This document shows positions 1 through 64,000 of a DNA stretch of 64,000 nt, one piece after another. The number at the start of each line of letters is the position of its first letter. The first letter of the stretch is position 1. The notes under the pieces were generated by a model. That model saw only the letters and a program-made list of their open reading frames with translations. It was not told the DNA's origin and did not search any database. The translations under genes and the position numbers were made by a program. Origin of the DNA: Bifidobacteriaceae bacterium (lineage in GTDB: Bacteria; Actinomycetota; Actinomycetes; Actinomycetales; WQXJ01); NCBI GenBank assembly GCA_031268215.1, contig JAIRXP010000030.1, forward strand, positions 44,463-108,462, given 5' to 3'.

Positions 1-380
1 ACGTGAACGCCCTCACCCGTAAGGGCGTTCAGATAGGCCGGCAAGGTCGCCACCAGAGTCTTGCCCTCACCGGTCTTCATCTCCGCGATGTTGCCTTGGT
101 GCAAGGCTGCTCCACCCATGAGCTGGACGTCAAAGTGCCGCTGGCCCAGCGTCCGGCGCGCCGCCTCCCGCACCACAGCGAAGGCCTCCGGCAGGAGGTC
201 ATCCAAGGTCTCCCCCGCTTGGTACCGGTCCTTGAAGCGATCAGTCTCTTCCTTGAGCTCCTCATCCGACATCGCTTCAAAGGCTGGCTCCAGCGCGTTC
301 ACTTGCTGGACTATCCCTTCGAGCCGCCGCAGGGTCCGGCCTTCCCCCATGCGCAGCATCCTGTCCATCAAACCGGCCAC
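1..380 (-). CDS. secA: Preprotein translocase ATPase SecA, N-terminal fragment (gene continues past window start)
   Basis: Own minus-strand translation from GTG 380 (alt ATG 368): [120 protein letters not shown]. This is a canonical SecA N-terminus with MKTGEGKT. It is open-ended, so absent from the ORF track; the + ORF 3..413 is its antisense shadow. Confidence 0.9.
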
Positions 381-534
381 TTGGCCCTCTTTCCTGTAAA
401 ACCGTTGAGTTGACTGCCTTCAATGCTATTGCCCCGGCGCCCACCAGGCGCGCGCCTCAGCCATCAGCCAATGAATCTCCCCAGTTTTACCACTCGCGAC
501 GGCCGGGACGGATCGCCCTGGGTCCCGGGCCGCG

Positions 535-1224
535 TCAGGACGCGGAAGCCTCCAGGCGTAAGACGCCATAGGTCCAGCCGTGGCGGTGATAGAGAACCGA
601 GGGCAGTCCGGATTCGGAGTCCACGAAGAGGAAGAACGGGTGCCCAACCAGCTCCATTTCATAGATGGCCTCTTCGACCTTCATGGGCTTGGCCTGGTGA
701 ATCTTCTCGCGAATGACCACCGGAGAATCAGCCAGAGCCGTTTCCTTGACCGGCGGGGTAGCCCGCTTGGCGGCATTGACCGCCGGACCGTCCTCCACCA
801 ACTCGGCCGCCGCCACGGGCGGAGCCGTTGGCATCAACTCCGCCGGGGCGCCAACCGAGCCGGACTGGCCCGCCAGGAGCGCCTGATCGAAGTCTTGGGC
901 TTGGCGGCGGGTCATCTTGTGCTTTGACTTGCGGCGGTCCTTGGCCCGGCGTTCTTGTTGCATCAGCTTGCCCATGGCAACATCGAAGGCAGAAAACATG
1001 TCGCCCGCTGACGCTTCAGCCCGGATCACTGGGCCCTTGCCACGAACAGTGATCTCAACAGTTTCAGCGGTGTCCGCCTGACGGGGGTTGTTCTCGTGGA
1101 CGACTTCAACCTGCACCAACTGTGCCTGGGAATCGTACTGCGCCACTTTGGCGAGCTTCTGGGTGGCGAATTCCCGGAATCGCTCTGGGACTTCAACATG
1201 ACGGCCGGCTACGACAATATCCAT
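535..1224 (-). CDS. hpf: Ribosome hibernation promoting factor, long form (HPF/RaiA)
   Basis: ORF 535..1311 trimmed to MDIVVAGRHVEVPERFREF (ATG 1224). S30AE-type N-domain plus long-HPF C-terminal dimerisation tail (VGHPFFLFVDSESGLPSVLYHRHGWTYGVLRLE). Conserved comF-hpf-secA order. Confidence 0.85.
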   Translation of the reverse strand: MDIVVAGRHVEVPERFREFATQKLAKVAQYDSQAQLVQVEVVHENNPRQADTAETVEITVRGKGPVIRAEASAGDMFSAFDVAMGKLMQQERRAKDRRKSKHKMTRRQAQDFDQALLAGQSGSVGAPAELMPTAPPVAAAELVEDGPAVNAAKRATPPVKETALADSPVVIREKIHQAKPMKVEEAIYEMELVGHPFFLFVDSESGLPSVLYHRHGWTYGVLRLEASAS

Positions 1225-1307
1225 TTTCCTTGGCCTCCCAATCGGTGTCTGCGGGTGGTAGGGGCTATGCCCTCCTGCCCTCAACGTTAGCTCATTGGGC
1301 TGGGCTG

Positions 1308-2045
1308 TCACCTGGGCGTACGGCCCGTGTTCCGCGAGCCCGCAGGGCTGACCGCTAACACCACGGCGCCGAGGGTTTGGCAGCCCGCCCGCCCCAACGC
1401 CCGTTCCGCGTCAAGCAGAGTCGCGCCGGTAGTCAAGACATCATCCACCAGCAGGCACGGCGCCGGCGGCGGGCGGCGCACGCCAGTGGTACCCTCCCTG
1501 CCCGCCGCCCGCTGCCGCAGCGACCGCCCAGCCTGCTCATGGCTGCCGGCGGCCCGGGACAGCACATCCGCCAGGCCGGCCTTCAGGCCAGCCCCGCTCA
1601 AGGCCTCGGCGACCGCCAAGGCCAATTCAGCCGTACCGCCACCAGGCCGGGAAAAACGCCGAACCAGCCGGGAAGGCACCGGAACTACAGCGATATCAAG
1701 ACTGACTGGCGCCAGCACCCGCACCGCCGCCTCAGCGGTGCGAGCAATTGCCCGCCTCATCTCAAGCTCGAGTTCTCCCCGTCCCTGACGCTTCCAAGCC
1801 ACTATCGCCCGACGAACTTCATCGGCGTACCAGGCCGAACTCCACACTGGGAAGGCTGGCCCCGAGTCGGCGGGAACTAAGCGCGGCGCGCCCGCCTCGC
1901 GCCGCGACACCGGACCAAGCAGCTCCTCGCGGCAGTTCGCGCACAGCGGGCCCGCCAACTCAAGTCCGCACCCAGCGCAGTGGGCGGGCCAGACTAGATC
2001 CGCCGCCGCCCGCAGCGCCCTGCCCGCCGCCGTCGGTTTCGCCAC
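1308..2045 (-). CDS. ComF-family phosphoribosyltransferase-domain protein
   Basis: 245 aa. N-terminal Cys pairs (CAGCG...CANC) and PRTase motif LLVDDVLTTGATL. 4-nt overlap with the untrimmed hpf ORF. Same position as the ComF-like gene of mycobacteria. Confidence 0.75.
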   Translation of the reverse strand: MAKPTAAGRALRAAADLVWPAHCAGCGLELAGPLCANCREELLGPVSRREAGAPRLVPADSGPAFPVWSSAWYADEVRRAIVAWKRQGRGELELEMRRAIARTAEAAVRVLAPVSLDIAVVPVPSRLVRRFSRPGGGTAELALAVAEALSGAGLKAGLADVLSRAAGSHEQAGRSLRQRAAGREGTTGVRRPPPAPCLLVDDVLTTGATLLDAERALGRAGCQTLGAVVLAVSPAGSRNTGRTPR

Positions 2046-2063
2046 GCCATCAATCCCCGTGCC

Positions 2064-3788
2064 TCACGGTGCCAACGCAACGGCTCTGGCACCTGAGGCC
2101 AAGGATGTCCAGACCCGGCCCCGCGGTGCGTAAGCGAACAGCCCGCCGGACCGGCCCGAGACGTAAACATCACTAGCCCCACGCCCAGCGGCCAAGAAAC
2201 CCGGTGGATCAGTCGGCGACTTCAGATATGTGGTGTCTCCCCCGACAGCCAAAATGGCGGGGACCAGCTCACCGGCCTCAGTGGGCGCCGTCAAGAAAGC
2301 CAACGACACGTCATCGGCCCAGCTCAGGCCACCAACCAACTTGCTAGCGTGCCCCGCCCAGGACGGCCCAGTCAGCCGCCACGGAACCGCTCCTTCACTC
2401 CGCACAATCCCGCTGACCAGCAGCTCCACTCCAGCTTCCGATTCCACCGCCAAAGCCAGGCGGGTGCCGTCCCGAGCCGGTGCGAGCGCCACCACCCGCC
2501 GGCCCTCCAACCAAGTGGCTCCCAGCCTCACCGGGGCGCCATCGGAAGGGAAGGCCACCACGGCCGAACCGGCGGCGGCCCAGAGCCAGCCCAACCGGTC
2601 GAAGGCCGGCCCGGCGGTCGCGTCTGGCCCCACCTTGTCCGGCCAGACCAGATCCTTCGCCAGCCCGCTGGCCCTATTAATCACCGACACCCGCCCACCT
2701 TCTAGCCCGGCCATCCGGTCCAGCGTGTGATCAACCGCCAAAGATTCCCAGCCCGCCGCCGCGCCAGTGCCTTCGACCATCTGAGAAGAACCGTCCCGCA
2801 CTCGCCAGACTCCTGAGTCGCCCACGTAGAACGGCCCTTCAATAGCCAAAGGATCAACTTCCAGGCCGGCCGCCTGATTCACCTCCAACGGCACTGACTC
2901 AACTTGCAGCTCAACCGCTTCGACCTTGGGTAAGGCTGTCAATGATGACCGGAGTGAAGCCAGGATCGTAGCCCGGGCTGTCTCGGAGGCCCGCGAAATC
3001 CCACTTGACAGGTTGACCGTGGCCAGGCCATCAGCCACCCTTACAGTGTCCGTCAGCAACCGGGTGCCGGGAGGCACCACCACCTCGACAGCTCCCGTCA
3101 GGTACGGCGGAGGCCCCGCCAGGAACTCCTTGACAGCCGCCGTCGCTGCGCCCGAACGGGCGAACACCCGCAGGTCAGGAACCAGGAACCGGCCATCGGC
3201 GGAGGGGAAATAGATCCGCGTCTCCAGGTAATCGCCGTGAAAGACGTCTTCCGGAATGACAATCCCGTCTGGCAGCGCGGAGATCCGCCACTGCGAATCC
3301 TCGCCCTGACTGAGCGACAAGGTTTCGCCGTGACGGGAGGGCTCTTGCGGCGAGTACCGGCCGGAATGATCGACGCTGCCAACCGTCGTCAAGGTCAGCG
3401 TCACCCGGCCTAGCTGAGGTCCGTTTCCGGCGACGGCGGGGGCCTCACCCGATTGGTAAATGGTGACTGATTCGAGCGGATTCCAGACCGCCGCGGCTTC
3501 CTGCGTCAGATAAGAACGAGCGACTTTGAAATCGTCGGAATTGCCCGCCAACATGGCCTGGAGGAACCCTTGGACTATCTGCTCCAAACTGGCGTCACGG
3601 GCCGGGCCGGCCGCTGCAGCCTGGACATACGGCTCCTCGGGACCCAGGCCCTTGACTCCTTGTTGGACCGGGCCGGACCGGGGTAAAGCCGCACAGCCCG
3701 CACTGGCGGCCAACGTCACCGCACAGATCAAGCCGACGATGCCGCCCACCCACCCACGGCTCCCAGGTCCAGCCATCCACCGACTCAT
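2064..3788 (-). CDS. lpqB: Lipoprotein LpqB (MtrAB-associated)
   Basis: ORF 2064..3944 trimmed to MSRWMAGPGSRGWVGGIVGLICAVTLAASAGC (lipobox ASAGC). ATG 3788 overlaps the mtrB stop (ATGA). ~574 aa. mtrA-mtrB-lpqB operon order. Confidence 0.85.
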   Translation of the reverse strand: MSRWMAGPGSRGWVGGIVGLICAVTLAASAGCAALPRSGPVQQGVKGLGPEEPYVQAAAAGPARDASLEQIVQGFLQAMLAGNSDDFKVARSYLTQEAAAVWNPLESVTIYQSGEAPAVAGNGPQLGRVTLTLTTVGSVDHSGRYSPQEPSRHGETLSLSQGEDSQWRISALPDGIVIPEDVFHGDYLETRIYFPSADGRFLVPDLRVFARSGAATAAVKEFLAGPPPYLTGAVEVVVPPGTRLLTDTVRVADGLATVNLSSGISRASETARATILASLRSSLTALPKVEAVELQVESVPLEVNQAAGLEVDPLAIEGPFYVGDSGVWRVRDGSSQMVEGTGAAAGWESLAVDHTLDRMAGLEGGRVSVINRASGLAKDLVWPDKVGPDATAGPAFDRLGWLWAAAGSAVVAFPSDGAPVRLGATWLEGRRVVALAPARDGTRLALAVESEAGVELLVSGIVRSEGAVPWRLTGPSWAGHASKLVGGLSWADDVSLAFLTAPTEAGELVPAILAVGGDTTYLKSPTDPPGFLAAGRGASDVYVSGRSGGLFAYAPRGRVWTSLASGARAVALAP

Positions 3789-5395
3789 CGCGCCACCGCC
3801 CGGCCGTCTTGAGGCCGGTCCCGTGCCGCCTCCGGCTCCGGTTTCAGTTCCGGTTTCAGTTCCAAGGGCGGTTCGCCAGTGGGTCCCCCCACTTCCCGCG
3901 GAACCACCAGCCGGAAGACCGCGCCAACGCCCTTCGCGCCCCAAGCATCAAGGCGGCCATTATGCAGATTGGTGTCTTCCAAGGCGATCGCGAGGCCCAA
4001 GCCCGTGCCGCCAGTCGAACGCGCCCGGGCCGGATCGGCCCGCCAGAAGCGATCAAAGACCCGCTCGACCTGGTCCGCGCTCAGGCCTACGCCGTTATCT
4101 TCCACTACTATCGCCACCGCCTGGCTGGTCAGCCCCATCCGTACCTCCACCCGGCCGCCCTCGGCGTGCTCAATAGCGTTCACCACCAGATTACGTACGA
4201 TCCGCGACAGGCGCCGCGAATCAACCTCCGCGTAGGCCGGGCGGTCCGGCAAACGGCTGGCCACCGCCACCCCGCCTTCAGTCGCCAAAGGAACCACAGC
4301 GTCAAGCTCCCAGCCCACCAACGACCGCAGGTCAACCCGTTCAGTGTCGAGTTGAGCCGCCCCGGCGTCGAAACGCGAGATTTCAAGCAAGTCAGACAGC
4401 AACGCGTCAAACCGGTCGAGCTGGTTGGCCAGCAATTCGGCCGACCGGGCCACCTCCGGCGGGAAGCGGTCCCGGGCCCCATAGATCAAGTCGCCAGCCA
4501 TCCTGATGGTGGCTAGGGGGGTGCGTAACTCATGCGAGACATCCGAGACGAACCGCCGCTGCAGCTTCGACAAGTCCTCAAGCTGGCCAATATGGCGTTG
4601 CATCGCGGCCGCCATTTCGTTGAACGATGCCGCTAGAGTCGCCATCTCGTCGTGGCCACGCACCGGAATGCGCTCCCCCAAAGCGCCATCCGCCAACTTG
4701 GCCGCCACCTGAGCCGCCTCCCGCACCGGGCGGACCGCCTGATGGGTGACCAGCCAAGTCACCATCACCACGATCACCAGTACGGCCAAGGCCGAAGCGG
4801 CCAAGACCTTGGCGATCAGGCTCATGGTGGCCTGTTCCGGACTCAAGTCATAGACCATGACCAGCACATATGGGGTCGCCATCAGCGTCACCGACTGGGC
4901 GACCGCCACGCCCGGGCTGTTTCCCCCGCCGCTGGCAGGCAAGGCGACCGCCTGCCAGACTTGGCCGCCGCCGTTCCGCGCGGCGGCCCGCAACTCGCTT
5001 GAGGCGACACCCAAGAGCTGCGGATCAGTAAAGATCGCTGAGACGGCGCCCGGCCCAGCGTCATCGGGCGGCAACAACGACACTGCCCTAGCGGAAGACC
5101 CGACAGCGGAAATCTCCCCTACCGTGTCGCGAGCCAAGGTCTCCGCGGTAATCGGCGAACCAACGGAGGACGCGTCAAAGTTATCTTGGGCGGTGGCCGC
5201 GGCACGGGAAGCCTCCCGTAACAAGTCCTCCACCCGGGCATCGATAATCCCCGATCTGACTTGTTCAGTCAGGACAACCCCAACCGCCCCCAGCGCCACC
5301 CCGGAAACCAGCATCACCGTCAGCATGACGCGCGCCCGCAGCGAGCGCCGCATCAACGCCAGCGGCCCCCGCCTCCGCCGAGCGGCTCGGATCAT
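3785..5395 (-). CDS. mtrB: Sensor histidine kinase MtrB
   Basis: 536 aa. Two TM segments, HAMP-like linker, H-box SHELRTPLATIRM, N/G boxes (VVNAIEHA, DNGVGL, GGTGLGLAI). 4-nt overlap with mtrA. Confidence 0.85.
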   Translation of the reverse strand: MIRAARRRRGPLALMRRSLRARVMLTVMLVSGVALGAVGVVLTEQVRSGIIDARVEDLLREASRAAATAQDNFDASSVGSPITAETLARDTVGEISAVGSSARAVSLLPPDDAGPGAVSAIFTDPQLLGVASSELRAAARNGGGQVWQAVALPASGGGNSPGVAVAQSVTLMATPYVLVMVYDLSPEQATMSLIAKVLAASALAVLVIVVMVTWLVTHQAVRPVREAAQVAAKLADGALGERIPVRGHDEMATLAASFNEMAAAMQRHIGQLEDLSKLQRRFVSDVSHELRTPLATIRMAGDLIYGARDRFPPEVARSAELLANQLDRFDALLSDLLEISRFDAGAAQLDTERVDLRSLVGWELDAVVPLATEGGVAVASRLPDRPAYAEVDSRRLSRIVRNLVVNAIEHAEGGRVEVRMGLTSQAVAIVVEDNGVGLSADQVERVFDRFWRADPARARSTGGTGLGLAIALEDTNLHNGRLDAWGAKGVGAVFRLVVPREVGGPTGEPPLELKPELKPEPEAARDRPQDGRAVAR

Positions 5396-6087
5396 CGCGG
5401 GCTGCCTGCCTTGTAGCCGACTCCCCGGATGGTCAGGATGACGACCGGGTTCTCCAGGTCGGATTCGAGCTTTGACCGCAGGCGCTGGACATGGACGTTC
5501 ACCAGCCTGGTGTCCGCGGCGTTCTCATACCCCCAGACCCGTTCTAAGAGCATGTCGCGGCTGAAAACTTGCCAGGGCTTGGACGCCAGGACTTCCAGGA
5601 TGTCGAATTCGAGCGGCGTCAGCGGCACCAATTCACCAGCCTTATGAACCTCGTGGCCGGGAACGTTGATCTCGACATCGCCAATGCGGAGAAAGTCGCC
5701 TTTAGCCGGTCGGTGGGCCGTGGCCGGTGGTTGCCTCAGGCGAGCTTTGATCCGGGCCACTAGTTCCGCCGGTTTGAAGGGTTTGAGGATGTAGTCATCC
5801 GCGCCTACTTCCAGCCCTTGGACGATGTCCTTGGTGTCAGACTTGGCCGTCACCATGATCACTGGCACGCCAGATTCTTTGCGCAACTCGCGGCAGACTT
5901 CTATCCCGTCCATCCCCGGCAGCATCAAATCAAGCAGCACCAAGTCCGGCTGTAGCTGCCTGATCAAAGTCAGGGCCTGAGTACCATCAACGCAGTAATC
6001 GGGCTGATATCCCTCGGACGTCAAGACAATGCCGATCATCTCCGCTAGTGCCACGTCGTCGTCGACCACCATGATTCTGCCCGTCAT
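5392..6087 (-). CDS. mtrA: OmpR-family response regulator MtrA
   Basis: ORF 5392..6195 trimmed to MTGRIMVVDDD (ATG 6087, 231 aa). Receiver domain (LVLLDLMLPGMDG) and winged-helix C-terminus (LTPLEFDILEVL...VHVQRLRSKLE...ILTIRGVGYK). Confidence 0.9.
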   Translation of the reverse strand: MTGRIMVVDDDVALAEMIGIVLTSEGYQPDYCVDGTQALTLIRQLQPDLVLLDLMLPGMDGIEVCRELRKESGVPVIMVTAKSDTKDIVQGLEVGADDYILKPFKPAELVARIKARLRQPPATAHRPAKGDFLRIGDVEINVPGHEVHKAGELVPLTPLEFDILEVLASKPWQVFSRDMLLERVWGYENAADTRLVNVHVQRLRSKLESDLENPVVILTIRGVGYKAGSPR

Positions 6088-6185
6088 CCTCCTATGGTGC
6101 CAGAGGTGGCACCCCTCGCTCACTTCGCCGGGACGGAAGACACTTGCCAGGCCGGCTAGGGCGCCCCGAACGGGCGAAACTCGGC

Positions 6186-8477
6186 TCAACCACACGGGTT
6201 TCTCCTACCTGATCGGCCAGACGGGCCGCCTCCTGTCTTCGTGACCGGCCAGAGCGAACGCGGCGTCAAGGCCGCCCACAGCCGCCGCCACCAACTCAGC
6301 CCGGTCTTGAGTATCTCCCCCACCCCTTTGACCTCTTCCCAGCAGCGGGCGGCATCTGTGCCAGATGCGGCGACGCCGCCAAAGGCGGCCGCGTCGGTCA
6401 GGCCCGCCAGGCGCACAAGCGATGCCTGGGCCCGGGCAGGACCGGCCCGGGCCAGCTCCAACCGGGTAACGCTGGCCGCCGGTAGGCGGACCAATCCCAG
6501 ATCACGCAACTGGTCAACGACCTCCTCCCAGCCGGCCATGATCTTGAGCGCCGGCGTACCCCGGCTGAACCGCCGCCGGCGGCGGCCACCCTTGGCGGCG
6601 GCCACACCGGCCGCCGCTATCATCAACGCCGTTACCAGCGCGGACACCGTAGCCGCGACGACGCTCGCCAGTCCCCAGACCGGCCGGACGCCCGGAGTCA
6701 GCGGTTCACCGGCGCCCACCGGGACCGGGGCCAGATCTTCCTCTGGTGGGAGGGACGCACGGGGCTCGGGCGGCGGCGGCTGGGCCCACTCCGGATTGGG
6801 TTTGGGATCCGGCCGTTGATCGGCTCGCTCTGGCGAATCCTGCCGGTTGGGCGTGGGAAAGAAGCCCACCCAGCCAAGACCATCCAGGTTGACCTCCGTC
6901 CAGGCCGTCATATCGGCTCCCTTGAACGTGTATTCGCCGCCATCGGCGGGGTCCGCCCGCTCGCCGTAGCCAGGAGCGAAACCCATGACTACCCTGGCCG
7001 GCAAGTCCAGCGAGCGGGCCATTACCGCCATGGCTGAAGCGTACTGTTCGGCATCGCCCACCATGAGGCCACCGGTCAGCAGCGTGGAAAGGCGTTCCGC
7101 TCCATGCCCGGCCAGCGCCCCATAACGGCCGGAACCCTGTCCCGGGCCGGTTTGGCCGTCGGAATAGTAGCCGTCCTGAAGGAACCGCTCCAGCGCCAGA
7201 GCCTTGGCGCCCGCCGTGGGAGCCCGGGCCGTCACCGACGCGGCCGTCATGGCCGCTGCCTGGACGTTGGCGCTTGAAGGCGAGACTGCCGGACCCGCTC
7301 CGGCCGCCGCGATGGCCGATTCACCGGGCCGGTATGCGGACCAGACGGTGTCCAAGGAGTATTCGATCCCGTCCGGCGGACTGGGTGGGAGCGCCATGGT
7401 GCCCGTCAGGCTATTAGTCCGGACGGATTCCCGCAGACTCCCGGCCTGGGCTCCCGCCGCGGCGAACTCAATCGCCCGCGGCGAGCCGACCGAATAGAGC
7501 CAGACCGTCTGGCTGTCATGGTCCTGAAGATGAACCGTGGCGGTCTTGCCTTGGGCGGGTCCGGCCACCATCCGCCCAAAATTCCCGGAGCCCTGGTCCT
7601 CGTCGCCTCCCGCGACGTTCCACAAGACACCATCGAAACGGTCCATCACCGCCAGTTTGACCACGCCGCCGGCTGGCAGACCCCGAACCCGCAGCAACGT
7701 CTTGGATTTGAGGCTGGCCTTGAGGTAGCGGCGGTAGCCACTGAGCGGGCTAGGGTAATCGCGCGGATCGAAGGGCGGCGTCAGCCGGTCACGGACCACC
7801 AAACGTTCCCGGGCTGGGCCGGTCCCAGCCACGACTATTCCCGCGCCGGCCCCTACCGCCACGATCACCGCCAGGGCCACCAGGCGCCGCGGCTGGAAGG
7901 CGCGCGAGCGCACCGAGACCCACGCCAACAACCCCAGGCCCATGGCCACGCCCGCGGGCACGGCCAGAACGACTTGCCGCGTACCGAGGATGATCGCCAC
8001 GACGCTCACCGCCAACGGCACCAGTGCCGCCCAGGCGGCCCGGCGGTGCGGCAAGCGGATCGCTAGCGACGCCCCCACCCCCGTCCCAGTGTAGGCAAGC
8101 ACGAACGGCGCCAGTCCAAATCCTCCTCCCGGCAGGACTGGAACCGGCACGGTCAACAACCTCCGCCACACCGTGATCAGGCCGGATGCCAGCCATTGTT
8201 CGCTGGCCAACGTTGGCAGCAGTCGCCAGGCCGCCAGCTCCGGGACGGCCAGCGCGGGTCCCACAACTAGGTAGGCGCAGACCGCCACAGCCAGCGTCGG
8301 AAGTGGAGCCAACCCACGCCGCGCGGCCAGCACCGCCACCGCTCCGCCCAGGCATAGGCCCCCCAGAACCGCCCGGATGAGGCCCGGCCATGTGAACACC
8401 GGGGCTAGCGGAGCCAACGCGACCGCGACCAGCGCGGCGATGGCTGCGGCGTGGGTCAGCCGTCCAGCGCTAGTCAT
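6186..8477 (-). CDS. Polytopic membrane protein with extracytoplasmic transglutaminase-like domain; catalytic triad apparently absent
   Basis: ORF 6186..8537; likely start ATG 8477 (MTSAGRLTHAAAIAALVAVALAPL) forms an ATGA overlap with the DUF58 stop. About 6 N-terminal TM helices. Transglutaminase-core-like stretch VGDAEQYASAMAVMARSLDLPARVVMGF...MTAWTEVNLDGLGWVGFFPTP. One more TM near the C-terminus. Confidence 0.75.
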   Translation of the reverse strand: MTSAGRLTHAAAIAALVAVALAPLAPVFTWPGLIRAVLGGLCLGGAVAVLAARRGLAPLPTLAVAVCAYLVVGPALAVPELAAWRLLPTLASEQWLASGLITVWRRLLTVPVPVLPGGGFGLAPFVLAYTGTGVGASLAIRLPHRRAAWAALVPLAVSVVAIILGTRQVVLAVPAGVAMGLGLLAWVSVRSRAFQPRRLVALAVIVAVGAGAGIVVAGTGPARERLVVRDRLTPPFDPRDYPSPLSGYRRYLKASLKSKTLLRVRGLPAGGVVKLAVMDRFDGVLWNVAGGDEDQGSGNFGRMVAGPAQGKTATVHLQDHDSQTVWLYSVGSPRAIEFAAAGAQAGSLRESVRTNSLTGTMALPPSPPDGIEYSLDTVWSAYRPGESAIAAAGAGPAVSPSSANVQAAAMTAASVTARAPTAGAKALALERFLQDGYYSDGQTGPGQGSGRYGALAGHGAERLSTLLTGGLMVGDAEQYASAMAVMARSLDLPARVVMGFAPGYGERADPADGGEYTFKGADMTAWTEVNLDGLGWVGFFPTPNRQDSPERADQRPDPKPNPEWAQPPPPEPRASLPPEEDLAPVPVGAGEPLTPGVRPVWGLASVVAATVSALVTALMIAAAGVAAAKGGRRRRRFSRGTPALKIMAGWEEVVDQLRDLGLVRLPAASVTRLELARAGPARAQASLVRLAGLTDAAAFGGVAASGTDAARCWEEVKGVGEILKTGLSWWRRLWAALTPRSLWPVTKTGGGPSGRSGRRNPCG

Positions 8478-9808
8478 GGCGCTGTCAGCTTCGCCATTGT
8501 CTGCGGCAGGTCCTCCAGGCGTCCGATCCTGGCCCATTTTGCGCGGCCGGCCCGGCCCGTATCGGCAACCCGGACGGAGCGGCTGGCGCCGCCGGCGCGG
8601 ACGGTCCGGCCACTGCGGACGCCCGCCGCTTCCCAGCTAGTGTCGCAACGCAGTGCCACAACTGAGGCATCAGGTGGCAGGTACTGGGCGATCCGCCGCA
8701 GGTCATCTTCCGCCAGGCGGCCGCCGGTGACGAGGATCGCATGGTTCGAGCTCGGTGCCTCGCGGCGGGCGCGTGCGGCCGCGCCCGCCAAGGTGCCAGA
8801 TCCGCTCGACCCGCTGGGTCCGCTGAGGCCGGCGGGGCCGCGCGACCTGGAGAGACCGGAGAGACCGGAGGGAGTGGAGGGACTGGAGGGACCGCCAAGG
8901 ACGAGGGCGGCCGCCTGATCAAGCAACCGGCCGCGGGCCACCTGGCCAGGGCCGAGCACGACCTGACCATCCATCACCGCCAAGTCGCCGGATTCACCCA
9001 ACTGAGACAAGCCAACCGAAGCGAAGACGGAAACGGCCAGTTCAAAGTCCCGCGCCCCGCCGTACTCCTCGCGCGCCGCTGAGATGATCAAGACCACCCG
9101 CACCCGCCGAATGTCTTCCGATTCGCGTACCATGATCTGACCCAACCGGGCCGAGGAACGCCAATGGACTGAACGAATGTCATCTCCGGGCTGATATTCG
9201 CGCAGGGCATGGAAGGATAATCCGGTCTGGGCCGCTTGGCCAGTTGGCCTGCCTTCGACATCCCGGATCAACCCTGGCGCACCGACTACCACCCGCGCCG
9301 TACGCGGGTAAACGGCCACCACGCTGGGGGCGCCCCAGTCCCAAGTCCGCAGCGCCAGGCCAAAAGGATCACCCCGGAATGCCTTGGGCGGCCCGATCCG
9401 CAACAGGCCCCGCGCGGTGGCCGGCACAGTCAGATCAACCAGCACTTCGCGCCCAGGGGCCAAAGCCCGCACCCGAACCGGCACCAGGCGGGCACCAATC
9501 GGCAGCATCAATCCGCGCGGCCGGACCCGGCGCCGGCCCAGGTTGACGATCCGCAGCCGCACGCCCAAGCTGCCGCCCGCCTCAACGCGCTGGCGGTCGG
9601 TTTCCAGAGCGACGGCCAGCCGGGGCCGTCCCAGGGTGCTCACCGAGCCAGCCAGAAAAGTCGCCGTCGCGCAACCGCCGGGTACGGCCAGTTCCGGCCA
9701 GCCCAACCACCAGCCAACGGCCAGCCCACTCAGCCCCAAGGCCAGCGCGGCCCAGCCCCACGGCCGGACACCACCCGCCGCCCGAGCGGAAGATTCGCCC
9801 GCCACCAT
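8474..9808 (-). CDS. DUF58-domain protein (MoxR partner)
   Basis: 444 aa. Two N-terminal TM helices. DUF58 signature region LREYQPGDDIRSVHWRSSARLGQIMVRE. ATGA overlaps with moxR (9808-9811) and the downstream gene (8474-8477). Contains a Ser/Gly/Pro low-complexity insert (GGPSSPSTPSGLSGLSRSRGPAGLSGPSGSSGSG). Confidence 0.75.
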   Translation of the reverse strand: MVAGESSARAAGGVRPWGWAALALGLSGLAVGWWLGWPELAVPGGCATATFLAGSVSTLGRPRLAVALETDRQRVEAGGSLGVRLRIVNLGRRRVRPRGLMLPIGARLVPVRVRALAPGREVLVDLTVPATARGLLRIGPPKAFRGDPFGLALRTWDWGAPSVVAVYPRTARVVVGAPGLIRDVEGRPTGQAAQTGLSFHALREYQPGDDIRSVHWRSSARLGQIMVRESEDIRRVRVVLIISAAREEYGGARDFELAVSVFASVGLSQLGESGDLAVMDGQVVLGPGQVARGRLLDQAAALVLGGPSSPSTPSGLSGLSRSRGPAGLSGPSGSSGSGTLAGAAARARREAPSSNHAILVTGGRLAEDDLRRIAQYLPPDASVVALRCDTSWEAAGVRSGRTVRAGGASRSVRVADTGRAGRAKWARIGRLEDLPQTMAKLTAP

Positions 9809-9810
9809 TG

Positions 9811-10806
9811 TCAGGCCGCCATCCGCGCCGTTTCGAGACCACCGGCCGCCGGTGCGGTGACCCGGCGCAGCACGCCAGCGATCACCTCATGAGCCACCCC
9901 CGCCTGAGCCGGGGATTCCACCAGCGCCTCCAGGCCGATTATCAAACGGTGCGCCAAGACCGGATGCGCCAGCGCCTTGACGTCATCCGGCGTGACATAG
10001 GCCCGCCCCTGGGCCATAGCGAAGACCTTGGCGCAACGCGCCAGGGCCAGCCCGCCACGGGTCGAGGCTCCAAGCTCACAACGATCATCCATCCGGGTGG
10101 CCTCTGTCACCGAGACTATGTATTCCGCCACCGCCGGAGCGATATGCGCTTGAGCCGCCATCTCGCTTAGCTGAACCACCCGTTCAACCGAAACAACCGG
10201 TTTGACCACCGCTGTCCGGTCGATCCGCGCCGATTCCCGCACCAACGAGACGGTTGTCTCATGGCTTGGATAGCCGAGTTTGGTCCGGATCAGGAAACGG
10301 TCTAGCTGCGCCTCTGGCAGTCGATAAGTACCCAGTTGCTCAATCGGATTTTGGGTCGCAATCACCACAAATGGCGCGGGCAGATCGTGGCTGACGCCAT
10401 CGGCCGTGACCTGCCGCTCCTCCATCGCCTCAAGCAGGGCGGATTGGGTCTTGGGGCTGGCGCGGTTGATCTCATCCGCCAGCAGCACAGAGCAGAAGAC
10501 CGGGCCAGGACGAAACCCGAACTGGCCCGTGTTCTGATTGTAGATACTCGCCCCAATCAGATCCGAAGGCAGCAGGTCGGGCGTGAACTGGACCCTTCCG
10601 TGGGTTCCCGCCACCGCCGCTGCCACGGCCTTGGCCAGGGATGTCTTGCCGGTACCGGGCACATCTTCCAACAGCGCGTGTCCACCCGCCAGCATGGCCG
10701 TCACGACCAAACAAATCGCACTGGGTTTACCAGCGATCACCTTCGCTACGGCGGCGTTGATCGCGGCGAATTCGGTCGCGAATTGGACCGCTTTCTGGTC
10801 ATCCAT
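9811..10806 (-). CDS. moxR: MoxR-family AAA+ ATPase
   Basis: ORF 9811..10914 trimmed to MDDQKAVQFATEF (ATG 10806, 331 aa). Walker A DVPGTGKTSLAKA, Walker B VLLADEINRASPKTQSALLEAMEE, sensor region VIATQNPIE. Confidence 0.9.
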   Translation of the reverse strand: MDDQKAVQFATEFAAINAAVAKVIAGKPSAICLVVTAMLAGGHALLEDVPGTGKTSLAKAVAAAVAGTHGRVQFTPDLLPSDLIGASIYNQNTGQFGFRPGPVFCSVLLADEINRASPKTQSALLEAMEERQVTADGVSHDLPAPFVVIATQNPIEQLGTYRLPEAQLDRFLIRTKLGYPSHETTVSLVRESARIDRTAVVKPVVSVERVVQLSEMAAQAHIAPAVAEYIVSVTEATRMDDRCELGASTRGGLALARCAKVFAMAQGRAYVTPDDVKALAHPVLAHRLIIGLEALVESPAQAGVAHEVIAGVLRRVTAPAAGGLETARMAA

Positions 10807-13800
10807 AGGTCTCCTTGAAGGTCTTATCGTCCGGCACGGCGCCGAACCCGGTTGAGCCGCCATGCCCCGCAGCCGTCTGGAGGCGGGCCACTGAAATGGT
10901 CGAATAGGCCCCAAACTGGAGGCCCGCCTCAGGTTTGGGTTCAGGTTTGGCTATCACGACTCGCGCTTCGGGTGATTCGACACAGATACCACTGGCCGGA
11001 ACGCCAGGAACCAGTCCGATGCCGTCGCCAGAGTTCAAGCAGTACCTCACCTTGGCGGTGTGGATGCCGGCCCCCAAGCCGGTAAACACGGTCTGACCGG
11101 AGGCGATTCGTTGGCCGTCGAAATACCATTCCGGGGACGCCACGAACCCAGCTGGAACCCGGTACCGCGGCCAGGTCACAGCGAGTTCGGCCGCTCCGCC
11201 CACAGTCCCGCCCGGCGTGTCGCCTTGAGCCAGACCCGAAGACGAGTCCGTCCCGGTGTCTCGCTCCCGCCATGTCCAGGCGATTACTGGAGCGACCAGT
11301 GGCTCAAGGCGACCGGGCGGTTGACGGAACGGCCCAGCCGGGTCAGATAACTTCGACCCGCCGTCCGGCTTCAGGCTTTGAGCCATTACCTCAAACTTGG
11401 CGACCTGGCCAGGGTCCAGGCGAACCGCACAGGACGTGTTGGCGCAACCATCTTGGGGCTGGCCGTTGACCAACAGCGAGTAGGCGACACCCGCCCCCGC
11501 ACCCGAGACCTCCTCCCAGGTGACAGTCACAGACCGCTCATCACGCCAAGTCACCCGGGGCCGGGCCGGCTGGCCCGGCTCTCCGTAAGGTGTGACGGAG
11601 TTGAGTCTCAAAGGCACTGACGAGCCCTTGCGGTTGACGGCAGCGACCGAACAGCTATAGGAGACGCCGCCCGCGACATCCCCCAGCGTCAGGTGGGTGG
11701 CCTGGATGGTGCCTCCCATCACCGCACCGTCACACATCACGGTGTAGTAACTGACTGAGCCGCCGTCCGGAGCGGGAGGGGTCCAGTTCAGAGAAATCTG
11801 ATTCTTGCCGGCCGCCGCTTCACCTTCCCGCGGAGAATCCGGCGCCACCTCGTAGTCCAACGTGGCCATGCCAGGCTCGGCCGATTCACCCACCGCGTTG
11901 CGGGCATAAACTTGCGCCCGGTATTGGCCGCCATAAACCAGCCCGCTCCCCCGGCAGCGCGCCGAGGCGGCGCCGGCGCCCGCTTCTTCACAGTCAGCCC
12001 CGGATAGAACCACTCGGTAAGCCTCGACCGGTTCGCCATTGGCAGCCCTACCCGTCACCGGCGTCCAACTCACCAAGGCCCATCCCCGTTCCGCCGGAAC
12101 GGCCGCCACCTGAGCCGGCGGATCCGGCCGGTCGCGCGCGATCACCGTGAACGCCCCAGCCTGAAGCCGCCCAAGACCGTCCTCTACCAGGAAGCTGACC
12201 GCCACGTTGGCGTTGTCCTTGGCCGAGTTCACGGTCACCGCCACCGACTGGCCAACCACCTGAGCGGTGGCATCGCCAGTCACCGCCAAGTCCCTCAGGC
12301 GGGCCGGACGGGACTTCGCCCACGGATCAAAGACTCCCTCCAACACCGGTACCGTTTCCGGCCGTCCCCGTTCAGCCTTAACCACACTGGGCGGATTCGG
12401 CTTGACGGCAGGTTGCTTGGTCTCGGTCACCGTCACGGTTATGGCCAGACCGGTCCGCGGCCGGCCACCGCCATAGGCGAGGGTCACCGGGATGGTCGCC
12501 CGGTCCCCTACGGCCGGCCCCGCGGAAGCCAGGATGGAAACCGCGGTTCCCTTCTGATTGACACTCAACCCTGGCAGGGTGACGGCACCAAGCTGGACGC
12601 TGAGGTCGTTTGGGGCGTCCGGACTCAGGCCATCAATCAGGGTGAAGTCCGCCAAATCAACGACATGGGGGGTCAAGGCGCCGCGTTCGACTCGCGGTGC
12701 CGGATCGGTAAAGCCGACCACTGGTTCACCGCCCGGCAAGACCATCACATCCAGCCACAGCTTCGACTTTTTCAGCCCACTATCGCTGGTGCTGGCTCCA
12801 TCCGCCACCCAGAACTCGATCCGGTCTAGCCCAGCGAAGTCCCCATCAGCCGTATAAGCGATTCCGCGTCCATCCTTGGCGGGCGCCACCTCGCCATGGC
12901 CGGCGGCCAAGTTGCCCGGATTGGCTGGCTCAAACAGGAAGGCGCCGGCGCGGCCCTTGGCCACGGCTACAAACTCATCGAGGACAGCCACCAGCTCTTG
13001 CCCGGCCACCGCCCTGACCGGTCCGGGGGCGGGCCGCAGGTAAGGTGGCCGGGAAATCGGCGGAACAGTGATAGAACCATAGGCCGTCACACCGTCCGCG
13101 TCCGGAGCCCGGTTACGCAGGCCGTAGAAGATGATCGTGGGCAATTGCGGCTGAAGCTGGACAGTCACTTCTGATTCGTTCTTCACAGCCGCATGGGCAG
13201 AAGATTCCTCAGGCAGGAACAACTCCAGATCGCTCGACGGGCCGGACGGGTTGTAGGCCCACTGCGACACATTGATGTCCACAGACGCCTTATCGATCGT
13301 CTCGTGCGGCGGCGAAACAATGTCCTTCGCTCGCGGAGGCGCCACCGCCGCCTCCGGGTCAACCGTCAGATTGACGGAAGCTGAATCAGCCCCGCCCGAG
13401 CCACCGCAGGCGTAGTACACCACCTGGTATTGACCTGGCTGATCCGGCAACGTAACTATCAGCCTGCCCCGCACCGGATCCGCGTAAGCCATCAGATCTG
13501 GGCTAGACAGCCCCAGTTCCCGGTCAGCACAGAAAACAAGGCGGTCCTGGCCGGACAGATCCACGTCATTTGCCAGCACCGGAATCTCCAGTTCCTTGCC
13601 AGGCCGGGCAGTGGCCTTGTCATCCTGGGCCACGACCCCGCCACCGGCCTGACCAGGCGCCGCGACACCGACCGTGACCTGGGCCGTCGCACGGTTCGAG
13701 GCCCAGTCCTCGACCGCATAGGTGAAGGTGTCCGTTCCCGGCAGCTGGTCCGGGCCGGCCCGGTAAGTGATGAAGTCTGGGCCAATCTCAGTGACCGTTC

Positions 13801-16624
13801 CAGACCGCGGATAGGTGTCAAGGCCCTGTTGCAATGACACGCCGTCGCCGTCAGGGTCAATCCCGGTCAGCGGCACCGGGATCTTGACTTCCTCGCCCTG
13901 CCAGACGCGGGCCACCAAATCTCGCGGTCGGGGCGGCGCCTTAACTCTGGCCTCAGCGGAGTGAACCCGGACCGCGAAGACTCCGAGGCTGGAACCACCC
14001 GAATCGTCCACGACTGGTACAGCCACTGACACCGGCTTAGGACAGGGTGTCTCGGGCGCCAAATAGCGGACTGAGCGCACCGAGGCGTAGACGGTGCCGC
14101 ACGCGGGACTCGGTCGGATAGGCGCACCGACGGCAACCATCAAAGCGTCACCATCAGGATCCGAACTCTGCTCCAGGACCGGAATGGTAACTACGCCACC
14201 GGCCCTGACCTGGAGGTCCTTGGGCAGGACCAGCGGATCTTGGTTCGGACCGGGGCCGGCCTGAACAACGCTGATGAGGCCGGTGGCGGTGACCCCGCCA
14301 ACAGAGACGGTGTAGGAAACATCCACGCTCCCGCCACCGGCTATCGCCGTGCCGGCGCTGGAGATCTCCAGGTACTGCCGCCCCACCGGCACTACCTCAA
14401 TGCCCACATCCGGCGGCACATCGAGGCCCGCCAGTACCGGCACGCCGCCCTCCGCCACATCATTGACCAACGGATCAATCAGCGCCGGTAGGCCAGGGCG
14501 GACGTAGACGGCATCCTGAACGGCCACCACCCTGGCATCACCGCCGTCTTCAATATCCATCCGGACCGGCACCTGAGCGGTCAAAGTACCGGACCGGACG
14601 GTCACCGGCACCGAATAGGTATTAGGCGCCGATGCCCTAAAGGTCAAGATTCCAGTGTCAGGATCAACCGTGGCCTCGGTCAAAGGCGCCGGCCCGGTCT
14701 CAAGGGCGAAGACCAGCGGACGAACGTGCGCGGTGCGCAAGGAATCCCGCAGGTCCACCGTTACGGCGTCCTTTACCAGACCGTGGCCTACAACGGGATC
14801 GGCGGTTGGAACCAGCGTTCCCGCTTCGCGGAAATCGACCGTCAGCGCCAACGGTGCGGCCACCGCGCCACGCGTATCCGCTACTGTCAACGAAATCTGG
14901 ACCGGGCGCGGCGACCCGCCCAGATCCCTGACCGTCACTGCGCCATCGGCCTGGAAGGACAGCCGCACGGCCTGGTCGGACGTGGTGGCGGAAACCAATC
15001 GCATCGGGTCACCATCTGGGTCAACGAAATCCGCCAAGGCCCGGTAAGTGGCGGACGCGCCCAATTCCGCGGCCATGCGCGGAGGTTCGGCCGGGCCGGA
15101 TGGAGCCCGGTTAGCACTCGCGTCCACGCTGATATGGACGTTGGCGGAATCGGTCTGGCCGTTGGCGTCTGAAAGCGTATAGGTGAAGGACGCGGCGCCC
15201 ACCCCCGGCTCCGGAGTGAACTGGATGCCGCGGCCGCCCAGAACCAACTCGGCCCGTCCTTGGGCCAAGTCGAGTAAGCCAATCCTGCTGATCGCCAGGG
15301 CACCGCAACTGGTCGCCGAATCGTTACCCAGGACCATCGCGACCACGCTCGCACCAGGCCGGACGCCGTATTCGTCATCGCGGGCCAGAGGTTTGGCGCT
15401 CTTGTCGTCGCATTCCGGCTGGCGGTCATCCGAGGCGGTGTGATCCTGATCTGGGCTCTCCTCAGGCTTCGGATCAATCTGGTCCCAGTTGAGGCGATCA
15501 CGAACACGCCCATCTTGACTCGGCATCCACACGCGACCGTCCTGAACGTCATTAAGGACCACGACCTGCCGGTTGACCCTGAAAACGATCCGCGAATCTG
15601 GGCCAACGCCCTCCAGCGCCCGGCCCACGCTCAACTCGCCACCGCAGGTCGCCAGGTAGTTATCACCGCCATCAGCGCTGGCCGCCCACGCGGCGTGAAC
15701 GCATTCGCCAACGGCCACCGGCACCGCCGCGCGACCGACGTTGCCAGTCCGCCACTCGGTGACTTCACCCCTCGGGTCCACCAGCAGCAACGCTTCCGAT
15801 GTCGCCACGGCCACTCCGTCTCCGGTGGCTATCGGGGTCTGCAACTGGAGGTCTTCAACCCCGCCGTAACTCGACAGATCCACCGACCCGTCCAGTCCTA
15901 CCAGAACCCCTTGGACCAGCACATATGCCCGTCCACCAACCGCCGTGACAGCGTTGATCTGGCCCGACGGCAGGGCTATCCGTCCCAGATCTTGGCGGGC
16001 CGGCGGGCCGGAACCGCCATCCAGCCAGGCCCTGGTGATCCGGCCGTCCTCCGCCACGGCGAAGACATTGCCGTCCGGCGCGATCACCACCCGTCCGGCG
16101 CCCAAAGTCAAGTCTGGCTTGACGGCGGCTGGGTCGAGGCTCGCGGCATCGGCGAACCGCCGCAACCAGATCTGGCCCAAATCCGCGCTGGCGAGCAAGA
16201 CCGCGTCGCCCCCAACGGCCAGCCGCGCGAAGCCCGGGGGTGGCTCCTGCGTCGGCGGATAGGTCGCCAGGTCAGACAGCTTCAGTTCCGCCAGTTCAAC
16301 AGTCCTGAAACCGGTGCCCTGGGCGATGGCCACCTTGGACCCCGCCTGGACCACATCGAAGTCCCCCTCCTCCGGAGCGATTGTGAAACCACCGGTCAGC
16401 TCTTCGATAGCAGCGTTGTAACGAGCCACTTTCCGCTGGTCAGAGGCCAGATTGGTGACCCACACCGAAGCATCGTTGAGGTCAACCGCATCAACTGGGT
16501 AGCCTGGCTGGGCCACCGCCAGACCAGCGATTAGCGCTGGTAAGGCAGCCCAGGCCAGCGCTTTCATCCACTGACGCGGCCGTTGGGGCCGTCCTGTTCG
16601 CTGGAACCGTCGCTTTCGCATCAT
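10799..16624 (-). CDS. Giant (1,941 aa) N-terminally anchored extracytoplasmic protein: propeller-like region, many cadherin/Ig-like repeats, three C-terminal FN3 domains
   Basis: N-terminal basic stretch plus TM (MKALAWAALPALIAGLAVA). Repeats with the motif A.DD......G..v...VL.ND (e.g. ARDDEYGVRPGASVVAMVLGNDS, AQDDKATARPGKELEIPVLANDVD). FN3-like modules (LVSWTPV...YRVVLSG, ISLNWTPPAPDGGSVSYYTV, VTVTWEEVSGAGAGVAYSLLV). ATGA overlap with the upstream pseudokinase gene. Confidence 0.8.
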   Translation of the reverse strand: MMRKRRFQRTGRPQRPRQWMKALAWAALPALIAGLAVAQPGYPVDAVDLNDASVWVTNLASDQRKVARYNAAIEELTGGFTIAPEEGDFDVVQAGSKVAIAQGTGFRTVELAELKLSDLATYPPTQEPPPGFARLAVGGDAVLLASADLGQIWLRRFADAASLDPAAVKPDLTLGAGRVVIAPDGNVFAVAEDGRITRAWLDGGSGPPARQDLGRIALPSGQINAVTAVGGRAYVLVQGVLVGLDGSVDLSSYGGVEDLQLQTPIATGDGVAVATSEALLLVDPRGEVTEWRTGNVGRAAVPVAVGECVHAAWAASADGGDNYLATCGGELSVGRALEGVGPDSRIVFRVNRQVVVLNDVQDGRVWMPSQDGRVRDRLNWDQIDPKPEESPDQDHTASDDRQPECDDKSAKPLARDDEYGVRPGASVVAMVLGNDSATSCGALAISRIGLLDLAQGRAELVLGGRGIQFTPEPGVGAASFTYTLSDANGQTDSANVHISVDASANRAPSGPAEPPRMAAELGASATYRALADFVDPDGDPMRLVSATTSDQAVRLSFQADGAVTVRDLGGSPRPVQISLTVADTRGAVAAPLALTVDFREAGTLVPTADPVVGHGLVKDAVTVDLRDSLRTAHVRPLVFALETGPAPLTEATVDPDTGILTFRASAPNTYSVPVTVRSGTLTAQVPVRMDIEDGGDARVVAVQDAVYVRPGLPALIDPLVNDVAEGGVPVLAGLDVPPDVGIEVVPVGRQYLEISSAGTAIAGGGSVDVSYTVSVGGVTATGLISVVQAGPGPNQDPLVLPKDLQVRAGGVVTIPVLEQSSDPDGDALMVAVGAPIRPSPACGTVYASVRSVRYLAPETPCPKPVSVAVPVVDDSGGSSLGVFAVRVHSAEARVKAPPRPRDLVARVWQGEEVKIPVPLTGIDPDGDGVSLQQGLDTYPRSGTVTEIGPDFITYRAGPDQLPGTDTFTYAVEDWASNRATAQVTVGVAAPGQAGGGVVAQDDKATARPGKELEIPVLANDVDLSGQDRLVFCADRELGLSSPDLMAYADPVRGRLIVTLPDQPGQYQVVYYACGGSGGADSASVNLTVDPEAAVAPPRAKDIVSPPHETIDKASVDINVSQWAYNPSGPSSDLELFLPEESSAHAAVKNESEVTVQLQPQLPTIIFYGLRNRAPDADGVTAYGSITVPPISRPPYLRPAPGPVRAVAGQELVAVLDEFVAVAKGRAGAFLFEPANPGNLAAGHGEVAPAKDGRGIAYTADGDFAGLDRIEFWVADGASTSDSGLKKSKLWLDVMVLPGGEPVVGFTDPAPRVERGALTPHVVDLADFTLIDGLSPDAPNDLSVQLGAVTLPGLSVNQKGTAVSILASAGPAVGDRATIPVTLAYGGGRPRTGLAITVTVTETKQPAVKPNPPSVVKAERGRPETVPVLEGVFDPWAKSRPARLRDLAVTGDATAQVVGQSVAVTVNSAKDNANVAVSFLVEDGLGRLQAGAFTVIARDRPDPPAQVAAVPAERGWALVSWTPVTGRAANGEPVEAYRVVLSGADCEEAGAGAASARCRGSGLVYGGQYRAQVYARNAVGESAEPGMATLDYEVAPDSPREGEAAAGKNQISLNWTPPAPDGGSVSYYTVMCDGAVMGGTIQATHLTLGDVAGGVSYSCSVAAVNRKGSSVPLRLNSVTPYGEPGQPARPRVTWRDERSVTVTWEEVSGAGAGVAYSLLVNGQPQDGCANTSCAVRLDPGQVAKFEVMAQSLKPDGGSKLSDPAGPFRQPPGRLEPLVAPVIAWTWRERDTGTDSSSGLAQGDTPGGTVGGAAELAVTWPRYRVPAGFVASPEWYFDGQRIASGQTVFTGLGAGIHTAKVRYCLNSGDGIGLVPGVPASGICVESPEARVVIAKPEPKPEAGLQFGAYSTISVARLQTAAGHGGSTGFGAVPDDKTFKETYG

Positions 16625-18177
16625 CCCTCACAAATCCGCAGTAGGTCTTGGCTGGTCTTGTCGTCCCGGATCAGGCGCACTTCGACACAGACCGGGCCGA
16701 CACCGAATTCGCGCCGGGGCACCGCGACGCGCACTTCCCCAGTCAGATGGGTCCGCTCCGGCGTTCCGAGGAGTGACCAGCGGTATTGGTCCCCTGGCAG
16801 GGGCGCTGGATTGGTCCAAGCGAAGTACGGATCGCCGGTCGAATCGACTGTCACCGCGCCGTCTGCGAGGACCGGCAATGGGTCGTCTGATCCGATCATC
16901 AGGCTGGAGCCTCCGCTCGTCTCGGCCTGGCCCTCGAGATCCGGTAGGCTCGCCCGCCCGGACCACCAAATCGTCACCGCCAGGCCCACCACCAGCACCG
17001 TTGCCGCCAACACAGCGAGCGTGCCAGACGCTCGAGAGGCCGTCGGCTCCTCGCTGGCAGTGGCACGGGCGTTGGTTCTCGGGCGGTTCCTTGGGCCGTC
17101 CAGGCTGGAGCTTCGCAGTGGTCGCGGGCCCGCCGACAGGCGGGTTGGCCCTGGCACGTTCCTGGCCGCCTGGCCTCCCCAGGCAGCGCCCGATGCCGTC
17201 TGGTCAGGTACCAGCCAAGTCTCCTTTACCGGCACCACGGCCTGGATGGACGGAGGCATCGCCTGCCTGGCCGGCATCGCGATCGGGACGGGATCCGTAG
17301 CCGGCAACAGGGGCGCTTTCTTGGTGTTTGATGGCGCCGGTTCGCGCCGCGTAAGCGGCTCCTGGGAAGCCACTGCGGGCAGTGGCGGCTCGGCTCCGCC
17401 CAACACAGCTGCCAGCGCCGCCGAAAACTCAGCCATGGTGGAATAGCGGTCCAACGCGTCTGGAGCCAGGGCCGCGGCCATCACGGCGGCCAGAGTCCGC
17501 GGCAGGCCCGCCCTGGTCAAGGGCTCGACCTCCGCCGCGCGGGCAGCGGGGGTTTTCTTCGCTCCGTCCACGCCGGACCCCGCAATCAGCGCATATAGGG
17601 TCGCCGCCAGCGAATAGACGTCAACAGCCGGCGCCGCCGACACCCCACCGCTGCCGGCCTCAGGCGCTGCCCATCCAAGTTGCTCGCCACTAGCTCGGTA
17701 TGGTGCGCCTATCGCTGTGGCGGCGCCAAAACCCGTCACTACCGGGCCATAGGCTGTGAATACGATGTGCTCCGGCCTAACAGCGCCGTGGATAACTCCG
17801 GCCGCGTGAACTGAACCAAGAACCTCCGCCAAAGCCAGTGCGATGCGCACCGCCGGCCCCCATGGCATTGACCGCGCTGTACACGCCGTTTCAACGCTGA
17901 CACCCTCCGCCAATTCCGTAACCAGGACGCTAAGCCCGTCGCCGACGGCCTGCTGATCGACTAAATGGGTGACCCCGGCGACATCTTTCAGTTTGGCCAG
18001 AATGGCGGCCTCGCTCCTGATCGAAGCGTCCGGGCCAAGCCTGACCAGGCGCGGTGCGCCTGTAACCGAGTCGCTCAGGCGGAACAAATGGCCGTCGCCG
18101 GTCGTTCCCGCCGCCAACGCCTCGCCGCCGGTCAATCCGGGTAGACGCGGCAAAAGCATCTGGCGCAACTCGGTCAT
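16621..18177 (-). CDS. Membrane-anchored Hanks-type Ser/Thr protein kinase-like protein, predicted pseudokinase
   Basis: 518 aa. Kinase-fold landmarks are retained (hinge LVTELAEG, GWAAPE, DVYSLAATLYALIAG). Catalytic motifs are degenerate (LVRL for VAxK, HGAVRPEH for HRDxKPxN, GFG for DFG). Pro/Ala linker, one TM (LAVLAATVLVVGLAVTIWW), ~110-aa outside domain. AGGA Shine-Dalgarno-like (SD) sequence before ATG 18177. Confidence 0.75.
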   Translation of the reverse strand: MTELRQMLLPRLPGLTGGEALAAGTTGDGHLFRLSDSVTGAPRLVRLGPDASIRSEAAILAKLKDVAGVTHLVDQQAVGDGLSVLVTELAEGVSVETACTARSMPWGPAVRIALALAEVLGSVHAAGVIHGAVRPEHIVFTAYGPVVTGFGAATAIGAPYRASGEQLGWAAPEAGSGGVSAAPAVDVYSLAATLYALIAGSGVDGAKKTPAARAAEVEPLTRAGLPRTLAAVMAAALAPDALDRYSTMAEFSAALAAVLGGAEPPLPAVASQEPLTRREPAPSNTKKAPLLPATDPVPIAMPARQAMPPSIQAVVPVKETWLVPDQTASGAAWGGQAARNVPGPTRLSAGPRPLRSSSLDGPRNRPRTNARATASEEPTASRASGTLAVLAATVLVVGLAVTIWWSGRASLPDLEGQAETSGGSSLMIGSDDPLPVLADGAVTVDSTGDPYFAWTNPAPLPGDQYRWSLLGTPERTHLTGEVRVAVPRREFGVGPVCVEVRLIRDDKTSQDLLRICEG

Positions 18178-18495
18178 TCCGTCCTTTCATCATCACACTC
18201 GCCATGAAGAGCGCTGCGAGCGCCACTTTGGGGGCGAGACTTCGTGTGCCCGCGCCCCGGGAAGATTCCAGGGTAGGTGGAGTCCGGCCCCTTCCGGGCC
18301 CGCTCAGCGGAATCTGTGGATAACTTTCTCCGGTCCAAGGTGATCCGTCTGACCGGGTCAATGACGCCTGCGGGTGAGCCAAGTTTCGCTTACTCGAGGT
18401 CCGCGTGAACTGGCTTGACGGCATCGGCGGTTGTCAACCAAGGTGGTTCCTGTCCCCAACCTGGGCAAGAACGACGGGGAGTATGTTCGAGGGCC

Positions 18496-20058
18496 TCAGT
18501 AGCGGTAATAGCCGGGCTTATAGGGCCCGTCGACAGGCAAACCCAGGTAGGCGGCCTGGGCCGGCGTCAAGACCGTCAAGTCCACGCCAAGGGCGGCAAG
18601 ATGCAGGCGGGCGACTTTCTCATCCAGGTTCTTAGGCAGACGGTAAACGCCGGGAGGGTACTGGCCGGGCGCCGCCCCCCACAGTTCAATCTGGGCCAGT
18701 ACTTGATTAGTGAACGAGCAAGACATCACGAAACTGGGATGGCCGGTAGCGTTGCCCAGGTTTAGCAGCCGACCCTCGGACAGCACCAGAACGGAATGGC
18801 CGTCAGCGAAGACCCACTCATCAACCTGGTCCTTAACCCGGCGGCGGGTCACACCTGGATGGGCGGCCAGACCCGCCATCCCAATCTCATTGTCGAAGTG
18901 GCCAATGTTCCCAACCACGGCCTTGTCCTTCATGGCGGCCATATGGTCCGCGGTGATGACATCGCGGTTGCCGGTCGCGGTGATGAAGAAGTCACCCAGC
19001 GGAGCGACCGCCTCCATCCGGGCCACCTGGAATCCATCCATGGCCGCCTGCAAAGCACAAATCGGGTCGATTTCGGTCACAATGACACGGGCCCCCTGAC
19101 CGCGCAGGGCCTGTGCGGCGCCCTTGCCGACATCTCCATAACCGGCCACTACCGCGACTTTCCCGCCAATCAGGATGTCCGTGGCGCGGTCCAGTCCGTC
19201 CGGCAAGGAATGGCGGATCCCATAGATATTGTCGAACTTGGACTTGGTAACCGAATCGTTGACATCTATAACCGCGAAACCCAGGCGGCCAGAATCAGAC
19301 AACGCGGTCAGCCGGTGTACTCCGGTAGTGGTCTCCTCGCTGACACCCTTCAGTCCGCCCGCCAGGCGTGTCCACAGCCCCGGTGCGCTGGCCGCTATCC
19401 GGGCCAGCAGTGACTGAACAACCTGGCCTTCGGCGCTGTCAGCCAAGGCCTGATAGGAGGGAGAGTCCTGACCCAAGACGTCGAATTCCGATCCGGCGGA
19501 CAAGAGCGTAGAGGCGTCAGCGCCATCGTCCACTATCAAGTCCGGGCCACCGGGCGAGCCGTCAAAGCCCCGCCAGTCCAGCGCCTGCCAGGTACACCAC
19601 CAGTAGGCGTCCAGCGACTCGCCCTTCCAAGCGAACACGGGCGTCCCTTGGAGGTCATCCGGCCGGCCGTTTGGGCCCACCACTACCGCCGCCGCCGCCT
19701 CGTCCTGAGTGGAGAAGATGTTGCAAGAAGCCCAACGGACCTGGGCTCCAAGAGCCCTGAGGGTCTCAATCAGAACCGCCGTTTGAACGGTCATATGGAG
19801 CGAACCGGTGATCTTGGCCCCAGCCAAGACCTGCCCAGGGCCAAACTCTTCGCGCAGGGCCATCAAGCCGGGCATCTGCTGTTCCGCCAGACGGATTTGG
19901 CAGCGGCCAGATTCGGCCAGGGCCAGGTCACGCACCGCGTACCGTCCAGGCTGGTAGTCGATTTGCGGGGGCACCGGCGGCGCGGGGGGTCCGGAAGGCA
20001 CCGCGCCTGACGCCGACGGCTCGGCGCCTGACGCCGCTCCACCTAGCCCAGAACTCAT
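18496..20058 (-). CDS. ahcY: Adenosylhomocysteinase
   Basis: 520 aa. NAD-binding [15 protein letters not shown]. Typical SAHH blocks ([34 protein letters not shown]-terminus). N-terminal Ala/Pro-rich extension. Confidence 0.95.
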
Positions 20059-20222
20059 GACAACTCCTCCAAGCTAACCGCCCGGTCCGCCAGCATCACC
20101 GGAACCGAATCGCGGACCGGATAGGCCAGCCGGCAAGCCCGGCACACCAGATAGCCCGGATGATCGAACAGTTTGCCCTTGCACGTGGGACAACGCAGGG
20201 CTTGACGCACCCACTCTTGCAT
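20055..20222 (-). CDS. Trm112-family small zinc-ribbon-like protein (55 aa)
   Basis: Own translation (below the track's size cut-off): [55 protein letters not shown]. CPxC...CxxC and the PVxDGIPVML-like motif typical of Trm112/DUF343. Its TGA overlaps the ahcY ATG (20055-20058). Confidence 0.6.
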
Positions 20223-20225
20223 TAG

Positions 20226-21644
20226 CTATGCCTCCTCAATCAAGCCGGCGATCCCATCGCGGACCTTCTCCATGACATCGCGGTCTTCCGCCTCGACGTT
20301 TAACCGCAGCAGCGCCTCGGTGTTGGATGAACGGACATTAGCCCACCAGCGGGGCGGCCCGTCCCAGTGATTGACAGTGAGCCCATCCAGCCAATCGAGC
20401 GTGACCGTGCCGCGGGCGGCGTCTTCGGCGTAGGCGGCCTGCACCTTTTGGATGGCGTATGCCGGATCCGCCACCCGGAAGTTGATCTCCCCGGACGCCG
20501 CGTACGGGGTATAGACAGTAGCCAGGAGGCTCAGCGGCAGATCCTGTGAGCCAAGTGCGGCCAGAACATGCATGGCGGACAAGATGCCCGAATCGGCATA
20601 GAAAAAGTCGCGGAAGTAGAAGTGGCCTGAATGCTCAGCACCAAAAACAGCATCCCGCGCCGCCATGGCAGGCTTGATGACGGCGTGGCCCACCGGAGTC
20701 CGGACCGGTTCGGCGCCGGCCGCCCGAACCAGTCGCGGCAACACCTGTGACGTTATGGCGTTGTGGATAACCACCGCCGGGCGGCCGGCCAGGTCCTCGC
20801 GCGCGACTTCCCGCAAAGCGATCATCACACCGATCACCGACGGGCTGACAATCTGGCCCGCCTCATCCACCACGAAGCAGCGGTCCGCGTCGCCGTCGAA
20901 GGCTAGGCCCAGGTCAGCGCCCACGTCCAGGACCGTCCGTTGGAGATCGGCCAGGGTGGAGGTGTCCAAAGGGTTGGCCAAGTGGTTGGGGAAAGTGCCG
21001 TCCGGTTCGAAGAACAGCGGCACCAGCTCGATTGGGAGCCGCAGCGGACCGCTCGCCGGACCCAATACCGCCTCCGTCACCACTCCACCCATGCCATTGC
21101 CTGCGTCAACCACCACCTTCAGCGGCCTGATTTGTGTCAGATCCACGGCCTGGCGCAAGAAGCGAGCGAAGTCTTCCAGCACGGCGGTTCGCGTGACGGT
21201 CCCAGCCTGAGCAGCGCGAGGCGGGTCAGGGTTGGCCTCCGCCCAAGCCACAATCTCTTTGAGGCCAGTTTCCAGCCCGACCGGTTTGGCGCCGGGACGC
21301 ATCAATTTGAGCCCGTTCTCCCCGGACGGATTGTGCGATGCCGTCAGCATGGCTCCCGGAAGCGCCTTCGCCCCAGAGGCGTAATACATGGTGTCAGTTG
21401 AGACTTGCCCGATGCCGACCACATCCAGTCCGCCACGAACGGCGCCTTCCGTCAACGCGGCCGCCATATCCGGCCCGCTGGTCCTCATGTCGTAACCCAC
21501 CAGCAGGGCCGGCGCCTCGCTAAGAGCGTGGGCTATGGCTGCGCCGATGGCCCGGGCTTCCTCCGGCCCCCATTGGTCTGGCACCGCGCCGCGCAGGTCG
21601 TTGGTCTTGAGTATGGCACTGAGGGATCGCATCCCGTCAAGCAT
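20226..21644 (-). CDS. manB: Phosphomannomutase/phosphoglucomutase (alpha-D-phosphohexomutase family)
   Basis: 472 aa. Active-site loop TASHNPSGENG, metal-binding loop FDGDADRC, sugar-binding GAEHSGH. Confidence 0.9.
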   Translation of the reverse strand: MLDGMRSLSAILKTNDLRGAVPDQWGPEEARAIGAAIAHALSEAPALLVGYDMRTSGPDMAAALTEGAVRGGLDVVGIGQVSTDTMYYASGAKALPGAMLTASHNPSGENGLKLMRPGAKPVGLETGLKEIVAWAEANPDPPRAAQAGTVTRTAVLEDFARFLRQAVDLTQIRPLKVVVDAGNGMGGVVTEAVLGPASGPLRLPIELVPLFFEPDGTFPNHLANPLDTSTLADLQRTVLDVGADLGLAFDGDADRCFVVDEAGQIVSPSVIGVMIALREVAREDLAGRPAVVIHNAITSQVLPRLVRAAGAEPVRTPVGHAVIKPAMAARDAVFGAEHSGHFYFRDFFYADSGILSAMHVLAALGSQDLPLSLLATVYTPYAASGEINFRVADPAYAIQKVQAAYAEDAARGTVTLDWLDGLTVNHWDGPPRWWANVRSSNTEALLRLNVEAEDRDVMEKVRDGIAGLIEEA

Positions 21645-21666
21645 ATGTCTTCACTGGCACCGCCCC

Positions 21667-21693
21667 GGACCGCCGCGGACCGCTCTGGACCGC
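21667..21693. repeat. Three GGACCGC heptamers at exact 10-bp phasing upstream of manB
   Basis: GGACCGC at 21667, 21677 and 21687, read directly; lies 23-50 nt upstream of the manB ATG (21644). Confidence 0.6.
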
Positions 21694-21700
21694 GGCCGTC

Positions 21701-21747
21701 ATTGGGGCGCGAGTGCCCTGTGTGCATTAGGGCGCGAGTGCCCTGTG
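21701..21747. repeat. Tandem 25-bp duplication (22-nt copies, 1 mismatch) just after the ogt stop
   Basis: attggggcgcgagtgccctgtg (21701-21722) and attagggcgcgagtgccctgtg (21726-21747). Each copy contains a short GGGC/GCCC hairpin. Confidence 0.7.
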
Positions 21748-21749
21748 GG

Positions 21750-22349
21750 CTAGGCGTGGGCCCGCTCCAGGTCCAGCAAATACTGTTTAGTTTCCAGGCC
21801 GCCGCCGTAACCGACCAGCGCTCCTCCACTGCCAATCACGCGATGGCACGGGACGATCACGGCGATTGGGTTCCGGTTATTAGCCCCGCCAACCGCCCGA
21901 GACGCCTTTGGGTTGCCGACTCGTTTGGCGATCTCTCCGTAGGTCACTGTCCGAGCGTAAGGAATCTGCCGCAGTACTTCCCACACCGCTAGCTGGAAGG
22001 CGGTCCCACGGGGTGCCAGCGGCAGACTGAACTGTCGCAGCCGCCCCGCGAAATAGTCATCCAGTTGGCGGGCCGTCTGGTCCAAGATCTGGCATTGGCC
22101 CGCCGGCCCAGCTCCACGCCTGATGGCCGGCCCGGCGGCCCGTTCCTGGGCCGCCCGATCCGCCTGCAATAGCAACTCAACAATCTTCCCGCCGGCGGCG
22201 GAAACGGTCAGTTCGCCAATCGGCGACCTGATCACACGCGTTGACCAATCGTCCCCGACTGGACCCTTACGGTGCCGGCCAGCGGTGGCGCGACCGGGGA
22301 CAACGGCATCGGCCAAAATCTGGGGCTTAGTGGAAGCGGTGTTCCGCAT
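21750..22349 (-). CDS. ogt: Methylated-DNA--protein-cysteine methyltransferase (Ogt/MGMT)
   Basis: ORF 21750..22445, start probably MRNTAST (ATG 22349). Active site IVPCHRVIGSGGALVGYGGG. DNA-binding region TYGEIAKRVGNPKASRAVGGANNRNP. Confidence 0.85.
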   Translation of the reverse strand: MRNTASTKPQILADAVVPGRATAGRHRKGPVGDDWSTRVIRSPIGELTVSAAGGKIVELLLQADRAAQERAAGPAIRRGAGPAGQCQILDQTARQLDDYFAGRLRQFSLPLAPRGTAFQLAVWEVLRQIPYARTVTYGEIAKRVGNPKASRAVGGANNRNPIAVIVPCHRVIGSGGALVGYGGGLETKQYLLDLERAHA

Positions 22350-22512
22350 GTCTGGGCCACCTTTCGGAATCCCGGGCAATGTTACTCCGAGGCGGGTGCT
22401 GTAATCACTCTGCTCCCCGTGCAGAATCAATCCCGCCCGGCGCACATCGCGGAAACAGGACCGGCGCTAGACTAGGCTGAACAACAGTTCCCACACAGAT
22501 ACGGACCCCGGT

Positions 22513-22890
22513 ATGACCCAGTTGCCACCAGCCCAAAACCGCCCCTATGCCCAACCGAGGGCTCCGTTCCCACTTCAGTTCGGGTTCGACGGCGGCGCCG
22601 CCACTTGGATCGGCGTCCAGATTCTTGGCGTCGTGGTCACCGTCGTGACCCTCGGATTGGGGTTCCCGTGGGCCGTCGTCATGGTCTATCGCTGGAAAGC
22701 GAAGCACACCATAGTGAACGGGTACAGGCTCCGGTTCACCGGAACCGCTATGGGGCTGTTTGGGAAGTGGATCCTTTGGCTGGTCCTACTGATTATCACG
22801 TGCGGCATATACATTCTGTGGCTCTACCCCCACCTAACTAAGTGGATCGTTGAGCACCAAGAACTGGATCCAACCTGGCCTGGTTGGTGA
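22513..22890 (+). CDS. Small two-TM membrane protein, DUF898/YjgN-like
   Basis: 125 aa. FPLQFGFDGGAATWIGVQILGVVVTVVTLGLGFPWA then YRLRFTGTAMGLFGKWILWLVLLIITCGIY resembles the YjgN repeat unit. The only + strand gene in the first 53 kb. Confidence 0.5.
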   Translation: MTQLPPAQNRPYAQPRAPFPLQFGFDGGAATWIGVQILGVVVTVVTLGLGFPWAVVMVYRWKAKHTIVNGYRLRFTGTAMGLFGKWILWLVLLIITCGIYILWLYPHLTKWIVEHQELDPTWPGW

Positions 22891-23009
22891 TTCCGCGGAC
22901 TAACTGGCGCACCGCGCCGCCGCCGGGCCTTCGGTTCTCTCCGACGCCCCGCGGCAGGGGCTTCGCGAGTCCGCGCCGGCGGTGCTCCGGGATACGCGCT
23001 GTGAGTGGG

Positions 23010-23912
23010 CTACGCCCGGGGCTTGCGGCCCCAACGGCGCGGCTTTGACTTCGAGGCTGGCCCGGGTCCATCCGAGGAACGCGGCTTGGAGTAGTCGTGA
23101 GGACCTTGACCGAACCGGGCCGTCAATTCATCGACAGCGGCGGTAAGCCTCGCGGCCTCGTCGCTCAGCGCCGCGGCGCGCTCCTCATGAGCCTTCGCCA
23201 TTTCAGAAATCGTAGCGGCCAGCGATTCTAAGGCGGCGTCCCTTTCCGCTAGCTGGCGGCGCAGCCCGGCAGCTGGCGTTTCCGTGGTTCGGCCTTTTCC
23301 CGATGCCGCCCCACCGGCCGCGGTTCTATCCCCAGGACGTGTGTTCCGCTTTTCGTGCAGTTGCCTCAGGCGCCTTCTGAGGTCGTCCAAGTCAAGTCCA
23401 TCCACAGTATATTCCGAAGCCATTGATGAATGAAGCGCATCCTCCAATAGTTCCGAAAGCCTCAAAATTTCCTCATCACTGAGACCTTCCCAGGGACATC
23501 CCTCGCCGAGGAACAGGTAAGAATCCGGCCAACCATCATAATGATTGCTGTCAAAGTCTGAACGACTTCTTATATACGAATTCACCTCGGTGGCAGTCGT
23601 TAGACGCGCGGCTCTGTCCTCGACAGAACGCAATGCGAGCCCGCTGTACTCCAGTCGCTCAAGAATGGCTTCGCCTCGTTCGTCCCCATACCTAACAAGC
23701 ACCAGTTCAACAAGGATCGCCTTTTCTTCCTCAGACAGCGCCGCGTAAGGCTTGGCAACGAATCCGTCATTCAAAGCGGAATACTGAGTCTCAGCATCAT
23801 CCGTATCGTACGCGACCGCGTCAGGATATGTTCTTCGACACGTGGCGAACACGAAGTCCCCTATATATTCAAGAACACCCCGCGCCGTTTTCATATCGTA
23901 ATGCATTGCCAT
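23010..23912 (-). CDS. Hypothetical acidic protein with coiled-coil and basic C-terminal tail
   Basis: 300 aa with no motif I recognise. Its 5' half lies in visibly AT-richer DNA (about 23.4-23.9 kb). C-terminus is an Ala/Glu/Arg heptad-like helix and ends in KSKPRRWGRKPRA. Confidence 0.5.
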   Translation of the reverse strand: MAMHYDMKTARGVLEYIGDFVFATCRRTYPDAVAYDTDDAETQYSALNDGFVAKPYAALSEEEKAILVELVLVRYGDERGEAILERLEYSGLALRSVEDRAARLTTATEVNSYIRSRSDFDSNHYDGWPDSYLFLGEGCPWEGLSDEEILRLSELLEDALHSSMASEYTVDGLDLDDLRRRLRQLHEKRNTRPGDRTAAGGAASGKGRTTETPAAGLRRQLAERDAALESLAATISEMAKAHEERAAALSDEAARLTAAVDELTARFGQGPHDYSKPRSSDGPGPASKSKPRRWGRKPRA

Positions 23913-23997
23913 AAGTACCCCCTTGTCTTCAGTGCCATTCTAGCCCCACCAGGTGCATCGGCACGACGTGTGGCAGCGCCCACCGTTGCACGGTGTC

Positions 23998-24891
23998 TCA
24001 CCCAAGCCTGACCGGTAGGGTCTTAGGAGAGCCAAAGCTGAAATGATCCCAAAGTCGGTCGAGTGTCAGCATGGTCGGAGTCTGGGAAAGAGCCTCGTCG
24101 CTGAATCCAGCGGAGTCGGCGCGTGTTTCGGCGTGACGGTGTGACACATCCAGCAGGCCGGGCAGCCACTCGCTGACGGAACCTGAGTCCCTCCGAATAA
24201 GAGCCGCTTTCGCGCCGCCCTGGACGGCTGGCGCGATATCGGAAGCGATACTGTCGCCGACGAAGAGCGTCGACTCCGGCGCCACACCCATGTCAGCGGT
24301 GATACGGGCCACGGCGTGGGGGTCAGGTTTGGATCTCGCGAGTTCGATGATCGCTGGATCGTCCGCGGTTCTGCTGCCGTGTCCGGGGTAGGGCATGCCC
24401 GCGTAGGGCGCTGCGTAAATCCTGTCGAAGCTTCCACCAAGGCCGAGCATCTTCACGCGTTTGGCGATGTTGACGGAGGTGGCCGCGGAGTAACCGACGA
24501 TTGCGACACCGTCGCTTCGCAGCCGAGCAAGGGCGGGGTCGACATCATCATAGAGTTTGAGTTTCTCTGCCCGCACGCGGTCGAAGGCCGCAAAAGCCGA
24601 GGCGAGGGCTTCCTTCTGCTCTGCCCTGGGCAGGTGACCAAACCTGGCCTGGGCGGAGGCGGTCTCGAGCAGCGCGAAGGGGTGTTCGGTGTTGCCACGG
24701 CGCTCATGGACGGCTTTAAGCTGATCTCGGAGATCGGCGGTAGCAGCACCGAGCAGGGGGGCAGCGGCCTCAATCATCGCGTCAAGAGCCGGCATGAAGT
24801 GGCCGATCCAGTCGTAGAGGGTGTCGTCAAAGTCCAGCACGACCAGACTGATCACCGGCCGGTCCGCGTGTTGGAAGTCGTCCCGAGTCAT
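23998..24891 (-). CDS. HAD-superfamily hydrolase
   Basis: 297 aa. Motif I VLDFDDTLYDW, motif II VGYSAATS, motif III/IV K...LFVGDSIASDI. Its ATG forms an ATGA overlap with the stop of small ORF 24888..25040. Confidence 0.75.
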   Translation of the reverse strand: MTRDDFQHADRPVISLVVLDFDDTLYDWIGHFMPALDAMIEAAAPLLGAATADLRDQLKAVHERRGNTEHPFALLETASAQARFGHLPRAEQKEALASAFAAFDRVRAEKLKLYDDVDPALARLRSDGVAIVGYSAATSVNIAKRVKMLGLGGSFDRIYAAPYAGMPYPGHGSRTADDPAIIELARSKPDPHAVARITADMGVAPESTLFVGDSIASDIAPAVQGGAKAALIRRDSGSVSEWLPGLLDVSHRHAETRADSAGFSDEALSQTPTMLTLDRLWDHFSFGSPKTLPVRLG

Positions 24892-25040
24892 GCGCCGGTC
24901 TTACGGAGGTGCCACAGGGACTGATCTTGGCTGGTGAGTTGTTCGAGGTCGCGGACAATGACTCCGTCGCGGGCGATGTCGTTAGACACGAACTCGTAGC
25001 GCCCAAAGAACCGGAACGGCCGAGGTTCAATTCTGGTCAT
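24888..25040 (-). CDS. Possible 50-aa ORF or out-of-frame remnant of the SEFIR-like gene's 3' end
   Basis: MTRIEPRPFRFFGRYEFVSNDIARDGVIVRDLEQLTSQDQSLWHLRKTGA. This frame is open further upstream (track ORF 24888..25142) and overlaps the last 67 nt of ORF 25076..25789. Stop is coupled (ATGA) to the HAD gene. Confidence 0.25.
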   Translation of the reverse strand: MTRIEPRPFRFFGRYEFVSNDIARDGVIVRDLEQLTSQDQSLWHLRKTGA

Positions 25041-25075
25041 ACACAACCAGGCGCACGAATGGGACCCTTCGCCCT

Positions 25076-25789
25076 TCACCGGCCCAGCGCCTCCCACAGC
25101 TCGACCTGCGCGTTCTCGTGGTACTTCTTCCACCAACCCCACCAGACATACCCAGCCGGGTTCTTCGCCAGCACTGCACGGTGGCTCTCAATTGTCGGGC
25201 GCGACAGGTCGCGAAAACGGAACAGCAGCAAGCTGGAATTGTCCAGCACCAGAGGCGCTGGCGCTGATGTGGCAGCGGGCTTCGCCGAGGCGTTGAGTTT
25301 ACGCGGGTGAGTTGGGGTACCGCGCAGGTCTGCTAAGAGCTTCGCCACGCCAGCGCTGGTGAGTTCGGTAACGGTGGCGCGTTTGAGGTCACAAAGGTCA
25401 TAAGGGATGTCTCGGTCTTGTGAACCGGGCAGCAATACGACTCGCAGTCGGCGCTGGAACTCGCTCTGATTCTTGTCGAAAAGCCCACGCAACGCATTCG
25501 CCTCGGCAACGGCCCCGCCACCGATGGTCGGGTCGTTGTCCCCGCGCCAACGCTGTGCCCAGGGCTCGTTCATTGCTATGAGGACGAAGTCGCTGGTCTC
25601 GATTTGGCGCAGTCCCCAGCGCCCCCAGCCCAGACCGGGGTCGTTCTCATACCACAGATCCAGCGTGACATCCACATCGGGGGCATCGTCAAGAAGACCA
25701 GCGAATCCCTCAACTGTCTTCCGCCATGCGCCAGTTTGCGTGTCGCTCCATCCCTCTCCGCGATGAGCCCAACTGACGAAAGCTTTCAT
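25076..25789 (-). CDS. SEFIR/TIR-like (STIR superfamily) domain protein, possibly C-terminally truncated
   Basis: 237 aa. N-terminus MKAFVSWAHRGEGW...WRKTVEGFAGLLDDAPDVDVTLDLWYE...WGRWGLRQIETSDFVLIAMNEPWAQRW...RLRVVLLPGSQDRDIPYDL follows the SEFIR pattern (FISYSH / W..V..la..L / dV.lD.W / ad.VlvvcS / kfipVll...iP..L). The C-terminal ~70 aa (GYVWWGWWKKYHENAQVELWEALGR) ends abruptly. Confidence 0.5.
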   Translation of the reverse strand: MKAFVSWAHRGEGWSDTQTGAWRKTVEGFAGLLDDAPDVDVTLDLWYENDPGLGWGRWGLRQIETSDFVLIAMNEPWAQRWRGDNDPTIGGGAVAEANALRGLFDKNQSEFQRRLRVVLLPGSQDRDIPYDLCDLKRATVTELTSAGVAKLLADLRGTPTHPRKLNASAKPAATSAPAPLVLDNSSLLLFRFRDLSRPTIESHRAVLAKNPAGYVWWGWWKKYHENAQVELWEALGR

Positions 25790-25912
25790 GCCCGCATTCT
25801 AGTTTCTCCTGACCCAGCCGCGTCTCGAGATGACGTTCGGCGACCCGAGCCGGCCCACGCCACGCCGGCGAGGGCATCCTTGCTTACGTTCGCGTCTGAG
25901 CATCGCGGCGGC

Positions 25913-26335
25913 TCAGACCGGCCGCTCCTCGACGGGCGCCATGCCCCAACTACCACCGTGCGCCAGGATCCAGCGGGTGGTTTCGGAAGGGTTGGTTGGC
26001 GCCGACAGCGGTTCGACTGAAACGACCAGCAGGACTTCGCCACGCGCCCGTGTCGCCGCGACCCATTCCGTGGCCTGGCCAAGTGGCCCCAGGTTAGTCA
26101 GCGGGACCGACCAGTACCCGACGGCCATCTCATCTGGGCTGAGCATGACCGGCTTGGCTTGAGGCGGATTCTGTCCGTTTGGTCCTGGTCCTAGCCCGAG
26201 CTCCACGGCCACCTCAGCCATTTTCCTACCCGTGTCAGCATCAAAATTGGTGGCCGGATAGACCATGAGCAGCGCCAAATCCCCGTCGGGGGAGCCCTCG
26301 CCTACCCAGCCGGTCGCGGCAACCAGATCACTCAC
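25913..26335 (-). CDS. Hypothetical protein (140 aa)
   Basis: ORF only, with no motif recognised. First gene next to the tRNA-Ala 3' end. Confidence 0.4.
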   Translation of the reverse strand: MSDLVAATGWVGEGSPDGDLALLMVYPATNFDADTGRKMAEVAVELGLGPGPNGQNPPQAKPVMLSPDEMAVGYWSVPLTNLGPLGQATEWVAATRARGEVLLVVSVEPLSAPTNPSETTRWILAHGGSWGMAPVEERPV

Positions 26336-26435
26336 GCTTCGCCTTCTCTCTCTTCGCCCGTGACGGCCCCTCGGAGGCTTGGGTCCGGCCGATTAGCGGC
26401 AGCCGCACAAGACCCCCTGACCAGGCAATAAAGAG

Positions 26436-26508
26436 TGGAGCATAGGGGATTCGAACCCCTGACCTCTTCCATGCCATGGAAGCGCGCTACCAACTGCGCC
26501 AATGCCCC
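26436..26508 (-). tRNA. tRNA-Ala (anticodon GGC)
   Basis: Minus strand: GGGGCATTGGCGCAGTTGGTAGCGCGCTTCCATGGCATGGAAGAGGTCAGGGGTTCGAATCCCCTATGCTCCA, 73 nt. It folds as a cloverleaf: acceptor GGGGCAT/ATGCTCC with the G3:U70 Ala identity pair, D stem GCGC/GCGC, anticodon stem CTTCC/GGAAG, loop AUGGCAU, T arm AGGGG-TTCGAAT-CCCCT. CCA is not encoded. Confidence 0.9.
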
Positions 26509-26780
26509 GCGAACCGCCAGTTTACCAAAATGATGCTTCAACGGCCCGACCCACTTTAGGGGCAAGCGCCTTGGACACCAAATCGCGACCTGCCCCAGAT
26601 TCCTCCGTCACCGCCACCCGCCACTGCCGAGCGAGCAGGAAAGGGGTACGGGGTGGTCCGGCGGCCAGCGCGAGCCATGATATCGCTCAGGCCGCCGGGC
26701 CCCGTGACGGCTTCGGCGGCCGCTCCCTTGGGGTTTCTGGAGCGCACCGCCGGAACCGTCGGGCGGGCTACTGAAGTGGC

Positions 26781-29700
26781 CTACCTCAGGTGTTGCCCGC
26801 TCGCTTGGAGGGACCGCCGCCGGGCGGGCCCCCACACAATCAGCCACATACCGCCCAGCACCAGTACCAGAGCGGCGCCGGCCAGGCCCGCGCTCTCAGC
26901 CCCGGTCAATGGCAATCCGCCGCCGGTCCCTGTCCCGGTACCCGCGGGTGTCTGTCCATCGCTTGGCGGCTCGCCGCCACCCGACGGTGGTGGCGGAGGC
27001 GCCGATGAGCCAGATTCCTTGATTGTCACGAAATAGGTCAGCGCGACGCACTGGCCCAAGTCATCACAAACTCGGACCTGGAACGAATCGTCGCCCCAGT
27101 AACCCAGACGCGGAGTGTAAACGACGGCATCGTCACTGGCCAGGCCAATGGTTCCTTGCTCAGGCTGGGTCAGGGACCCAGCGTTGAGAGCTTGCAACTC
27201 GGTGCCAGCCACGTCTGCCATTACGTCCACGACGAGCGTCGTCTTGTCATCCTCCAGCTCGAAGCTCCGACCGGTACCAACCGGCGGTGCTTGAACCAGC
27301 GGAACGTACCGGACAACCCCAGTCTGACCCAAGTCATCCGTGTACATCACGATGAACGGGTGTTCGCCTGGAACCGCGCCGGTCGCGTCATAATGAACCG
27401 GATCCAGGGTGGCCGTCCCCTCATCCGGCGCAGACGTGATCTGACGGTCAGCGAGCTGTCCGTACCTCGACACCACGATCGGCTCAACGGTGAACGTAAC
27501 CTCTCCGTCCACGGCCACCTTCGCCCGGACCTCGCCACCCTGCGGCGGGGCTTGCACAATGATCGTGAAGCCCACCTCTTGGGACTGGCCCAGCGTGTCA
27601 GTGAACACGACAGAGAACTTGTATTCTCCCTCTGGCGATCCGTTTGGATCGAACCGCACCAGGCCGTCAATCCCGGCGGAGACCACCGTGCCGTCAGGCA
27701 CGCCCTTCGCCTCGGCCCGGTCTACACCGGCGCCGCTGGACACGTCCATCTTGAGTTCAGACACATCGTCTATCCCAATCCGGTCCAGGGTGTCCCCGGT
27801 GACCACCGGGGCAGCGACTACTAGGACCGAGTACGCGGCCGTGACCGTCCGTCCCCGCGAGTCGGTATACAACACGTCGAACTCGTAAGTCCCGGGCGCT
27901 AACGAACCCGCGCCGAACTTGACCTTCCCGGAAGTGGTCGGGGAGATCGACGCGTCCGAGACCCAAGTATCTTTGGTCGCAACGGCCGCTGAGGTAATCG
28001 TCACGCCGTTCACCGTGTCTGGGCTCACTTGGCCAAGCAATTCGACGGTACCGCCTACTCCTACAATCCCGCTCGCGCCGCGGGCGATCGGTTCAGCATA
28101 GACAATATGCAGCTTGGCGATCTCGAAGGTGTATTCCAGTTTCAGGCACTGTTCCAGGTCGTCACAGATCACGACGGTCACTATTCCAGGGACCTTCCCG
28201 GCGAAGCCGGTTTCCGGCGTGTACTTCAGCCTGGAACCGTCAACCGCCAGTGTTCCCCGCGCCGGGGACGTGAACGACTTGTCCGTCAGGGCACCCAGAT
28301 TGGTCCCAGCGGTGATGTCATCGAACGGATCGAACCAGTGAATCACCTGGTCATCTTCCAGCACGAAGTGACGACCGGCGCCGGCCGGCGCTGCCTGCAC
28401 CTTGACAGTGAACACGACGGGGCTGGACTTCTGCTCCAGCCTGTCAATGAACACGACCGTGAAATTGTAAGTCCCACCTGGCAGCGTGCCGGCGCTGAAC
28501 CGCACCTTCCCGTCCGGTGAAGCTTTCACAGTCGCGCCGGTGGGCACTCCCGTGACCTCAGCTCGGTCAATGCCAGCCTCAGAGACGACAGTCAAAGCGA
28601 AGTCACGCACCCCACCCTCAGGCACGGTCGCGGTGGTTTCGCCGGTGACCGTTGGCCCAGCTACCCAGCTGGCGGTCAATTCCAGCCGGCCTGGCGAAGC
28701 GCTCAGGTCCACACCATTGGCGACAGTCAGCACGTCCTTGGCGAAGTCCCACACTTCAACCTTGGAAGAACTCCAACCCGCGAAGGCGTGGCCTTCACGA
28801 CTGGGATCCGCCCAAGTGGGGGCCAACTCACCATAGGTGGCCATGGCTGTACCGCCGCCAGTCCCGCCGGCCGCGTTGAACACGACCAACAGTTCCACCG
28901 GCCGGTAGTACAGCTTGAGCGTCAACGACCCATCAGCGCGGATGACGCCTTCAGCGGTCGAAGACGACGAATCGAACTCATAACCAGCGTAAGTCCCGGG
29001 CGTGGCCGTCACCTTAGCGCCAATCCGGCCGCTCTCCTGACTGCTCGCCACCAGGTTCTCCGCACCAGCGCCGTTCAGCAAGTAGTGCTCAACGTTGTAC
29101 CCAACCGGGCCAAGCTCAGTCCACTTGGCGTGCAGAACGACCTCGGCGGCATCGGCCAACGAAGACTCATCCACGGCGCTGGCGTACTCCGCGTCCCGGA
29201 ACCAGCCCCTGAACTCGTAACCTTCGCAAACCGGAACCGTCTTGTATCCGGGCGCGTCCACTAGCTTGGACCAGCGCGAGACCGTCGCAGGAGCGATCGA
29301 ATCAGGCGAAAGCACGCACCCGTCTGGCTGATGCAAGTCGAAACTCACCACCGTTGAGGCGGGTGCCCAGGCGCCGTAGAAGTTCACTTCTCCCCCACTG
29401 GAAACCATCTCAAAGGTGATCACGCCAGTGCCAAAGTTCCAGGCGTTAGCCGGATCCGCTTGGCCCGGATCGTGCGCCTGCGTGAACCATCCGATGAACG
29501 TGTAGCCCACCAGCACCGGCACGTCTTTCCCGACAGCGGGAACCTTCTGCCCCAGTTGACCGGTCTTCGTTACCGGCCAGCCAGACAGGTCTGCCTGGGC
29601 GCCGTCAGGAGCATGCAGGTTGAAGTTGACCTTGACGTCAGTCTTCAGATGAATCTGCACATCGGTTGGCACACCGGTCACCGAATAGCCGTCGAACGCC

Positions 29701-31739
29701 GGTGGCAGGCCGCCGATGCCGACCGTTACTGTCCCAGCAGCCGTCACCGAGGCCAATGGCAAGGTCCAGACAGTGAAGTCAGCGTTAGACGTCCATCCGG
29801 CCGGGTTGGTAACCACCGCGGCGGTCTTGTTGGTGACTGTGACCTGGCTCGCCTTGAGATCTTTCACCGCCCGGTCAAAGGTCAACGTCAGCTTCGTGGA
29901 GGTCCGGGTGTTGGCCACGCCATCGGCCGTGACTTTGACGTTCACGGCCCGCAAGCGGAGCACGTTCTTCATCAAGGAGGGTCCGTAGGGACCGACTGGA
30001 TGGGCTTTCGTGTCGGTGATGTCCGCGGCGAAGCCCTTGGTCCCGCGCAGGTCCACACCGCGTAGTTCACCCTTGGGCGTCCACACGGTGGCGGCCAGTG
30101 CGGCTGCGTCCGCGCCGGTCGCTGGAACCGCCGCCGGCAGCGGATAGAGCACCACGGAGGCGTCCACCACTAGCGCCAAGTTATCCGCGATCCATTGCCG
30201 CTGCGGCGCCGTGATGGTGTGCTGGTCGTAGGCGAAGTCCGGCGTTGTCAGCAACAGATTGGTCAGATCTGTGCCGCCCTCATAAGCCGGGATGTACAAC
30301 GGGTAGACCGGGGTGCCGTTGGCACCCACTGGGTCTTGAACACCCGAGGTGCCCTTGGACACATTGCTTGGATAGACCGATCCGCCGGTGATGGTTACGC
30401 CACCTTGGATACCGCCGACTGAATACCGGTCCGGCCCTTGGCCTCGTGCGACCACGAAACCGCTTTCAATGGTTATTGAGCCTGGCAATAGTTCCGTGGG
30501 AATCTGAGGGGCTCCACCAATGCCAGTCATGCCTACCGCTACCACCGTGGGCCATCCGGTGATCTTCACATAGTCGGTTGGATCGGCCTGATAGACACCG
30601 CTGCCGCCAATGCCAGCTCCCCCACCGCTGCCGGTAGCGAAAACGCTCGCGTTTCCGGAGATCAGGATCTTGCCCATGCCGCTGTTGTAGCCGCCGCCTA
30701 TACCGTTGCCGGAGTTTGGCGAAACGGCCACGACCTTGGCGTGATCGAGGATCGCGATTGCGCCGCCGCTGCCATAAAGGCCGCCGCCAATGCCAGCACC
30801 GCGAGTTGTCCCGCCGGTCGCGGTGACTGTCGCCGAGCCGCCAATGGTGATCTTGCCGCCGGTCGAACCGGAGTTCCCGCCACCAATACCGGCGGCGCCT
30901 CCGCCGCCCGTGGCGTTGACTACGGCATTGCCGGAGATGGTCACCGTGCCGCCTTTGCCCTCGCAGGCGCCGCCAATGCCGGCGCCGCCTTCGGCACCGG
31001 GCTTATCAGCATTCCGGCTACCACCGGTGGCCGTGACCACGGCATTGCCGCCAATCTCGATGATGCCGGCATCCGCTGAAGGCTCTGTGCCGTTGCCCGC
31101 TGGGGCGCCGATTCCAGCGGATCCGGGGCCGCCGGTAGCCGTCAGCGAGCCGCCAGTCGTGGACTCGATGCCAGCTCTGGCCGTGCCTTTGGCGGACACA
31201 GCCACTTGCAGCCCGGCGTGGCTGCCTGAACTCAAGACCGAGGCACCCTTCAGGGATAGCTGAACGTTAGCGTTCCTGACCAGCGAAAAGGCGGCCCCGC
31301 TGGGAGCGTTGACCGTCAAGTTGTCGAAGTTGACCGCCAGTGGAGTCTGGTTCTGGGTCGCCAGTTCGCTCACTACCTCGATCCGGACTGGGAAAGCGCC
31401 CCTGAAGGTCAAGGAGTATTGGTCCAGCGGCCGCCCGGTGACCGAGTCATTCTCGGCACCAACAACGCTGAACGCTGGCGGATCGCCGGCGATCTTGACT
31501 TGAACTTGCCCGGCGCCCGGGGTCACCGAATCCGCGGTGATTAGCACATCCGTCAGCGGTCCGGCCTGGGACAGGGTCGCCACGAACGGCACAGCCACGA
31601 TCGCGGCGGCCAATCCGGCGATCACCGAGCGAAGCCTGGGGGTGAACCCGCTTCTCTGCTCACCTTGCCGGTGTTGTCCGGAGCGGCGCTGGAGGCGCTT
31701 CGGGCCAATGCGGGACGGGTAGTTTCCGCTAGATAACAT
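26781..31739 (-). CDS. LPXTG-anchored giant surface adhesin (1,652 aa): Gly-rich beta-helix region, Listeria-Bacteroides-type repeats, Ig-like repeats
   Basis: N-terminal signal/TM (VIAGLAAAIVAVPFVATLSQA). Many GG(A/S)GIGG(G) turns (beta-helix-like). GYTFIGWF / GYEFRGWF / GHAFAGWS repeat motifs (Flg_new-like). Three ~90-aa Ig-like repeats (…GTYNFTVVFIDRLEQ…, …GEYKFSVVFTDTLGQ…, …GTYEFDVLYTDSRGR…). C-terminal sorting signal LPLTGAESAGLAGAALVLVLGGMWLIVWGPARRR. Confidence 0.85.
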   Translation of the reverse strand: MLSSGNYPSRIGPKRLQRRSGQHRQGEQRSGFTPRLRSVIAGLAAAIVAVPFVATLSQAGPLTDVLITADSVTPGAGQVQVKIAGDPPAFSVVGAENDSVTGRPLDQYSLTFRGAFPVRIEVVSELATQNQTPLAVNFDNLTVNAPSGAAFSLVRNANVQLSLKGASVLSSGSHAGLQVAVSAKGTARAGIESTTGGSLTATGGPGSAGIGAPAGNGTEPSADAGIIEIGGNAVVTATGGSRNADKPGAEGGAGIGGACEGKGGTVTISGNAVVNATGGGGAAGIGGGNSGSTGGKITIGGSATVTATGGTTRGAGIGGGLYGSGGAIAILDHAKVVAVSPNSGNGIGGGYNSGMGKILISGNASVFATGSGGGAGIGGSGVYQADPTDYVKITGWPTVVAVGMTGIGGAPQIPTELLPGSITIESGFVVARGQGPDRYSVGGIQGGVTITGGSVYPSNVSKGTSGVQDPVGANGTPVYPLYIPAYEGGTDLTNLLLTTPDFAYDQHTITAPQRQWIADNLALVVDASVVLYPLPAAVPATGADAAALAATVWTPKGELRGVDLRGTKGFAADITDTKAHPVGPYGPSLMKNVLRLRAVNVKVTADGVANTRTSTKLTLTFDRAVKDLKASQVTVTNKTAAVVTNPAGWTSNADFTVWTLPLASVTAAGTVTVGIGGLPPAFDGYSVTGVPTDVQIHLKTDVKVNFNLHAPDGAQADLSGWPVTKTGQLGQKVPAVGKDVPVLVGYTFIGWFTQAHDPGQADPANAWNFGTGVITFEMVSSGGEVNFYGAWAPASTVVSFDLHQPDGCVLSPDSIAPATVSRWSKLVDAPGYKTVPVCEGYEFRGWFRDAEYASAVDESSLADAAEVVLHAKWTELGPVGYNVEHYLLNGAGAENLVASSQESGRIGAKVTATPGTYAGYEFDSSSSTAEGVIRADGSLTLKLYYRPVELLVVFNAAGGTGGGTAMATYGELAPTWADPSREGHAFAGWSSSKVEVWDFAKDVLTVANGVDLSASPGRLELTASWVAGPTVTGETTATVPEGGVRDFALTVVSEAGIDRAEVTGVPTGATVKASPDGKVRFSAGTLPGGTYNFTVVFIDRLEQKSSPVVFTVKVQAAPAGAGRHFVLEDDQVIHWFDPFDDITAGTNLGALTDKSFTSPARGTLAVDGSRLKYTPETGFAGKVPGIVTVVICDDLEQCLKLEYTFEIAKLHIVYAEPIARGASGIVGVGGTVELLGQVSPDTVNGVTITSAAVATKDTWVSDASISPTTSGKVKFGAGSLAPGTYEFDVLYTDSRGRTVTAAYSVLVVAAPVVTGDTLDRIGIDDVSELKMDVSSGAGVDRAEAKGVPDGTVVSAGIDGLVRFDPNGSPEGEYKFSVVFTDTLGQSQEVGFTIIVQAPPQGGEVRAKVAVDGEVTFTVEPIVVSRYGQLADRQITSAPDEGTATLDPVHYDATGAVPGEHPFIVMYTDDLGQTGVVRYVPLVQAPPVGTGRSFELEDDKTTLVVDVMADVAGTELQALNAGSLTQPEQGTIGLASDDAVVYTPRLGYWGDDSFQVRVCDDLGQCVALTYFVTIKESGSSAPPPPPSGGGEPPSDGQTPAGTGTGTGGGLPLTGAESAGLAGAALVLVLGGMWLIVWGPARRRSLQASGQHLR

Positions 31740-31997
31740 GTTGACTCCTCGGGGTAGGCCGACTTATTGAGACGCCTGGGGCTGCACGCTGGGGCTTTGG
31801 GCGGCGGTCCGAACATGTCCTGTCGGCACAAACCCGGAACGACGCCTTGACACCAACAACTTGACCATGCTACCCCCTTGCGACCGGGACTTTTAGGCCC
31901 AAAAGGCGGGATTTTTCGATCCAGTTTCCCTAATCCCCAGCATTTCTACCTGATTGACCGCCAACCCGAGGCGTCAGGGGTGCTCAGGGCGGTCGCT

Positions 31998-32017
31998 CCC
32001 GGGCCTGACCGCCCGGG
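31998..32017 (-). terminator. Possible GC hairpin terminator after the histidine-phosphatase gene
   Basis: CCCGGGC-ctgacc-GCCCGGG (7-bp stem), 23 nt beyond the stop at 32040. An alternative 8-bp pairing is GGGCGGTC/GACCGCCC. No U-tract. Confidence 0.3.
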
Positions 32018-32039
32018 CGGCATCAGGCCCCGCGCCAGG

Positions 32040-32687
32040 CTAGGCCAATGACGCCGTGGCCTGAAAGCTGGCCTGACCGCCCAAGTCGTAGCCCGCCAAA
32101 CGCCATCCGGGCACCCGTCGCCCACCGTGCTCAAGGACCGCCCAGTGGGCGTTCCGCATCCCCCTGATGCCCAGCCATTTCACTGGGTCAAGCTCCAGGA
32201 GCCCAGTAATTCCGCACACCGCGGCTCCACCGTGGGTAGTAATCACAACGGTTGAGCCATCCGGCGCAGCGGCGACAGCTTCGCCCACGCAGGCAGCCAC
32301 GCGCTGGGCAGCGCGGTCACGGGTTTCCATACCGATCTCCGGCAAGTCTTCACCGGCCCGCCATCGTTCGTATAGATCCGGCCAGCGTTCATGAATCTTG
32401 GATACCGCCAGACCCTCCCAGGAACCGAATTCCCGTTCCCGCAAGCGTTCATCCGTAACAACTTCAAGATTCGCCAGCACCGCCAGGGCGTTGGCGGTGA
32501 CCCGGGCTCTTACCAGGTCAGAAGACCAAATCGCGGCTGGTTCCCAGTCCGCTAACTGTTCAGCCGCCGCCTGGGCCTGGGCCAGCCCGGTCTGGTCCAA
32601 CGGAATATCCGAGGCGCCTTGGATCCGACCCTGAAGGTTATAGGCGGTCTGTCCGTGCCGCCAGATGATTACGTGCTTGGCGGTCAT
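32040..32687 (-). CDS. Histidine phosphatase family protein (phosphoglycerate-mutase-like; GpgP position)
   Basis: 215 aa. Catalytic RHG motif IIWRHGQTAYN, ERLREREFGSWEG, C-terminal TTHGG. 4-nt overlap with rsfS, as in the mycobacterial nadD-rsfS-gpgP arrangement. Confidence 0.85.
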   Translation of the reverse strand: MTAKHVIIWRHGQTAYNLQGRIQGASDIPLDQTGLAQAQAAAEQLADWEPAAIWSSDLVRARVTANALAVLANLEVVTDERLREREFGSWEGLAVSKIHERWPDLYERWRAGEDLPEIGMETRDRAAQRVAACVGEAVAAAPDGSTVVITTHGGAAVCGITGLLELDPVKWLGIRGMRNAHWAVLEHGGRRVPGWRLAGYDLGGQASFQATASLA

Positions 32688-33079
32688 GCGCCAACCGGCG
32701 CCGCCACCGCCGACTCAAGGCCGACCGCCTCTGGTGATCCGAGCACAGGGCAGTCCTTCCAGAGCTTGTCCAGGGCGTAGTACTCACGATCCTCAGCATG
32801 CATAATATGGACCACAATGTCCTCGAAGTCAAGCAACACCCACCGAGCCCCGGCCCTCCCCTCGCGGCGCTTGGGCTTAGTGCCCAGAGCCAACAGCTTG
32901 GCTTCGATGGCGTCGCTAATCGCATTGACTTGCCGCTCAGTCGCTCCCGTGGCCAGCACAAACACGTCTGTCAACGGCAGGCGAGAACTGACGTCCAGCG
33001 CCACTATGCCGGTTGCCTTCACCGAATCGGCCGCGCGGGCCGCTTCTTCGGCCAGTTGTAGCGCTTTGGCATCAGCCAC
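32684..33079 (-). CDS. rsfS: Ribosome silencing factor RsfS (iojap family)
   Basis: 131 aa. ...DSVKATGIVALDVSSRLPLTDVFVLATGATERQVNAISDAI...GARWVLLDFEDIVVHIMHAEDREYYALDKLW. Confidence 0.9.
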   Translation of the reverse strand: MADAKALQLAEEAARAADSVKATGIVALDVSSRLPLTDVFVLATGATERQVNAISDAIEAKLLALGTKPKRREGRAGARWVLLDFEDIVVHIMHAEDREYYALDKLWKDCPVLGSPEAVGLESAVAAPVGA

Positions 33080-33104
33080 TCAAATACTCTCCTTCTGGTT
33101 ATCC

Positions 33105-35300
33105 CTACAAGAACAGTTGCACAATAGCTACCGCCGCGCCAATCGCCAAAGCCCAGACCAACGCCTTGAGCGCCCTACGCCCAGCGTGAGATGGCGCTGA
33201 ACCCCATGGTGCGTCCGGTCCATCCAGCCATGGGCCCCGACCGTCCGCAGTGATTTGGGGCGGCGCTTCCCAGGCCATGTCCTGGTCTCCGGGCACCCCG
33301 GACGGGGCCGCGGCGGCCTCGCTGGCCGTGGACAACCCCGGTGACCCGAGTCCGAACCCGCCCAGCGATCCGTCCTCCGGCAGACCACCTTCTCCGGCGA
33401 ACGGGGTGAATTCGCCCGAGGACGGGGTGAACCCTCCGTCAGCCGGGCTGAAGGCACTGGCCAGGTCCAGTCCTCCGCCCATGGCCGGACCACCCAACCC
33501 CGGCTCCCCAATCACGCCGGACGGGGCCATCACCCCTCCCGCGCCGGGCGCTGGCATGGCCGAACCCCCGTCCCAATAACTCTCCGGGTCCGCAGCCGGT
33601 TGATCATCAAAGCTGGGCACGGATGAACTAGACCATTGCGCCGGTAGCCCTGACGGCCCACCTACTTCCGGGGCAGGCGCGACAGCTGGGTCGGCGGGCG
33701 GCGCCATCGCTGGAAGCCCAGACGGCATTTCGCCCGCCGGGCCGCCCGCCACCGCTGATCCGAACGTAGCCGGGGATTCGCTCGGCGCGGAGAACGCTTG
33801 ACTGAACGACTGGCCGGCTAGCTCGTCCCGAGGATCGGGCCAACTACCGCCGTCAGGGACGGATGGGTCCGAGGCCCCCACGGGAGACCGTGCTGCGGAA
33901 TCGGCTGGTGAGAATGCCGAGGAATACGCCGAAGGATAGGCTGACGGCGCGGCCGCGCCGCGTGGGTAGGCCGACGGCGCCTCTGGCGACGCCAGCTCCT
34001 CCGCGAAGGCCGAGGGCCGCTCCCGGGCGGTGTCCGCTCCCGCCACCGGGGCGAAGTCAGCGAAGGCGACTGGCGCGGCCGGAGCTTGCGGAATGATCCG
34101 GTAAATGTCGTCCTGCCCCGACAGTGGACCGCCGTTTCGGTCGTACCCGTCCCGGCCGGAAGTCAGTTCCAGGAAGGTCAACGGCTCGCCGGAAGAGCGA
34201 GAAGCGGGAGATTGGCTGGGATCACCGGCGGGATACCGAGTTCCCGCCGCCGGGCCTGATGGCGGCAGGATAACTGGTGCGGGAGGAGGCACCATGACCG
34301 CGAATGGCGGCTGGTCGGCCGCCGAATAACGCTCCGCCTCGGAAGGCGCCCGGAGCCGGGGATCAACCCCATACTGATCAGCCTCATACCGATTATCCTC
34401 ATACCGATCAACCTCCGCCCGCCCCCGCGGCCTAGGATCAACCGACGAATAACGCTCAACCTCAGAAGGCGCCCGGAGCCGGGGATCAACCCCATACTGA
34501 TCAGCCTCATACTGATCAACCTCCGCCCGCCTCCGCGGCCTAGGATCAACCGACGAATAACGCTCAGCCTCCGGCCGGACCGCAAGCCGCGAGTCAGCCG
34601 CGGGAGCCGCTTCGTCGGCGGCCTGTCCTCCCGCTCCATTGCGCCCCCCGCGCGAACCGGGCGCGAAACTGGGTAAAGCGATGGGCACTTGCACAGGCGC
34701 CATCTCTGTCAAAGTGCCGTCCACGTCAACTTTGGCTTGGGCGGCCGCCGGAGGATGAACCGTCACCGACGACGGCCGGCGCGTCTGCCCACCGGCGCCC
34801 GGGCCGAACCCGTCTGGTCGGCCCGCCGGTCCATCCGCCATTGGCATTTGCCCAGGGCCGCCGGCCCAGTCCTCGTGCCACGCGTCTGCCGGTCCTCCCC
34901 CGGATCCGGGCGGCGTCATGACGCCGGCTCCCGCCGCCACGCCGGGACCGGCCGTCCGCCGCGCCGCTGCCGCCTGCCCTGCTCGGCTCGGTTCGGTCCG
35001 GCGGCCCACGGTTGGGCTCTGCCGGTCAGAGCCAAGTCCGCCCGGAGTATGCGCACCCGGGCCGCCGACCGCTGATTCCGGCGGTGGCCCCATCCGTTCA
35101 ACTGGCCACACCGAAATGCCCGGCCGCTCTGGCCCGGGTGACGGGCTGGTTTCTTCTCGCTGGCCAAACCAGGGCGCGGCAGTCACTCGCTCCGCTTCCG
35201 CTGCCCAAGCCGCCGATGCCGCCCCCGGAGCTGGCAGCCCCTGTCCACCGGCCCGCAATGGCACCGGGGCGGGTGAAGATGAACCGGGGTAGCCTGTCAC
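33105..35300 (-). CDS. Pro/Ala/Gly-rich, probably disordered protein with a C-terminal TM anchor
   Basis: 731 aa low-complexity ORF coupled to nadD (4-nt overlap 35297-35300). Single hydrophobic helix at the extreme C-terminus ([21 protein letters not shown]). Contains the tandem repeat listed separately. Confidence 0.6.
34323..34575. repeat. Tandem coding repeat, ~2.2 copies of a 108/123-bp unit
   Basis: Unit starts (cgaataacgctc...) at 34323, 34446 and 34554; copy 1 carries an extra 15 bp. It encodes [11 protein letters not shown](R/G)RAEVD(Q/R)YE(DNRYE)[15 protein letters not shown](V/A) on the minus strand. Confidence 0.85.
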
Positions 35301-35905
35301 AGACGGCCCTCCCGGTACAGCCCGTGTTTGGCCGTGTACTGGACAACTCCATCCGGCACCAAGTACCAGATCGGATGGCCGGCGCCGGCCCGGCGGCGGA
35401 TATCCGTGGAGGATATGGCCAGGGCCGGAACCTCCAGCAACGAAACATCGCGCTTGGGCAGACCGTAGGCGTGCAAAGTGTGGCCTGGCCGCGTCACGCC
35501 AACGAAATGCGCCAGTTCAAATAGCTGAGCCGCATCCTTCCAGGCCAGGATTTCATCCATCGCGTCCGCGCCGGTGATGAAGTAAAGCTCCGCGGCCGGC
35601 CGTTCGGCGGCCAGGTCACGCAACGTGTCTATGGTGTAAGTGGGCCCGTCACGGTCAATGTCGACCCGGCTGACGGAGAAACGCGGATTGGAGGCGGTGG
35701 CGATCACAGCCATCAGATAACGGTGTTCGGCTGGACTGACTGTCTGATCCTGCTTGAAAACCGGCTGGCCGGTGGGGACAAAGATGACCTCATCGAGTTC
35801 GAAGACGGCGGCCGCCTCGCTCGCCGCGACCAAGTGGCCGTGGTGGATCGGGTCAAAGGTACCGCCCATAACGCCTACGCGGGAACCCAGTTGTTGGGCC
35901 GACAC
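35297..35905 (-). CDS. nadD: Nicotinate-nucleotide adenylyltransferase
   Basis: 202 aa. [15 protein letters not shown] (HxGH motif) and ISSTDIRRR. Confidence 0.9.
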
Positions 35906-36059
35906 GAAACCTCCTGTTGCCGAGTGATCTGGAATCGCGCTGCCCTAAGTGTCTCATCAAACGTGCTTAAGTGGTGCAAGACCCCGCATGACACCTGTTA
36001 ATCTAGGGTATGACGGCTCCGGATGCCCCGGATCACCGGGACGCCGGTTGGTCACCGGG

Positions 36060-37346
36060 TCATGCGCGGACCTGCCCGTCCCCTAAGCAAATCCACTTAG
36101 TGGAGGTGAGTTCGGCCAGGCCCATAGGCCCACGGGCATGAAGCTTTTGTGTTGAAATGCCAATCTCCGCGCCTAGGCCAAACTGCCCACCGTCAGTGAA
36201 ACGGGTCGATGCGTTAATCATGATGACCGCTGAGTCGAGGCGGGAAGCGAACGCCTGGGCCCGCCCCAGGTCTTCAGTACAAATCGCCTCCGTATGGCCT
36301 GAGCTGTACCGCTGGATGTGCTCAATGGCGCCTTCAAGCCCGTCGACCAGGCCCACGGCCATCTCCAAACCGAGGTACTCAGCGGCCCAATCGGATTCAT
36401 CCGCGGCGTCCCAAGCGGTCCCCGGCGGCGCGAAAGCCCCCACGCCAGCGCCCAGATGTAGCTTCACCCCCGCGTCACTCAGCGCCGCCAGCACTCGTGG
36501 CAAGAACTCCGGCGCGACGGACCGGTCCACCAGCAAGGTCTCAGCGGCGTTGCAAACCGACGGCCGCTGGACCTTTGAATTGATAACGATCCCCAGGGCC
36601 TTGTCTTGATCCGCCGCCGCGTCAACGTATACGTGACAATTGCCAACGCCCGTTTCGATCACGGGCACTTGGGCTTCACGCACTACCGCCTGGATCAACC
36701 CGGCCCCACCGCGTGGTACCAACAGATCAACCAGGCCACGGGCCCGCATCAGCGCCCTGACGCCTTCCCGGCCATACTGGTCTATGGTCTGGACCGAATC
36801 GGCCGGCAGACCGGCTCCCGCCACCGCTCGCCGTAGCGGCTCAATGATGGCGGCATTGGTCCGCTCGGCCGCACTCCCGCCCCGCAAAATGACGGCGTTG
36901 CCGGACTTCAGCCCCAGCCCAGCCGCGTCCACGGTGACGTTAGGCCGCGCCTCATAGATCATCCCGACCACGCCCATCGGCACTCGAATTTGGCGCAGTC
37001 TCAGCCCGTTCGGCAAAGCTGACCCGCGAACCACCTCACCGACCGGATCCGCCATTCCGGCCAGTTCTCGGAGCGCTTCAGCGATGCCCACGATCCGCTC
37101 CACAGTCAGCTCCAGCCGGTCCAGCAGGCCAGCGGCCAGCCCGTTCTCACGCCCGGTGACCAGGTCAATCCGGTTTTCCGCGAGCACCAGATCCCCGGCT
37201 TCAAGCAAACCATCCGCCATGGCCAGCAAGGCTTGGTCCTTTCGCGCCCGCGAAGCCAGCGCTAGCTCCCGCGCCGCCACCCGCGCCCGGCGGGCCACAT
37301 CTTCTACGGCCCCCGTCACGGCGGCATCAACTTCAGTCACCGCCAC
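36060..37346 (-). CDS. proA: Gamma-glutamyl phosphate reductase
   Basis: 428 aa aldehyde-dehydrogenase fold. [19 protein letters not shown] (catalytic Cys) and [32 protein letters not shown]. Confidence 0.95.
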
Positions 37347-37367
37347 AGTCTATTTCCCCGGTACCAC

Positions 37368-38531
37368 TCAGCCGGGCCGCCGCGACCGTGCCTGAGTTAC
37401 CAATTCATCACGGTGAACCGCCGGTTGGGCCCGCTCTGGCCCCAGTTGGGCGGCGATCTCATCCTGACTCAGTCCTTTGACCCGGCCAAGCTCGGCGGCG
37501 GAAAAACCCGCCAGACCGCGAGCCAGCACTTCACCGGCCGCGGACCGAATCTCAACCGGCTCGCCGGCCGCGAAATCACCCTCCACGGCCGTCACCCCTA
37601 CCGCCAGGAGAGACTTCTTGCCGTTGGTGATAGCGCGAGCGGCGCCATCGTCCACCGTCACGGTACCGCGCATCGAGGCGGCGTAACCTAGCCACATCCG
37701 CCGGGCGCTCAGGCGTCGCCCGGTGGCGTGGAAGAACGTGCCAACGTCCGGCTGGCCGGCCAGCGCCTCCCTAACCTGGGCGGCCCCTGCTAACAGCACC
37801 GGTATGCCCGATGACGACGCCATAGCCGCTGATTGAACCTTCGTTACCATCCCGCCAGTTCCGACCATTGAACCGCGCCCGGTCACCTCCAGGCCGCCCA
37901 ACTGACCAAAACTGGTTACGTCGCGGACCGGACGGGCACCTGGACGCGACGGCGGAGCGTCATAGAGCCCATCCACGTCAGTCAGCAGAATCAGCCCATC
38001 CGCTCGCACCAGATGGGCTACCAGCGCTGCCAGACGGTCGTTGTCGCCAAATCGGATCTCGTCGGTGGCGACGGCATCGTTCTCGTTGACAACGGGTATG
38101 ACATCCCGGTGCAGCAGCTCCCCCAGTACCCGCAAAGCATTGCGATAATGAGCACGGCGGATCGTGTCCTCGGCGGTCAGCAGGACCTGACCGACAGTCA
38201 AATCATGTACCCCAAAAGCGGCCGTGTAGGCGGCCATCAACCGGCCCTGGCCCACTGAAGCGGCTGCTTGCGCCTGAGCCAAACCCTTGGGACGGTGAAT
38301 CAGGCCCAGCCCCTCCAGGCCGGCGGCCTGCGCCCCAGAGGAAACCAGGACCGCTTCATGCCCTCCACGCACATATTCCGCGATCGCGTCGGACAGCGCG
38401 CCGAGCCGTTCGGGGCTGAAACGACCATCCGGATCAATCAGCGAAGACGAACCAATCTTGATCACGATCCGCCGGCCACCCACCAATTCGGCGCGGGTCG
38501 CGGCGGGGCGGGCGGATCGCGCAGTCATCAT
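37368..38531 (-). CDS. proB: Glutamate 5-kinase (with PUA domain)
   Basis: ORF 37368..38576; likely start MMTARS (ATG 38531/38528) abutting the obg stop. [26 protein letters not shown]; C-terminal PUA ([13 protein letters not shown]...GEPVEI). Confidence 0.9.
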
Positions 38532-40054
38532 TCCTCTCCTGGGTCGGTCCAGCGGCCTTCCTGTCGCTCCGTCCACAATTCGGACCGGGCCTCAGACTTG
38601 GCGTCCATCAACTCGTGGTATTCACGCCGGCGCCGCTCATTCGACCGACGTCCGGCTGACTCGATCCGCCGGTCGGAGCCGCGCGGCCCGGACAACAGTT
38701 CCGCTCCGGTGGCCAAAGTTGGTTCCCAGTCGAAAACCACGCCGCCTTCTTCCGGACCAATCACGACTTCGCTGCCGGCTGTGGCGCCAGCCCGGACCAA
38801 TTCGTCTTCGACCCCGGCCGCCGCCAGGCGGTCCGCCAGATAGCCAACCGCTTCGTCATTGGCGAAATCAGTCTGCGCTACCCAGCGTTCCGGTTTGCGG
38901 CCCCGGACCTGGAAGTACTCGCCCCGCGGCCCCTGGCGCCGTTCCACGGTGTAGCCGGGTTCATCCCGGGGTTGAGGCCGCAGGACCACCCGCCGTCCCG
39001 GCGCTCCAGCAGCGATGAACTGCGAACGTCCCTCAGTGACTTGCCGGGCCAGCTCAAAACCTAGTTCTTTCAGCCCCCGGCGGGCCACGGCAGAAATCTT
39101 GAAGACTGGCCATCCGGTCTTGAGTAGCTCTGGCATGACCAGATCGGCCAGTTCCTCCGCCTCCGGCAGATCCACCTTGTTCAGCACTATCACCCGTGGG
39201 CGGTCCATCAGCGGCTGGCTCGCCCCAACAATGCCCAGATCTTGGGAATATTGCGCCAGCTCATTCTCCAAAGCTTCGTAGTCGCTCAGCGGATCGCGTC
39301 CGGGCTCCAAGGTGGCGGCATCAATAACGTGGCAGATTACGGCCGTCCGTTCAATGTGCCGCAGAAACTCCAAGCCCAGGCCCTTGCCCTGGGAGGCTCC
39401 CGGGATCAAGCCCGGAACGTCCGCCATGGTAAAACGCATATCCCCAGCCGCTACCACTCCCAAGTTCGGCACCAAGGTGGTGAAGGGGTAATCGGCGATC
39501 TTAGGCCGGGCGGCGGACATGGCCGCGACCAGCGAAGACTTGCCGGCTGAGGGAAAACCGACCAGGGCGACATCCGCCAAGGTCTTCAGTTCCAAGACAA
39601 TCTCAAGGTCTTCCCCAGGTTCGCCCAACAAAGCGAAACCCGGCGCCTTGCGTTTGGCGGACGCCAAAGCGGCGTTCCCCAGCCCGCCTTTGCCGCCCGC
39701 CGCCGCCGTGAAGCGCGTGCCGCTCCCCACTAAGTCCGCCAGCAATTCGCCTCGGGCCGATTTGACCACGGTTCCGTCTGGCACTTTCAGTGTCCGGTCC
39801 TCGCCTGCGGCACCCATGCGGTTTGACCCCTCACCGGGGCGGCCATTGGCCGCCCGCTGGTGCGGAGCGTGATGGTAGCCCAGCAAGGTGGTCACTTGGC
39901 GGTCCACTTCAAGGATGACGCTGCCGCCGTCTCCGCCGTTGCCACCATCTGGCCCGGCCAACGGTTTGAACTTTTCGCGCCGCACTGACACGCAGCCGTT
40001 GCCGCCCTGGCCCGCGGCCAGCCACAACCGGACCTGGTCTACGAACGTTGCCAT
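38528..40054 (-). CDS. obg: GTPase Obg/CgtA
   Basis: 508 aa. Obg fold [31 protein letters not shown]1 [10 protein letters not shown]3 DVPGLI, G4 NKVD, C-terminal OCT/DUF1967-like domain. Confidence 0.95.
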
Positions 40055-40088
40055 CGCGGTCTCTTACTGCCGCTTGACGGCTGAAGGA

Positions 40089-40340
40089 TCAGGCGTCGAC
40101 TACGTCGACGACCCGGCGCCCACCACGGGCGCCGAACTTCACTCGGCCATCCGCCAGAGCGAACAAGGTGTCATCTCCGCCGCGGCCAACCCCGTTACCG
40201 GGATGGAAGTGGGTGCCGTGCTGGCGGACAATGATCTGACCAGTCCGGACGGCCTGGCCACCAAACAGTTTGACGCCCAAACGTTGGGCGTTCGAATCGC
40301 GGCCGTTCCTGGACGAGGACGCGCCTTTCTTGTGTGCCAT
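40089..40340 (-). CDS. rpmA: 50S ribosomal protein L27
   Basis: [24 protein letters not shown]...[11 protein letters not shown]. Confidence 0.95.
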
Positions 40341-40355
40341 TAGCTTGCGCTCCCT

Positions 40356-40676
40356 TTACTCGATCCCAGTGACCTTGACGCGAGTCAGATCTTGGCGGTG
40401 GCCCTGCCTGCGGCTCTGGCCGGTCTTGTTCTTATAGGTGAAGATGTTGATCTTCTTGCCCCGCTCATTGCCAACCACCTCAGCGGTGACCTTGATCTTC
40501 TTCAGGGCCTTCGGCGAGCTGGTGATCTTGTCGCCGTCAACCAGCAGCAGGGCCGGCAGTTCGATGCTGTCGCCTGGGGCCTCCGGCCGACGGTCCAAAA
40601 CGACCTCATCCCCGACGGACACCTTCTCCTGGCGGCCACCGGCCCTAACTATCGCGTACACCACGAACTTCTCCAT
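40356..40676 (-). CDS. rplU: 50S ribosomal protein L21
   Basis: 106 aa. [22 protein letters not shown]...[29 protein letters not shown]. Confidence 0.95.
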
Positions 40677-40761
40677 CTATTGCGGCACAGCTTTCACCCT
40701 GCCAGGGTCTTACAGAAGATTTAATCTGGGCGCTCCACGCTGGCGGGCGCACCGACCTAAT

Positions 40762-40791
40762 AGATTACGGTCAAGGCGGTAGCCAGGTCAA
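40762..40791 (-). promoter_or_regulatory. Candidate sigma-A-type promoter for rplU-rpmA-obg
   Basis: Minus strand TTGACC (40791-40786), 18-nt spacer, TAATCT (40767-40762), ~85 nt upstream of the rplU ATG. The -35 overlaps the stop of the preceding gene. Pattern match only. Confidence 0.35.
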
Positions 40792-42008
40792 ACTGAAGCG
40801 GCCTGGTGTCTCTCATTGGGCATCTCGCGGCGCCGTCTTCTCAACGGTATGACCGCCGCGGCGGCTAGCAGCGCCACCAGTAGTCCCAACCACACCCACG
40901 GCACGGTCCAAATGGTGCTAGCCCGGCTGGCCGAGGCACTGGCGCCTTCCGCTCCCAGACCCACCGCGACGGCATCGACCGTCACTTCTGTGGTGGTGCG
41001 CATCAACGGAAACACTCCGGCGACCGTAACTTCGCGGGCCAAGTACGAACCCGGCAATATCTCCGGCAGCACCGACCCGTCGGCGCCGTCCCGGCCGCCC
41101 CAGCCGAACGGCCCATGCACATCAATGCGTTCGGTTGGCACCAGCCGAGCGGACCCGGTGTTGGTCAGCGTGTAGGTGACCTTCAGGCTGCCCGAGGTGA
41201 AGGGATTGATCGATCCGCTGGCCTTGACCCGCAGATCGGAGATCGTCAAGCCAGGGTCAATCTGGCCGTTGAGATTCAGATACGCCCGCAGGGCTAGACG
41301 GCGGTCTACGCGGACGGACGCGGCGGCCGGGTCCTCAGCTAGAGAAGTGACTATCCCGCCAGCGTGGTCACCGGGGCTGGCGTCCGCCGGAATGCTCCAC
41401 CGCAGCGGCACGGTCACAGAGGTGGCTGGCTCCAAAGTCAACTCGGTGCTTACCAGGCCAGGCCAAGTGGCCTCCCGCTCCCCGTCCGCGGATGGCTCCG
41501 GTCCGTTGGCCTCCTCTAGAGCGGCGGGCGTGGGAAAGGGCTCACCAAAGGTGACCCAGGCGCCAGCATCGCTCGGCGTTTCGGAAGCCAGCGACAGGTC
41601 AAGCAGGCCATCCGGGGTGGTGTAAGCGTCTGCGGCGTAGACCTTCAGACGCAACGGCTCGCTGGCCCGGGACTCGATCACGATTCCGTCGTCAATTGAG
41701 CCTCCGGGAGCAACCAGGTAGTTGTAGTGCGGCCGATGGTTGCCGAGCGGGCCGTTGGCCGGGGACAAAGCCCAGCCAACGGCCCCTCCAGGTTCCCCTC
41801 CGCCAGCCGCCTCGGCGACCTCGTTCCCGGCGGAAGGGGAAGGAGCCGGTTCGGCTCCACTCAATCCGTTCTCTCCAGCGGCCGCCACCGGCCGGAACGG
41901 ATTGGTAATCGCGGCCTGGGCACCCGCCAACGGGCTCAGAATGGCGGAACCAAGCACCGTCCCCAGCGCTACTGCGGATAGCGCCAGACGGGCACCCAGG
42001 CCACGCAT
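40788..42008 (-). CDS. DUF916/DUF3324-like cell-surface protein (CscA-like partner of WxL-type proteins), C-terminal TM anchor
   Basis: 406 aa. Signal peptide, then WALSPANGPLGNHRPHYNYLVAPGGSIDDGIVIESRASEPLRLKVYAADAYTTPDG and PADASPGDHAGGIV (pattern I associate with DUF916). C-terminal TM WVWLGLLVALLAAAAVIPLRRRRR. ATGA overlap with the upstream gene. Family assignment is from memory, not a search. Confidence 0.5.
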   Translation of the reverse strand: MRGLGARLALSAVALGTVLGSAILSPLAGAQAAITNPFRPVAAAGENGLSGAEPAPSPSAGNEVAEAAGGGEPGGAVGWALSPANGPLGNHRPHYNYLVAPGGSIDDGIVIESRASEPLRLKVYAADAYTTPDGLLDLSLASETPSDAGAWVTFGEPFPTPAALEEANGPEPSADGEREATWPGLVSTELTLEPATSVTVPLRWSIPADASPGDHAGGIVTSLAEDPAAASVRVDRRLALRAYLNLNGQIDPGLTISDLRVKASGSINPFTSGSLKVTYTLTNTGSARLVPTERIDVHGPFGWGGRDGADGSVLPEILPGSYLAREVTVAGVFPLMRTTTEVTVDAVAVGLGAEGASASASRASTIWTVPWVWLGLLVALLAAAAVIPLRRRRREMPNERHQAASV

Positions 42009-42010
42009 TG

Positions 42011-43822
42011 TCAGCCCACTGCCGTGATAGTCAGCAAGCTGGTGTAACTGCCGGCCGGAGTTGAGGCCGGAGCCTTCAAGTCCAGGGTGGCCGCCACAGT
42101 GGCGCTGCCCAGCACGTGGCCAGCGGCCCCGAACGCCAGAGTCTTGGCCTGTGACAATCCGCCGGACACATTCGGCGCCACGGCCGCACCGGCCTGAGCG
42201 CCAGCCCCGGCGTTAGCGACCACTGGAGTCCAGCCCAGGTACTGAGCGCCGAAACTTCCGGCTGGGCCGGTGAAGTCAGCGGCCTGACCAGTCAGCGACC
42301 ATGCGGCTGCGGTAGTCCGAGTGTCCGTCACCTCGATATTCGGCAGGGCACCGTTGGCAGCGAACAGACCGGCACTTTCAGCCGCGGTCCCCAAGGACAC
42401 CGCCGCGCTGCCAGCCACTCGCCAAGAGAACTCGCCCGGATCCGGCTCGCCAGAGCCCTCCGGGATCTCGACCTCGATCGGCAATCCAGGCACGAATTCC
42501 AACGGCGTATAGGTCTCAAAAGCCGGCTGGGCCGCGCCCCCACCGGGATAGGTGTAGATGCCGTAGTTGCCGCCGACTAGACCCTTGGCGTTGGCCGCCT
42601 GATCAGCCGCCTGCTGCGAAACCTCAAAGGTCGCCGTGAAGGTACCCGCAGGGCTCAACACGATTGCGCCGTTGGAAGCCCCACCGACTTGGTTGATCGA
42701 TTCTTCCGGCACGGCCCACTTCACGACCGCGGTGGGCCGGGAATTCGCCGAGGCGCCTTCCGAGGGCCGCCACGTGTCAGCGAAGCGCCCAAACCCAACG
42801 TAGACACCACCGGCCTTGCCCGCCAGAGGCGGATACACAGCGGTGGAAGCGGTCGGGTCAAATCCGCTGCCGTTCACGGTGATGGTGGTCACGCCGTCCG
42901 CTGAGACCACCACGCGCGACACCTTGACCTCCGGGTTCACCGGGGCGGGCGGCGAGGCGATAGCCCAGCCCACTGTCACCGCGTTGGCCGGCTTCTTGGG
43001 ATCCGCGGCCCCACCGGAGGAGTACCAGTAGGAACTCTGCCCGGTCAGGACCTGGAAATCAACGAAGTCCTGTGGGAAGGATCCCCAATCGGCACCCGCC
43101 TTAGACTGGTTCCCCGTGCTGTTCTCCACGCCACGGTAGAGCGGCGCCAAGGAGAAGCCGTCTTCGCTTAGCTGGACATTCTCGAAGTTTGCCAGAGTGA
43201 CTTCCCGAGGGCTGATCTGCGCCCACACGTTCGGGTCGTTCATGTCGGCGCCATAACCGGAGGCCGTCGCCGTCAAGGTGGCAGTACCGTCAGCCGCTAC
43301 CGTCAGCTTCGGGTCCGATGCCGACCAGTACGTCAGGCCGCCGTAGAAGGCCGCCGTAAAGCTACCGTCCCAGCTAATCGATGCCGTGCCAGAGGCCAGA
43401 TCGACGTTGCCGGCGCCATTGGTGATGACCACCCGGTTGCCGCTGGTCGAACCAGCGGCCGTACCGACCGTCCCGCCGGCGGCGTTTTGGCACTTGGTGG
43501 CCCAAGTGGTGGCCTGCCAGCCGCTATCGGCGGTCGGCTTTTCGATTCTGGCATTGCCTTCGGAGGCCTTCCAGAATCCGTCCGCTTCGGACCAGGCCCG
43601 CGACTTGCCTGTGTCGCCAGCCACACCGGCGCTCAAGAAGTTGCAGCCCCCGAAGTAGGCTCCGCCGCCTGATTCGTCGTTGACGGACCAGGCCAGAGTG
43701 ACGCCGGAGACGTTCTCAGGGGAGGCACTGGCCGCCCCTGAGAAGACCACGGCCCCGCCCAGGGCCAGCGCGCCGGCTGCCAGCAAACTGGCGGCACGCC
43801 GTATTGGTAAAGCATTTGTCAT
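42011..43822 (-). CDS. Secreted three-module protein: paralog-domain A, paralog-domain B, WxL-like C-terminal domain
   Basis: ORF 42011..43867 trimmed to MTNALPIRRAASLLAAGALALGGAVVFSGAASA (ATG 43822, ATGA overlap). Domain A (YFGGCNFLSAG...SISWDGSFTAAFYGGLTYWSASDPKLTVAADGTATLTATASGYG...FVDFQVLTGQSSYWYSSGG) is paralogous to ORF 43819..45159. Domain B (GGVYVGFGRFADTWRPSEG) is paralogous to ORF 45156..46511. The C-terminus (AAWSLTGQAADF...YLGWTPVV...PAGSYTSLLTITAVG) resembles WxL domains. Confidence 0.55.
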   Translation of the reverse strand: MTNALPIRRAASLLAAGALALGGAVVFSGAASASPENVSGVTLAWSVNDESGGGAYFGGCNFLSAGVAGDTGKSRAWSEADGFWKASEGNARIEKPTADSGWQATTWATKCQNAAGGTVGTAAGSTSGNRVVITNGAGNVDLASGTASISWDGSFTAAFYGGLTYWSASDPKLTVAADGTATLTATASGYGADMNDPNVWAQISPREVTLANFENVQLSEDGFSLAPLYRGVENSTGNQSKAGADWGSFPQDFVDFQVLTGQSSYWYSSGGAADPKKPANAVTVGWAIASPPAPVNPEVKVSRVVVSADGVTTITVNGSGFDPTASTAVYPPLAGKAGGVYVGFGRFADTWRPSEGASANSRPTAVVKWAVPEESINQVGGASNGAIVLSPAGTFTATFEVSQQAADQAANAKGLVGGNYGIYTYPGGGAAQPAFETYTPLEFVPGLPIEVEIPEGSGEPDPGEFSWRVAGSAAVSLGTAAESAGLFAANGALPNIEVTDTRTTAAAWSLTGQAADFTGPAGSFGAQYLGWTPVVANAGAGAQAGAAVAPNVSGGLSQAKTLAFGAAGHVLGSATVAATLDLKAPASTPAGSYTSLLTITAVG

Positions 43823-45159
43823 GAGACAATTCCTTTCGGTTGAAGCCGGAACCAACCACGTCGCCAAGCGATCAAGGCAAATGAGGCTGATACCAGCAGG
43901 GTGAGAATCGCGGCCTGGGCCGCGATCGAGGTGCCGGCGTATGGATCACGCTCAGGCACCAAGTCTTTGTGGGCTAGCGCCGCGACCACGGCATCAGGGC
44001 GCATCCCCCAAGGGTTGCCGGCGTCCGTGGCGCCGGTGGCCCCGCCCTGGCTTTGGCCGGACACTGCGACCGCCTGGGGCAGCGCTAATCCACCGCCCCA
44101 GCCGCTGGTGGCGGTGCTGCCGCCGCCCGGTGCTGACACCACCGGCGATTCGACCGGACTGGCCGCGTCCCAACTGACATAGACCGGGTCCGGTGGTTTG
44201 CGGTAATCAATCGCGGAGCCAGACGAATACCAGTACGAATGCAATCCCGTGATGCCCTGGAAGTCCACGAAGGACTGCGGCCAAGCTCCAGGCGCGTTGG
44301 AATCCACCAGCCGCTGATCCGGAGCGCCGGCCGGCACATTGATCTGGCGGCCCGCATAAGCGTGCTTTAGGGTCAGTCCGTTGGCACTGGTCAGGGCCCC
44401 TTCATCCGCGTTCGCGTTGGCGGTGGTTGGGGCCGTCGCCAGGACCATGGCTGTGTCCGGATGCCGTCCCCAAGCGCCGCCTTCGCGGGGCGACCCGTAG
44501 CCACCTCCGGTGGCACTCAACGTGGCAGAGCCTTTGGCGTCAATGGTTAGAACTGGGTTTTCTACCCAGAAGTAGGTCAGACCGTCGTAGTAGACAACGG
44601 TGAAGGTGCCCTGCCATTCAATGTGCGCTTGGCCGCTTTCGGCATCGCGCCACCCAGTGCCGCCCGTAAGTTGGATTTGGGTGTCTGTGTAGGTCGAGGC
44701 CGACTGCTTGGCGGCGTTGTACTGAACCGGCTGACCAGATGAGTCCAGGCAGCGGCGGTCGAATGGGACCGCCGCGCCCGCGGCGTTGATGGCCTTGGCG
44801 TTGCCAGATTCAGCGTGATAGAGCCCCTGTCCCCAGCCTCCGGGTTCCCATTCCTGGGCGGCGCCGGCGTTGCCATCCGCCCCCGGGCGGCCGGCCATCA
44901 GGAAGTTGCAGGCACCGTAGTAGCTCTTTCCCCGCGTTTCCAGGTTAAAGCCCCAGATCAATTGGGCGTTACTGAGAGTGTCGCGGGTGGTGCCGCCTGG
45001 CCCATCGCCGGTTCCGTCATCCGGAATGGTCACCGAAATGGCAATCTGTCCAGTGCTGCCGTCTCCGCCCGGATCCGCCCACGAGGCGCCGCTGGGCACC
45101 GCCAGGGCAGCCCCCAATGCCACCATGGTCAACCCCAGGAGCAGACCCGCCCGCTTCAC
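43819..45159 (-). CDS. Secreted, C-terminally TM-anchored protein with paralog-domain A (context suggests a heme/iron-acquisition receptor)
   Basis: 446 aa. Signal peptide. YYGACNFLMAG...HIEWQGTFTVVYYDGLTYFWVENPVLTIDAKGSATLSATGGGYG...FVDFQGITGLHSYWYSSGS. C-terminal TM AAQAAILTLLVSASFALIAWRR. Confidence 0.55.
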   Translation of the reverse strand: MKRAGLLLGLTMVALGAALAVPSGASWADPGGDGSTGQIAISVTIPDDGTGDGPGGTTRDTLSNAQLIWGFNLETRGKSYYGACNFLMAGRPGADGNAGAAQEWEPGGWGQGLYHAESGNAKAINAAGAAVPFDRRCLDSSGQPVQYNAAKQSASTYTDTQIQLTGGTGWRDAESGQAHIEWQGTFTVVYYDGLTYFWVENPVLTIDAKGSATLSATGGGYGSPREGGAWGRHPDTAMVLATAPTTANANADEGALTSANGLTLKHAYAGRQINVPAGAPDQRLVDSNAPGAWPQSFVDFQGITGLHSYWYSSGSAIDYRKPPDPVYVSWDAASPVESPVVSAPGGGSTATSGWGGGLALPQAVAVSGQSQGGATGATDAGNPWGMRPDAVVAALAHKDLVPERDPYAGTSIAAQAAILTLLVSASFALIAWRRGWFRLQPKGIVS

Positions 45160-46511
45160 AGCACCTCTCCAGAGCTGATCGGAGCAGTCACCGTGTCGAG
45201 GCCGGCCACCGCCATTTCCACGGTCTGCGCGGCCTGGGCCGGCTGCGCCGATTCAGCGGTTTGAGCGTTTTGAACTGGCTGCGGGGCTTGGGCCGGCTGC
45301 GGCTTGCCGGGCTCAACGGGCGGCCGCTGGCCGGGCGCCCCATGACCCGCGCGCGAGCGGCCACGCCGACGGATTCGCCCCGCGCCAGGCACCCGATCAG
45401 CCCTGGCGGCCGGCCGGCCGCTCCGCGCGGCGCGCGCCCGGCGGGCCGCCGCCGCTCCGCTCAAGGAACCCACCAGGACCAGCAAGAAGACAATCGCCGC
45501 CACCACGATCGCGATCTCCCAGGCCCCCAGAGAACGTTCTTCACCAGTTCTGGCACCGCCCTGGGCGGCCTCGGCGGCCGCTTCCGCTAAGGACGGATCC
45601 CGCCGGACAGTGACCAGGGCCTCCGCCGCGGCTCCCGACGCAGCACCCGTGAGGGTCAAAGTATGAGAGCCCACCCTCAAGTCAGGGTCTAGCTGAATGG
45701 TTGAGGCTACCTCTCCGAACTGCCCGGCGGTCAACGGCCCAACTGATACCACGCCATCGTCCAACACCGCCGTCACCTGCTCACCGGGCGCGAATCCGCG
45801 GGCCGTGAAAGCCAGCCCGTGCCCCGCCACCGCCGTCGTCGCGTCCACCCCAACAGTGGGCACGCCGCCTGCCACAGCCGCGGCGGCCGGATTGGCTTCG
45901 CCAGCCTCGCCAGTCGCACCGCCAGTGTCAGCTCCCTGGTTCGCCCCGCCGGCGCCGAAGGTCACCTGCGTGAAAGTCTCATTGTTGGCGTTGACCACCG
46001 CGTGGGCACCAATCGTGATGACACCACACTGGACCTGGCGGCAGTCCACAGCGACGGTCTTGCCAGATGCGTCCTCCACTTCAAAGACCGGACCCGGCAC
46101 CTCAATCGTTGTGGACCATGATCCGTCAGCCGCGATTGTGCCGCCGTTCGCTGAGGCGGCCGTCTCCGAACCGGGGAAAGCGACAAACTTCTCCCGACCG
46201 GCGTTGTTCTTGGCCTGGACATCCGGCACATACAGGTACTCCCGCCCGCCGGTGCCCCCGGCCGAGGGCCGCCAATTCCCAGAAACCGAGCCGAACAGCA
46301 CGTAGATGCCGCCAAACCCACCCTGAATCGACTGGAAACCCCGGCCAGACAGTTTCAGGCTGGTGGGGCCATCAGTGTTGGCCACCGCCGCACCGCCGAC
46401 CCCCGACACGCTGACGCTCGCGCCGGCCGCCCAAGCTGGAGAGACGGCCGACCCGGCCACCAGGGCGACGCCGGCCAGCGTTCCCGCCACAACTCTCTTC
46501 ACGCCGCGCAC
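45156..46511 (-). CDS. Secreted, TM-anchored protein with paralog-domain B and an Ig-like domain; Pro/Gln-rich cytoplasmic tail
   Basis: 451 aa. Signal peptide (AVSPAWAAG). GGFGGIYVLFGSVSGNWRPSAGG...VDCRQVQCGVITIGAH. TM AWEIAIVVAAIVFLLVLVGSL followed by an Arg-rich then PQ-rich tail. Confidence 0.55.
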   Translation of the reverse strand: MRGVKRVVAGTLAGVALVAGSAVSPAWAAGASVSVSGVGGAAVANTDGPTSLKLSGRGFQSIQGGFGGIYVLFGSVSGNWRPSAGGTGGREYLYVPDVQAKNNAGREKFVAFPGSETAASANGGTIAADGSWSTTIEVPGPVFEVEDASGKTVAVDCRQVQCGVITIGAHAVVNANNETFTQVTFGAGGANQGADTGGATGEAGEANPAAAAVAGGVPTVGVDATTAVAGHGLAFTARGFAPGEQVTAVLDDGVVSVGPLTAGQFGEVASTIQLDPDLRVGSHTLTLTGAASGAAAEALVTVRRDPSLAEAAAEAAQGGARTGEERSLGAWEIAIVVAAIVFLLVLVGSLSGAAAARRARAARSGRPAARADRVPGAGRIRRRGRSRAGHGAPGQRPPVEPGKPQPAQAPQPVQNAQTAESAQPAQAAQTVEMAVAGLDTVTAPISSGEVL

Positions 46512-47287
46512 GCCATCACGCCCCTAATTGGAGCAACCAACGGCCCAGCCCCGCCCACACCGCCAATGACTTCGATCGGATGCTGATACAACTCGCTGAG
46601 GCGCCCGGCCGTCGCGACCTGGGCCACCGGCCCAACGCCCACCAAGACCCCGTCGCCAATCAGCGCCAGCTGGTCTGCCCACGCCGCGGCGAGGGACAAG
46701 TCGTGCAACACCGCCAGCACGGCCCGGCCCCGGCTGGCCTCCCGCCGCGCCAACGCCATGACCATCTCTTGATGGCGGATATCCAACGCCGCGGTGGGCT
46801 CATCAAGGAGCAGAATCTCAGCGTCCTGGGCCAGGGCCCGCGCGAAGCTGACCCTGGCTTTCTCGCCGCCAGACAAAGTTTGGAAGACGCGCCTGGCCAG
46901 CCCAAGCGCGTCGGTAGCGTCCAACGCGGCGGCCACGGCGGCATCGTCCGCGTCGGTGTCCTCTCCCCGCCACGGAGCCCTCCCCATACGCACCACATCC
47001 GCGACCGTGAACGGGAATGACATAGGGGCTTCCTGTAGCATGACGGCCCGCTTACGGGCGAGCACTCTGGGGCCGATGCCGTCCAACGGCTGCCCGCCCA
47101 ACGTCACCTGGCCCGCCGTCGGCTTCAGATCGCCCGCCAGGACAGCCAAGAGAGTCGATTTTCCAGCCCCATTCGGTCCCGCCAAGGCCATTATCTCTCC
47201 CGGGTTGACCCTCAAATCAACACCGCGCAAAATCCGAGCCGGGCCAATCTTGTAATGGACGCCTTGCGCCCGGAGCGCTCCCGTCAT
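46499..47287 (-). CDS. hmuV: Heme/iron-complex ABC transporter ATP-binding protein (HmuV-like)
   Basis: 262 aa. Walker A GPNGAGKSTLL, signature LSGGEKARV, Walker B ILLLDEPTAALD, H-loop VLHDLSLAA. Overall pattern matches HmuV/FecE-type ATPases. Confidence 0.85.
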   Translation of the reverse strand: MTGALRAQGVHYKIGPARILRGVDLRVNPGEIMALAGPNGAGKSTLLAVLAGDLKPTAGQVTLGGQPLDGIGPRVLARKRAVMLQEAPMSFPFTVADVVRMGRAPWRGEDTDADDAAVAAALDATDALGLARRVFQTLSGGEKARVSFARALAQDAEILLLDEPTAALDIRHQEMVMALARREASRGRAVLAVLHDLSLAAAWADQLALIGDGVLVGVGPVAQVATAGRLSELYQHPIEVIGGVGGAGPLVAPIRGVMACAA

Positions 47288-48462
47288 CCCCAGCCCCCAG
47301 CCTGACGGCGTGTCCGTCGCAACAGATAGAAGAAGAACGGTCCCCCAACCAATGCGGTCAGCATGCCGATGGGAAGATCGGCGTAATCAACCAGGGTGCG
47401 GGCGGCCAGATCAGCGGCCATCAGCAAGGCCGCTCCTCCCAACGCGCTGGCCGGCAGCAATACCCGGTGCCCGGGCCCCAGGATCATCCGGATCAGGTGC
47501 GGCACCACCAGCCCAACGAAGGCGATGATTCCGCTGAACGCCACGGCGGCGGCGGTCAGGAACGCCACCAGAACTATGGACCAAATCCGCAGCCGCTCCA
47601 CATCCACACCCAGGTGCCGGGCCGGGCGTTCCCCCAGAGCCAGCAGGTCCAGACCCCGGGCCAAGGCCATGGCCGCCACCGCCCCAGCGATCACAATTGG
47701 TGCCGCCACGGCCACGTACTGCCAGCGGGTGCCGTTGAGCGAACCGAGTTGCCAGAAGATGATCTCCTCGCGGGCGGAAGTGTCCGCCAAGAAGACAAAT
47801 AGGGCGATCACCGCCCCAGCCATGGCGTTGACCGCCACGCCGGTCAGCACCAGGGTCACCACCTCGGTTCGGCCATCGGACCGGGCCAGACCGTAGACCA
47901 GGAAAGTGGTGCCCAAGCCGCCCGCAAAGGCCAGTAGGGCAATCCCCCAAGGTCCCAGCGCGCCCAGGCCAAGCGCCATTCCACCGCAAGCGGCCGCAGC
48001 CGCTCCGGAACTCACTCCAATGACTCCCGGCTCAGCCAAGGGATTGCGGAAAACACCCTGCATTAAAGCTCCGGCGGTCGCCAACGCCGCACCGGATAGC
48101 CCGGCCAGCGCCAAACGGGGTAAGCGGATCGACATCACCACCGCGTCCGCGTTGGGCGCCGCCGGCTCGGGGCCCAGCATCAGGCCCATGCGCGCTGCCA
48201 GCACGTGGATGACCTCGCCCGGAGTCAGTCTCATCTGACCAATCCCGGCTGAGAGCAGCGCCAGCACCGCCACCGCTACGCCCAAGATGATCAGCACAGC
48301 CACTGCCCTGGCCGGCCGTGCCGGAGGCAATGCGGCCGTAAGGGCGGACCGGGACGGCGGCCCAGGCAAGACCCCGACCGCCGTCCCCGTCCTCGTGACC
48401 TCCGGCAGGCGGGCCTCAATCGCCCCGGAGGTACCCGTGGCCGGCTCAACAGCGGCGCTCAT
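47284..48462 (-). CDS. hmuU: FecCD-family ABC permease (HmuU-like)
   Basis: 392 aa, ~9-10 TM. Typical FecCD blocks (IRLPRLALAGLSGAALATAGALMQGVFRNPLAEPGVIGVSSGA; GIIAFVGLVVPHLIRM). ATGA overlaps on both sides. Confidence 0.85.
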   Translation of the reverse strand: MSAAVEPATGTSGAIEARLPEVTRTGTAVGVLPGPPSRSALTAALPPARPARAVAVLIILGVAVAVLALLSAGIGQMRLTPGEVIHVLAARMGLMLGPEPAAPNADAVVMSIRLPRLALAGLSGAALATAGALMQGVFRNPLAEPGVIGVSSGAAAAACGGMALGLGALGPWGIALLAFAGGLGTTFLVYGLARSDGRTEVVTLVLTGVAVNAMAGAVIALFVFLADTSAREEIIFWQLGSLNGTRWQYVAVAAPIVIAGAVAAMALARGLDLLALGERPARHLGVDVERLRIWSIVLVAFLTAAAVAFSGIIAFVGLVVPHLIRMILGPGHRVLLPASALGGAALLMAADLAARTLVDYADLPIGMLTALVGGPFFFYLLRRTRRQAGGWG

Positions 48463-49559
48463 TGGCCGGCCTCCGGTGAATAGATCGCACTCGCCAGGGC
48501 GTTCAGCACATCCGGGCTGGCAGGTCCAAACGACAAGATCTGGGTGTCATCCATGTCAACAATTCGGCGCTTGATGCCCGCGGGAGTCGAAGCCACCGCC
48601 GGCAGCTTTTCCAACAGCCCATCCACTCCACCAACCGATTCCAGCCCGCCCGTCATCACCAGGATCAAGTCCGGGTTCATGGCCACCAAGCCCTCATCCG
48701 TCACCGGCTGCATCCCCTTCCAGCCCACCTCACTCGCCACATCAATCCCGCCCAGGGCGGTGATCAGCGAATCCGTTCCTGAACCTTCCCCAAACAGGTA
48801 ATAGACCCCTGCGTTGCCCCGCAGGTATAAGAAGGCCATCCTGAGCTGGTCCGCGGCGTTGTCTGGCACCGCCTGGCCAATCGCCTGCCGCGCGCTGTCG
48901 ATCCGTTCTTGAGTCCTCAGCGCCAGCTTCTGCCCGTCCTCGGGCAGCCCGAGCGCCGCGGCGACTTGATTGATCAGATCAGCCGTGGTGTCCAATGACC
49001 GGTGTGAATCCACAACCACCACTGGGATACCCGAGTCCCGCATCTGCAGCAGCACGTCCCACGGACCCAACGACGTATCAGAGATGATCACCGAGGGCGC
49101 CAGCTCCAGGATCGCCTCCGCACTCAGCGTGTGGCCGGAAGGTGTCACATTAGGCCGGTCCACGATCTCCGGGAAAGCCGAGGAAGTGTCCCGGCCTATC
49201 ACGTTGTCCCCCAGTCCCAATGAGAACACGATCCGGCTGGTGGTGCCGTACAGATCAATCGCCAAGATCCGGCTCACATCCGTGATGGTCACTTCAGTTC
49301 CTTGAGCATCTGTCACCTCCGCAGGCAAAGACGGCCGAGGCTCGTCCGTCACCGGCTCTATAGCGGATTCAGCAAGGACGGCCGTCGACGGCCCTTCGTA
49401 GGCCTTGGGATCATCCACCGCGGTGGCGGGGTCGAAGGACTGGGGGCCGGCGCCGCTGGCGCCGGCCCCCGTCCCCCCGCATCCACCGACGGCCGTCACC
49501 AGGAAAGCCACCGCTACTGTCCCGAAGCGCTGGCTGCCCTTTAGCCGTCTGATTGTCAC
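48459..49559 (-). CDS. hmuT: Heme/iron-complex ABC substrate-binding lipoprotein (HmuT-like)
   Basis: ORF 48459..49637. I prefer GTG 49559 (VTIRRLKGSQRFGTVAVAFLVTAVGGC, lipobox VGGC) because GGAGGGG lies ~8-10 nt upstream and the ATG at 49637 would sit 6 nt from the DtxR-like operator. Class III (TroA/HmuT-like) binding-protein pattern. Confidence 0.8.
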   Translation of the reverse strand: MTIRRLKGSQRFGTVAVAFLVTAVGGCGGTGAGASGAGPQSFDPATAVDDPKAYEGPSTAVLAESAIEPVTDEPRPSLPAEVTDAQGTEVTITDVSRILAIDLYGTTSRIVFSLGLGDNVIGRDTSSAFPEIVDRPNVTPSGHTLSAEAILELAPSVIISDTSLGPWDVLLQMRDSGIPVVVVDSHRSLDTTADLINQVAAALGLPEDGQKLALRTQERIDSARQAIGQAVPDNAADQLRMAFLYLRGNAGVYYLFGEGSGTDSLITALGGIDVASEVGWKGMQPVTDEGLVAMNPDLILVMTGGLESVGGVDGLLEKLPAVASTPAGIKRRIVDMDDTQILSFGPASPDVLNALASAIYSPEAGQ

Positions 49560-49642
49560 TGTGATGTCCCCTCCGCATCTATGGATACGACGCCCCTCGC
49601 AGGCCCACTCACCCTCCGTGACCGCCCTGCAAGGCACTTCGC

Positions 49643-49676
49643 TTAGGTAAGCCTAACTTAGGCTAGCCTTACTTCC
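49643..49676. promoter_or_regulatory. Two overlapping DtxR/IdeR-type iron boxes upstream of hmuT
   Basis: TTAGGTAAGCCTAACTTAG (49643-49661) matches TWAGGTWAGSCTWACCTWA at 17/19. TTAGGCTAGCCTTACTTCC (49658-49676) matches at 15/19. Confidence 0.6.
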
Positions 49677-49814
49677 ACATCGCGTCCACTATCCGGACAT
49701 CACCCCAGTTCTCCCTCGATTCCAGGCCCGCAATGAAGTTCACCTGGGCTCCCCGCGCGGTCGGCTCAGACCGCCGCCCGCCGCTTTCAAACACGGGCGG
49801 GTCATTAACGCCAA

Positions 49815-49844
49815 GTGGCCCCGGCGCCTAAGCGCCGGGGCCAC
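49815..49844 (-). terminator. Strong GC hairpin downstream of cydB
   Basis: GTGGCCCCGGCGC-ctaa-GCGCCGGGGCCAC, a perfect 13-bp stem with a 4-nt loop, ~48 nt after the cydB stop (49892). Only a weak T-run follows on the minus strand (ttggcgtt). Confidence 0.6.
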
Positions 49845-49891
49845 CCGTCTCATGGAGGCTTAGCCTCCTAGTTGAACCTTCACCGTGCGGT

Positions 49892-51913
49892 CTAGATTCC
49901 TGATTCCACGGGAATCCGTTCGGCGCTGATGCGCTTCCGGAACACCCAGATTGACCAGGCCTGATAGGCCAGCACAATCGGCACCAGGCAGGCCGCCACA
50001 ACGGTCATTAGCTGGAGCGTCTTCTCGCTGGAAGCGGCCGCGTACATCGGCTGGCCGGTGATGACATCGCCATCATCGAAGTGCTCCAACGTCGTGTGCT
50101 CCGCCAGGACGCCCAACGTCACCAAGGCGTCCAGCGCCTCATTGGCGTTGTCAATCGCCGGGTTCAGGTTGGCCAGGCCAAGGTCGTTGTTCCAGGCATC
50201 ACCGTTAGCGATCTCGGTGACATCCATTCCGTCGACGAACCGCGACGTGTCCGGGTTGTCGGCCACAGAATCCAGCACGGCTTGCACCTTCAACAGCACG
50301 CCCTGCACGCTGATTGGGAGCTGGTTGATCGCGGCCTGAACGGTCTTTTGGACCTCGCCCACGATCGTCTCGGCCGGCAGGCCAGCGATGGTCGTCTTGC
50401 CATTGGTGACAACCTCCACCACGTCCGCTACCACGGTGTCGACCGTCTTCTGGTCAGTCGGCAGATCGTTGCGGGCCAATGTGATCGTCACCGCCGTGAT
50501 CACGTCGCCGGCCGGAACCACCCCAGCCGCCACCGTGGCTCCGTCATTGGCGATAGCCGGTACGTCCTCCAGGATCGCATCGGTCAATGCCACTGCGGCG
50601 TCGGTCGGCTCGGCCGAGACATCCGCATAGGTCAATGAACCGTTCGCAAGCGCGGCGCCAACCCTCTCGAAGCACTTGGCGACAACCATCTCGACATCCG
50701 CCTGTGGCAAGAATCCGGCGATCATCTCATCACCAGCCAAGACGCTACCCAGGATGGCCGGGGTAAGTGTGTTCGTCGTGTATTCCGACGGCTCACCCTG
50801 CAATTCGGCTCCCGCAGTCGCTGCCACCTGCTCAAATGTCAGGTTCACCACGTCTTCGAGAGTGACGCCATCGAGAACCACCGCCCCGACAATCGGATCA
50901 TCAATCGCATCGCCCTTAATGGCGACATTCGAACCGTTGATCACATTCGGGAACAGCGTCGCGAAGATCGTCACCACGGCGGCCAGCAAAGCCACCGTCA
51001 TGGAGACGAACGCCAGACCAGACTTCCGCACCATGGTTGTAACCACCACCACGATCAAGGCAACCGCCGCCACCGCGATGGCGCCCCAGATCAGAGTTGA
51101 CGGGTGGTTATGGCCAGCGAACTTCAGCCCCAACCAAACAACCCAGATAGCTGAGATGACGGTGGCCACGATTGACAGCACCGGCGCCAGCTTCTCAGAT
51201 TGTTCGCGGACCTCTCCGTCAGTCTTCAAAGACAGGAAGATCGCGCCATGGGCCAGGAACAGGGATGCCGTGGTCAACCCACCTAACAGCAGGAAGCCCC
51301 CGTGACCGACCACTAGGTCCATGAAGGTGCCGTTATAGACAATCTTCGATGGGCCAATCTGGGCCGGGTCAACGGCTGCTTTGACGCCAGCCACCAAGTT
51401 GGCGAAGGCCACGCCCCACAGGATCGCAGGCAGCCACGAGCCGAGCACGATGCAGAAATCCCACAACTTGCGCCAGCCGTCGCCATTGATCTTGCCGCGG
51501 TATTCAAACGCCACGGCGCGGATGATCAAACCAACCAGAATCAGGAATAGCGGCAGGTACGCCGCGCTGAACAGGGTCGCGTACCACTCCGGGAAGGCGG
51601 CGAAGGTGGCACCACCAGCGGTCAGTACCCAAACCTCGTTGCCATCCCATAGCGGGCCGATTGTGGAGAGCATGGCCCGGCGCTCGTTGTCGCGCTTGCC
51701 AATGATTGGCAGCAACATACCAACGCCAAAGTCAAAGCCCTCAAGGACCAGGTAGCCGGTCCACAGAACGGCGATCAGGCCGAACCAGAGCAACTGCAGG
51801 CCTGTCGGGGCCTCCGCCAAACGGTGGAGCAGCCCAACCAGTGCGTTGGCGGTTGCTTCGGTCTCGTCGGCGTTGGCCGCCGCCGGAGCCAGAGCGAGAA
51901 TGTTAGTCAACAT
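49892..51913 (-). CDS. cydB: Cytochrome bd ubiquinol/menaquinol oxidase subunit II with a ~300-aa insertion
   Basis: 673 aa versus ~330-380 for typical CydB. Canonical blocks LQLLWFGLIAVLWTGYLVLEGFDFGVG, GPLWDGNEVWVLTAGGATFAAFP and the terminal helix LVPIVLAYQAWSIWVFRKRI. AAGGAG SD 8 nt before ATG 51913. Insertion between ...IFATLFPNV (aa ~324) and YAAASSEKTLQLMT (aa ~624). Confidence 0.85.
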   Translation of the reverse strand: MLTNILALAPAAANADETEATANALVGLLHRLAEAPTGLQLLWFGLIAVLWTGYLVLEGFDFGVGMLLPIIGKRDNERRAMLSTIGPLWDGNEVWVLTAGGATFAAFPEWYATLFSAAYLPLFLILVGLIIRAVAFEYRGKINGDGWRKLWDFCIVLGSWLPAILWGVAFANLVAGVKAAVDPAQIGPSKIVYNGTFMDLVVGHGGFLLLGGLTTASLFLAHGAIFLSLKTDGEVREQSEKLAPVLSIVATVISAIWVVWLGLKFAGHNHPSTLIWGAIAVAAVALIVVVVTTMVRKSGLAFVSMTVALLAAVVTIFATLFPNVINGSNVAIKGDAIDDPIVGAVVLDGVTLEDVVNLTFEQVAATAGAELQGEPSEYTTNTLTPAILGSVLAGDEMIAGFLPQADVEMVVAKCFERVGAALANGSLTYADVSAEPTDAAVALTDAILEDVPAIANDGATVAAGVVPAGDVITAVTITLARNDLPTDQKTVDTVVADVVEVVTNGKTTIAGLPAETIVGEVQKTVQAAINQLPISVQGVLLKVQAVLDSVADNPDTSRFVDGMDVTEIANGDAWNNDLGLANLNPAIDNANEALDALVTLGVLAEHTTLEHFDDGDVITGQPMYAAASSEKTLQLMTVVAACLVPIVLAYQAWSIWVFRKRISAERIPVESGI

Positions 51914-51934
51914 CAGATTTTCTCCTTAGCTCCG

Positions 51935-53461
51935 TCAGTACGAGAAGGTCAGCGGCTTGGAGTCATCCAAGTCGGCCTTCAGTTCGGGAATTTCTTCGTG
52001 ATAGTTCAAGCCCTTGGCGGTGTACCTCTTCATGAGGTAGAACCAAGCGACGGCGAGCACCAGATAGAGGAGGGTGAATCCGACCACCGTGATCCAGATG
52101 GAACCCGCGCTGACGACCGGCGACACAGCGTTGGCCGTGGCCAGAGACAGGTCTGTCTCCACGCCCGTCAACACGTGCGTAGTCGGATCCAGCGATACCA
52201 CCGGATAAACGATGAACGGCTGCCGCCCCATCTCAGTGAAGATCCAGCCGAACGCCGCTCCGAGGAACGGAGTTGGCAAAGACACACCAGCCAGCAGCTT
52301 CAGCAGACCGCTGCCGCTGGTCCGTCCGCCACGCAAGGCGATCAACCCAATCACGGCCAGCAGCGCTGAGAAGATGCCAAAGGCGATCATCAGCCGGAAG
52401 GTCCAGAAGACGACCTGCTGGTTCGGAATCCAGTCGAGTCCCTCAGCTTCTTCCGGCGTCAGATAGGCGTCATCGAGCATCTCTTCAGCAGTATCCATGC
52501 CGTTGACCTGTGCGTCTCCGTCGTTCCAGGCCAGCAGGGACAGCATCTTCGGGATCTCAATCAAGCGGATCTCAGGGTCACTCCACTCACCCTCGGCGTT
52601 CTGCACGCACTCACCGAAGGCGATCACTGTAAACGCGGCGCCCTCACCGGGTTCAGGTGTGGTGCAAAGCAACTCCGCAGCGGCCATCTTGGTCGGTTGG
52701 AGTTCCGTGATCACTTGGGCTTGATGGTGGCCGGAAAGGAGCAGCGAGATGCCCCCTATCAGCACGGCCACGCAGCCAACCACGCCACCCTTGCGGTAGA
52801 CCTGGGCTGCCGCCTCATCCCCGGACCGCACCGCCTTGACGACCCACCAAATGGCGATCGCACCCATGAAGGTGCCCGCCACCACGAAGGCCGTGGAGAT
52901 GACGTGCCAGAAGGTGGACAGCGACAACGGCGAGAACAGCACGGTGCCAAGGTTGTCCATGGCCGCGCGCTGCAACTCCGCATCGAACTTAGCGCCAGTC
53001 GGGTACTGCATGAAGGAGTTCGCGGCCAGGATGAAGAAGGCCGAGAGGTTGACGGCGAAGGCCACCAGCCAGATGGTCAACAGGTGGACACCGCGCGATA
53101 GGCGGCCCCAGCCGAAGATCCAGATACCTAAGAAGGTAGATTCAACGAAGAACGCTGCTAGCGCCTCCATAGCCAACGGTGCGCCGAAGATGTCACCCAC
53201 CATGCGAGAGTATTCGGACCAGTTCAGTCCGAATTGGAACTCTTGCACGATGCCGGTGACAATGCCCAGCGCGAAGTTGATCAATAGTAGTTTTCCAAAG
53301 AAGCGTGTCAGGCGGTACCACTCGTCTTTGCCGGTCTTGAACCAGAATGTCTGGAGCAAGGCGACCAATGGCGTCAAGCCAATGGTCAACGGCACGAAGA
53401 TGAAGTGGTACACAGTTGTGATGCCGAACTGCCATCTAGCCAGATCAAGCGCGTCTTGCAT
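51935..53461 (-). CDS. cydA: Cytochrome bd oxidase subunit I
   Basis: ORF 51935..53626 trimmed to MQDALDLARWQFGITTVYHFIFVPLTIGL (ATG 53461, 508 aa). Q-loop region and typical CydA blocks (GWIFTEMGRQPFIVY). Confidence 0.9.
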   Translation of the reverse strand: MQDALDLARWQFGITTVYHFIFVPLTIGLTPLVALLQTFWFKTGKDEWYRLTRFFGKLLLINFALGIVTGIVQEFQFGLNWSEYSRMVGDIFGAPLAMEALAAFFVESTFLGIWIFGWGRLSRGVHLLTIWLVAFAVNLSAFFILAANSFMQYPTGAKFDAELQRAAMDNLGTVLFSPLSLSTFWHVISTAFVVAGTFMGAIAIWWVVKAVRSGDEAAAQVYRKGGVVGCVAVLIGGISLLLSGHHQAQVITELQPTKMAAAELLCTTPEPGEGAAFTVIAFGECVQNAEGEWSDPEIRLIEIPKMLSLLAWNDGDAQVNGMDTAEEMLDDAYLTPEEAEGLDWIPNQQVVFWTFRLMIAFGIFSALLAVIGLIALRGGRTSGSGLLKLLAGVSLPTPFLGAAFGWIFTEMGRQPFIVYPVVSLDPTTHVLTGVETDLSLATANAVSPVVSAGSIWITVVGFTLLYLVLAVAWFYLMKRYTAKGLNYHEEIPELKADLDDSKPLTFSY

Positions 53462-53577
53462 GTGCACCTCCGCGGTGAGGTTAGGGAACGAAAGGGACAG
53501 ATTTGTAGTTGTTACTACGAGCAGGGACAAGGGTGCCCCGGAGCCTTGTCTCACGGTAGGGTGAAGAGACCGCCAAT

Positions 53578-53597
53578 CCTGGGACTTAGGTCCCGAA
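53578..53597. promoter_or_regulatory. DosR/DevR-box-like palindrome in the cydA / radical-SAM divergent intergenic region
   Basis: CCTGGGACTTAGGTCCCGAA versus the M. tuberculosis DosR consensus TTSGGGACTWWAGTCCCSAA. The GGGAC/GTCCC half-sites are perfect and 13 of the 14 core positions match. 117-136 nt upstream of cydA ATG 53461 and 75-94 nt upstream of 53672. Confidence 0.45.
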
Positions 53598-53671
53598 GCC
53601 TTCACAGTTTCTGCTAACTTCTTCACCGTTGAGCCTCTTTGGGCGCGGTGCTTCAGTAAGACTACTTATCG

Positions 53672-55657
53672 TTGATGACACGATTTGACAACGTACAGAC
53701 AGGGAGTTTCATGCCAGGCCGCACACAGCCAGCGAAGACCAGACCGGAGCCAGCGCCAGATTCGCTCTGGCCCCGTATCGAGACCCTGCTCAGCCAGGTT
53801 CAAGACCCGGTCCAATACCTCGGTGGCGAGACGAACTCGCAGGTCAAGCCTTGGAACCTGGGATTGACCCCGACAGTCCGTTGGGTTCTGGCCTTCCCCG
53901 ACGCCTACGGCGTGGCGGTACCGAATCAAGGCCTGCAGATGCTCTACGAGATCATCAATGAACGGCCTGACGCCTTGGCAGAGAGGGCCTACGCCCCTTG
54001 GCCAGACATGGAAGCGGCGATGGCGGCGGCCGGCCTGCCATGGTTCACGGTCGAGTCGCATCGCCCGGCACGGAGTTTCGACGTCATCGGCGTGTCGTTA
54101 TCCACCGAACTCGGCTACACCAACCTGCTCACCTGCCTGAGCCTGTCCGGGATCCCGCTGCACGCCGCCAAACGCCAAGAGACGGACCCAATAGTGATAG
54201 TTGGCGGCCACTGCGCCTTCAACCCAGAACCGCTGGCGGACTTCATCGACGGCGCCGTCCTGGGCGATGGCGAAGAAGTGGTGGGCGACATAACTGAGGT
54301 GGTCGGCCGCTGGAAGGCGACTGGCCGAAGCGGCGGACGGGAAGGTCTGTTGCGGAGCCTGGCCCAGGGCGACCTGGCCTACATCCCCTCGCTTTACAAC
54401 GTCACCTACGACCAGTCCACTAGGCAGATCGCCCAGGTCCGGCCTCGGGACACCGGCGTTACGGCCCGCCCAGCCAAGAAGACCGTCCTTGACCTGGATC
54501 AGTGGCAGTATCCCAAGGCGCCACTGGTGCCCTTCGCGGAGACTGTCCATGAGCGTGCCTCAGTGGAAATCTTCCGCGGGTGCCTGCGCGGTTGTCGCTT
54601 CTGCCAGGCCGGAATGATCACCCGACCGGTCCGCGAGCGCAGCGCCGCCGTGGTCCAGCGGATGGCCCGTCAGGCCCTCGACGCGACCGGTTTCGATGAA
54701 GTTGGCCTGCTGTCCTTGTCATCCGCTGACCACTCCCAGATAGCGCCCATGGCCCGAGCCATGGCCAACGAGTACGAAGGCACGCGAACAGGCCTGTCAC
54801 TGCCTTCGACCAGGGTGGACGCCTTCAACCTCGAATTGGCCCAGGAACTGACCCGGGGCGGGCGCCGGCCCGGACTGACCTTCGCGCCTGAGGGAGGCAG
54901 CGAACGAATCCGCCAAGTCATCAACAAACAAGTCACCGAGGAAGATCTGATCGCCACGGTGACCACCGCCTTCGGCCAGGGCTGGCGGTCAGTCAAGCTC
55001 TACTTCATGTGCGGATTACCCACCGAGCGGACCGAAGACGTCACCCAGATAGCCGACCTAGCCCGGAAAGTGATTGAGGCGGGGCGGCGGACCACCGGCT
55101 CCAAGGACATCTCCTGCACCATCTCAATTGGGCCGTTCGTGCCCAAGCCGCACACGCCGTTCCAATGGGCCGGCCAGTGTCCCCCAGCCGAGACCGATTC
55201 CCGCCTGACCGCGTTGCGCCAGGCCGTGGCCGCCCAGGGCCGCCCAGGCCGCTCTGTGTCCATCCGTTCCGCGCCGGGGCGCCCGGCCATGCTGGAGGGG
55301 CTGTTGTCACGCGGGGACCGGCGGGTAGGGGCGGTGATCGAACACGCCTGGCGGGCCGGGGCACGCTTTGACGGCTGGCGCGAGTATCTCGACATGGACC
55401 TTTGGGAGGCCTCGGCGGCGGCCGTCCTGGAGCCGCAGGGTCTTTCCCTAGACTGGTATACCACCCGCGAACGAAGTTTCGATGAAGTCTTGCCCTGGGA
55501 TCACCTTGATGCAGGCCTGGACCGCGAATGGCTGTGGGACGATTGGGCCGCCGCCATCATTGGCGAGGGCGTTGAAGACTGCCGCTGGTCAAGCTGTTAT
55601 GACTGCGGCGTCTGCACTCTATTGGGCAGCGAAATCCAGTTGGCGGCGCGACAGTGA
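53672..55657 (+). CDS. B12-binding-domain radical SAM protein (TIGR03960-like, rne-associated)
   Basis: 661 aa. CxxxCxxC cluster motif FRGCLRGCRFCQAG. N-terminal VQDPVQYLGGETNS typical of this family. 4-nt overlap with the next gene. Confidence 0.85.
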   Translation: MMTRFDNVQTGSFMPGRTQPAKTRPEPAPDSLWPRIETLLSQVQDPVQYLGGETNSQVKPWNLGLTPTVRWVLAFPDAYGVAVPNQGLQMLYEIINERPDALAERAYAPWPDMEAAMAAAGLPWFTVESHRPARSFDVIGVSLSTELGYTNLLTCLSLSGIPLHAAKRQETDPIVIVGGHCAFNPEPLADFIDGAVLGDGEEVVGDITEVVGRWKATGRSGGREGLLRSLAQGDLAYIPSLYNVTYDQSTRQIAQVRPRDTGVTARPAKKTVLDLDQWQYPKAPLVPFAETVHERASVEIFRGCLRGCRFCQAGMITRPVRERSAAVVQRMARQALDATGFDEVGLLSLSSADHSQIAPMARAMANEYEGTRTGLSLPSTRVDAFNLELAQELTRGGRRPGLTFAPEGGSERIRQVINKQVTEEDLIATVTTAFGQGWRSVKLYFMCGLPTERTEDVTQIADLARKVIEAGRRTTGSKDISCTISIGPFVPKPHTPFQWAGQCPPAETDSRLTALRQAVAAQGRPGRSVSIRSAPGRPAMLEGLLSRGDRRVGAVIEHAWRAGARFDGWREYLDMDLWEASAAAVLEPQGLSLDWYTTRERSFDEVLPWDHLDAGLDREWLWDDWAAAIIGEGVEDCRWSSCYDCGVCTLLGSEIQLAARQ

Positions 55658-56547
55658 GCGCCGCCCCGCCCCCAGACCGGACGGGATCGCCCAGCCCCGC
55701 CAGCCCGGTCCGCCGCCAGCGCCCGATGCCGTCCACGCCGCCGCCGCCCCCTGCCGTCCAAACGCTCGCCTTGCGTTACGCCAAACGGGGTCCACTGCGC
55801 TTCGCTTCGCACCGGGTGATCCAGCGGACCTTCGAACGAGCAGTCCGCCGAGCCAGCTTGCCGGTCGCCTTCTCCGCCGGATTTACACCCCACCCGCGCC
55901 TTTCCTATCTGGGCGCGGCGCCAACCGGCGCCGCCTCCGAGGCCGAATACATGCTGATCCGTTTGGCTGAAGAATTGCCGCCGGACCAGGTGCGGGACCG
56001 GACTGACCGCGCCATGCCTCGCGACCTGCCGGTAGTGGACGCCTGCGTCTGGGATTCGGCCGCTCATGGAGACATCGCCAAGCTGCTGACCGCCTCCGCC
56101 TGGCGGATTAGGCTGGACCACCTATCGCCTAGCGCCCTGACCGCTTCAGTGGCCCGTTTCTTGGCCCTGGAGAGCTATGAGGCGGAACAGTTACGGCCAG
56201 GACCGCCCGGCGGCTTTGAGCGCTCCCCCGGCCGCCGCGGAGTCAAGCCCGCCCGGCGTATTGAGGTCCGGAAAAACGTCTTGGCGATGACCGTTCAGGG
56301 GGAGCCGGCCGCCACGCCGCCGGGACTGGCCGGGCCCGGTCCGGGCGGTTCCGCGACTGCCTGTGCCATACTGGATGTGGTCTTGCGGCACGCCACGCCG
56401 GCCGTCAGACCAGATGATGTCATCGCCGCCCTCGTGGTAAACGGCCTCGAAATAGGGTTGCCGCCTTGTGCGACCCGGCTAGCCCAGGGTGAGTATTCGG
56501 TCGAGGCAGGGGTCATTCAAGAGCCCTTCTCCCGGATCCGGGTGTAG
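55654..56547 (+). CDS. DUF2344 / TIGR03936-like radical-SAM-associated protein
   Basis: 297 aa. LRYAKRGPLRFASHRVIQRTFERAVRRASLPVAFSAGFTPHPRLSY matches the conserved N-terminal block of this family. Invariably follows the TIGR03960-type gene in Actinomycetota. Confidence 0.8.
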   Translation: MSAAPPPDRTGSPSPASPVRRQRPMPSTPPPPPAVQTLALRYAKRGPLRFASHRVIQRTFERAVRRASLPVAFSAGFTPHPRLSYLGAAPTGAASEAEYMLIRLAEELPPDQVRDRTDRAMPRDLPVVDACVWDSAAHGDIAKLLTASAWRIRLDHLSPSALTASVARFLALESYEAEQLRPGPPGGFERSPGRRGVKPARRIEVRKNVLAMTVQGEPAATPPGLAGPGPGGSATACAILDVVLRHATPAVRPDDVIAALVVNGLEIGLPPCATRLAQGEYSVEAGVIQEPFSRIRV

Positions 56548-56662
56548 ACATCAGGCAGCAAGAGGCTTACACGGCCCATACGCCTGGAAACGGGCGGGGC
56601 AGTGCACCAAACCGGCAGCCGCCGGCCATGGCGTGGTGGCTCGGCGGCGCCATGGAGTAATC

Positions 56663-59143
56663 GTGACTGACGAACAACCGCAGCTTGATTTTGAGTTGCC
56701 TGAACCAATCAAACGCGCTCCCCGGCGCGCCACGAAGGCACAATCAGCGCCAGACCCAAAGGTTCTTGACGAAGTATCCGGCCCCGCAAAGGACAGCGGC
56801 GGCGTACCGGCTTTCGGCCCGACCACCAGCCGAACCACTGGCGCGGCCACCAGCCAGGCCACCAGCCAAATCAGATCCGGCACCGGCCGGGCCAGTTCCC
56901 GGCGGGCCAAGTCCGCGCCAGGCAGCGCAAGCGAACGCCCGCCGGCGCCGGCGGGCGAGCCACCAGCGCCGACCGACCAAGGCGGCGGCCGCTTGCCAAT
57001 GACCGCATTGCTCTTCCAACCTCCCGTGACCACGTCCCAGCCGGGCCGGCATCAGGACGGCGCGCCCACATCAGGCGCGTCGGCTCCAGATGACTTGGGA
57101 ACTCCCGCGGCCACTGGCCCAGGGGCGGCGGGCGCCGGCGGTGCGACCGGGCTCAAGGGCGGCGGCTCGCGGTCTGGCCGCAAACGTTCGGGTTCCAAGA
57201 CCGCCCCAGACCAAAGTGAGACGGAAACGGGAGCCAGCCGGACGGAATCGGGCAAGATAGCCAAAACCGCCAGGACGGACTCAGGCGAACCCGCCAGCGG
57301 CCAGCCCGGCGCCAGCGAAGACAGTGAGGACGGCGGCTCAAGGCGCCGGCGCCGGCGCACCCGCACCGGCCACAAGAGCGAATCCGCTGATTCGGGTTCT
57401 GGAGGCGTGACCGCTGTCTCCGGATCGACCCGCCTGGAAGCCAAACGACAGCGCCGCAAAGAAGGCCGCGAGACCAGCCGGCGGCGACCGCAAATCAGCG
57501 AGGCCGAATTCCTGGCCCGGCGCGAGTCGGTGGACCGCCGCATGGTGGTCCGCGAACGCGACGGCCGCACCCAGATCGCGGTCTTGGAAGACGGCCTCCT
57601 GGCCGAACACTACGTGGCCCGGCGCACCCAACACACCATGGTCGGAAACATCTACCTGGGCCGCGTCCAGAACGTTCTACCATCCATGGAGGCGGCCTTC
57701 GTTGACATTGGGCGGGGGCGCAACGCCGTCCTTTATGCCGGCGAGGTCAACTGGGACGCGGCCGGGCTCGAGGGCCAGCCGCGGCGAATCGAGCAAGCTT
57801 TGGCCTCCGGTGACGCAGTCATGGTCCAAGTCACCAAGGACCCGATTGGCCACAAGGGATCCCGCCTCACCTCCCAGATCACGCTGGCCGGTCGCTACCT
57901 GGTATTCGTGCCGGACGGGACCATGACCGGCATCTCGCGCAAACTGCCAGAGAACGAGCGTCTCCGGCTCAAGAAACTGCTCAAGCAAATCGTTCCGGAG
58001 GGTTCGGGCGTGATTGTGCGCACCGCTGCGGAAGGTGCCTCAGACGCCGAACTCCAGGCGGATGTTGAACGCCTACAGGCGTCCTGGAAAAAGATCCAGC
58101 AAAAGGCCACCACCGCTCACGCCCCGGCCTTACTGAAGGGCGAACCGGACCTGGCGATCCGGGTAGTCCGGGACATCTTCAACGCGGATTTCGCCTCCTT
58201 GACAGTCTCCGGCCAGCAGGCCTGGAACGACATCAGTGGGTATCTCGAAGAGGTCGCCCCAGAATTATGCGACCGGGTGGAGCGCTGGACCTCGGAAGAG
58301 GACGTCTTCACCGCTGATCGGATTGACGAGCAGTTGGCCAAGGGCATGGACCGCAAGGTCTGGTTGCCCTCCGGCGGTTCGCTGGTCATTGACCGCACCG
58401 AAGCGATGTCCGTCATAGACGTCAACACCGGCAAGTTCACTGGGGCTGGTGGCTCGCTTGAGGAAACCGTCACGCGCAACAATCTGGAGGCCGCGGAAGA
58501 GATAGTCCGCCAGCTCAGACTCCGCGACATTGGCGGGATAATCGTGATCGACTTCATTGACATGGTCCTGGAATCTAACCGCGACCTGGTCTTGCGACGC
58601 CTGATCGAGGCGCTTTCCCGTGACCGCACCCGCCACCAAGTGGCTGAGGTTACCTCCCTGGGCCTGGTCCAGATGACCCGTAAGCGGGTTGGCCAAGGGC
58701 TGGTCGAGGCCTTCTCTGAAACCTGTGAAGCTTGTGCTGGGCGCGGGTTCATTGTTCACGCCGATCCGGTCGAACGGGGCGGATCCAGCGGTTATGGCAG
58801 TTCCAGCGGTTATGGCAGCCCTTCCAGTTCCAGCGGTTCTGGTGGCTCCGCCAACTCCGGGAGTGCCAGCGGTTCTGCCAGCTCCGGAGGCGAGGGCAAC
58901 GGCAAACGCAAGAAGCGGGGCGGCAAGAAACACCGCAAGAACCGGGCCGATCCAGCCGGAGAGCTAGCCGACGGCGCCGGGGACGCAGGCGGCGTTGAGC
59001 CGTCCGAAGGAATGGACAACGCCAGCGGCCACGGGGATGGTCTCAACGGCGGCGCGGCGGTCCTGGCAGAGACTACGCCGGAGGCGAAAGCCACCTTGGC
59101 GTCCATAGCCGCCGCGGCGGTCAAAGCCTCGGAAGCGGACTGA
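56663..59143 (+). CDS. rne: Ribonuclease E/G family endoribonuclease (RNase E)
   Basis: ORF 56489..59143. I prefer the in-frame GTG 56663 (VTDEQPQLDF; GGAG 6 nt upstream), which avoids a 59-nt overlap with the previous gene. Arg/Pro/Ser-rich disordered N-terminal region, S1 domain MVGNIYLGRVQNVLPSMEAAFVDIGRGRNAVLY, catalytic core (VIDVNTGKF, IIVIDFIDM), CxxC zinc link (CEAC), Ser/Gly-rich tail. Confidence 0.85.
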   Translation: MTDEQPQLDFELPEPIKRAPRRATKAQSAPDPKVLDEVSGPAKDSGGVPAFGPTTSRTTGAATSQATSQIRSGTGRASSRRAKSAPGSASERPPAPAGEPPAPTDQGGGRLPMTALLFQPPVTTSQPGRHQDGAPTSGASAPDDLGTPAATGPGAAGAGGATGLKGGGSRSGRKRSGSKTAPDQSETETGASRTESGKIAKTARTDSGEPASGQPGASEDSEDGGSRRRRRRTRTGHKSESADSGSGGVTAVSGSTRLEAKRQRRKEGRETSRRRPQISEAEFLARRESVDRRMVVRERDGRTQIAVLEDGLLAEHYVARRTQHTMVGNIYLGRVQNVLPSMEAAFVDIGRGRNAVLYAGEVNWDAAGLEGQPRRIEQALASGDAVMVQVTKDPIGHKGSRLTSQITLAGRYLVFVPDGTMTGISRKLPENERLRLKKLLKQIVPEGSGVIVRTAAEGASDAELQADVERLQASWKKIQQKATTAHAPALLKGEPDLAIRVVRDIFNADFASLTVSGQQAWNDISGYLEEVAPELCDRVERWTSEEDVFTADRIDEQLAKGMDRKVWLPSGGSLVIDRTEAMSVIDVNTGKFTGAGGSLEETVTRNNLEAAEEIVRQLRLRDIGGIIVIDFIDMVLESNRDLVLRRLIEALSRDRTRHQVAEVTSLGLVQMTRKRVGQGLVEAFSETCEACAGRGFIVHADPVERGGSSGYGSSSGYGSPSSSSGSGGSANSGSASGSASSGGEGNGKRKKRGGKKHRKNRADPAGELADGAGDAGGVEPSEGMDNASGHGDGLNGGAAVLAETTPEAKATLASIAAAAVKASEAD

Positions 59144-59213
59144 CGCCACTTCACGCGACCACCGGTCTTATATCGCGCCTTCGACCGGATTGTTCCGCTA
59201 GGATCAGGCGCTA

Positions 59214-60905
59214 ATGAAGCCCCTGGATCCGCGGCTAATCAAGCACGCTCGCGCCGCTCGCAGTTATATAGTGCTGACCGCCGTCTTGGGCGTGATCATG
59301 TCGGTGGCGGTGGTTTTCCAGGCCCTGGTGGTGGCCCGGCTAGTGGGCACACTCGCATCCGGCGGCGAATTGACGGCCAAAGCCCTGAAGAACGGTCTGA
59401 TCATCCTGGCGGTGATCGTGGCCGTAAGGGTAGCGGTGGCCTGGGTCCAAGAGCGGTTCGCTCACCGTGCCGCCACCAACACCATCGCTGAACTACGCGG
59501 AGCCGTAATCCGACATGTAGTCGCGTTGGGGCCACGCTTCGAGGCGGAGGGCGGGGCCGCCAAGGCGGCCCAACTGGTCACCCGTGGTCTGGACGCTCTG
59601 GACGCCTACTTCGCGCGTTACCTGCCGCAGTTGCTGATGGTGGTGACAGTGACGCCAATCCTGCTGGTTGTGGCCGGATTCGTGGACTGGGTGTCCGCCA
59701 TCATCATGTTCGCCACCATTCCCTTGATTCCCATTTTCATGATCCTGATTGGGCGTCTGACGGAGGCCTATTCGGCCCGCCGTTTGAAGACCATGGCCCA
59801 TCTAGGCGCCCAAGTGATGGACCTGATCACCGGTCTGCCCACGCTCAAGGCCTTAGGGCGTGAGCACGGCCCCGCGGGGCGGGTCCGTGAGCTTTCGCAA
59901 GCCCACCAAAAGGCCACCTTCGGCACTGTCAAGATCGCTTTCCTGTCCGGTGCGGCGCTGGAGCTGATCGCTACCCTGTCAGTCGCGCTGGTGGCGGTGT
60001 CAGTTGGCCTGCGGCTGCAGGCTGGACATATGGCTTTAGTGGATGGCCTAGCGATCATTATGATCGCGCCAGAGATTTACCTTCCGCTGCGGAACGTCGG
60101 AGCCCACTTCCACGCTTCCGCCAACGGCGTGGCCGCATCCAATCGCGTCTTCGACTTGCTGGCGGTGCCCGCACCGGCGGACGGCACCCGGGCAGCGCCG
60201 GACCTGACCAAAGCATCGATTGTGTTCGACAATGTTTCGGTCCAGGCCCCTGGCCGCGATTACCAAGCCCCGACCGGCCTCAGCTTCCGCTTGCCACCGG
60301 GTTCCTTAATGGCTTTGACCGGGCCCAACGGAGCCGGCAAGTCAACCGCCGCCGCCGTGCTGCTGGGGCTGACCGCTCCCACCGAGGGACGTGTGCTGGT
60401 CGAGCCAGGAGATGGCGGCGAACCCATCGATCTGGCCCAGATCGACCGGCGAAGCTGGTGGGAGCAAATCGCTTGGGCCCCTCAGCGCCCGGTCCTGCTG
60501 CCCGGAACGGTGTTAGAGAACCTGCTGGAATCCTATGACGGGGAAGCTGAGCTGACCCCTGAGGCGGAGGCCGCCGCCCGCGCCGCCAGCTTCAGCGAAG
60601 TGGTAGCGGAACTGCCTTCCGGCTGGCGAACGCCAGTTGGCCAGGGCGGGATTGGCCTGTCCGTGGGCCAGCGTCAACGCCTCGCCCTCGCCAGAGTGTT
60701 CTTGCGAGGCGAACCGCTCGTCATCTTGGATGAACCAACCGCGCATCTGGACGCCGCCACGGAGGCCCAGATCCTCGAATCGATCACGGAACTGGGTCGC
60801 CAGGGACGAACCGTCCTGCTGGTGGCCCACCGCCCGGCGCTAGTCAGCCAGGCCCACACTTCGGTGGCAGTCGAATCAACCGCCTTCAGCGAGGCGACGC
60901 CATGA
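59214..60905 (+). CDS. cydD: Thiol reductant ABC exporter subunit CydD
   Basis: 563 aa. Six-TM domain plus NBD (GPNGAGKST, LSVGQRQRLALAR, ILDEPTAHLD). 4-nt overlap with cydC. Confidence 0.85.
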   Translation: MKPLDPRLIKHARAARSYIVLTAVLGVIMSVAVVFQALVVARLVGTLASGGELTAKALKNGLIILAVIVAVRVAVAWVQERFAHRAATNTIAELRGAVIRHVVALGPRFEAEGGAAKAAQLVTRGLDALDAYFARYLPQLLMVVTVTPILLVVAGFVDWVSAIIMFATIPLIPIFMILIGRLTEAYSARRLKTMAHLGAQVMDLITGLPTLKALGREHGPAGRVRELSQAHQKATFGTVKIAFLSGAALELIATLSVALVAVSVGLRLQAGHMALVDGLAIIMIAPEIYLPLRNVGAHFHASANGVAASNRVFDLLAVPAPADGTRAAPDLTKASIVFDNVSVQAPGRDYQAPTGLSFRLPPGSLMALTGPNGAGKSTAAAVLLGLTAPTEGRVLVEPGDGGEPIDLAQIDRRSWWEQIAWAPQRPVLLPGTVLENLLESYDGEAELTPEAEAAARAASFSEVVAELPSGWRTPVGQGGIGLSVGQRQRLALARVFLRGEPLVILDEPTAHLDAATEAQILESITELGRQGRTVLLVAHRPALVSQAHTSVAVESTAFSEATP

Positions 60906-62587
60906 GGGGCCGGCCACTTGTGCGGGCCATCCGACTAACCGGTCTGAACATTGGCCAACTAGCGGCGGCCGTCTTCTTTGGCGCTCTGACTCAGGCCGCC
61001 TCGGTGGCGCTGGCCGGCGCCTCAGCCTGGTTGATAGTCCGGGCCTCGCAAATGCCGCCAGTGCTGTCCCTGCAGGTGGCGGTGGTGGGAGTGCGGGCTT
61101 TCGGGATTACCCGCGGCGTTTCCCGCTACATTGAACGCCTGACCGCCCACCGGGTGGCCCTCAGCGGCATGACCAATCTGAGGGTCCAGCTCTATGAACG
61201 CATGGCCTCAGGCTCAGGCACCGGCGCCGCTACCTTCAAACGCGGTGACGTGCTGGCGCGAGTCGGCGCGGATATTGACGACGTAGGCGACCTGGTAGTG
61301 CGCGGGATCATCCCGGCTCTGGTCGCGGCGGTACTAATGATTGGCTCTTCACTGGCGGTAGCCGCTTTCCTGCCCCTGGCGGGTCTGGCGGTGTTCGTTT
61401 GCCTGAGCGTGGTGGCGGTAGGCGGACCACTGGCGACCTTCCGCGCCGCCCGAATCTCCGAGTTGATGGCCTCCGCCGCCCGGTCCGAGGTCTCGGCCGC
61501 CTCACTGGGGATCATTGAAAATGCCTCTGAACTGCGGGTTAGCGGACAGCTTGGCCCCGCCATGGAGGCGCTGAAAACCCATGAAGAGCAACTCACCAAA
61601 GCTACCGACGCTGTGGCCAGACCATCCGCTTTCGCGAACGCTTTGACTGAAGCCGGGGTGGGCCTGGCGTTGATCTCTACCCTCATCCTGAGCGCCATGG
61701 CCTGGCGGGCTGGAGCACTCACCGCCCCAGAGGTGGCGGTGATCGTGCTCATGCCGCTGGCCGCCTTCGAGTCGGTGGCCGGGCTTTCCGCCGCCGCCGC
61801 CCAGGTCTACAAGTCACGCGCCGCCGCCACCCGGATAGTTGCCTTGGCCGATGCCGGTCACTCCCCCGCGCCTGTTGGTGCGGCTCCAGCCCCAGCTATC
61901 CGCCAGGCGCCCGATGGCGTCCTTGAAGCTAAGAACCTTTCGGTCGGCTGGCAGGAGGACCGGCCCGTGGTCCAGGGTGTGGCCCTGACCTTGGCTCCGG
62001 GTCAGGCCATTGGCCTGGTGGGCCGGTCCGGTGCGGGCAAGACTACGCTGCTGACGGCGCTGGCCGGTTTGATCGAGCCACAAGCCGGCTCGGTCACCGT
62101 GGGCGACACCAGTCTGGGTAATCTGACCTCTGAGGCGCGCGCCGGAACCGTCGCCTTCATCGCCGAAGACGCCCACATCTTCGCCACCACCGTCCTGGAG
62201 AACCTGCGCGTCGCCAACGGCTCGCTGAGCGAAGATGAGGCGGTTGCGGTCCTGCGGCAAGTCGGACTGGACCACTGGCTGGAAGGCCTGCCAGACGGCA
62301 TCGGCACCCTGCTGGGGTCCGGTGCGGACACCATCTCCGGCGGCGAACGCCGGCGCCTGCTGCTGGCCCGTGCTCTGGTCAGCCAGGCCCGCTATATCTT
62401 GTTGGATGAGCCCGCCGAGCACCTCGATCCGGCGGCTGGAAAACACCTGACAGCCCAGCTCATCGCGGCTGCTCGGGCCGCTGGGCGCGGCCTGCTGGTG
62501 GTTTCTCACCAGGAGGACACCCTGGCCGGAACCGACCACGTATATCGCGTGGATGAGGCCACCATGACATCAACTGGCAGGACATAA
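60902..62587 (+). CDS. cydC: Thiol reductant ABC exporter subunit CydC
   Basis: 561 aa. TMD plus NBD (GRSGAGKTTLL, ISGGERRRLLLAR, ILLDEPAEHLD). Confidence 0.85.
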   Translation: MRGRPLVRAIRLTGLNIGQLAAAVFFGALTQAASVALAGASAWLIVRASQMPPVLSLQVAVVGVRAFGITRGVSRYIERLTAHRVALSGMTNLRVQLYERMASGSGTGAATFKRGDVLARVGADIDDVGDLVVRGIIPALVAAVLMIGSSLAVAAFLPLAGLAVFVCLSVVAVGGPLATFRAARISELMASAARSEVSAASLGIIENASELRVSGQLGPAMEALKTHEEQLTKATDAVARPSAFANALTEAGVGLALISTLILSAMAWRAGALTAPEVAVIVLMPLAAFESVAGLSAAAAQVYKSRAAATRIVALADAGHSPAPVGAAPAPAIRQAPDGVLEAKNLSVGWQEDRPVVQGVALTLAPGQAIGLVGRSGAGKTTLLTALAGLIEPQAGSVTVGDTSLGNLTSEARAGTVAFIAEDAHIFATTVLENLRVANGSLSEDEAVAVLRQVGLDHWLEGLPDGIGTLLGSGADTISGGERRRLLLARALVSQARYILLDEPAEHLDPAAGKHLTAQLIAAARAAGRGLLVVSHQEDTLAGTDHVYRVDEATMTSTGRT

Positions 62588-62594
62588 TGGAGCT

Positions 62595-64000
62595 ATGGTG
62601 TCAGGTGTAGCCAAGCCGGGAACGGACTTGTTGAGTGCTGTCGTCTCGCTGTCGCGTCGGCTTGATCTAGCTGGAGTGTTGACCGAATTGGTCCAGACCG
62701 CTCCGGGACTGACTGGTTGCCAAGCGGCGGCTGTAAACGTACTCGACGGCCGCGGAATTGATGAACGCTTTTACACCTCCGGCGCTGGGCCGGAACTGAC
62801 CACCCAATTGGGACAGTTTCGCCGGGCGATGGCGTTGATGGCCCGCATTCCTACCCATGATCCATTGGTCCTGGATGATCTGCCAGCGTCTCTAGTCGGA
62901 TTGCCACCAGACGCAGAAATGCTGGTTGACAACCTGCTGGCCGTGCCGCTGCGGGTCCGCCAGACCGTCTTCGCCCATGTTTACTTGGTCAACAAACCGG
63001 GCGGTTTCACCAGTGCCGATTCGGGCGCGGTGGCCACTTTGGCGACAGCCGCTGGCGTAATGGTTGAAAACGCGCAGCTCTATCAGGCCTCGCAACGACG
63101 CGAGAGCTGGCTGGCGGCGGGACAGGGCATCACCACCATGCTGCTATCCGGGGTGGAAGAGGAAGAGGCCCTGACGGTGATCGCCACACAGGCGAAGGAA
63201 GTGGCCGCTGCAGCTACGGCGGCGCTGATTCTGCCGTCCGTTGGCAATGAGCTGATTATCGAAATCGCGGAGGGCAAGGGCGCCGAATTGCTGGTTGGCA
63301 CCCGCATGCCGGAGGACGGCCGGGCGCAGACGGTCTTGACCGAGGGAATTGGCATGATTGTCGATTCTTTAGCCAGTGCCTACACCTTGCGGGTCACGCT
63401 CCTGCGCGAATACGGCCCGGCCCTGTACGCCCCTATGCGCACCTCCGGCAGTTCAGTCGGCGTGATGTTATTGCTGCGGGAAAAGGGCGCCGCCTCATTC
63501 GACCAGGCCGATCTAACTACCGCTGAGTCATTCGCCTCACAGGCCGCTTTGGCGTTGGTACTGGCGGACGCCCGCCACACGGCCGACCTTTCAGCCTTGG
63601 TCTCCGAACGCGAGCGGATCGCCCGCGATTTGCACGACCTGGCCATTCAGCAGCTATTCGCTACCGGCATGCGCCTCGAATCGGCCCGCCAGGCGGCCGC
63701 CGCCGGAGTGGAGCCGGAGGGCCTGGTCAAGACTCTGACCACAGCCCTCGATTCGATCGATTCAACGGTTAGGGAGATCCGGGCGATTGTCTCCCATTTG
63801 CGCAATCCCGGCTCCGATGAGCCCATCGCTGAGCGTTTGCGCAGCGAGGCCTCCGCCGCCCGGGCACTGCTCGGCTTCGCACCGTCGTTGGTCTTGCTCA
63901 TCGACGGCCAAGCCTTGGGCTCCACACCGGATGACCCCAATTCCGCCGCCGCTGACGCGCTGATTCCGCCACCGCTGGCGGACGACTTAGTAGCCGTGGT
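62595..64000 (+). CDS. Tandem-GAF sensor histidine kinase, DevS/DosS/DosT-like (3' end beyond window)
   Basis: Own translation from ATG 62595 (open-ended, so not in the track): MVSGVAKPGTDLLSAVVSLSRRLDLAGVLTELVQTA...LLAVPLRVRQTVFAHVYLVNKPGG (GAF-A), ...YAPMRTSGSSVGVMLLLREKG (GAF-B), then the HisKA_3 H-box ERERIARDLHDLAIQQLFATGMRLE. Frame checked at 63606. Confidence 0.85.
   Translation, partial: MVSGVAKPGTDLLSAVVSLSRRLDLAGVLTELVQTAPGLTGCQAAAVNVLDGRGIDERFYTSGAGPELTTQLGQFRRAMALMARIPTHDPLVLDDLPASLVGLPPDAEMLVDNLLAVPLRVRQTVFAHVYLVNKPGGFTSADSGAVATLATAAGVMVENAQLYQASQRRESWLAAGQGITTMLLSGVEEEEALTVIATQAKEVAAAATAALILPSVGNELIIEIAEGKGAELLVGTRMPEDGRAQTVLTEGIGMIVDSLASAYTLRVTLLREYGPALYAPMRTSGSSVGVMLLLREKGAASFDQADLTTAESFASQAALALVLADARHTADLSALVSERERIARDLHDLAIQQLFATGMRLESARQAAAAGVEPEGLVKTLTTALDSIDSTVREIRAIVSHLRNPGSDEPIAERLRSEASAARALLGFAPSLVLLIDGQALGSTPDDPNSAAADALIPPPLADDLVAV

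Follow-up and report, generated by a model that had tools for sequence, protein, structure and literature searches.

Gene arrangement at the locus

The window, the whole stretch of 64,000 nucleotides that was analysed, comes from an uncultured Bifidobacteriaceae genome and contains five consecutive minus-strand genes at positions 6186–18177 (Table 1). An ORF check found all five reading frames where the original prediction had placed them, and Pfam matches agreed with its domain calls. The junctions were then read base by base. The kinase and giant genes (16621–16624) and the DUF58 and TGM genes (8474–8477) are joined by ATGA overlaps, and the giant and MoxR genes share the 8 nt ATGGATGA (10799–10806), with GGAG 6 nt upstream. 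A further ATGA overlap, proposed between the MoxR and DUF58 genes, was not there; instead, the MoxR stop codon TGA (9813–9811) is separated by a 2-nt spacer, ca, from the DUF58 ATG at 9808. The description of the locus as a single tightly packed unit holds with this correction.

Table 1. Genes, protein domains and spacers of the operon (res, residues; nt, window positions)
Feature	Position	Strand	Size or basis
Membrane pseudokinase gene, Pkb2 ortholog	16621..18177	-	518 aa; Pfam Pkinase
Kinase-like domain, cytoplasmic	res ~24-262, nt 17392-18108	-	Pfam Pkinase
Pseudokinase TM helix	res 385-403, nt 16969-17025	-	TM search
Pseudokinase extracytoplasmic FN3-fold domain	res ~425-518, nt 16624-16905	-	AF2 + Foldseek
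Giant surface protein gene, PFNA 'FN3' protein	10799..16624	-	1941 aa; Pfam
Giant, basic n-region + signal-anchor	res 1-38	-	single N-terminal hydrophobic segment
Giant, β-propeller	res ~39-385, nt 15470-16510	-	AF2 + Foldseek
Giant, Big_9/cadherin-like Ig array	res ~413-1495	-	Pfam
Giant, FN3 domains	res ~1496-1790	-	Pfam
Giant, variable C-terminal tip	res 1791-1941	-	least conserved part
MoxR-type AAA+ ATPase gene	9811..10806	-	331 aa; AAA_3 + AAA_lid_2
DUF58 protein gene	8474..9808	-	444 aa; Pfam DUF58
TgpA-like polytopic membrane protein gene (TGM)	6186..8477	-	763 aa; TgpA_N + Transglut_core
Transglutaminase-fold core, extracytoplasmic	res 411-538, nt 6864-7247	-	Pfam Transglut_core
Non-coding gap ahcY/pseudokinase gene, presumed promoter region	18178..18495	-	318 nt; sequence read
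Spacer TGM stop/mtrA start	6088..6185	-	98 nt

The upstream flank is ahcY. The gap between it and the pseudokinase gene contained no sigma-70-like match above chance; in B. longum the transcription start site lies about 40 nt upstream of pkb2 (PMC8430577). On the downstream side mtrA starts at 6087 and is followed by mtrB and lpqB, and no tmk was found in the ahcY-mtrA interval. No terminator-like hairpin was found in the spacer before mtrA, and from this reading transcription may possibly continue from TGM into mtrAB-lpqB. In two sister genomes the TGM-mtrA spacer is 19 nt (L082) and 320 nt (L081).

Properties of the five products

The first product matched Pfam Pkinase at 34.6 bits, against a cut-off of 31.7. 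Its catalytic motifs are degenerate, with RLVRL for VAIK, HGAVRPEH for HRDxKPxN and GFG for DFG, which bears out the claim that the protein is non-catalytic here. The four clade members whose ORFs are intact all show this degeneration; their kinase-like domains are 42–46% identical, near the 44–46% of DUF58. By these motifs the kinase is catalytically dead in this clade of metagenome-assembled genomes (MAGs) only, and its ORF is intact in at least four genomes. The linker is unconserved. The ectodomain was modelled by AF2 with a pLDDT of 88.8 and matched FN3 domains in Foldseek, and the kinases of all lineages keep its motif, FxWxNPxPxxGDxYxW...CxEV...C. This motif supports orthology of the dead kinase beyond the kinase fold. 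We propose that the clade retains the protein as a scaffold or ectodomain partner.

Pfam matches on the giant protein were Big_9 (five), Cadherin_5/4 and fn3 (two); neither LPxTG nor a WSxxS motif was found in it. The propeller model had a pLDDT of 85.8, and its best Foldseek matches were BamB, NirF and MADH. NCBI and JGI annotate the protein as 1922 aa, starting at M20. In the sister MAG L081, however, the gene likewise begins at an ATGA overlap and goes on to encode a basic n-region and a TM helix, which supports the 1941-aa reading. Full-length homologs are about 2000 aa long, and length is nearly constant across orders, at ~1,900–2,100 aa. To P0300, an FN3 protein of 1994 aa that lies in a Pkinase-FN3-DUF58 context, the giant is 28% identical (1839 columns, E 2e-131), and to the protein of B. 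asteroides locus L026 it is 30% identical over residues 22–1687; further homologs occur among the proteins of named Bifidobacterium.

MoxR matched AAA_3 at 205 bits as well as AAA_lid_2, and is 67–73% identical to the proteins of sister MAGs and 54% to that of B. asteroides. Its motifs (PGTGKT, LLADEINRA and ATQNP; Walker A/B, sensor 1 and the Arg finger) are intact and those of the kinase-like and transglutaminase-like proteins are degenerate, so that MoxR alone retains catalytic motifs, as predicted. The DUF58 protein has an N-terminal hydrophobic hairpin followed by the vWA-like DUF58 domain, which we infer from the positive-inside rule to be cytoplasmic. The family signature FHxLRxYxPGDDxRxIHW is conserved, and the MIDAS motif DxSxS was absent from every DUF58 member compared; the usual vWA mode of peptide binding may therefore not apply. 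The TgpA-like protein has five N-terminal TM helices (TgpA_N), another at residues 603–621 and, on the cytoplasmic side, a basic tail ~140 aa long. Alignment to P. aeruginosa TgpA (6G49) showed that the catalytic triad is lost (C to A, H to T, D to F). It is thus a pseudo-transglutaminase, as proposed, but this is not special to the operon, because the catalytic Cys was absent from every TGM member examined, family-wide.

Relation to the PFNA cluster and distribution in Actinobacteria

The original prediction knew of no characterised system with this composition. A literature search overturned that statement: the PFNA cluster of Bifidobacterium, described by the Danilenko laboratory as pkb2-fn3-aaa-atp-duf58-tgm with or without prpC-hyp-fha, has these five genes in identical order (PMC8430577, PMC6803598, PMC10688814). 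The window operon is shown by this comparison to be the PFNA-type cluster of an uncultured Bifidobacteriaceae lineage. Both sets of core genes lie on one strand, come from Bifidobacteriaceae and encode an MRP-type MoxR, and the giants are homologous over nearly their full length (B. longum, 1,994 aa with FN3 at 1494–1671; window, 1,941 aa with FN3 from ~1496). Work on B. longum GT15 showed that the genes are transcribed together, that MoxR is a substrate of Pkb2 in vitro, and that TNF-alpha is bound in vitro by a C-terminal FN3 fragment and raises expression (PMC8430577, PMC10688814). Positive selection has been reported for PFNA genes (PMC6803598), and their genomic position varies between bifidobacterial groups (PMC8430577). 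The window cluster differs in its kinase, in which the Lys of VAIK and the Asp residues of HRD and DFG are missing (Pkb2, by contrast, is active); in lacking prpC, fha and the WSxxS motif; in its place between ahcY and mtrA; and in belonging to an uncultured MAG clade and not a named Bifidobacterium species.

Relatives of the giant were found in at least 325 species genomes. At E<=1e-30 a propeller profile matched 773 cluster representatives, and every match fell at residues ~30–400 of a ~2,000-aa protein. MoxR, DUF58 and TGM came after the giant in all 49 loci with enough downstream sequence. Linked to it on the same strand were PP2C and FHA genes (each in 36 of 38 loci), an RDD gene (30 of 38) and the gene for a membrane Ser/Thr kinase (33 of 38, the sequence in the other five being cut at its expected place). 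The co-occurrence check and locus scan thus confirmed that the five genes occur together far outside close relatives, as in Cellulomonas, Microbacterium and Arthrobacter. Arthrobacter, Microbacterium, Cellulomonas, Leifsonia and the like are free-living or plant-associated genera, and the full cluster in them contradicts the published statement that it is found only in bifidobacteria. As judged from these gene neighbourhoods, the cluster is shown not to be specific to bifidobacteria, and PFNA to be the form that an ancient actinobacterial cluster takes in bifidobacteria; no description of the extended cluster was found in the literature searched. In Cellulomonas, Actinotalea, Microbacterium, Arthrobacter, Leifsonia and others, the giant-MoxR-DUF58-TGM core on one strand is invariant, the kinase has the identical type of FN3 ectodomain, and TGM lacks the catalytic Cys. 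These clusters differ from that of the window in retaining canonical kinase motifs, in adding PP2C, a 514-aa FHA protein and an RDD-FHA membrane protein, and in having the kinase module either upstream, as in the Cellulomonas type, or downstream, as in the Microbacterium and Arthrobacter type. Neither the window cluster nor that of B. asteroides contains a PP2C or FHA gene, yet the B. asteroides kinase is apparently active; the two losses, of these genes and of kinase catalysis, therefore need not coincide.

The operon does fill the ahcY-mtrA slot directly upstream of mtrAB-lpqB, as first described. The functional tie that this implied did not stand, because the adjacency is clade-specific. 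Among 79 loci scanned, mtrA lay beside the cluster in L006 only; L081 and L082 bring the number to three, all from this MAG clade. Placement relative to ahcY and mtrA like that of the window was seen in the sister MAGs L005, L006, L081 and L082, and mtrA was absent next to the cluster in B. asteroides and ~70 Micrococcales loci. Linkage through descent within a single clade is no evidence for functional coupling to mtrAB.

P. aeruginosa has a MoxR-like protein, PA2875, and a DUF58 protein, PA2874. Their genes form a co-transcribed three-gene unit with that of TgpA (PA2873; PMC3507681). The last gene again encodes a polytopic TgpA, and its periplasmic transglutaminase-fold domain (6G49) aligns to the window protein; however, TgpA has Cys-His-Asp and in vitro transglutaminase activity and is essential (PMC3507681), and the unit has neither a giant protein nor a kinase partner. 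In the M. tuberculosis moxR1 operon (MoxR1, DUF58, vWA), which a review remarks resembles PFNA (PMC12067865), an actinobacterial MRP-type MoxR gene likewise adjoins a DUF58 gene. MoxR1 is reported to be required for RipA export (PMC4810496), a precedent for a MoxR acting on an envelope protein before export. In that operon a vWA membrane protein takes the place of the TgpA-like one, no kinase is linked, and MoxR1 serves a small NlpC/P60 hydrolase exported by Tat instead of a 2,000-aa protein of Ig repeats. A further precedent is NorQ/NorD, for which shared MoxR/VWA principles are reported (PMC9976466). In the MoxR/VWA pairs (NorQ/NorD, RavA/ViaA, CbbQ/CbbO) and the MoxR-vWA ternary conflict systems a MoxR hexamer works with a neighbour-encoded vWA-like adaptor, usually with a MIDAS and directed at soluble or respiratory complexes or cytoplasmic effectors (PMC9976466, PMC7159879). 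The adaptor of the window operon would be a membrane-tethered DUF58 protein that has no MIDAS, probably with envelope proteins as its clients.

Proposed mechanism and alternatives

With moderate confidence, we favour the reading that the products of this PFNA-type cluster form one membrane complex, which MoxR and DUF58 assemble or remodel. The products would make a single stoichiometric complex, with the giant anchored N-terminally and its conserved β-propeller at the membrane surface, adjoining the TgpA-like ectodomain and the kinase FN3 ectodomain, and with ~15 Ig/FN3 domains taking the variable tip through and past the wall. This agrees with the predicted topology, which fits the envelope complex around a giant extracytoplasmic protein that the original prediction had envisaged. 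A MoxR hexamer on the cytoplasmic side, with membrane-tethered DUF58 as adaptor, would spend ATP, working through cytoplasmic tails, either to chaperone export and assembly of the complex or to remodel it. Because a cytoplasmic AAA+ protein cannot directly touch extracytoplasmic domains, this coupling route is conjecture. The missing MIDAS of DUF58 and the apparently active B. asteroides kinase in a cluster that has no PP2C or FHA gene also count against this picture. The kinase, together with PP2C and FHA proteins, would in most lineages gate the MoxR step by phosphorylation; in this MAG clade the MoxR core would run without the phosphorylation switch, and the kinase would serve as scaffold or ectodomain partner.

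The published PFNA model holds instead that the cluster serves bifidobacterial host communication. In this scheme the kinase picks up a host immune signal and then phosphorylates MoxR; the FN3 protein, folded by MoxR, captures host cytokines, TNF-alpha among them, with 'cytokine receptor motifs' in its FN3 domains. The B. longum GT15 results on co-transcription, phosphorylation, TNF-alpha binding and induction concern the same operon (PMC8430577, PMC10688814), and both the reported positive selection (PMC6803598) and the poor conservation of the giant's tip speak for it. We nevertheless consider it quite unlikely as an account of the cluster, since the window kinase with its degenerate motifs cannot signal by phosphorylation and the whole cluster is also present in Arthrobacter, Microbacterium, Cellulomonas, Leifsonia and others. 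In addition, WSxxS is missing from the window giant and present in non-Bifidobacterium homologs (Actinokineospora P0198, P0099 and P0105), and is thus no sign of host cytokine binding. The TNF-alpha binding of the B. longum C-terminal fragment suggests a host-directed role, at least in gut species, and counts against the membrane-complex reading.

Coupling of a MoxR-driven envelope assembly or signalling machine to the downstream MtrAB-LpqB, the model of the original prediction, is unlikely: the shared placement in four sister MAGs, the 19-nt spacer of one of them and the spacer before mtrA, free of any terminator-like hairpin, would suit it, but the adjacency to mtrA and ahcY is confined to this clade, and the position of PFNA differs even among bifidobacterial groups (PMC8430577). 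Equally improbable is that signalling is primary and not assembly, with the giant as an extracellular antenna or ruler for surface contact or wall stress, whose state the TgpA-like protein and the kinase ectodomain would pass on to MoxR/DUF58 and FHA readers in the cytoplasm. In favour of such a sensor, most lineages link the core to a kinase, a PP2C and two FHA proteins, the kinase ectodomain is conserved, and the giant is strikingly constant in length; however, the signalling enzymes are evolutionarily dispensable. The kinase is dead here, and neither this cluster nor that of B. asteroides has PP2C or FHA, whereas the core of giant, MoxR, DUF58 and TGM never varies. A decaying relic, or an anti-phage or conflict system of the MoxR-vWA type, is highly improbable. 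Two of the three enzyme-like proteins are dead, MoxR weakly matches bpMoxR (35 bits), and the kinase fold matches PD-T4-6 and MADS kinase models; but at least four divergent MAGs conserve all five genes as unbroken reading frames, MoxR has lost none of its motifs, the PADLOC matches reflect a generic kinase fold, and no other component matches defence models. Moreover, DUF58 has no MIDAS, and the propeller lies within an extracytoplasmic giant and not a cytoplasmic effector protein.

What is new here is the spread of the cluster beyond bifidobacteria, the loss of the Cys in every TGM member examined, the clade-limited death of the kinase, the propeller, the FN3 ectodomain and the clade-specific mtrAB adjacency. 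The operon belongs to a known kind of system, the PFNA-type cluster, which is present here in a dead-kinase form.

Operon layout and identity

A listing of the open reading frames (ORFs) in the window and a Pfam search bore out the coordinates, the minus strand and the domain content originally given for all five genes. The bases were read at each junction. Two of the three predicted ATGA overlaps (kinase-like/giant and DUF58/TGM) were present, as was the predicted 8-nt overlap (ATGGATGA) between giant and MoxR. The third ATGA overlap, claimed for positions 9808–9811 between MoxR and DUF58, was absent; the TGA ends at 9811 and is followed by "ca" and an ATG from 9808, giving a 2-nt spacer. Only overlaps or short spacers, and nothing longer, separate the genes. 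The flanks were also as predicted, with ahcY 318 nt upstream and mtrA 98 nt downstream (ATG at 6087); the start of mtrA lies 19 nt past the stop of the TgpA-like gene (TGM) in the sister metagenome-assembled genome (MAG) L082 and 320 nt past it in the sister MAG L081. Beyond mtrA in the window are mtrB, lpqB, a ComF-like gene and hpf. A consensus scan found no promoter-like site, and terminator-like sites, internal ones included, were not above the number expected by chance. Homologs of PP2C, FHA and RDD proteins were found nowhere in the 64-kb window.

Coordinates of features in the window and in the compared loci
Locus	Coordinates	Strand	Feature
Window	16621–18177	−	Kinase-like protein
Window	16621–16624		ATGA overlap, kinase-like/giant
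Window	10799–16624	−	Giant
Window	10799–10806		8-nt overlap, giant/MoxR
Window	9811–10806	−	MoxR
Window	8474–9808	−	DUF58 protein
Window	8474–8477		ATGA overlap, DUF58/TGM
Window	6186–8477	−	TGM
Window	23010–23912	−	ORF of 300 aa, no Pfam match
Window	26781–31739	−	Second large predicted surface protein
Window	33105–35300	−	ORF of 731 aa, no Pfam match
Window	40788–46511	−	Four consecutive ORFs (406, 618, 446 and 451 aa)
Window	46499–47287		ABC-transporter ATPase gene
L001 (Arthrobacter)	8460–10004		514-aa protein ending in an FHA domain
L001 (Arthrobacter)	12517–13563		RDD membrane protein ending in an FHA domain
L001 (Arthrobacter)	13717–21534	−	Type VII secretion genes
L041 (Microbacterium/Microbacteriaceae)	1–9000		Second MoxR-DUF58-TGM-PP2C set
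L046 (Microbacterium/Microbacteriaceae)	1–9000		Second MoxR-DUF58-TGM-PP2C set
L081 (sister MAG)	7617–9914		Pseudokinase gene missed by JGI calls
L082 (sister MAG)	~8100–9923		Pseudokinase gene missed by JGI calls
L082 (sister MAG)	21406–21426		TGM stop to mtrA start

Elsewhere in the window, at a position unrelated to the operon, the second large surface protein (1,652 aa) has Listeria-Bacteroides repeats and a Big_9/cadherin-like domain. The four consecutive ORFs gave no Pfam match at E ≤ 1e-5 and lie directly upstream of the ABC-transporter ATPase gene.

The original prediction held that no characterized system of this composition was known. This was refuted by a literature search and by the homology of giant to Bifidobacterium FN3 proteins. 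The window genes are the five core genes of the PFNA cluster (pkb2-fn3-aaa-atp-duf58-tgm), in the same order and in one direction, as judged from ORFs and Pfam matches against the published definition (PMC8430577). In some Bifidobacterium species the cluster also includes prpC, a hypothetical gene and fha (PMC8430577). PFNA was reported in 71 of 86 species and later in 77 of 99, is co-transcribed in B. longum GT15, and encodes a kinase, Pkb2, that phosphorylates MoxR in vitro (PMC8430577, PMC10688814). Giant was 30% identical to its counterpart in the B. asteroides locus (L026) over residues 22–1687 (E 4e-150); that locus has the same five-gene order, and its giant is connected in turn with named FN3 proteins, among them those of B. 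thermophilum, B. boum and B. pseudocatenulatum. Giant was also 28% identical over 1,839 columns (E 2e-131) to P0300, a homolog of 1,994 aa with the gene context Pkinase-FN3-DUF58. Another protein, P0301, is a 1,859-aa FN3 protein annotated from Bifidobacterium pullorum subsp. saeculare. We consider the identification of the window operon as a PFNA-type cluster to be, at the least, highly likely. The operon is real and belongs to this published, poorly understood cluster; it is new in its kinase, apparently dead throughout the clade, its lack of PP2C and FHA, and its site between ahcY and mtrA.

Distribution of the cluster

A locus scan with an eight-sequence alignment of giant as query, using one genome per species, found a relative of giant in at least 325 species genomes. 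Full-length homologs (~2,000 aa) occur in Arthrobacter, Microbacterium, Cellulosimicrobium, Promicromonospora, Brachybacterium, Nocardioides, Actinokineospora and Lentzea. A profile of the propeller domain of giant recovered 773 cluster representatives at E ≤ 1e-30 among 1.84 billion proteins, always at residues ~30–400 of ~2,000-aa proteins. Among the matches listed, the loci nearest to that of the window came from other "Bifidobacteriaceae bacterium" MAGs.

ORFs were called in all 76 loci among the matches listed and compared by phmmer with the proteins of the window and Arthrobacter loci. Among these matches, MoxR, DUF58 and TGM genes lay downstream of giant in 49 of 49 assessable loci. The kinase gene was found in 33 of 38 assessable loci, the other five ending exactly at its expected place; PP2C and FHA genes were each found in 36 of 38, and an RDD gene in 30 of 38. 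All of these genes were on the same strand as giant. The PP2C-FHA-kinase module is upstream in Cellulomonas, Actinotalea and Leifsonia; in Microbacterium and Arthrobacter it is downstream, past the RDD gene. The claim that PFNA is genus-specific fails, because the cluster is present in Micrococcales.

In the Arthrobacter locus (L001), both the RDD membrane protein and a separate 514-aa protein end in an FHA domain, so that two phosphothreonine readers are encoded. Two loci from Microbacterium or Microbacteriaceae (L041 and L046) have, besides the downstream set, a second divergent MoxR-DUF58-TGM-PP2C set directly upstream of giant, in which TGM has a ~17-residue insertion ahead of its degenerate Cys site. 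A type VII secretion partner (EccC-like FtsK/SpoIIIE and EccD/YukD genes in L001) was considered and rejected, since the adjacency was found in just 5 of 79 loci.

Features of the five products

In public annotations giant is 1,922 aa long, with its start placed 19 codons downstream; the originally predicted start (1,941 aa) was retained because the ATGA-overlap start, the basic n-region and the transmembrane (TM) helix are conserved in the sister genome L081. The N-terminus has this basic n-region and a single hydrophobic helix (residues 20–38), and no LPxTG motif was found in the protein. Residues 39–385 were predicted to form a β-propeller (pLDDT 85.8), with BamB, NirF and methylamine dehydrogenase as the best structural matches. 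Ig-like repeats follow, then FN3 domains, then a C-terminal tip, where conservation within the protein is lowest (20–24% pairwise identity, compared with 29–38%). Pfam matches comprised five Big_9 stretches, cadherin-like matches and two fn3 domains, with fn3 and FN3-like (Ig_RIMBP2) matches at ~1500–1669, in line with the two FN3 domains described around residues 1,490–1,670 of the ~2,000-aa Bifidobacterium protein. WS-x-S "cytokine receptor motifs" in the FN3 domains are part of the description of PFNA; the window giant has no WSxxS motif anywhere, and the equivalent site reads GESAEPG.

The kinase-like protein matched Pkinase at residues 51–202 with 34.6 bits, just over the cut-off of 31.7. 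It has RLVRL for VAIK (K to R), HGAVRPEH for HRDxKPxN (HRD to HGA, N to H), GFG for DFG, and no Gly-rich loop. Because all five Hanks-type positions (β3 Lys, HRD Asp, catalytic-loop Asn, DFG Asp and the Gly-rich loop) are substituted, we class it as a pseudokinase, in agreement with the original prediction. PFNA Pkb2 is a competent Ser/Thr kinase acting on MoxR, whereas the window protein lacks the catalytic residues and is presumably inactive. The degeneracy is confined to the window and the sister MAGs L005, L081 and L082; the exception within this group is L082, where the β3 Lys and the catalytic-loop Asn remain (RLVKL, HGGVRPAN). Every other lineage, B. asteroides and the gut-type locus L080 among them, has canonical motifs (VAVK, HRDxKPxN, DFG).

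The pseudokinase is 100% identical to a protein from a MAG annotated as "Bifidobacteriaceae bacterium". As a database query it recovered almost no orthologs outside this source MAG, and its orthology was for that reason taken from synteny and the conserved ectodomain. This ~90-aa ectodomain (motif FxWxNPxPxxGDxYxW...CxEV...C) is common to all lineages, which proves orthology of the kinases beyond the generic kinase fold; it was modeled as an FN3 sandwich (pLDDT 88.8) with structural matches to FN3. Within the dead-kinase clade the ORF is intact and the kinase-like domain is 42–46% identical, comparable with DUF58 (44–46%), and the ectodomain 45–58% identical, with an unalignable linker between members. 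Conservation of this kind points to selection acting on two folded domains, apparently without catalysis. Protein identity among clade members is ~45–55%, and synonymous sites are saturated. JGI gene calls in L081 and L082 miss the pseudokinase gene and list just a C-terminal remnant of 117–133 aa. Pseudogene status was rejected, as tblastn and the ORF list showed an intact frame; the gene is therefore commoner in the clade than automated annotation suggests.

MoxR matched AAA_3 (205.5 bits) and AAA_lid_2 (69.8 bits), contains PGTGKT, LLADEINRA and ATQNP, and has the features of the MRP subfamily: Walker A and B, sensor 1, Arg finger, lid, and a DUF58 gene next door. The DUF58 signature was conserved, and the MIDAS motif DxSxS absent, in every member compared. 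Basic residues flank the hydrophobic hairpin of the DUF58 protein on both sides, which would place the DUF58 domain in the cytoplasm, the same compartment as MoxR.

TGM matched TgpA_N (39.6 bits, cut-off 30) and Transglut_core (52.5 bits). Its layout of five N-terminal TM helices, an ectodomain, a TM helix at 603–621 and a strongly basic tail agrees with TgpA, the transglutaminase domain of which was shown to be periplasmic (PMC3507681). Alignment to that domain of P. aeruginosa TgpA (6G49) showed that the catalytic triad is missing, as had been predicted: GFCAHYA, HAWVEY and VDPT correspond to GDAEQYA, TAWTEV and FFPT, so that Cys, His and Asp are replaced by Ala, Thr and Phe. The Cys is absent from 55 of 55 aligned TGM proteins, in which GD[D/G/A/S/Q/E]E[Q/H][Y/F] stands where TgpA has GFCAHY; the PFNA label "transglutaminase/cysteine protease" is therefore doubtful family-wide. 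Most Microbacterium and Arthrobacter proteins keep the His and Asp; Leifsonia, Bifidobacteriaceae and much of Cellulomonas have lost them.

Proposed function and alternatives

An invariant, same-strand and tightly packed core points to a complex of fixed stoichiometry. [quoted passage not shown] Most likely, by analogy, the complex would be dedicated to assembly, anchoring or remodeling of giant; precedents are MoxR1-dependent export of RipA (PMC4810496) and the MoxR/VWA maturases (PMC9976466). Phosphorylation would be an optional gate, lost in the MAG clade of the window. This mechanism as a whole is offered tentatively, as somewhat less than an even prospect.

The authors of the PFNA studies considered the cluster unique to bifidobacteria and proposed host immune sensing; binding to TNF-alpha was reported for a fragment from the C-terminus of the 1,994-aa FN3 protein (PMC8430577, PMC10688814). 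This host-cytokine model is weakened by the apparently dead kinase of the window, by the occurrence of the cluster outside bifidobacteria, for example in Arthrobacter and Microbacterium, and by the distribution of WSxxS, which is missing from the window giant and present in non-Bifidobacterium homologs such as that of Actinokineospora. A functional link of the operon to MtrAB rests on adjacency, and among the loci listed the adjacency to mtrA is confined to the MAG clade of the window.

That the operon is a decaying relic is excluded by its intact, conserved ORFs. A role in defense, including one as a MoxR-vWA ternary conflict system, is likewise excluded. The ternary systems usually have a vWA partner with a MIDAS and a cytoplasmic third component (VMAP, iSTAND, FtsH or a β-propeller) plus effector domains, whereas here DUF58 lacks DxSxS and the propeller follows a signal-anchor within a surface protein of 1,941 aa. 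The PADLOC matches were to the generic kinase fold only, and bpMoxR scored 35 bits against 205 for AAA_3.

In the envelope reading taken in full, actinobacteria of several orders would share an envelope machine so far undescribed, and the "host cytokine sensor" would be the form that it takes in one lineage. A MoxR motor, together with DUF58 as membrane adaptor and a TgpA-like pseudoenzyme without the Cys, would assemble, anchor or mechanically remodel a ~2,000-aa wall-spanning propeller-Ig-FN3 fiber, gated by the FN3-ectodomain kinase, PP2C and FHA. We judge this joint reading rather unlikely.

To our knowledge, few bacterial gene pairs that lack an agreed mechanism are as widespread as the MoxR-DUF58 modules. 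Giant, encoded immediately upstream in all 49 assessable loci among the matches listed, is an obvious candidate client, and the question therefore becomes approachable in cultivable Arthrobacter, Microbacterium, Cellulomonas and Bifidobacterium. The literature is corrected twice: PFNA is not unique to bifidobacteria, and its "transglutaminase" is Cys-less in all members examined. Both corrections weaken the host-cytokine interpretation, which is in use as a motive for therapeutic work. The wider result is directly testable; it comprises a distribution that spans orders, a transglutaminase nucleophile lost universally, and the two ectodomain folds, propeller and FN3. As a natural experiment, the clade-wide pseudokinase allows the scaffold and catalytic roles of the kinase to be told apart; if the envelope reading is true, the termite-type Bifidobacteriaceae clade would show the machine running with the kinase as a pure scaffold.
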